Below are positions 1-28,256 of a stretch of DNA of 28,256 nt, piece after piece; the first letter of the stretch is position 1; each line of letters begins with the position of its first letter. This stretch comes from Pedosphaera sp. (GTDB taxonomy: Bacteria > Verrucomicrobiota > Verrucomicrobiia > Limisphaerales > SIBH01). Both the position numbers and the translations under genes were made by a program. Location of the stretch: contig JANOQV010000054.1 of the NCBI GenBank assembly GCA_031414955.1, positions 1 to 28,256 of the forward strand, read 5' to 3'. The notes under the pieces were generated by a model that saw only the letters and a program-made list of their open reading frames with translations, made no database searches and was not told where the DNA came from.

Positions 1-155
1 CCCGGGCGGAGGGCGCGCCTAATGCTTTGCGGCCCAAACCCCAACCCCCCCCCCCCCCCGATTGTTTGGCGCCGCTCCGGTTCATGGGCAGGGAAAACCC
101 ATTCACGACGCGCGACCATCTCCAGCGGCACGCCCGCACACCGCGCTTGGCCAGA

Positions 156-1754
156 CTACAACTTCACCACCCGCACGTTGCTGATGTCCTGGTCCTTCGC
201 GATCTCGTCGAGCAGAGCCTGCGGCGGCACGCTGTCCAGGTTCAACACCGTCATGGCCTGCCCGCCCGACTCGTCGCGGCTCAGGCTCATGCTGGCGATG
301 TTCACGCCATGCTTGCCCATCAAGGTGCCGATGTGCCCGACGATGCCGGGCCGGTCCTTGTTGTTCATCAGAAAGACCACGCCACTGGGCACAATCTCCA
401 CCGGCTGGCTGAACAGCCGCACGATGCGCGGATTGTTCGGCGAACCGAAGAACGTGCCGCCCGCCGACACCTTCTCGCCGCCCGGCGCGAAGACCGAGAC
501 ATGCAGCCACTCGTTGAACGTCACCGGCTCGTCGCTGCGCTTTTCCTCCACGCTGATGCCCGCCGCCGTGGCCGCCGCGCGCACGTTGACGTTGTTCACG
601 TCCTTGATTCCACCCGCGTGCATCAGGCCGAGCAGGATGGTGCGGGTGATGGGATCAATGTTCGGCAAATCCTTCGCCTTGCCGCCGTAAACGATGTGGA
701 CGCGCTCGATGTTGGCCGGCGCGACCTGGCTGAGCAGCTTGCCCAGCTTCTCGCCCAAGACCAGATACGGCTGCACCTGTTCGTAAGTCTTGGCGTCGAT
801 GAAGGGCAGGTTGACCGCGTTGCGCACTTCGCCCGTGAGCAGATAGGCCGCGATGATTTCCGCGACCTCGATGCCGCACTTCACCTGCGCCTCGCTCGTG
901 CTCGCGCCCAGATGCGGGGTGAGCAACACATTGGGCAGCTTGCGCAACGGATGGTCCGCCGCCAGCGGCTCCTCGCAGAACACATCCAGCGCCGCGCCCG
1001 CCACTTTCTTCGACTCCAGGGCCGCGATCAGATCCTTCTCCTCGATGATTTCCCCGCGCGCGCAGTTCACGATGCGCACGCCGGGTTTCATCTTGGCGAA
1101 GGCGTCGGCGTTCAACATCCCGCGCGTCTGATCTGTGACCGGCATGTGGACGGTGATGAAATCTGCCGCGCGATAAATCGCATCCAGCTCCCCGACCAGT
1201 TCCACGCCGAGCTGCTTCGCGCGGGCCTCGGTCAGGAACGGGTCATAGGCCAGCACCTTCATGCCGAAGGCCAGCGCGCGCCGCGCCACTTCGCTGCCGA
1301 TGCGGCCCATGCCGAGCACGCCGAGGGTCTTGCCGTTGACTTCCACGCCGGAGAAAAGCTTGCGGTCCCACTTGCCCGCCGCCATGGACGCGCCCGCCGG
1401 GGCGATGTGCCGGGCCAGCGCGCCGAGCATGAAGAAGGTCAGCTCGGCCGTAGTCACGGTGTTGCCGCCGGGGGTGTTCATCACCACCACGCCGCGCTGG
1501 GTGGCGGCGTCCACGTCCACGTTGTCGATGCCCACGCCGGCGCGGCCCACCACGCGCAGCTTGGGCGCGGCCTCGATGACTTTCTTCGTCACTTTGGTTT
1601 CGGAGCGCACCACCATGGCCTCGACGTCCTTGACGAGAGGAATCAGCTCCGCCTCGGAGAGGCGCTGGTCGAGCACGGTGACTTTGAATTCCGGGCGGGA
1701 CTGGAAGAGAGCAATGCCCTTGGGCGAAATCGGGTCGCAGATGAGTACGTTCAT
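156..1754 (-). CDS. serA: D-3-phosphoglycerate dehydrogenase (type I, C-terminal regulatory/ACT domains)
   Basis: Motifs VGRAGVGIDNVD, GVLGMGRIG (NAD binding), VNCARG, TPHLGAST and ACT-like NKDRPGIVG. Start placed at ATG 1754 (MNVLICD); the ORF-track extension runs into a repeat. Confidence 0.96.
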   Translation of the reverse strand: MNVLICDPISPKGIALFQSRPEFKVTVLDQRLSEAELIPLVKDVEAMVVRSETKVTKKVIEAAPKLRVVGRAGVGIDNVDVDAATQRGVVVMNTPGGNTVTTAELTFFMLGALARHIAPAGASMAAGKWDRKLFSGVEVNGKTLGVLGMGRIGSEVARRALAFGMKVLAYDPFLTEARAKQLGVELVGELDAIYRAADFITVHMPVTDQTRGMLNADAFAKMKPGVRIVNCARGEIIEEKDLIAALESKKVAGAALDVFCEEPLAADHPLRKLPNVLLTPHLGASTSEAQVKCGIEVAEIIAAYLLTGEVRNAVNLPFIDAKTYEQVQPYLVLGEKLGKLLSQVAPANIERVHIVYGGKAKDLPNIDPITRTILLGLMHAGGIKDVNNVNVRAAATAAGISVEEKRSDEPVTFNEWLHVSVFAPGGEKVSAGGTFFGSPNNPRIVRLFSQPVEIVPSGVVFLMNNKDRPGIVGHIGTLMGKHGVNIASMSLSRDESGGQAMTVLNLDSVPPQALLDEIAKDQDISNVRVVKL

Positions 1755-1771
1755 AAATGATGGGGCGGAAT

Positions 1772-1872
1772 GAACTTCGAGCACTGAACACTGAACATCG
1801 AACGCCGAACGGGAAAGGAGCGCGCGCGTCCCCCTTCGATGTTCAGTGTTCGATTTTCGATGTTCGATGTTC
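1772..1872. repeat. Inverted heptamer-array hairpin element (GAACATC-like units)
   Basis: Left arm gaacttc-gagcact-gaacact-gaacatc-gaacgcc-gaac (1772-1810); right arm ttcgatg-ttcagtg-ttcgatt-ttcgatg-ttcgatg-ttc (1835-1872) is its reverse-complement array. Confidence 0.88.
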
Positions 1873-1949
1873 CCGTCATGATTCCAAAATGGAGCGGGAC
1901 TGTAGGCAAGGGGCCGGGGGCGGTCAAATGTTTGGACGACGAGCGGATC

Positions 1950-2531
1950 TCACGGCACGGACGGCTTGGCGGCACTGTTGGTCCAGCCCCCCAACTGTTT
2001 GCGGCGCGCTTCCTTTTCCAGCGCGTCGAGCTTGGCGACATGCGCGGAAGATTTCTCGCCGCTGGGCAGGTTGGCATTGACACCTTTGACCTGGGCCAGC
2101 CCTTCGCTCACGAGGATTTCCGCCAGGCTCTTGTCGCCCAGCATGACAATTCCGTAATAGCGCACGTCGCGGGCGCGGCCGGCGGCATTGGCCCAGCGCG
2201 TGTGAACGACAAAAGGCTGGCGCAGCAATTCCTTCGTCCGTTCCCGGGCCAGAGCCCCGACTTTGAGCGCCGTGTCGAGCGTGATGCCGAAATGCCCGGC
2301 CTGGAGCCGCACGCGTTCCGCGTAGGTGAGAGTGGTTTCGGGCGCATCCACGAAATACAGGCGCAGGTTGAATTCGTTGGTCGGTGTGCGCACGCGGAAG
2401 CTGTCGCCATCGCCATCCTTGTGCTCGACGTATTGGCAGTTCGTGAGCGTGAGCCACGGCCTGGTCGCGGCGGCCTGGACCGAGCACGCCACCAAACACA
2501 ACACCAACACGCCGATTCGCTGGTTCATCAT
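1950..2531 (-). CDS. Secreted thermonuclease (SNase-like) family protein
   Basis: Signal-like N-terminus (MMNQRIGVLVLCLVACSVQA), DGDGDSFRV, LRLYFVDAPE, LVSEGLA, and EKEARRKQLGGW near the end. Start may be 2540, 2531 or 2528. Confidence 0.85.
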   Translation of the reverse strand: MMNQRIGVLVLCLVACSVQAAATRPWLTLTNCQYVEHKDGDGDSFRVRTPTNEFNLRLYFVDAPETTLTYAERVRLQAGHFGITLDTALKVGALARERTKELLRQPFVVHTRWANAAGRARDVRYYGIVMLGDKSLAEILVSEGLAQVKGVNANLPSGEKSSAHVAKLDALEKEARRKQLGGWTNSAAKPSVP

Positions 2532-2596
2532 TCGCAACATCGTCGGCGACCTTACCGCTCCCCTGCTCCGTCCGTCCATCCGTCTTTGAGACACTT

Positions 2597-2983
2597 TTAT
2601 CGCCGGGGACGAGGCTCGGGTTGACGGACGACCCGCACCACGTCCCAAGGCAGAAGCAATGTGTCCAAGACGAAAGAGAACGGAAAATCCAAGACCATGA
2701 AGACGTAACCAGGGCCGCTGGCCTGGCCGGAATGATACTCCGAGGGCGAAGCTCCCTGCCATGCCCTCGGATTCTTCGCGGCGCGCCCTTCCGAGGGCGG
2801 CTTCGATGGCGGATGCTTGGAGGTGTCTTGCGCCAGTTCCTGGCCGTAGGCGCGCATGGTCGGATAGAGCGCGGGCTCACCAAGGAGGTGGGTATTGATC
2901 GAACCGCACCCAGCCGTGAGGACAAGGACTGCCAGAGCCACCCACCGGAGCGCAATCTGGAGATTTTTTGGAAACAAAGTCAT
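2597..2983 (-). CDS. YceK/YidQ-family lipoprotein
   Basis: Lipobox LTAG-C followed by GSI, and the family signature DFPFSFVLDTLLLPWD. Confidence 0.8.
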   Translation of the reverse strand: MTLFPKNLQIALRWVALAVLVLTAGCGSINTHLLGEPALYPTMRAYGQELAQDTSKHPPSKPPSEGRAAKNPRAWQGASPSEYHSGQASGPGYVFMVLDFPFSFVLDTLLLPWDVVRVVRQPEPRPRR

Positions 2984-3061
2984 GAGCGGACGATGTGCAG
3001 GCCGGTCCTGGATTTCAATCCACGAGCACGGCACCTCGCAGCCCCATCTCGCGCCACCCGG

Positions 3062-4429
3062 TCAGGCCGCTGAACAAACGAGCTTCCCGACCACGATGGT
3101 CGCCACGGCGCGGCCCTTGAGCTTCCAACCGTGGAAGGGCGAGTTCTTCGACTTGCTGGCGGATTCCCGGCGGTCGTAGATCCACTCGACGTCGGGATCG
3201 AACACGGTCACATCCGCGTCCGCACCCACGCTCAACGTGCCCTTGGGCAACTTCAACAATCGGGCCGGCGCAACGGTGAACTTCGCGATGAGGTCCGGGA
3301 GCGAGAGACGCTTGGTGTGATAAAGCTGCATCAACGAGAGCGGCAGCTCGGTGTCAAAACCGGTGATGCCAAACGGCGCGTAGTCGAACTCCACTTCCTT
3401 CTCGAAGTCGCAGTGGGGCGCATGATCGCTGCAAAGAATCTCAATCGTGCCGTCGCATAAACCCTCCAGCACCGCCTCGCGATCGGCGGCGGAACGCAGG
3501 GGCGGGTTCATTTTGAAATTGGTGTCGTACTTGGGCCAGGACGGTTTGGCCGTCCCGTCGCCATAGCCGAAGACTTTCTTCCCGTCGTCCTTCCAGAATT
3601 CGTCACTGCCCGCGACTGCCGCGTCGGTCAGCACGAAATGATGCGGGCAGGCCTCGCCCGAGATCGGCACGCCGCGTTTCTTCGCCGCGCGGAGCAATTC
3701 CACCGAGCGCGCCGAACTGAGGTGCTGGCAATGGATACGAGTGCCGGTGAGTTCCGCGAGCAGGATGTTGCGCGCCACGATCATGTCCTCGCCCGAGGCC
3801 GGCCAACCGCGCAAGCCCAGCGCCGCGCTCCAATAGCCCTCGTGCATCACGCCGTCGGACACGAGCGCGTAATCCTGGCAATGGTCCATCACCGGCAGGT
3901 CGAACATCCGCGCATACTCCATGGCCCGGCGCATCAAGTCGTTGTTCTGCACGCAGTGGCCGTCGTCCGTGATGGCCACGATGCCGGCCTGCTTGAGCGA
4001 GCCGATGGGCGCAAGCTCCTCGCCCGCGATGCCCTTGGTGATGGCGCCCGTCACGAACACATTCACCACGCCTTCGCGCGCGGCCTTTTCCTTCACCAGT
4101 GCGACGGCGGCCGGGTTATCGATGCTGGGCGAAGTGTTCGGCATGCACACGATGGTGGTGAACCCGCCGCGCGCCGCCGCCTTCGTTCCGGTGGCGATGG
4201 TCTCCTTGGCCGACTGGCCCGGCTCGCGCAGATGGACATGAAGATCGATCAATCCCGGGCAAACAACTTGGCCCGTGGCGTCCAGCCGTTCGCAATCCGC
4301 GCCGGCCTGTTTCGCCGCGTCCAGGCCCACCGCCGCGACCTTGCCATCGCGCAACAACACGTCGGCCACGGAATCAAAGTTGTTGGCAGGATCCACCACC
4401 CGGCCACCAGTAATCAGGAGCGAACTCAT
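3062..4429 (-). CDS. pyrC: Dihydroorotase (class I)
   Basis: PGLIDLHVHLREPG, GGFTTIVCMPNT, EACPHHF, FKMNPPLR and SDHAPH. Start at ATG 4429 (MSSLLITGGRVVDP). Confidence 0.95.
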   Translation of the reverse strand: MSSLLITGGRVVDPANNFDSVADVLLRDGKVAAVGLDAAKQAGADCERLDATGQVVCPGLIDLHVHLREPGQSAKETIATGTKAAARGGFTTIVCMPNTSPSIDNPAAVALVKEKAAREGVVNVFVTGAITKGIAGEELAPIGSLKQAGIVAITDDGHCVQNNDLMRRAMEYARMFDLPVMDHCQDYALVSDGVMHEGYWSAALGLRGWPASGEDMIVARNILLAELTGTRIHCQHLSSARSVELLRAAKKRGVPISGEACPHHFVLTDAAVAGSDEFWKDDGKKVFGYGDGTAKPSWPKYDTNFKMNPPLRSAADREAVLEGLCDGTIEILCSDHAPHCDFEKEVEFDYAPFGITGFDTELPLSLMQLYHTKRLSLPDLIAKFTVAPARLLKLPKGTLSVGADADVTVFDPDVEWIYDRRESASKSKNSPFHGWKLKGRAVATIVVGKLVCSAA

Positions 4430-4505
4430 CGGCGCGGATGCTTGCGGAGGAGGCAGAGCGCGTAAAGAAACAACTGGAATGGCGGCTTTCCAGGAACGTG
4501 GCTTT

Positions 4506-4617
4506 CCCGGCGCGCGGGTTTTCAACCCGCAGCAACATTCGCAAGCCGAGGGCGTGGGAACTGGCGGACACCGCTCTTCTTTTCACGCTGCTGCGGGTTG
4601 AAAACCCGCGCGCCGGG
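4506..4617. repeat. REP-doublet (REPIN)-like element: perfect 29-bp inverted repeat with 54-bp spacer
   Basis: cccggcgcgcgggttttcaacccgcagca (4506-4534) and its exact reverse complement (4589-4617). Each arm contains its own hairpin gcgggtt-ttc-aacccgc. Confidence 0.88.
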
Positions 4618-4644
4618 CGAAAGCAAAAACATTTGCCGCTATGC

Positions 4645-4674
4645 TTGACACAATAACTACCCGAGTAGTATTAC
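4645..4674 (+). promoter_or_regulatory. Putative sigma70 promoter of the blaI-M56 operon overlapped by a palindromic operator
   Basis: Perfect TTGACA at 4645-4650. ACTAC-ccga-GTAGT at 4656-4669. Candidate -10 boxes are TAGTAT (4666) or TATTAC (4669), both with imperfect spacing. Confidence 0.65.
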
Positions 4675-4698
4675 CACGGTCGTCTTAACCAAAAACCT

Positions 4699-5085
4699 AT
4701 GAACAAACCACGCACTCACCGACTCGGAGATCTCCAGCATGCCATCATGCAAGTCCTTTGGCAGCGCAACGAAGGGACCGTGAGCGAGGTCTTCGAGGTC
4801 GTCGGCAAGAAGCGCGAACTGGCCTACACCACCATCGCCACCATGCTGCGCAAGATGGAGGCGCGCGGGTTGGTCAGTCATCGCACGGACGGACGCACCT
4901 TCATCTACCGCGCGGTGATTGAGGAACACGCCGTCACCAGCAACATGTCCGGGCACCTCCTCGACCGCTTCTTCGAGGGCAGCCTGACCGATCTGGTCTG
5001 CCATCTCCTCGATACGCGCGAGGTGAGCCGCGATGAACTGGCCAAGATCGAGAAGCTCATCGCGCAACGGAGGAAGGCGAAATGA
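4699..5085 (+). CDS. BlaI/MecI/CopY-family transcriptional repressor
   Basis: LGDLQHAIMQVLW, LAYTTIATMLRKMEARGLV, GRTFIYRA, LLDRFFEGS. ATGA overlap with the next gene. Confidence 0.93.
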   Translation: MNKPRTHRLGDLQHAIMQVLWQRNEGTVSEVFEVVGKKRELAYTTIATMLRKMEARGLVSHRTDGRTFIYRAVIEEHAVTSNMSGHLLDRFFEGSLTDLVCHLLDTREVSRDELAKIEKLIAQRRKAK

Positions 5086-8000
5086 ATACCTGGCCCACGC
5101 TCCAGGAATGGTGGCAGTTCGGCGGCGCGCTGACACTGGAAGTCGGCATCCTCTTTCTTGCCGCGAAGCTGATCGCGCTGCGGCTTCGCTCCGCGCCATG
5201 GCGGCGTGCGCTTTGGCAGACAGTGGTCGTCGCAATGTTCATCGTGGTGGTTGGGGAATTGAACGGCGTGCGTGGGCTGATGATCCCGCGTCGCGAACCG
5301 GCCGTCCCGGCTCCAACGCAACGCGCCGTCGTGGTCACTTTCAAGGACGCTGAGTTGCCTGCTCCGCTTCCGCTGGAGGTGGTTTTGCCCGATCAAGTCC
5401 TGACCCGGGAGCAGCCGGCCACCCTCTCTCGGTGGCAAGAGCAAGCCCCCTGGCCGGCGCTGGCCTGGCTTGCCGGAACCCTGCTCGTCGCCGGCCGTGT
5501 CCTGCTCGCACAATTCATAGCTTTGGTTTTCCGACTTTCGTGCCGGCGCACCGATGACCCCGTCCTGAACGCGCGAGGAGAGCAAATCCGCCGCACGCTG
5601 GGAGTACGCCGCCGGGTCAGGTTTGTAGAAAGCGCGCGGGCGGTGGCCCCGTTCACCTTCGGCACCCTGTGGCCGGTCATTGTCCTGCCGCGCCGGTTCA
5701 CCGACACCTTCACGCCGGAGCAGCAGGACGCCGCGCTGCTGCACGAGATGGCGCATGTCGCCGGGTTTGATTCGGCGTGGCGTGGTCTGAGCGATATGGC
5801 GGTTACGCTGTTCTGGTGGCATCCGCTGGCGTGGCTGGCCCGGCGCGAACTCGCGCACGCCAGCGAACTAGCCGCCGACGAATCGAGCCTGCTTCTGCAC
5901 GACGGCCCGGGCCGTCTCGCGGAATGTCTCGTGGCCTGCGCGAAGGAACTGCGCCGGCCCGCCCTCACGACCTGGCTCGGCATGGACGGCGGCGGTTTCC
6001 GCTCTGCGCTTGGCCGGCGCGTAGCACGACTGCTCGAACTCCCGGCGCGCGCCCGCCTCAGCCGGCCCGTGCCGTGGTATGTGCGCCTCCTCGCGCCGGT
6101 TGTTGTCACCGCGTTCCTTTGGATGGGAATGGTGATGATGATGAAGCCCGGCCCGACGCATGACGTCGCCTGGCACGCCTCGATTCTTGGCCGCGCGTTC
6201 GCAGCCCAGGCGGAGGATAAAGCGCCCGTCACCTCGCCACGGGCGGCGCAAGTTGAAGTGGCCAGCACCAACCGGGAGGCTGCGGATCAAGCCGCTCAGG
6301 AAATTGCCACCGCCTACCGCGACCAGCTTCGCTCCGAGGTCGCGAAGCGAGTTCAGGACGGAAAGCTTTTCTACGAAACCGGACGCTATGAAGCCGCCCG
6401 CTCCAACCTACAGGCCGCTCTGCGACTCGATCCGAAACACCCGGGTGCGGAATACTATTTGAGCCTCTTGAACGCCAGTTTGTCTTTGGCTGCGGCTCGC
6501 GACAGCGCCAACGCGGGCGGTGCCTCGCGGCTCCATCCACAGCGGCAGCTCATCTCCGACCAGCTTCGGCAGATAAACCTGGCGGAGTGGGGGCCGATCG
6601 ACAACCGGCCATTGAGCGAAGTCATCCGCGATCTGAACGACGCAATCATCCGCCGGGACAAGGGCGGCAAGGGCATCAGCATTTTCATCAGTTCCAATGC
6701 CGCTCCGGCCTGGGGCGGGGCGGGCCTGGCCTTGGACCCGGCCGGACTGCCGATACCTGCCGCAGCCGGAGAAGCCTTGGATTTGAACGGCGTCAACATC
6801 CGGCTCGGTACCAAACTCAAGGAACTGAGCATCGAGGAAATTTTGAACATCCTCATGGTCGTCGCCGAGACGAAGATCAAATATACGGTCGAAGATTTCG
6901 GCATCATGATTTCGTCCAGGGGCAACGAGCCGACTCCCTTGCACACGCGCTTCTTCCGCATGGACCCGAATACTTTTCAACAGGCTCTGCAGTCCGTCCA
7001 AACGCAGGCTCTGACCAACCGGACTTCTGACCCGACTTCTCCTCGGGGCGGAAAGCTCTCGCGAACCAACTCCTTCATGACCGAGGTTGACCCGGCTGCG
7101 AGCGCGATCCCGCATGTGCGGCAATTGTTCAAATCGGCGGGCGTGGATTTGTCCGGGCCGGGCAAGTCGATCTTCTACAACGACCGGATTGGTGCGCTCA
7201 TGGTGCGGGCCACTCTGCAGGAACTGGATACCGTGGAGACGGTGATGCAGATGCTGAACATGAACCCTCCGCAGGTGGAGATTCAGGTCAAGGTGATGGA
7301 GGTGCGGCGGGATGAATCCAACAAGCTGGACCTGAACCTTTTCCTGGGCGCGGTCACGAACGGCACGGCGGGCGAGCGCCGCCTAGCCCAGGATCTCACC
7401 CTTGAGCAGATGCGAAGTTCCAGGCCGGAACCGGCGACATTCACGGGCCTTCTCACTGACGAGCAGTTCCGGGCGGCGGTCAAAGTACTGGAGCAACGCG
7501 GCGGCACGGACTTGTTGAGCGCGCCCAAGGTCACGACTTTGAGCGGACGGCAGGCGCAGATCCAAGTCGTGAACATCAAGTACATCGTCACCGATCTCGA
7601 AATCAAAAAAGAGGCCACCGCCAAAGAGGCCCCAATCAAAGGTGCCCCAACCCAGGAAACGGCCGCGCAGGTGGAGCGAAGAAAGGCATTCAAGTCCGAG
7701 ATCCGCAGTGGCGATCCTACGGTGTTGCTTCTGGTGTCGGACGATGAAAGCACGGTCCCGCCCATTGCCGAACCGTTCGAGCTGGGACTGGTCATTGATG
7801 TCATCCCGTATGTGAACGCTGATGGTCGCACCATCCAAATGACCGTTCTGCCCAAGCTGCGGGAGTTTCTCGGTTACGATCCAGATCCGCTGAGGCGGAA
7901 GGAGGATATTCAGGCCACAGGCGGACCATTCGCAAATAACCAAATCACGACTCCCCGGCCAAAATTCCGCCTGCGCCAGGTCTCGACCACGACCACGGTC

Positions 8001-8165
8001 CTCGACGGTCAGACGCTGGTGATTGGCGCGGGCACGGCGCGCACCGTGGAACGGAAGCGCGGGGCTAGCGGCGTCAGCACCACCAACTACGTGGAGAAGG
8101 AACTGTTCTTCTTCATCACCCCGCGTGTGCTCGACCCGGCGGGCAATCTCCTTCGCGCCGAGTGA
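5082..8165 (+). CDS. M56 (BlaR1/MecR1-type) metallopeptidase fused to a TPR and secretin (GspD/PilQ-like) domains
   Basis: N-terminal TM helices, APFTFGTLWPVIVLP, HEMAH (5742-5756), WWHPLAW, ELAAD, then a TM helix. TPR from about 6351. Secretin-core motifs from about 7266: PPQVEIQVKVMEV, LLSAPKVTTLSGRQAQIQV, ELGLVIDVIPYVNADG, TVLDGQTLVIG, ELFFFITPRVL. Confidence 0.88.
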   Translation: MNTWPTLQEWWQFGGALTLEVGILFLAAKLIALRLRSAPWRRALWQTVVVAMFIVVVGELNGVRGLMIPRREPAVPAPTQRAVVVTFKDAELPAPLPLEVVLPDQVLTREQPATLSRWQEQAPWPALAWLAGTLLVAGRVLLAQFIALVFRLSCRRTDDPVLNARGEQIRRTLGVRRRVRFVESARAVAPFTFGTLWPVIVLPRRFTDTFTPEQQDAALLHEMAHVAGFDSAWRGLSDMAVTLFWWHPLAWLARRELAHASELAADESSLLLHDGPGRLAECLVACAKELRRPALTTWLGMDGGGFRSALGRRVARLLELPARARLSRPVPWYVRLLAPVVVTAFLWMGMVMMMKPGPTHDVAWHASILGRAFAAQAEDKAPVTSPRAAQVEVASTNREAADQAAQEIATAYRDQLRSEVAKRVQDGKLFYETGRYEAARSNLQAALRLDPKHPGAEYYLSLLNASLSLAAARDSANAGGASRLHPQRQLISDQLRQINLAEWGPIDNRPLSEVIRDLNDAIIRRDKGGKGISIFISSNAAPAWGGAGLALDPAGLPIPAAAGEALDLNGVNIRLGTKLKELSIEEILNILMVVAETKIKYTVEDFGIMISSRGNEPTPLHTRFFRMDPNTFQQALQSVQTQALTNRTSDPTSPRGGKLSRTNSFMTEVDPAASAIPHVRQLFKSAGVDLSGPGKSIFYNDRIGALMVRATLQELDTVETVMQMLNMNPPQVEIQVKVMEVRRDESNKLDLNLFLGAVTNGTAGERRLAQDLTLEQMRSSRPEPATFTGLLTDEQFRAAVKVLEQRGGTDLLSAPKVTTLSGRQAQIQVVNIKYIVTDLEIKKEATAKEAPIKGAPTQETAAQVERRKAFKSEIRSGDPTVLLLVSDDESTVPPIAEPFELGLVIDVIPYVNADGRTIQMTVLPKLREFLGYDPDPLRRKEDIQATGGPFANNQITTPRPKFRLRQVSTTTTVLDGQTLVIGAGTARTVERKRGASGVSTTNYVEKELFFFITPRVLDPAGNLLRAE

Positions 8166-8222
8166 TTCACCGGCTGGGATGATTAAAACAAACAAGCGCG
8201 GCCCCCGCCGCGCCTGTTGCTC

Positions 8223-8250
8223 TTCACCCTCAACTCTCAACCCTCAACCC
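8223..8250. repeat. Short tandem heptamer array (TCAACCC-like x4)
   Basis: ttcaccc tcaactc tcaaccc tcaaccc; no complementary arm nearby. Confidence 0.7.
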
Positions 8251-8254
8251 GGCT

Positions 8255-8392
8255 TCAGTTCCCGCCCCAGGCGATGCTCTGGATGTCGCTGTCCAGGCCG
8301 ATCTCCTCGTCGGCGATCACGCCGCGCAACATGTATTCGCGCACCTCGGGCACGCCTGCCTGGAAGAGCGGATTGCCGTCGATATAAAGCGA
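8255..8392 (-). pseudogene. Probable 3' remnant of a hypothetical protein gene
   Basis: SLYIDGNPLFQAGVPEVREYMLRGVIADEEIGLDSDIQSIAWGGN* has host-like GC-rich third codon positions and a protein-like composition. Coding character fades upstream of about 8392. Confidence 0.5.
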
Positions 8393-8469
8393 GCATATCG
8401 AGCGGATGAGGGTGGCGAATTGCAGACGCTTTGCTCGAATAGGCCGGTGAGCTACAGTCACCTGACCTC

Positions 8470-9027
8470 ATGAAAATGAAGCGAATAATTTGGGTCGGCG
8501 GCACGCTGGTTCTGCTGCTCCTCATCGCTTTCACTGTTTTATCCGTGAATGGGGAAAGGATGTTTCGGCTGCGTTCGTCCGCGCGCAAGCAATGGAAGGC
8601 AAAGGCTCTCGGTGAGATCGTCGAACGAATCAAGGACACCCGCGGTCTCTCGAATGAACTGACCCATTTGCGAGCTGAGATGGGGACAGACGTAGAGTCA
8701 GGTTGGATCGGAACGAACCTGCTCGTGATGACCAATGGCGAGTGGCTTCTCTATCGAAACAAATGTGTGAAAGAAGCCGAGCACATCCACGATTTATTTC
8801 TGGCCCGAGGTTCGGATGGGAAATGGTACTATTCCACGTTTCACTTCTGCATCGGGATGAGCACTCTTCGCGGCGATATGTTCGGCCGCAGTCGTCCAGG
8901 ATCGATCGCCGAATTCACTCAGGCATATAGCGCGCCGGAGTTTGATGGACATTCGGATGACGGCCTGAAAAAGACGTGGCCATTTAAGAACTGGCAGACA
9001 AATCTGATCTCCCAACCACGGCAATGA
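8470..9027 (+). CDS. Hypothetical secreted or membrane-anchored protein
   Basis: 185-aa ORF with a basic then hydrophobic N-terminus (MKMKRIIWVGGTLVLLLLIAF); visibly more AT-rich than the flanking genes. Confidence 0.75.
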   Translation: MKMKRIIWVGGTLVLLLLIAFTVLSVNGERMFRLRSSARKQWKAKALGEIVERIKDTRGLSNELTHLRAEMGTDVESGWIGTNLLVMTNGEWLLYRNKCVKEAEHIHDLFLARGSDGKWYYSTFHFCIGMSTLRGDMFGRSRPGSIAEFTQAYSAPEFDGHSDDGLKKTWPFKNWQTNLISQPRQ

Positions 9028-9080
9028 GGCTGGCTGTTTCCCCTGTTGCACCACCTAGGCCCGTCCGCTAATTTTCCGCC

Positions 9081-9314
9081 ATGCCAATGACTGTGGATCA
9101 ACTCGCGGCGGAGGCGCTGAATCTGCCCCCGGAAGCGCGCGCGGAACTGGCCGAGCGCCTCGCCCTGAGCCTCGATACCGCCGAGTTGACGGAGATCGAC
9201 CGACGCTGGGCGGCGGAAGCCCGGCGGCGCGGGGATGAACTCGTGTCCGGTCAAGTGCAAGGCATTCCCGGCGAGCAGGTCTTCGCCGAAGCCCGCCAAA
9301 TCCTCGGCGAATGA
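9081..9314 (+). CDS. Putative addiction-module antitoxin (TIGR02574-like)
   Basis: EALNLPPEARAELAERLALSL...WAAEARRR...SGQVQGIPGEQVF pattern; ATGA overlap with the toxin gene. Confidence 0.88.
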   Translation: MPMTVDQLAAEALNLPPEARAELAERLALSLDTAELTEIDRRWAAEARRRGDELVSGQVQGIPGEQVFAEARQILGE

Positions 9315-9607
9315 GGGTGATTTTTCATCCCGAGGCCCGGGCTGAATTCACACACGACATCCGTTACTACGCGCAGCAACGTCATGGTCTCGGCGTCCGG
9401 TTCCGCAATGTGGTGCAGGAAATCATCCAACGCATTCTCGCCCATCCTGGTCGGGGCCATCCCGTGGAAGACAATGTGCGTCGCTGTTTGACGCCGGTCT
9501 TTCAACACGCCATCCATTACGTCGTCACACCCGAAACACTCTTCATCGTCGCGACCGGGCATTGCCGTCGCGAACCGGGTTACTGGAGGAAGCGGCTCGA
9601 GAGTTGA
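9311..9607 (+). CDS. RelE/ParE-family type II toxin
   Basis: MRVIFHPEARAEF...YY...GLGVRF...VRRCL..VF...IHY...H.RREPGYW pattern. Confidence 0.88.
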   Translation: MRVIFHPEARAEFTHDIRYYAQQRHGLGVRFRNVVQEIIQRILAHPGRGHPVEDNVRRCLTPVFQHAIHYVVTPETLFIVATGHCRREPGYWRKRLES

Positions 9608-9622
9608 AGTGATTCGTTCCGC

Positions 9623-9811
9623 TCAGAGCTGCACGCACACCGCCTTGGTCTCGGGGTAAAGCTCCAGCGCCTCCGGGCCCATCTCGCGGCCCCAGCCGGA
9701 TGGCCTGTCGCCGCCGAAGGGCCGCGCGGCATCGAAGATGTCGGAGCAACTCACTCACACCGGGCCGGCCCGCCGCTCGGCCGCGAGGCGATGGGCCGTG
9801 CTCACGTCGCG
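9623..9811 (-). pseudogene. Degraded 3' end of an aldehyde dehydrogenase gene
   Basis: Manual translation gives RDVSTAHRLAAERRAGPV*VSCSDIFDAARPFGGDRPSGWGREMGPEALELYPETKAVCVQL*, matching the ALDH C-terminus (AG.VW.N...PFGG.K.SG.GRE.G...Y...K.V). TGA at 9755-9757 replaces the Trp. No 5' part is present. Confidence 0.85.
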
Positions 9812-9814
9812 CGG

Positions 9815-12800
9815 CTACGGTTGCTGCGGCGTGGCCAGGCGGTAAAAGCGGTTGGTCCTGTAGCCGGGGTCGGGGAGCACTTCCACCCGGTTGCTCGAGC
9901 GCGCGGCTACGTCGGCCAGTTTCGTCCAAGCCGGGGCGGTGAGCGAGTCCTTGAACTGGATGCTGTAGGTGCGGTTCGAGATCGCGCCGAAGTTCAGCAC
10001 CGCGCCGGGCGGGCGGGTGAGTGAATCAATCTTCAGGTAGCTCAAGGCGTTGGTCGGGTTGGTGCCGGCCACGTATTCCGCGCCGTTCAACATGCCGTCG
10101 CCGTCGCTGTCCGCGCTGGCGTTCAACCCCAGCCCGCCAAAAAAGTTCGTCTCCCAATGATCGGCCAACCCGTCGCCGTCGGTGTCGGGCAGATAGGTGA
10201 GGGTGGCGGCGGTGCTGAGACGGCCGCTGGGCAGGGAGAGATTGGTCACGATGAAGGAGTAGCTGTTCCAGGGCGACATGGTGTTGGTCCCGCTCAAGAC
10301 CCAGTAGGCGGTGCGTTCATTGAGAGTGATGAAAGTGGCGGGGAGAATGACACCGTTGCGGCGCAACCGGTATCCGATGGGCAGCGTGGCGGTGTTAGTC
10401 ACACTTACGCTCAAGACGATGGTCGCGCCAGGCACGAGGGCCTGGCTGACCGGGTTCAACACGATCAGCGGATCGACGAGGACACTGAGCAGGACGGGCG
10501 TGCTGACCACGCAGCCGATGTTGTCAGTGATGATCACGGTGATGATGCCGTCCGCGCCGGGCTGGACGTTGGTGAAGAGCACGCTCGAGTTGGTCGCCCC
10601 GAGGAGGTTCGTGCCGTTCTTCTGCCACTGGTAAGTCAGCGGCGCGGCACTGTAGGCGGTGACGCTGAAGGTGACGTTGCTGGTAGGCCTCGTGGCCACG
10701 CCCACCGGCTGGGAAAGGATGGTCGCAGGATAAATCAGCGAGAGTGCGGCGTTGGAGCTGAGTGCGGAACCAGCGGTATTGAAGACGAGCACGTCGTAGT
10801 CGCCGGCCTGGGCAGGCTGCACGCTGTTCAAGGGCAGCAGGGCGTTGGTCGCGCCGGAGAGCAGCGCGCCATTGAAGCGCCATTGGTAACGCAGCGGCGG
10901 AGCGCCCGTGGCCGTGACGTTGAAGCTGGTGTTCTGGTAGGCCACGAGATTCAGACTCACCGGGTGCGCGGTGATGACGGGCGCAACGCCGGGCACGGTG
11001 GGCGCGGCGGCGGTGGGGAAGGCGGCGGTCCAGTTCACGGGATCATTGCCGTAGGCATTTGAATCGCGGCGCTGGAGCGAGAGGCCGAAGCCATCCGCAC
11101 CGCCCGGCCACGGCGACGAGTCGGCGTAATCCACCTTGTCCATGAGCACGTAGGGCACGACGCCCAGGATCGGCGTGGTGGGTTTCTTCAACTCCACGTC
11201 CGCGCCGCCGTTGTCGAGCTTGCCTGAGTAGGGGCCGAAGAGCCGCACGCCCCCGCCCACGCCGAACTTGGCGCGAAAGGCGGCCGCCAGCGCCGTGTTG
11301 GTCGGATTAAAATTCACCAGCAGGATCGACTCGTTCGCGAGGAGCGTGAGGTTGGTCGGGAAGTTGAAATCCACCCCGCCGCGCAGGCGCCAGGTGTTGG
11401 TCGTCTGGACGGGGTTGAACAACGGCACCGCGCCGGCGGTGATGTTGAGCAGCTCGATGAACTCGTCGTCGCTGTTGTCATTGGTGCCGCCGATCTCCGG
11501 CGGGCGGTACATGATTTCGTTGATGATCACCGGGCCGACGCGCGGGCCGGAGTTGGTCGCGCCCACCGTTCGCGAAATTTGCGCCACGAAATGTTCCTTG
11601 CCCTCGCTCGTGACGTGACGGCCGAAGGACACGCCATCATCCGCCGCGCCAAAGCTGTGGCCGTGGACGTAGCCGGTGAGATTACCCGCGAGGTCGGCGC
11701 TGAAGAGCCACACTTCGTCGCCGTCCGCCGCCAGCCCGAACGCGGTGGCTCCAATGTTGAACTGCGCTTCGTCGAAAGTGACGTAGCCGTTCGAGGCGAT
11801 GATGGTGCCGTTCGGAATGCGATACTTGGCCGGAGTGTTGAAGTCGTCGGTCAACCACCAACCGCTCACGTCGGCGGGCGCGGCGGTGGGGTTGTGCAAC
11901 TCGATGGTGTCGGTGGGCGGCGGCACGTCGGTGCGGGTCAGGGCTTCGGTGATGAGCACGGGCGCGAGGCTGGCCGGCGCGGGTTCAACGAGACCGGGCG
12001 AGCCGGACAACGCACCGCTCGCACGCCACTGGCTCTTGCTGTCCCAGGCATCGGGCTGGGCGGCTTCATCCACGATCACGAGCGAGAAACCCAGGCCGTC
12101 GGTGATCGGATACCAGTCGTCGTCGTAGCTGAAGTCGAGAATCTCCTCGTTGTCGGCGGCGAGCAGTTGGAGCCGTTCGCCGTCATTCTCCAGTTGGCCG
12201 GTGAACTGTCCGGCCACGGGCCGCCCGGCGCCGTAACGCGCGGTGAAGGCGGCGGAGTTCTTCACCACCAGCGCACGAGCGCCGGGCGCGAGATTGGTGA
12301 TGGCACTGCCGGTGAAGTTGAAGTCCACGCCATTGGTCAGGCGCACGCCCAGCAGACTGATCGTCACGTTGGTGGAGATGTTGCGCAGCTCGACGTACTC
12401 GAATTCATCCGGAGCCAGTGGATTCCCGGCCAGGGGCGCGGGATGGAACATGATCTCGGTGATGCGGAGGAACTGCTGCGCCGGGCCGGGCGCGGCGGCG
12501 TAGGCGTAAGTGGTGAGTGTCTGGCCGAGCGTGTTCTTGACCAGGATGGTTTCGCCGCGCGCGGAGAGCTGGCCCTGGTAAGGACCAAGGACGAACAATC
12601 CCTGGCCACCGCGCGGGCCGGTGGCGCGGGCGCGGAAGGAAGGCGTGTGCGGCGAGACGTAGGCCACGCTGTTCGAGGGCATCACCGTGCCGGGGGCGAA
12701 GGTGAAGTTCACGCCGCCATCGAGGTTCCAGCCGGAGATGTCCACCGCGAAGGGCGCGGGGTTGCTGACGCAGATGTATTCCTGATTCTGGTTGCCGCCG

Positions 12801-15800
12801 ACGGGATTGAACTCCACGCCCACGACGGCGAGGTAAATGTTGGGCGGCTGATCGAGCGGAATGCCGGCGTTGCTGGCGCTGTTGATGCCGATGGCGCGGG
12901 CGGTGTTGGTGATGGAATGGGTGGCGTACCAATGTGCCCGACGCGGAGCAATGAACTGGTTGAACAAGTCGCCCACGCCGGCCTCGAAAGTCTTGCCGCC
13001 CGCCCACGGAGAGAAGCCCCACTTGGCGCGGTCCAGGTTCGCTTCGACCGAGATGAGGTTGGTCATGTATTTGATGTAGTTTTCGAGGACGAGCGCATCC
13101 ACCGCGGTGCCGGGCGCTTGAATCATCTGGTCCATGACGGAACGTTGACGGCGCAGCAGCATCTGGCGGGTTTCCGGCACCGCGACGATGACATCGTAGA
13201 GGCGGTTCCAATTGCCCACCGCCGTGCTGGAGCCGCCGTAGAACGGATGGCTCTTCGAGGTGTCCACGGTGGCTTCGAGCGGATTGCTCCCGCCGTAGAG
13301 CTGGCCCCACGAGGCGTTCATGTCGAAGGGAATGTTCCGCCACAGCCCATCGCCGAAGGTGTCGCGATACATGCTCATGTTGGCCCACACGTCGTCGTTC
13401 TCCGAGCACCAGCGCGCGCCGGTGAGATGGTTGATGACCTGGGGCACGTCGAGCAGATCAAAGACGGTGTTGCGCCGCGTCGCGAGGGCGGCGGTCTCGT
13501 TGATGCCGTTGGCGAGCTGGAGATAATCCGTGCGGCTCGCGTCGTTGTCCGGCTCCAGTTTCTGGAAGACGCCGGTGCTGAAGAAATCCGGCGTGAACGT
13601 GCCGACGGCCTTGTAGAGCGCGCCCGCCGGATCGTAGCCCAGGCGCTCCATCTGTTCCTGGCCGATGACGTCGTTGTGGAAGGCCAGTTGATAAAACTGA
13701 CCGTTGAGTTGCAGCCGCACCGGGTAGTCGTACGGAGCCTTGACCCCGATCTGATCGAGGAACCAGAAACAGAGGTGCTGCCGCAGATAGGCCGGATCGA
13801 GATGCTCGCCGAGGAAGGCGGACTTGCGCGTGCGCCCGCCCGGCCCGGCGTGACGAAACTCGTGACCGCGGTTGAACTCGATGCGATGCGCCTTCTTGTT
13901 CAGCCCGGCGGAAGTGTTGCCGCGCAGCTCCATGTAAACATTGTCGTAGAACTCACCGTCGTAAAAGATCGCGACGCGTCCGCCGCTCTCGGAGTCCGCG
14001 CCGATCTGCGAAGTGGTCGGTCCGGGCTGGAGAATCGTGGGCGGCGCGAAGAGATGGAAGATGGGCAGCTTGCTGGTGACGTTGGTCGGATCGACGACGG
14101 TGCCGAGATACTCCTCGGTGTTGGTCGGGTTGGTGAAGAGCGGCCAGCGCGAGGGATTGGCGGTGACGTCCGTCGCGGCCACGTAGTAGCGGATCATCTC
14201 GCCGTTGGTGGAAAGATTGGCCGGAATGGTCGCGCCGAAAAGTCCGTCTGCCGCTGCACCATCGCCGTGCGTGCCGTCGTCAAACATCGTCACCGTGACT
14301 TCGTTGCTGAACATGATGCGGTAGCGCAGCGAAACACTGGCGAGGGCGACGAAGGACGGGCGCACCCGCGCGGTCACGATCAAGTCCTGATCATCACGCG
14401 GGACGTTCGGGGAATGCGTCACGGCCTCGATGACGGGACCGGGCACGGCCGTGCCGCCGAGGTTGACCGAGCCGGGCGTGGGCGCGGTGAAATAAACGCC
14501 GCTGGCGCTGATGATGTAGCCGGGGGGCGGACCGGATTGAGCCAGGCCGTAGGAGACGTCCAGCACCTGTTGCGGGAAGGCCGGGCTGAACTGGCTGGAG
14601 ATGGTCACGCCGTCGGGCTTGACCAGACCGAGATACTCGCCGCCGGTGGAAAGTTGAAAGCTGGTGTGCAGACGCGCGCCGGGCACGCGCCGATCCTCGC
14701 CCGAGGCGAAGACCACAAGGAATCCGCCGGCCGTGAGGTTCGTGGCCGGGAAGCGCCACTTGGTCAAGTTGCCGGCACTGTCGGTGAGGAACCATCCGTC
14801 GAGATTCACCGAGGCCGCAGTCGGATTGTAGATCTCGATCCAATCCGGGAACGCGCCGGTTTCGTCAGCCAGCGTGCGCGTGTTCGAGGCCATGAACTCG
14901 CTGATGTATGGCCCGGCATCCGCCGCGTTCGGGTCGAGCACGCAAGTCCAGTTGCCCCCGGCGAAAGGGTTGGGCGGCGCGGCCAGATCCACGATCCCGG
15001 CCAGCGCAATCCAGGCGAACTGCACCGTGCCAGTGGCGGGCTGGGGAAATGAGAAAATGTAAAGGTTCGCTCCGGCGGGCGTGACGCTCGCAGCGGGAAC
15101 GGTGTTGATCAGCAGGTCGGCCGCATCAACGCCCGTCACTCCCTCGCTGAAAAGCACGGTGAGATTGGTCAGCGAACGCACCGTGCCGGAGGCGGCGGGC
15201 GTGAGGGCGGCGACGACCGGCGCGGTTTGATCCACGAGGTTGTAATTCCAGGTTGCGCCCGGCCCGGTGTCGTTGAAGCGGTTCGGCGGGAGCGCCTGAT
15301 CGTAGATGTTGTGGGCGGGATTCCAACTGATGGCCACATTGCCGTAGGGCGGCTGCACGAAAGTGAAGGTGTAGGTCGAACTGTTCACGATGTTCAGGCC
15401 CGCCGCGCCGATCCCGTTCACCAGCAGGTGCGCCGCCGCCACACCTGTGACCGGTTCGCTGAACGTCACCGTGATCTGAGTCAGGTTGCTGATCGTGCCC
15501 GCCACCGGGTTGACGTTCGCCACGGTGGGCGGGTTGGTTTCCGAGAGGATGGCATCAAGCAAACAATCGAAGCCCAGGTCGCTGCTGTTAAGGCTGCTTT
15601 GAAAAACCTGCACGGCGAGGACGTTGGTGCCGAGCACGAGATAGGTCGGCGGGCTAGGCAGGTTGTTGGTGAGAAACGAAACCGGTTCGACGGCATTCAC
15701 GGCCAGGGTGGCCGTGGTGACCGGATCGCCGGCGACGCCAGGCATGCTGACGCGCAAGACTTCGGTGCCATTGATCCAGGCGACGAAACCATCATCCACG

Positions 15801-16126
15801 ATGGAACCCATCCGTAGTCCTCCGATCTCCGCCAGGTTGGTCACGACGAAAGTTTTTCGGAGGAAGACGCTGAGGTAAACATTCTGCATCCCGGTGATCT
15901 GCGTGCCGCCGGGCAGCGGGTCGCCATACCAGAAGGGCGCGGGGGCAGCGGTGAACTGGCTGTCGTCGAAGCCGGCGACCCGCCAGGCCTCGATGGGCGC
16001 GGAGGCTTCGTTGGTACCTGGACGCCAGCGCCAGGAGGAGGCGCGATCAAACAGCAGGGCGGCCTGGGTCGTGGTCGCCAGGGCCAGCGCGCCGAGCAGA
16101 ATCAGCAGACGGATTTGGTTGGTCAT
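9815..16126 (-). CDS. Large secreted protein: beta-sandwich, 2 Ig-like, lamin-tail domains, CotH kinase, Ig domains, DxDGDG repeats, C-terminal RFYR module
   Basis: Signal peptide; LTD signatures (ISEFMASN..DWIEIYN, ITEIMFHP..EYVELRN, INEIMYRP..EFIELLN); CotH motifs (ELRGNTS, YLRQHL, ENDDVWANMSMY, IPFDMNASWG); Ig motifs (YQWRFNG, YQWQKNG). Confidence 0.9.
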   Translation of the reverse strand: MTNQIRLLILLGALALATTTQAALLFDRASSWRWRPGTNEASAPIEAWRVAGFDDSQFTAAPAPFWYGDPLPGGTQITGMQNVYLSVFLRKTFVVTNLAEIGGLRMGSIVDDGFVAWINGTEVLRVSMPGVAGDPVTTATLAVNAVEPVSFLTNNLPSPPTYLVLGTNVLAVQVFQSSLNSSDLGFDCLLDAILSETNPPTVANVNPVAGTISNLTQITVTFSEPVTGVAAAHLLVNGIGAAGLNIVNSSTYTFTFVQPPYGNVAISWNPAHNIYDQALPPNRFNDTGPGATWNYNLVDQTAPVVAALTPAASGTVRSLTNLTVLFSEGVTGVDAADLLINTVPAASVTPAGANLYIFSFPQPATGTVQFAWIALAGIVDLAAPPNPFAGGNWTCVLDPNAADAGPYISEFMASNTRTLADETGAFPDWIEIYNPTAASVNLDGWFLTDSAGNLTKWRFPATNLTAGGFLVVFASGEDRRVPGARLHTSFQLSTGGEYLGLVKPDGVTISSQFSPAFPQQVLDVSYGLAQSGPPPGYIISASGVYFTAPTPGSVNLGGTAVPGPVIEAVTHSPNVPRDDQDLIVTARVRPSFVALASVSLRYRIMFSNEVTVTMFDDGTHGDGAAADGLFGATIPANLSTNGEMIRYYVAATDVTANPSRWPLFTNPTNTEEYLGTVVDPTNVTSKLPIFHLFAPPTILQPGPTTSQIGADSESGGRVAIFYDGEFYDNVYMELRGNTSAGLNKKAHRIEFNRGHEFRHAGPGGRTRKSAFLGEHLDPAYLRQHLCFWFLDQIGVKAPYDYPVRLQLNGQFYQLAFHNDVIGQEQMERLGYDPAGALYKAVGTFTPDFFSTGVFQKLEPDNDASRTDYLQLANGINETAALATRRNTVFDLLDVPQVINHLTGARWCSENDDVWANMSMYRDTFGDGLWRNIPFDMNASWGQLYGGSNPLEATVDTSKSHPFYGGSSTAVGNWNRLYDVIVAVPETRQMLLRRQRSVMDQMIQAPGTAVDALVLENYIKYMTNLISVEANLDRAKWGFSPWAGGKTFEAGVGDLFNQFIAPRRAHWYATHSITNTARAIGINSASNAGIPLDQPPNIYLAVVGVEFNPVGGNQNQEYICVSNPAPFAVDISGWNLDGGVNFTFAPGTVMPSNSVAYVSPHTPSFRARATGPRGGQGLFVLGPYQGQLSARGETILVKNTLGQTLTTYAYAAAPGPAQQFLRITEIMFHPAPLAGNPLAPDEFEYVELRNISTNVTISLLGVRLTNGVDFNFTGSAITNLAPGARALVVKNSAAFTARYGAGRPVAGQFTGQLENDGERLQLLAADNEEILDFSYDDDWYPITDGLGFSLVIVDEAAQPDAWDSKSQWRASGALSGSPGLVEPAPASLAPVLITEALTRTDVPPPTDTIELHNPTAAPADVSGWWLTDDFNTPAKYRIPNGTIIASNGYVTFDEAQFNIGATAFGLAADGDEVWLFSADLAGNLTGYVHGHSFGAADDGVSFGRHVTSEGKEHFVAQISRTVGATNSGPRVGPVIINEIMYRPPEIGGTNDNSDDEFIELLNITAGAVPLFNPVQTTNTWRLRGGVDFNFPTNLTLLANESILLVNFNPTNTALAAAFRAKFGVGGGVRLFGPYSGKLDNGGADVELKKPTTPILGVVPYVLMDKVDYADSSPWPGGADGFGLSLQRRDSNAYGNDPVNWTAAFPTAAAPTVPGVAPVITAHPVSLNLVAYQNTSFNVTATGAPPLRYQWRFNGALLSGATNALLPLNSVQPAQAGDYDVLVFNTAGSALSSNAALSLIYPATILSQPVGVATRPTSNVTFSVTAYSAAPLTYQWQKNGTNLLGATNSSVLFTNVQPGADGIITVIITDNIGCVVSTPVLLSVLVDPLIVLNPVSQALVPGATIVLSVSVTNTATLPIGYRLRRNGVILPATFITLNERTAYWVLSGTNTMSPWNSYSFIVTNLSLPSGRLSTAATLTYLPDTDGDGLADHWETNFFGGLGLNASADSDGDGMLNGAEYVAGTNPTNALSYLKIDSLTRPPGAVLNFGAISNRTYSIQFKDSLTAPAWTKLADVAARSSNRVEVLPDPGYRTNRFYRLATPQQP

Positions 16127-16338
16127 AAAAGTCAGGTCAGGAGCATTACTTCATTTCAAATCATGGTCCGGGATCGAACCTGACGGAGCGCGGTGTGAAA
16201 ACGAATGGCCCCGGCGAAAAGGAAAGCTGCCTGCACCTCGAGCCTGGCTGCGGACTGGAAATTCCGCGCTCCGATGCGCCGCCTTGGCCCCGGCCAGTTC
16301 GTGTTCCTTGGCGTTCATTCGTGGTTTTGCACTCTCTC

Positions 16339-16374
16339 AAAAAAGAGGCGACCGGGAGACTGCTCCCGGTCGCC
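16339..16374 (-). terminator. Rho-independent terminator of the LamG gene
   Basis: Perfect 12-bp stem ggcgaccgggag/ctcccggtcgcc with a 4-nt loop, followed by TCTTTTTT on the minus strand, about 45 bp after the stop codon. Confidence 0.85.
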
Positions 16375-16418
16375 GTGATTCGAAGACTTGGCGCAACGAA
16401 ACGCGCGACCGGCCCACC

Positions 16419-19400
16419 TTAGCGGCGGATGCGGTAGAAGCGCTGCGGATTCCGCGGCACGGTGACATAGGGCGAACTCGCGCCCGGCACGTCCACCCAC
16501 ACGGTATCATTGGGATTGCTCCGCAACTCATCCGTGCATTGGAGCGTGCCGCAAGCCCACTTCATCGTCACGCCCGACGGCTCGGCGTCGAAGTTGAGCC
16601 GCAGCGTCAGGGCGGTCGCGTCCACCAGCGCTCCGGTGCCGGCGAGTTGCGCCACCTCGGCGGGAGTCAAGATGCGGTTGTAAACACGGACGTCATCCAG
16701 CGCGCCGTCATACGCACGCCAGTAGCCGTCATGTGAGCGGCCCAGTTCGATCTGCTGTGCGGCGTTCCAGGACCAGGCGGCGGTGTTGGCTTGCGAACTG
16801 GCCAGCGCGCCGTCGATGTAAATGCTGATCGAGCCGACCACCGACTGATCATAGACGTAGGCAACATGGCGCCAACGGTCGTTGTTGACCGTGGCGACCG
16901 TCGAGAACTGGTTCACGTTCGCGTTGCCGTCGGAGGCCTGGACGAAGAGTTCGCCAGTGTCCTGCTGCACGATTACGTCGCCGGGGCCGTTGCGCCGGTC
17001 GAAGAGGATCGCGCCGTAATTGCCGCCGCCCGCCGTGCCGGCCGAGCGCATCCAGAAGCTGAGCGTGCCCTGCGCGGAGTTGAAGTCCGGATGGGCCGCC
17101 ACCGTGATTTGATCGCCCTCGGTCGCGACGAACTTCATCACCCCGTTGCGGGTGACGGGCGCGCTGTCGGTGTAGGCCGCAGCCCACTCCGCGCCGAAGT
17201 TCCGGCCATCATGCGGCGTGCCCGATGGCTTGGAGTCGATGGTGATGTTGCCGCCCACCGCGATGCTCATGCGGGGGTCCGCGCCGGAGCCGGCCATGTA
17301 GAGCGAGCAGATCTTGCCCGGCGGCAAAGCCCGGTCGAAGAGTGCCACTTCGTCGATGCGTCCGGCGAAGAAGTTGCCGGCCGCGTCAAAGATGCCGCCG
17401 CCGCCGATGTTGAACGGGAAGGCGTTGTTCGGCGGGAGCGTGCTGGTCCGGGAGCCGATGGCCATGCCGTTGAAATACATGGTCATGGTGCCGGGTGAAC
17501 CGTCATGCACCACCGCCACCTGGCCCCACTGCTCGTTCGGGAGCGGATTGGGCGAAATGTCGAGGCCGTTGTCCGTCCAGCACTCAAGTGTGTTGTTGTT
17601 GATGTAGCCGAACTCCACGAGGTCGTTCTGGCCGAAGAGACCGGTGCGGTCAGCCTGGTCGGCCGCGCGGCGAATCCAGCCAATCATGGTGAAGGCGGGC
17701 TTGTTGTTGAGCAGGCCGGCGACGGTCGAAACGTAGCTGCTCAGACCGTCGAACTCCGCCGCCGCGTCCGTGCTGCCGGCGATGCCACCAGCCGCGCCCA
17801 GGGTGACGCTGTTGTAGGTGCCGTTGTTTCCTCCGATGTTGTCGTAGGCCACCGTGCCGCTGACTTCATTGAGGCGCCAGTAGGCAAAGGGCTGGCATTC
17901 GACGACCATCGCCTCGTAGCTGCCAGGAGTGGGCGCAAGGATGGTCAGCACCGCCACATCGCTCGGGGTACTGCCGGCGGGATTGGTGACCACCACCCGG
18001 TAGTTGCCCGCCTGGGCCGGCTGGACGTTGGAGACGGTCAGCGTGGTGTTGGTCGCGTCGAGGATGGGATTTCCGTTGTGGCCCCATTGGTAACCCAGGC
18101 TGTTGCCGCCCGTGGCCACCACGGTGAAGACCGCCGTGCCGCCGGGATAGCGCGAGACGGAGACCGGCTGTTGGGTGATGATCGGCGGCTCGGTGGAGAG
18201 GACGGCGACTTCGCAGAAGCCGCTGGACACCGTGCCGTAGGCGTTGCTGATTTCCACGTTGTAAGAGCCGCTCAACTCAATGGTGGCGTTGGTGAGGATC
18301 AGGCAGGGACCGGTCTGGTCGAGAATCTCCAGCCCGAAGTAATACCACCTGTAAGTGAACTGGGGCGTGCCACAGACGGTGGCGCAGAGCATGATCGTGC
18401 CGCCCTCGAAGAGGTTCGTGGAGGCCGGGAGGTCGCGCGTGATGATAGGCGCACTGGCCACGGCCGTGTAGTAAAGCTCGCAAATTTTCTGCTGGGTCAG
18501 CGAGCGGTCGAACACAGCCACTTCATCGAGCTGGCCGTTGAAGAAGTTGCCGCTGGCGTCAAAGATGCCACCGCCACCGATGTTGAACTTGAAGGTGTTG
18601 TCCGCCGGCAACGTGCTGAACCTTGAGCCGGCCACCAAGCCGTTGGTGTACATCGTCATCGTGCCAGGATTTCCATCCTGCGTGATGGCGACGTGATCCC
18701 ATTCCGCATCCGGGTAGGCGCTCGGAATGTCGAGGCCGTTGTCGGTCCAGCATTCGAGGGTGGTGTTGTTGATGAAGCCAAACTCGACGATGTCGTTCTG
18801 GCCAAACAAGCCGTTGCGCCCGCCTTGGACGCCAGCGCGGCGCAGCCAGCCCATGACCGTGAAGCGCGGCTTGCTGTTGAGCAGGCCGGAGAGCGTGGAC
18901 ACGAAGTCATTCACGCCGTCGAGTTGGAGTGCGGTGTTGCCGGCATCCATGCCGACATAAGTCGGCGGGCGCGGAGCCTGCGCTCCGGTCAAAGCACCGC
19001 CGTTGTAAGCACCGTCGGCGACCGCGCCGAGGCTGCCGTTGTTGATTGCGACCGGCGGGACGAAGGCCGGTTCGTTCAAGCGCAAGTATTCGACCGGGGC
19101 ATCCACCAATACGACCGTATCGTAAGACGGCGCGCCGCTGGTGCCACTGGCGTAGTGCGCTGCGATCTGCGCCGGACTCAACGCGGTGTTGTAGAGCGCC
19201 GCTTCATCGGCATCACCCGCCCAGACGAAGGTCCCATCGCTGCGCGTGCCGATGGTGAACGCTCCATCAGGATTGGCCACGAAGGTCGTCGCGGCACTGT
19301 TCGTGGCCTGCACGCCGTTGACGTACATCGTCCCGACCGCGCCGTCCCAGACCACGACGACATGGTACCAGTTGCCGACCACGGGCGCGCCACCCCCGGT

Positions 19401-21383
19401 GATGCTTACCGCGACCGCCGTGCCGTTTTGATTATAGGTGCGCCAATTCCACCCGGTGCCGCTCTGGTAAATCAGCCAGCCGGAACGAGGACTGGCGATA
19501 TGCACGGAGGAAAGCGGCGAGGTCAGGACGCCCGCTCCGTTCGTTGCTGCCGGCCGCAGCCACACTTCAGCGGTGAAGGCTCCGGCCGGGTTGAGGCTGG
19601 CGTTGAAAGGAACGGCCACATTCTGACCGCCGCTCACGCGCATCGCCTGGTCGGTGCTGCCGACCAGCGCGCCGTTCACGGGATGAATCGCGTTGTTGTA
19701 GGCACCATTGCCTGCGATACCGAGGCCGCCAAGGTTGACGGCGGTGTCGAGGACTGGCGAGGCGATGTCTTCGCTGAAGCGATAGAAGGCGATGGGATTG
19801 CAGTCAAGAATCGCCGCCGTGTAGGGCGCGAGCACCGGCGCGGGCACGCGCAGTTCAACGCGGGCCGCTTCCGCAGCCGGAGACCAGGTCGCCCCACCAT
19901 CCACCGTCAAATCGAGGAACACATCGAAGAAGCTCGAGACTTCAAAGCCGCCGCGGGCTGAAGGCCGGAGGGTGTGTTTGCCCAGAGAGGCGCGCGTGGG
20001 GCTTTCGCGAAGCATCACGCCTGCCGGCAGGCTGCCGCCGGTCATGCTGAGTGCCAGCATTTCGGTGTCGAAGGAGCGAGTGCTGCCAGCGTTGGAGACG
20101 TGTTGAATGGAAGCCACGGTGTTGCCAAAGGCAAAGAAGGGCTGCCAAGTGGCCCCGCCATCCTGGGAGACTTCCGCGTCCAGCCGCGTGCCGACCGACT
20201 GGTAAGTCGCGCCCGCGCCCAAGGCCGGCGGCACGATGGAGTTGTTCAACTGCGAGTGGCGGAAGTTGCGCACCAAGATTCCGGGCGGGAAAAACGTGGG
20301 CGGGGTCTCAGTCGGTGATTCATAGGTCCCACCCGGAGACGGACAACGATCCGTGAGAGCGTGCTGCGGAATGGGCGCGCCGGGCTTCTCGCCTGTCGGC
20401 CCGAGCACGTCGTCGAGGAAAGTCTGGGTCTCGGTGTCTGTGGGGCAATTGGTGAAGACTCCATGTCCGGCCAGCGTGAGATAACCGAAGAGCGTGCCCG
20501 CCGGGTTGGGTCCAATCGGGTCGCGCAGGTAAAGCGCCACCGCCGTGCTGATGCCGTGAATGTAAGTGGCGCGGGGCGGGAACTCGGTCAACGCCGGGTT
20601 CTCGACGACGAGCGGGCTGGTGTTGCGGAGGAAGCCGCCCGGCCAGCCGACCATCGCCGGCAGGTTGACCTCGGCGAAGATGTCGAAAAAGCTGCGCGCG
20701 GGAAAGTCATCCGCCGGCACTCCGCCGGGCACCAGCGACTGCACCATGCCCAAGCAGGGCGGCGCGGGCGGGGTCAATCCACCCGCCGAGACAAGCACGG
20801 AGCCGAACGGGTAGGCCGGAGCCGGCGGCACCCCCTGGCCCGGGCTGCCCGTGCTGGCGATGCGATTGGAGCACTCCTGCACGCCCGCCGAACCCGAAAC
20901 CGCCAGGCGCATCAGGCGCAGTTCGTCAAAGACCTCGCGCACCGCGCCAGGACTTTGGAACGGGGCCGGCACGCTGTAAGGCGCGACCGCATAATCTCCC
21001 AGCGCCACGACCCGCGACGGGCCGACGCCGACCGGCAAACCGGCCACGCTCGGCGCGTCACCGTTGACATGGCTCGGGCTGATGCCGATCTGGGTGTTCC
21101 CGTCATACATCACCGGACTGGTCAGCGTGCGAACGGAAGGACGCCAGCCGGGATAACCACCGAACATCGGGGCGAAGGTCGGCTCGACGATAATCTTGAA
21201 GACGCCGATGGAAAAAGTCGTTTCGACATTGGGTGGCGAGTTGTCATCGAAGGTGGCCGCGAAGGAACTGGCCGGAGCCAGAGCCAGAAGAGCGGTGAGA
21301 ATTGCGATGAGGAAGGAGACCGGCCAGCGGAGGCCTGGAACCTTGGAAGCCGAACATTGTGTCTGCATCATGGAGCCTTTCAT
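16419..21383 (-). CDS. Large secreted LamG-like (4 domains) / Ig-like (2 domains) protein with uncharacterised N-terminal domains
   Basis: Signal peptide ending ASSFA; LamG motifs (FTAEVWLRP, WYHVVVVWDG, LDEVAVFDRSL, LDDVRVYNRILT); Ig motifs. The true start may be 21371 or 21368. Confidence 0.9.
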   Translation of the reverse strand: MKGSMMQTQCSASKVPGLRWPVSFLIAILTALLALAPASSFAATFDDNSPPNVETTFSIGVFKIIVEPTFAPMFGGYPGWRPSVRTLTSPVMYDGNTQIGISPSHVNGDAPSVAGLPVGVGPSRVVALGDYAVAPYSVPAPFQSPGAVREVFDELRLMRLAVSGSAGVQECSNRIASTGSPGQGVPPAPAYPFGSVLVSAGGLTPPAPPCLGMVQSLVPGGVPADDFPARSFFDIFAEVNLPAMVGWPGGFLRNTSPLVVENPALTEFPPRATYIHGISTAVALYLRDPIGPNPAGTLFGYLTLAGHGVFTNCPTDTETQTFLDDVLGPTGEKPGAPIPQHALTDRCPSPGGTYESPTETPPTFFPPGILVRNFRHSQLNNSIVPPALGAGATYQSVGTRLDAEVSQDGGATWQPFFAFGNTVASIQHVSNAGSTRSFDTEMLALSMTGGSLPAGVMLRESPTRASLGKHTLRPSARGGFEVSSFFDVFLDLTVDGGATWSPAAEAARVELRVPAPVLAPYTAAILDCNPIAFYRFSEDIASPVLDTAVNLGGLGIAGNGAYNNAIHPVNGALVGSTDQAMRVSGGQNVAVPFNASLNPAGAFTAEVWLRPAATNGAGVLTSPLSSVHIASPRSGWLIYQSGTGWNWRTYNQNGTAVAVSITGGGAPVVGNWYHVVVVWDGAVGTMYVNGVQATNSAATTFVANPDGAFTIGTRSDGTFVWAGDADEAALYNTALSPAQIAAHYASGTSGAPSYDTVVLVDAPVEYLRLNEPAFVPPVAINNGSLGAVADGAYNGGALTGAQAPRPPTYVGMDAGNTALQLDGVNDFVSTLSGLLNSKPRFTVMGWLRRAGVQGGRNGLFGQNDIVEFGFINNTTLECWTDNGLDIPSAYPDAEWDHVAITQDGNPGTMTMYTNGLVAGSRFSTLPADNTFKFNIGGGGIFDASGNFFNGQLDEVAVFDRSLTQQKICELYYTAVASAPIITRDLPASTNLFEGGTIMLCATVCGTPQFTYRWYYFGLEILDQTGPCLILTNATIELSGSYNVEISNAYGTVSSGFCEVAVLSTEPPIITQQPVSVSRYPGGTAVFTVVATGGNSLGYQWGHNGNPILDATNTTLTVSNVQPAQAGNYRVVVTNPAGSTPSDVAVLTILAPTPGSYEAMVVECQPFAYWRLNEVSGTVAYDNIGGNNGTYNSVTLGAAGGIAGSTDAAAEFDGLSSYVSTVAGLLNNKPAFTMIGWIRRAADQADRTGLFGQNDLVEFGYINNNTLECWTDNGLDISPNPLPNEQWGQVAVVHDGSPGTMTMYFNGMAIGSRTSTLPPNNAFPFNIGGGGIFDAAGNFFAGRIDEVALFDRALPPGKICSLYMAGSGADPRMSIAVGGNITIDSKPSGTPHDGRNFGAEWAAAYTDSAPVTRNGVMKFVATEGDQITVAAHPDFNSAQGTLSFWMRSAGTAGGGNYGAILFDRRNGPGDVIVQQDTGELFVQASDGNANVNQFSTVATVNNDRWRHVAYVYDQSVVGSISIYIDGALASSQANTAAWSWNAAQQIELGRSHDGYWRAYDGALDDVRVYNRILTPAEVAQLAGTGALVDATALTLRLNFDAEPSGVTMKWACGTLQCTDELRSNPNDTVWVDVPGASSPYVTVPRNPQRFYRIRR

Positions 21384-21550
21384 CTGTCAGCCAGCTCACT
21401 TGCATCCGACAGGCTCTGCCCCAAGGCAAAGCCAGCGTTTCCGACAAAGACGCGCGCGACGAATTACAGGGAGCTGGTTGGTTTGCGTTGGGTTCAGTAA
21501 CAAAAGCTGGCCCAGCGTGCCAAGATAATTCATGGCCCGGATAAAAAATT

Positions 21551-24355
21551 TCACTTGGAACTCACGTCCGAACCGGACGGCTGCGTCACGACTGGTCCAC
21601 TTGGGTCGTTCCGACCGGTGCTCGCGCGCGGCGGCCAGAGGCGAAAGATCACCGGCAGCACCAGCAGCGACGCGAGCAGGCAATTGCCAATGCCCAGCAC
21701 CACCAGCGCGCCGAGTCGGGCGTTGGCCGGCACCTGCGAGAGCATCAGCACTCCGAACCCCACCGCCACCGAACCGGCGTTGATCAGCACCGCTGGACCC
21801 ACCTTCGCCACGGCGCGAATGAGGGCCGCGTCTGCCGCCAGTCCGGTCGCGTGCTCGGTTTCAAAACTCTCCAGCAGGTGAATCGCGAAATCGACGCCCA
21901 TGCCCAGCGTCATCCCCGCGAACATGCTGGTGGCCACGCCCAGCGGCATGCCCAGCCAGCCCATCACGGCGAAATTCACCAGCACCGCCAGCGCGCTGGG
22001 CAGCACGCAGTACACGCCCCAGCGTATTGAGCGCGCCAGCACGCTAGTCACCAGCAAAATTCCCAACAGCGACCAGAGCAGCGACTGCACCTGGGTGTTG
22101 ACGATGCCGCGGATGAGCGACTGACTCACCGCCACGTCGCCCGCAAAGCCGAGTTTGAGTCCGTGCGGCGTGAGTTGCTCGCGCTCATAGCGACGGATGT
22201 CCTCCATAAGTTTCGCGGTATCGACGAAGTTGGCGTTGCGCATGAAGACGGTGATGACGCCGCGCGCGTAGTTCGTGTCCACGGCCTGGCGCAACCGCTC
22301 CACGCCGCGCGCCAACTGATAGTTGCCCCAGGCGCCGCGAATCTCCGGCGGCGTGGACGGGATGCGCCGGTTCGCTTCGTCGAGGGGTCGCGCCATGAAA
22401 CTGCTCGTCGCCACGTAACTCGCCGGCCCGAGCACCCCGCCCACGGCCCGTTCCCGACGGCCCTCGATGAAAGTCTCCAAGGCCGCCACGCGCCGCAGCG
22501 TGGCCTCCGTCATGAAAGGCTGGGTGCGCAGTTCATAGCGCAACACTTCGTTGCTCGTCGGGAGCAGATAGAACTTCGGCGACAAGTCAGCCGGGGGCGT
22601 GGTGAGCAGCAGTTTTCCATCGCGCACGTCCGCTGATTGAATCCAAGACGACCAGGCCGCAGGGCGACGACGCGCGGGCGGATTCGTGTTCGCCGTTTGG
22701 GGCGCGATGGAAACGGTGATCCAGTTCTGCACCAACTCCGCCGGGTCGCTCGCGGTCCCGCCGGGCAAAGTGATCTTGTTCTCCTCCGTCGCCGCCAGCG
22801 GCATGATGCCCTGCCGGCCGGTCGCCCGCCCTTCGACCGTCACCAGCAACATGTGCGTGCCGCGAAACTGCTCATTCACCCACTCGGTCGCGCGGCGGAA
22901 CGGGCTGCCCGGATCGAACCCATCAATCCAACTGTCCTGCACCACCAACCGCCGCACGCCCAGCGGCGCGAGCGCCACCAGCACGACGGCTGCGACCAGC
23001 AGCATGGTGCGCCATCGCAGCACGCCGCGCGCGAACTGTCCGAGCCAGGAGTTTTCAGGCGCAACCTTCACCGCCGCCCTGCCCGGCTGACGCAAAACAA
23101 ACCGCGCCGGATTCAAGAGCACCAAGAGCGCCGGAATCACCGTCAGGGTCCAGAGCAGGCAGAACAAAATCCCGAACGCGGTGAAAATTCCGAACGCCTG
23201 CACCGGCCGCAGCGGCGAGAAGGCAAACGACAGAAACCCGATGGCCGTGGTCGCCGCCGTGTTCAGCACCGGCCGCCATTTTTCCTCCATCGTGAGCGCG
23301 ACCAGTTCACCGTGATTCATGCCCGGTCGCTCGCGCAACAGCTCGGCGTAGCGGCTGAAAACGTATATCTCGTCCGAGATGCCCATCGCCGTGAGCATCA
23401 CGGGCATGACCGCGATGGTCAGATAGATGGGCACGCCCAGCCAGCCCATCAGCCCGAACGTCACCACCAGGCACGCGCCCACTTCCATCAACGGCAGCAT
23501 CACCCCGGCGACGCTGCGGAAGCTGAGGTAAAAAATCAGCCCCATGAGGAACAGGGCCACCGGCAGCAACCCGAGGTGCTGCGCAATGAGGACGCGCAGG
23601 TCGTAAAAGCTCCGGGGCCAAGTCCACGCCGCCGACTCGGCCAGCACGCCGCCTGTGCCCAACAGCGCGCGGGGCACGCCGAGGTCTTGCAGGATGTGCG
23701 CGCCGAGCAACGCCTCCGCCACGGGCGCGCCGATGATGAAGATCTCTTCCGCCATCGGCTCTTGCGCTGCGACCACGTCACCTATCTCGCGGCAAAGCTC
23801 CGTGCGATCCCGCCCCGGCGGTGCCCCGATCAAAATCGCCGTGGCCGTGCCGTCCTGGGACACCAGCGTGCCGGTGTAGAGCTTAATGCGGCGCAAGTCG
23901 TCGCGCAGTTGCTCCAGCTCGGCTTTGGTCGTGCGCGGGGTTTCAAGAAAGGTTTGGAACTCGAAGGTGCCGGGCCGGTTGCGGAAGCCGCGCTCGGTGG
24001 CCAGGCTGAAGAGATTGGCCGGGTGAATTCCCTCCAGCGCGCCGAGCTTTACCGTCAGTTCGCGCACGCGTTGCAACGTCGCCGGATTGAAAATGCCGTC
24101 GGGATGAGGACTCCGAATCAAGACCACGATGGCGTCTTCGAGACCAAACTCCGCGCGCACCGCTCGGTCGTAGCGCACCTCCGGAGCCTGCTCGGCAACC
24201 AGCGCGTGCCCGTCGGTGCGGAGCTTCAGCCGCAGCGCGCCAGGAGCCGCCGCCAGCGTCAGCAACCCCGCGATGACCAGCACCCGCACCGGATGCCGGA
24301 TCGAGTAACGGGGCAGGAAACTAAACAGCCGGCCCACCGGTGAACGCATCGCCAT
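21551..24355 (-). CDS. MMPL/RND-family transporter
   Basis: Two repeats of 1 TM, periplasmic domain and 5 TM; TTAIGFLSF, GMGVDFAIH, GFGVLMLS. Start placed at ATG 24355 (24349 is an alternative). Confidence 0.9.
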   Translation of the reverse strand: MAMRSPVGRLFSFLPRYSIRHPVRVLVIAGLLTLAAAPGALRLKLRTDGHALVAEQAPEVRYDRAVRAEFGLEDAIVVLIRSPHPDGIFNPATLQRVRELTVKLGALEGIHPANLFSLATERGFRNRPGTFEFQTFLETPRTTKAELEQLRDDLRRIKLYTGTLVSQDGTATAILIGAPPGRDRTELCREIGDVVAAQEPMAEEIFIIGAPVAEALLGAHILQDLGVPRALLGTGGVLAESAAWTWPRSFYDLRVLIAQHLGLLPVALFLMGLIFYLSFRSVAGVMLPLMEVGACLVVTFGLMGWLGVPIYLTIAVMPVMLTAMGISDEIYVFSRYAELLRERPGMNHGELVALTMEEKWRPVLNTAATTAIGFLSFAFSPLRPVQAFGIFTAFGILFCLLWTLTVIPALLVLLNPARFVLRQPGRAAVKVAPENSWLGQFARGVLRWRTMLLVAAVVLVALAPLGVRRLVVQDSWIDGFDPGSPFRRATEWVNEQFRGTHMLLVTVEGRATGRQGIMPLAATEENKITLPGGTASDPAELVQNWITVSIAPQTANTNPPARRRPAAWSSWIQSADVRDGKLLLTTPPADLSPKFYLLPTSNEVLRYELRTQPFMTEATLRRVAALETFIEGRRERAVGGVLGPASYVATSSFMARPLDEANRRIPSTPPEIRGAWGNYQLARGVERLRQAVDTNYARGVITVFMRNANFVDTAKLMEDIRRYEREQLTPHGLKLGFAGDVAVSQSLIRGIVNTQVQSLLWSLLGILLVTSVLARSIRWGVYCVLPSALAVLVNFAVMGWLGMPLGVATSMFAGMTLGMGVDFAIHLLESFETEHATGLAADAALIRAVAKVGPAVLINAGSVAVGFGVLMLSQVPANARLGALVVLGIGNCLLASLLVLPVIFRLWPPRASTGRNDPSGPVVTQPSGSDVSSK

Positions 24356-24477
24356 GACCCCGCGATTAGCGCAGCCCCCGCCGCCGCAAGGCAAGTGGTT
24401 TGCGAGCGGGATCCCGGCACCGGACGCATCGCTCCTCCAGGGCAGGCGCACCTAAAATCGGTGGGGAGCAAGGTTGG

Positions 24478-24640
24478 GAAGCACCAAGATCCAAGAGCCA
24501 AACATCAGAGAAGTTCCAAACACCAAGCTCCAACGGGTGGTCTGGCTCTCGACCGGCCTGATCACCTCGAGGCTCTGGGACGGTTTAAGGCTTGGAACTT
24601 GATGTTTCTCTGGTGTTTGGAGCTTGGTGCTTGGTGTTTC
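24478..24640. repeat. Inverted heptamer-array hairpin element (xxxCCAA units)
   Basis: Left arm gaagcaccaagatccaagagccaaacatcagagaagttccaaacaccaagctccaa. The right arm (24592-24640) reverse-complements to gaaacaccaagcaccaagctccaaacaccagagaaacatcaagttccaa. Confidence 0.9.
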
Positions 24641-24733
24641 AAATTCTCCCGGCTGGCGGATTTAGATGCGTCTGCCCTGTCGCTCCCCCACTCCCCTCTC
24701 GACATCCACTGCGGTGGGTCGGAAAATTACGCC

Positions 24734-27700
24734 ATGTCTCACGCGGACTTCGTTCATCTGCATCTCCACAGCGAATATTCGCTGCTGGACGGGGCTTGTC
24801 GTCTCGACAACCTCATGGCGAAGGCGCACGCACTGAAGTTCCCCGCGCTGGCGCTCACCGACCACGGCGTGCTTTACGGCGCGATTGATTTTTATCAGGC
24901 GGCGCGCAAGGCGGGCATCAAGCCCATCATCGGCTGCGAGGTGTATGTCGCGCCGGGTTCGCGGCTGGAGAAGAAGACTTCCGGCGGCGGCGGGCGGGAT
25001 GTTTACAATCATCTCGTGCTGCTGGCCAAGGACGAGGTGGGCTACAAGAATCTCACCAAGCTCGCCACGTCGGCGCACATCGAGGGCTTTTATTACAAGC
25101 CACGCATCGACAAGGAAATTCTCGCGCAGCATCACGAGGGTTTGATTGCTCTTTCCGGCTGTCTCGCCAGCGAAATCCCCGAGGCCATCATCAAGGATGA
25201 TTTGAAGAAGGCGCGCGCGTCCATCGACTGGTTCAAGCAGACGCTCGGCGCGGACAACTTTTATCTCGAACTCCAGAACCACGGCCTCGGCGATCAGGCC
25301 AAGGTGAACCGGCAGCTCATCCCGTGGGCCAAAGAGTTCGGACTGAAGTGCGTGGCCACGAACGACGTGCATTACGTCGAGAAGAAGGACTGGCAGGCGC
25401 ACGACTGCCTCATCTGCATTGGCACGCAGACCGTGCGCGACGATCCGAAGCGGATGCGTTACCAGCCGGAGCAATTCTTCCTGCGCTCGGCCGAGGAGAT
25501 GAAGGCGATCTTCGCCGAGGTGCCGGAGGCGGTGCAGAACACGCTGGAGGTGGCGGAGAAGTGCAATCTGGAGATCGAGTTCGGCAAGCTGCACTACCCG
25601 CTGTTCACGCCGCCGGAACATTTTTCGCGCGAGGGCTATTTGCGGAAGCTGTGCGCGGAGGGACTGGAGCGCCGCTACACGATGCGCGCGCGGGCGGAGG
25701 GGAAAGAATTCATTGTCGAGGGGATTGATAAGCCGGAGAAGCTGCCGACTTATGCAGGGAAAGTAAGCAGTGAAACAGTAATCAGTAATCAGTCAGGCCA
25801 GAGCACGCTGGGTGGCGCCGAGCCGAACACTGTTTCACTGATTACTGATTCACTGAACACTGACCCCGCCGTCGCCGCCGCCATCAAGGACGTCATCGAC
25901 CGGCTGCAACTCGAACTGGCCGTCATCGAGAAGACCGGCTTCATCTCCTACTTCCTCATCGTGGCGGACTTCATTCGCCATGGGCGCGAAATCGGCATCT
26001 CGTGCGTGGCGCGCGGTTCGGCCGCCGGTTCCATCGTCACCTACCTGCTCGACATCGCGAACGTGGACCCGATTCGCTACGGGCTGCTCTTCGAGCGGTT
26101 TTTGAATCCCGAGCGCGTCAACCCGCCCGACATCGACATCGACTTCGCGGACGACCGGCGCGCGGACGTGATCGAATACGTGCGCCAGAAATACGGGCGC
26201 GAGTGCGTGGCGCAGATCATCACCTTCGGCACCATGGGCGCTAAGTCCGTGGTGCGCGACGTGGGCCGGGTGATGGGCCTGAGCTACGGCGAGTGCGACC
26301 GGCTGGCGAAGATGATTCCGACCGATCTCAAGATGTCGCTCGCCCTCGCGCTCAAGCAGTCGCCGGAATTCAAGGAGGCTTACAACACTGAGGAAGTGAC
26401 GCGCGAACTGGTGGACATGGCGTTCGTGCTGGAGGACATCGCGCGCAACTCGTCCGTTCACGCGGCCGGCGTCGTCATCAGCGACAAGCCGCTGGTGAAC
26501 TTGCTGCCGCTCCGGCAGGACGAGGACGGCACCATCATGACCCAGTATCCGATGAATCCCGTCGGCGACCTCGGCATGTTGAAGATGGATTTCCTCGGGC
26601 TGAAAACTTTGACGGTGCTCCGCAACACCGTGGAAATGATCAAGCGCACGCAGGGCCTCGAAATCGTGCTCGACGATCTGCCGCTGGATGATGCGAAGAC
26701 CTACGACATTCTGAACAAGGGCAACACCGTCGGCGTGTTCCAGTTGGAATCCAGCGGGATGCGCGACCTCTGCCGCAAGTTTCAGATCGCGAGCGTCGAG
26801 CACATCACCGCGCTGGTGTCGCTCTATCGCCCCGGCCCGATGGACCTGATTCCTGATTTCATCAAGCGCCGTCACGGCGAGATCCCCGTCGAGTACGCGC
26901 ATCCGTTGCTCGAATCCATCTCGAAGGAGACCTACGGCGTGCTCATCTATCAGGAGCAGGTGATGCAAGCCACGCAGTTGCTCGCCGGCTACACGCTGGG
27001 CGCGGCGGACTTGCTGCGGCGCGCGATGGGCAAGAAGAAGATCGAGGAGATGCAGAGCCAGCGCGCGAATTTCGTGAAGGGCTGCAAGGAGCGGAACAAC
27101 ATCTCGGAGTCCAAGGCGAACGAGGTGTTCGACTTGCTGGAAAAATTCGCGGGCTACGGCTTCAACAAGTCGCACGCGGCGGCCTACGCCATCGTGGCGT
27201 ATCAGACGGCGTATCTGAAGGCGAACCATCCGGTCGAGTTCCTCTGCGCCATGATGACGAACGACCTGAGCAGCACGGACAAGCTGGTCATCCTGCTCAA
27301 CGAGGCGCGTTCCATGGGCGTGGATGTACTCCAGCCCGATGTGAACGAGGGCGAGATGTTCTTCGCGCCCGCGCCTGCTCCCCGTAGCCGTAGCCGTGAG
27401 GCTGCGGCCAACCCGTCGGGGGGCATGGCCGCGCCCTCACGGGATGCGGCTACGGACCGTTCGGTGATCCGCTTCGGTCTCGCCGCGATCAAAGGCGTCG
27501 GCGAATCCGCCGTGGAAAGCATCCTCGCCGCGCGCCAGGAAGGCGGCCCGTTCAAGTCGTTCCCCGACATGCTGGAGCGCGTCGATCTGCGCGCGGTGAA
27601 CAAGAAGGCCATCGAGTCGCTGATCAAATCCGGTGGCTGTGATTGCTTTGGCGAGACGCGCGCCACGCTGTTCGCCTCGATTGATCGCGTGGCGGGCCGC

Positions 27701-28256
27701 GCCTCCAGCGCCGCCACGGACCGGGCGCGCGGACAGGTTTCCATGTTCGGCATGTTGGAGGAACGCGCCGAGGTGAAAGACGACGGCCTGCTCCGCGTGC
27801 CGGAATGGCCGCAGAGCGAATTGCTTTCCAACGAAAAGGAGTTGCTCGGCTTCTACATCACCGGCCATCCGCTCACGCCCTTCGCGCCCATCCTGGAGCG
27901 CTACACGCTGGCGAACTCCAAGACCGCCGCCGCGCTCCCCAGCCGCAGCATGACGCGCCTCGGCGGCATCATCACCGGCGTGACCGCCGGCATGTCGAAG
28001 AAGAGCGGCAAGCCCTACGCGGTGGTCACGCTCGAAGATTTGGAAGGCTCGTTCTCCATGCTCTGCATGAACGAGAACTACGACAAGTATCGCTCGCTCC
28101 TCGAAGTGAACCGCGCGCTGCTCATCATCGGGGAAGTGAACAACGACGAAGGCCCGCCCAAGCTGTTCCCGACCGAATTGATGCCGCTGGAGGACGCGCC
28201 GAAGAAGTTCACCAAGCAAATCCACCTGCGCCTCAACGCCGTCCACCTGACCGAAC
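24734..28256 (+). CDS. dnaE: DNA polymerase III alpha subunit (3' truncated by the window edge)
   Basis: Manual translation: MSHADFVHLHLHSEYSLLDG, TDHG, RGSAAGS, FERFLNPERVNPPDIDIDF, KMDFLGL, YGFNKSHAAAY, IRFGLAAIKGVG, clamp motif QVSMF. Absent from the ORF track, presumably because no stop codon falls in the window. Confidence 0.97.
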   Translation, partial: MSHADFVHLHLHSEYSLLDGACRLDNLMAKAHALKFPALALTDHGVLYGAIDFYQAARKAGIKPIIGCEVYVAPGSRLEKKTSGGGGRDVYNHLVLLAKDEVGYKNLTKLATSAHIEGFYYKPRIDKEILAQHHEGLIALSGCLASEIPEAIIKDDLKKARASIDWFKQTLGADNFYLELQNHGLGDQAKVNRQLIPWAKEFGLKCVATNDVHYVEKKDWQAHDCLICIGTQTVRDDPKRMRYQPEQFFLRSAEEMKAIFAEVPEAVQNTLEVAEKCNLEIEFGKLHYPLFTPPEHFSREGYLRKLCAEGLERRYTMRARAEGKEFIVEGIDKPEKLPTYAGKVSSETVISNQSGQSTLGGAEPNTVSLITDSLNTDPAVAAAIKDVIDRLQLELAVIEKTGFISYFLIVADFIRHGREIGISCVARGSAAGSIVTYLLDIANVDPIRYGLLFERFLNPERVNPPDIDIDFADDRRADVIEYVRQKYGRECVAQIITFGTMGAKSVVRDVGRVMGLSYGECDRLAKMIPTDLKMSLALALKQSPEFKEAYNTEEVTRELVDMAFVLEDIARNSSVHAAGVVISDKPLVNLLPLRQDEDGTIMTQYPMNPVGDLGMLKMDFLGLKTLTVLRNTVEMIKRTQGLEIVLDDLPLDDAKTYDILNKGNTVGVFQLESSGMRDLCRKFQIASVEHITALVSLYRPGPMDLIPDFIKRRHGEIPVEYAHPLLESISKETYGVLIYQEQVMQATQLLAGYTLGAADLLRRAMGKKKIEEMQSQRANFVKGCKERNNISESKANEVFDLLEKFAGYGFNKSHAAAYAIVAYQTAYLKANHPVEFLCAMMTNDLSSTDKLVILLNEARSMGVDVLQPDVNEGEMFFAPAPAPRSRSREAAANPSGGMAAPSRDAATDRSVIRFGLAAIKGVGESAVESILAARQEGGPFKSFPDMLERVDLRAVNKKAIESLIKSGGCDCFGETRATLFASIDRVAGRASSAATDRARGQVSMFGMLEERAEVKDDGLLRVPEWPQSELLSNEKELLGFYITGHPLTPFAPILERYTLANSKTAAALPSRSMTRLGGIITGVTAGMSKKSGKPYAVVTLEDLEGSFSMLCMNENYDKYRSLLEVNRALLIIGEVNNDEGPPKLFPTELMPLEDAPKKFTKQIHLRLNAVHLTE
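25762..25863. repeat. Inverted CAGT(G)AAT-unit hairpin element inside dnaE
   Basis: cagtgaaa-cagtaat-cagtaat-cagt ... actg-tttcactg-attactg-attcactg-aacactg; an AT-rich patch in a GC-rich gene with the frame preserved. Confidence 0.85.
27382..27455. repeat. GTAG-type REP-doublet-like palindrome inside dnaE
   Basis: Left arm ccgtagccgtagccgtgaggctgcggcca; the right arm reverse-complements to ccgtagccgcatcccgtgagggcgcggcca; frame preserved. Confidence 0.82.

Follow-up and report, generated by a model that had tools for sequence, protein, structure and literature searches.

A BlaR1-type membrane protease with a periplasmic arm predicted to derive from the resident pilus secretin PilQ

The blaI-fusion operon and its protease half

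The window, a 28,256-nucleotide stretch of Pedosphaera sp. DNA, contains a two-gene operon in which the end of a blaI-type repressor gene overlaps, via ATGA, the start of a 1027-residue reading frame joining a BlaR1-fold protease to a PilQ-like periplasmic arm. The initial annotation had described blaI as coupled to one uninterrupted protease-secretin frame with an intact HEMAH zinc motif, and both observations were borne out. The operon and protease features are listed below.

4645-4650, + strand: TTGACA, -35-like hexamer of the operon promoter, seen in the sequence
4656-4683, no strand: tandem 14-bp palindromes over the spacer and -10 region, predicted BlaI operator
4699-5085, + strand: blaI-type repressor, 128 residues (PF03965, E 1e-32)
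5082-8165, + strand: M56-PilQ fusion gene, 1027 residues, a single uninterrupted ORF
5082-6140, + strand: BlaR1-fold membrane protease, residues 1-353 (sequence and AlphaFold model)
5742-5879, + strand: zinc site, H221, E222 and H225 with E262 and D266 (alignment of 45 fusions)
5976-6032, + strand: conserved loop, residues 299-317, at the position of the BlaR1 autocleavage loop (model and alignment)
6171-6212, + strand: short periplasmic helix, residues 364-377, with A-x-A at its end (alignment)
8191-8218, no strand: G+C-rich, terminator-like hairpin, put on the - strand by the scanner

Within this genome, PF03965 matched blaI only and M56 matched the fusion gene only. A dihydroorotase gene lies divergent from the operon, the neighbours are mostly housekeeping genes, and a scan of the window's 22 other ORFs gave no pilus or type II secretion gene, in agreement with the initial annotation. 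PADLOC returned no defence-system match for the fusion. A chimeric assembly is ruled out by full-length homologues, since both M56 and Secretin domains are present in 51 of 107 homologues and one homologue, P0001, is 61% identical over fusion residues 1-1027. The expectation that such homologues exist was thus correct, and our literature search found no paper on the M56-secretin architecture, as had also been anticipated.

The protease half closely resembles BlaR1. Peptidase_M56 (Pfam) covers residues 23-271 (E 2.5e-25), four membrane helices are predicted (7-34, 38-60, 124-153, and 332-353), and the AlphaFold model, a monomer with a mean pLDDT of 80, superposes on BlaR1 (8exs) with a Z of 19.0 and an rmsd of 3.4 over 252 aligned residues. 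The HEMAH motif occupies residues 221-225, and H221, E222, H225, E262, and D266 are invariant across all 45 aligned fusions, their reported BlaR1 equivalents being His201, His205, Glu242, and Asp246 (PMC9834060). The loop at residues 299-317 is also conserved (F306 in 38/45, R313 in 45/45) and is a putative autocleavage site; direct cleavage of BlaI by the protease is likewise putative. The A-x-A motif (A372, 36/45 aligned fusions; A374, 36/45) is a possible signal-peptidase shedding site, with no lipobox cysteine at the helix that bears it; it lies ~18 residues beyond the end of the last membrane helix, a long spacing for a signal-peptidase site. No penicillin-binding sensor domain was detected in the fusion by Pfam or NCBIfam (NF000326, 58 bits vs a cut-off of 400).

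Upstream of blaI, the likely -10 element (4669-4674) does not match the consensus, and a consensus promoter scanner did not list the promoter with TTGACA; a TTGAC is found upstream of most related blaI genes. BlaI would be expected to bind the tandem palindromes, which occur exactly once per genome, at the blaI-M56 promoter, in 30/30 genomes, with no second tandem site in any of the 30 and 0 sites for a reversed-pattern control. For single palindromes away from this promoter, the scan covered this genome alone. Regulation of the pilus operon by BlaI was not supported, the best site in the region examined (contig C30, 3000-15000) reaching 6.1 bits vs 18-19 bits at true sites. The blaI-fusion operon is thus apparently the sole target of its own repressor, and because the only tandem operator lies at the operon's own promoter, the likely output of the switch is more fusion protein.

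An arm resembling the resident PilQ

The remainder of the fusion protein, beyond the membrane helices, comprises the following features.

6273-6515, + strand: long helix and TPR hairpin, apparently copied from the PilQ N-terminal region (sequence and model)
6537-6917, + strand: N0 domain matching the resident PilQ lineage (identity and tree)
6942-7259, + strand: N3 domain with an internal loop (model and structural search)
7272-8132, + strand: secretin core of the fusion lineage (Pfam, profile, structure, and tree)
8013-8132, + strand: last beta-hairpin, with a polar 23-residue segment (alignment, profile, and model)

The TPR and N-domain-like region proposed initially was recovered, with a TPR below the Pfam cut-off at residues 427-460 and N0 and N3 domains in the model. 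For the core, PF00263 (Secretin) matched residues 896-986 (E 8.6e-12, 45.4 bits vs a cut-off of 27.5), a partial match limited to profile positions 52-123 of 169, and PF03958 had no match in the ORF. The best NCBIfam family was Amuc_1098/PilQ (NF042912, E 1e-39, 136 bits vs a cut-off of 750). GspD, BfpB, and PilQ were matched in a PDB profile search, and a single-sequence PDB search gave 0 matches. Over N3 and core, the model aligned to GspD (5wq8) with a Z of 10.5 and an rmsd of 7.2 for 213 residues. The secretin module of the initial annotation therefore stands for N3 and core by profile and fold, but PF03958 goes unmatched and the core, lacking the amphipathic helical loop, is not complete. 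In place of the 36-residue PilQ segment with this loop, thought to mediate membrane association in secretins (PMC6155069, PMC6532946), the fusion has 23 polar residues, whose best 9-residue hydropathy is 0.02 (PilQ median, 1.46), and the G-F-D-W motif is gone from the first lip strand of the fusion. Of the stand-alone secretins, 27/28 have the canonical anchor loop, vs 9/52 fusions; it is missing in the other 43/52, and the length of the replacement is fixed across most fusions. Counted by genome, 9 of 29 keep the loop.

All three other secretins of this genome are on other contigs, and the arm's only strong paralogue among them is encoded on C30, where a pilM-pilQ operon has its own full secretin gene behind pilM, a 290-residue gene, and a 272-residue gene. 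The 272-residue protein had no match in Pfam, a PDB profile search, the ESM Atlas, or Foldseek; its model resembles a GspC-HR/PilP fold in 7 of the best 10 structural matches, the best having a middling Z of 7.7 from a wide structural search (rmsd 2.1, 64 aligned). GspC-HR is reported to bind the secretin N0 domain (PMC3169554). The PilQ encoded on C30 is 56% identical to fusion residues 417-470 and 70% identical to the fusion N0, for which 12 other PilQs reach 34-58% and three same-genus fusions 50-55%. Judged from sequence and model, the arm represents an anchorless copy of the resident PilQ, in TPR-N0-N3-core order, and a BlaIR-type switch with a secretin-derived sensor, as first proposed, is supported. 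The origin from the resident PilQ, the operator region at 4645-4683, and the apparent self-targeting of the operon were not part of that first proposal.

Phylogenies indicate that this copy is a mosaic, with TPR/N0 grouping with the resident PilQ and the core with other fusions. In the N0 tree, the window fusion and P0001 are sister to the own PilQ and P0031 (support 100/100) and monophyly of the fusions is rejected (AU p 0.0003), whereas in the core tree it is this pairing with PilQ that is rejected (p 0.0003). Across genomes, the own PilQ was the best match for N0 in 6/12, N3 in 12/25, and core in 9/27, the core never by a margin of ≥5 points, while N0 and N3 exceeded other matches by at least 10 points in several genomes. 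Host matching thus occurs in about half of the 29 genomes and fails in about half, the failures including three same-genus genomes that show no clear margin. Recent gene conversion from pilQ is ruled out by saturated fourfold sites (37/70 differ between the fusion N0 and own PilQ, the same as between genomes) and by a longest shared exact DNA tract of 16 nt. The copy is therefore old, and could reflect routine recombination between paralogues and later purifying selection. Such selection acts on all fusion domains (dN/dS 0.16-0.52); on the core, constraint is roughly twofold weaker in fusions (0.17-0.36) than in true PilQ (0.11-0.17).

Relatives and other regulator fusions

The blaI gene adjoins the fusion in 27/29 genomes, both exceptions lying at contig ends. 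Domain content varies among 52 fusions (TPR in 27, N0 in 32, N3 in 49, and core in 51), and core-only and N-only forms exist, including five complete relatives with N0 and N3 but no core, so that a pore is not the conserved function. Some part of PilQ is present in 14 of 15 further relatives, the remaining one being cut by a contig end. Other members of the same M56 clade carry ExbD, SecDF-P1, Poly_export/SLBB, or thioredoxin-like domains, and 254 architectures have been reported for M56 proteins (PMC13081940). The same anchorless core is found in ECF sigma factors, placed behind a membrane helix and a coiled coil, which suggests a tethered sensing role; N3 is present in 0/13 of these proteins, and no neighbour is conserved (shared by at most 4/21 loci). 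Viral contigs yielded two weak secretin-like matches and no fusion. A search among shorter proteins gave no new regulator fusion in the 120 of 349 matches listed; these were secretin-domain pieces, many partial or on short contigs, and one short M56 fusion.

Candidate functions and known systems

Taken together, these observations suggest that the blaI-fusion pair likely serves as a decoy that amplifies itself and detects defects in the assembly of the pilus pore. In the specific form we favor, tentatively and at somewhat below an even call, the arm would mimic PilQ at the inner membrane, there detecting and tying up unassembled or mis-sorted pore parts, either PilQ or a PilP-like partner. BlaI on its operator would hold expression low until stray PilQ protomers pack on N3 and core, or a free PilP/GspC-like partner binds N0; this binding would cluster or reposition the arm and open the cytoplasmic protease, which would then cleave BlaI. 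The additional decoy would hold stray parts, or keep them from completing a pore in the wrong membrane, and shedding at A-x-A may return the switch to its resting state or set the decoy free. This reading is supported by the single strong paralogue, PilQ on C30, with its PilP-like neighbour, by the N0 host match (100/100) and host-best N0 or N3 in about half of genomes, and by purifying selection, anchor-loop loss, and an operator found in 30/30 genomes and not near pilQ. It is also supported by Yersinia, where mislocalized secretin multimers are reported to be lethal and watched by a dedicated sensor (PMC5596341), with no PspC found in the present genome (95.9% complete). Conversely, it is weakened by the lack of any universal PilQ part, the failure of host matching in about half of genomes, the age of the copy, the anchor loop kept in 9/52 proteins, the relaxed core, and the unrelated domains in the clade. 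Among the signalling roles suggested initially, monitoring of secretin assembly fits best, while activation by an outer-membrane ring or pore does not fit (loop missing in 43/52, five relatives coreless).

A general envelope-stress sensor, in which a borrowed periplasmic domain has no specific PilQ partner and its likeness arises from occasional paralogue recombination, is a less likely alternative. It would account for variable domains and repeats among relatives, for the other, unrelated envelope modules seen within the clade, and for saturated synonymous sites, and most M56 sensors are reported to lack a defined ligand domain (PMC13081940); however, three observations argue against it: 14/15 further relatives keep some PilQ part, host matching by ≥10 points in several genomes is confined to N0 and N3 and spares the core, and replacement-loop length is fixed in most members. 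Somewhat less probable is an integrated decoy against a foreign agent, mimicking the target of a PilQ-binding or hijacking phage or toxin protein. Binding would, at the same low probability, induce decoy and so sequester the agent or poison the pore it needs. Such a decoy needs repeated matching to resident PilQ, as seen, and an output that appears to be decoy alone, and filamentous phages lacking pIV reportedly use host secretins (PMC10011098), yet PADLOC did not match the fusion, its neighbours are mostly housekeeping genes, and dN/dS well below 1 gives no sign of fast adaptive change.

Less probable again is a regulated precursor, whose M56 part senses the trigger and whose arm, shed by signal peptidase, is the effector; the freed piece might, just as improbably, be a PilQ chaperone, an assembly inhibitor, or an accessory ring subunit. 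The conserved A-x-A after the last membrane helix, the operon as its own only evident target, and the reported shedding of the S. aureus BlaR1 sensor by signal peptidase at Gly330/331 (PMC9834060) favor this option, but the distance of A-x-A from the helix and the apparently tethered ECF cores argue against it. Finally, a trans-envelope device, in which the core forms or joins a mature outer-membrane pore, of the 12-15-mer kind expected of secretins, and gating or tension activates the tethered protease, is improbable: the ring-forming unit is mostly kept (N3 49/52, core 51/52) and so is the anchor loop in 9/52, but this fusion has a polar loop and no G-F-D-W, five relatives have N0 and N3 without core, and the ECF versions lack N3.

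Several known systems share parts of this design. BlaR1/BlaI and MecR1/MecI of Staphylococcus aureus (PDB 8EXP-8EXT; PMC9834060) likewise pair a repressor with a four-helix M56 zinc protease, and the fusion system resembles BlaR1 in fold, zinc coordination, placement of the loop, and an operator that overlies the promoter, but it has a PilQ-derived arm, no penicillin-binding domain, and no controlled resistance gene, and its operon apparently targets itself alone. Non-canonical BlaIR systems include CenIR of C. difficile (PMC13081940) and Bacteroides M56-TonB (bioRxiv 2023.07.07.548152), in which an M56 protein with a non-beta-lactam tail also adjoins blaI; non-canonical BlaIR tails are often parts of envelope machines, such as TonB_C and Plug (same sources). 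CenIR differs in controlling other envelope genes, its main text does not mention secretin, and the portions of these two reports drawn on here describe no host matching of the tail (PMC13081940; bioRxiv 2023.07.07.548152). With the Amuc_1098/PilQ-type secretin of Verrucomicrobia (NF042912; PMC4960237) the fusion shares the TPR-N0-N3-core order, and it matches the copy in this genome at 57% and 44% identity; it differs in its tether to the inner membrane, its lack of the amphipathic loop, and its location away from the pilus operon. PspBC of Yersinia (PMC5596341) parallels the role proposed here in that it detects and neutralizes stray secretin at the inner membrane, but it consists of unrelated proteins with no secretin copy or repressor proteolysis, so this likeness is a functional analogy only.

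Plant NLR immune receptors use 'integrated decoy' domains. By analogy, it is conceivable, at low probability, that Verrucomicrobia build integrated-decoy receptors on a BlaI/M56 switch in one case and on an ECF sigma factor in another, each with a disarmed, recombination-refreshed copy of the cell's own PilQ. Such a receptor would detect phage or other proteins targeting the pore and flood the envelope with a dominant-negative protomer, shutting the pore down.

About 94% of BlaR-like proteins are reported to lack a penicillin sensor (PMC13081940). The fusions offer a testable rule, by which the tail duplicates whichever envelope machine is under watch. They also point to cognate PilQ and the PilP-like protein as candidate ligands, and provide a defined operator suited to a reporter as well as natural domain swaps. 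Should our proposal hold, it would represent a Psp-free way to control secretin quality or shut down the pilus, with two families of regulators having redeployed a pore protein as a sensor tethered to the membrane.

The blaI operon and its fusion protein

The initial annotation described blaI as coupled to a single uninterrupted M56–secretin reading frame, and this arrangement held: the start of the fusion gene overlaps blaI through an ATGA, the frame runs for 1027 aa, and the corresponding Pfam domains were found.

4656–4683: two 14-bp palindromes (predicted BlaI operator), immediately downstream of TTGACA
4699–5085, + strand: blaI, Penicillinase_R by Pfam
5082–8165, + strand: M56–secretin fusion gene
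Fusion residues 23–271: Peptidase_M56 (Pfam)
Fusion residues 427–460: TPR (Pfam, below cut-off)
Fusion residues 486–612: N0 domain (structure model)
Fusion residues 621–726: N3 domain (structure model)
Fusion residues 731–1017: secretin core (structure model)
Fusion residues 896–986: Secretin, partial match (Pfam)
8255–8461, − strand: 68-aa orphan ORF, resembling a gene fragment
8470–9027, + strand: 185-aa membrane-anchored ORF without Pfam match
9081–9607: antitoxin-like ORF (77 aa) and ParE-family ORF (PF05016, E 5e-8), ~900 bases downstream of the fusion
9815–24451: large secreted proteins of LTD/CotH (2103 aa) and laminin-G (1654 aa) type, MMPL/RND transporter (966 aa)

The structure model of the fusion (96-row alignment input; mean pLDDT 80, pTM 0.44) also includes four membrane-length helices, the protease, a short helix (residues 363–378), and a TPR hairpin. 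It aligned structurally with BlaR1 (Z 19.0) and with GspD/InvG-type secretins (Z about 10.5), and its zinc ligands are those of BlaR1 (PMC9834060), none of which varies among the 45 aligned fusions. The proposed secretin module was upheld by the partial Pfam match and the structural similarity, with the correction that the anchor loop is gone from the core. NCBIfam also indicates the Amuc_1098/PilQ family, far below the family cut-off.

Both domains co-occur in 51 of 107 homologues, and the homologue P0001 is 61% identical to the fusion from end to end, so that a chimeric assembly at the junction is ruled out. The homologues anticipated by the initial annotation therefore exist: a close M56 relative was found in 39 of 151 genomes of the order, and records of related proteins are mostly labelled Verrucomicrobiota. 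The functional characterisation it had presumed lacking was likewise not encountered in the literature searched: searches that combined M56 or BlaI with the terms secretin, Verrucomicrobia or ECF, and that covered few subscription journals, returned no published description. "Secretin" is absent from the main text of a CenIR preprint surveying 254 M56 architectures (PMC13081940); its supplements or the full InterPro list may include this one. With BlaI, the fusion probably resembles BlaR1/BlaI in its mode of working and falls within the broad BlaIR class, while differing from canonical BlaR1 and, by the comparisons made here, from functional secretin-family members. We conclude that it is a real and widespread variant of the BlaIR class for which we found no description.

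Related loci vary in organization. In L140, L181, L067, and L106, blaI is followed by two tandem M56 fusions, of which one is N-domain-only and the other carries the core in L140 and L067; in three genomes (L042, L174, L192), frameshifts or a stop codon appear to interrupt the fusion gene, through either genuine decay or assembly error. Further domains within this M56 clade are SecDF-P1, ExbD, Poly_export/SLBB, CarboxypepD_reg, and thioredoxin-like ones, and N0 can occur there in as many as five copies (L146, L144, L176, L180, P0048, P0063).

Source and divergence of the arm

The window's genome contains four secretin matches, one M56, and one BlaI. Among these secretins the arm matched only the type IV pilus PilQ on contig C30 (57% over residues 417–641, 44% over 664–1027), which resembles the PilQ reported as the main outer-membrane protein in Akkermansia (PMC4960237). 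Upstream of its gene are pilM, a gene of 290 aa, and one unannotated gene:

L136:7074–7889 (contig C30): 272-aa, membrane-anchored, PilP/GspC-HR-like, upstream of pilQ (structure model)

This 272-aa protein (model pLDDT 87) matched GspC-HR or PilP in seven of its top ten structural hits, at middling Z (≤7.7), and has 66 homologous matches within the secretin loci compared. Records titled Bifidobacterium, Klebsiella, or Akkermansia (L065, L079, L080, L086, L096, L101, L102) contain a Verrucomicrobial-type pilM–pilQ operon, and some of these labels are probably wrong.

The window's N0 is 70% identical to that of its own PilQ, compared with 34–58% for 12 other PilQs and 50–55% for three same-genus fusions. 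An IQ-TREE phylogeny (33 rows picked out of 89) placed the window fusion and P0001 as sister to the own PilQ and P0031 (support 100/100) and rejected a clade of the fusions (AU p 0.0003). Synonymous divergence from same-genus fusions is higher in N0 (dS 2.1–2.3) than in M56 (1.0–1.1), as expected if N0 had been replaced. For the core, grouping with the own PilQ was rejected (p 0.0003; quick tree, 28 rows, last hairpin left out), and a 129-row FastTree placed it inside a loop-less fusion clade (support 1.0).

Across genomes having both genes, the own PilQ was the best or tied match for N0 in 6 of 12 (four by ≥10 points) and for N3 in 12 of 25 (three by ≥10 points); the core showed this in 9 of 27, never by as much as 5 points. 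At most 1 in 5000 label shuffles matched these counts, although kin are not independent. The arm appears to track its host's PilQ, a reading opposed in its strong form by the absence of a host match in about half of the genomes (G005, G007, and G008 lack a clear margin) and by saturation of fourfold sites between the window N0 and own PilQ (37 of 70 differ). The same saturation rules out recent gene conversion from pilQ, and the N0 copy is old and maintained by purifying selection.

The last hairpin of PilQ bears an amphipathic helical loop, which published work describes as the best-conserved stretch of secretins and proposes as the driver of their association with the membrane (PMC6155069, PMC6532946, PMC10653833). 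The window fusion has a 23-residue polar segment in place of the 36-residue segment of PilQ. Of 52 fusions (the window's and the 51 two-domain homologues), nine have a canonical loop, vs. 27 of 28 stand-alone secretins, the one exception among the latter having a variant motif. Since nine fusions retain it among fusion/PilQ pairs from 29 genomes, loss is common, yet not universal. In P0002, P0003, P0011, and P0015, and at L036, L038, L040, and L044, the motif is displaced, mostly to the pre-N0 linker, and may be a relocated membrane-binding element.

In Verrucomicrobia, a large family of ECF sigma factors carries a secretin core behind a membrane helix and coiled coil (258 matches; examples P0084, P0108–P0226; loci L194–L234). 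This family lacks the loop in all 120 proteins examined, and N0 and N3 in 13 of 13. Its loci have no conserved neighbour genes, and its cores nest within the M56-fusion cores in the 129-row tree. By these sequence comparisons, the same anchorless core serves behind two kinds of regulator.

Predicted operator and output, and candidate functions

A pattern derived from related promoters found exactly one site per genome in 30 of 30 genomes, each just upstream of the M56 gene, and no second tandem site; because these genomes were selected for an M56 gene, site presence is partly circular, while second-site absence is not. The control pattern gave 0 matches. A single-palindrome matrix scan of the window's genome returned 51 sites above 11 bits, the best one intragenic, with no score above 6.1 near pilQ. 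On C147 of this genome (position 270), a lone palindrome with one mismatch lies directly beside a TTGACA hexamer, and is possibly the site of another regulator. Since the single predicted operator lies at the operon's own promoter, BlaI cleavage would likely yield extra BlaI and extra fusion protein, so that the arm may act as effector in addition to sensor.

We tentatively favour, as plausible but short of probable, an inner-membrane decoy for stray PilQ or its free PilP-like partner; beyond the anatomy, we infer every step. Stray PilQ protomers, or the free partner of N0, would bind the arm and switch on the protease, which would relieve repression of the operon, and the additional decoy would then sequester the stray protein. 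GspC–GspD provides a precedent for a PilP-like partner binding N0 (PMC3169554), and mislocalised secretin multimers are reported to kill Psp-deficient cells (PMC5596341). In the window's genome (95.9% complete), PspC was not found and the PspA match was below cut-off.

A general envelope sensor built with borrowed domains is considerably less probable, and a decoy aimed at a phage or toxin protein is unlikely. Slightly more doubtful still is a shed arm acting as effector, for which signal peptidase shedding of the BlaR1 sensor is a parallel (PMC9834060). A trans-envelope pore is the least credible reading. The 52 fusions vary in content (TPR 27, N0 32, N3 49, core 51). At 14 further loci, some portion of PilQ is found in 14 of 15 M56 ORFs; five of those that are complete have N0 and N3 without the core, and others the core without N3, so a pore cannot be the function conserved across the family. 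With the decoy reading, the M56–secretin family now has a sharper, testable hypothesis.
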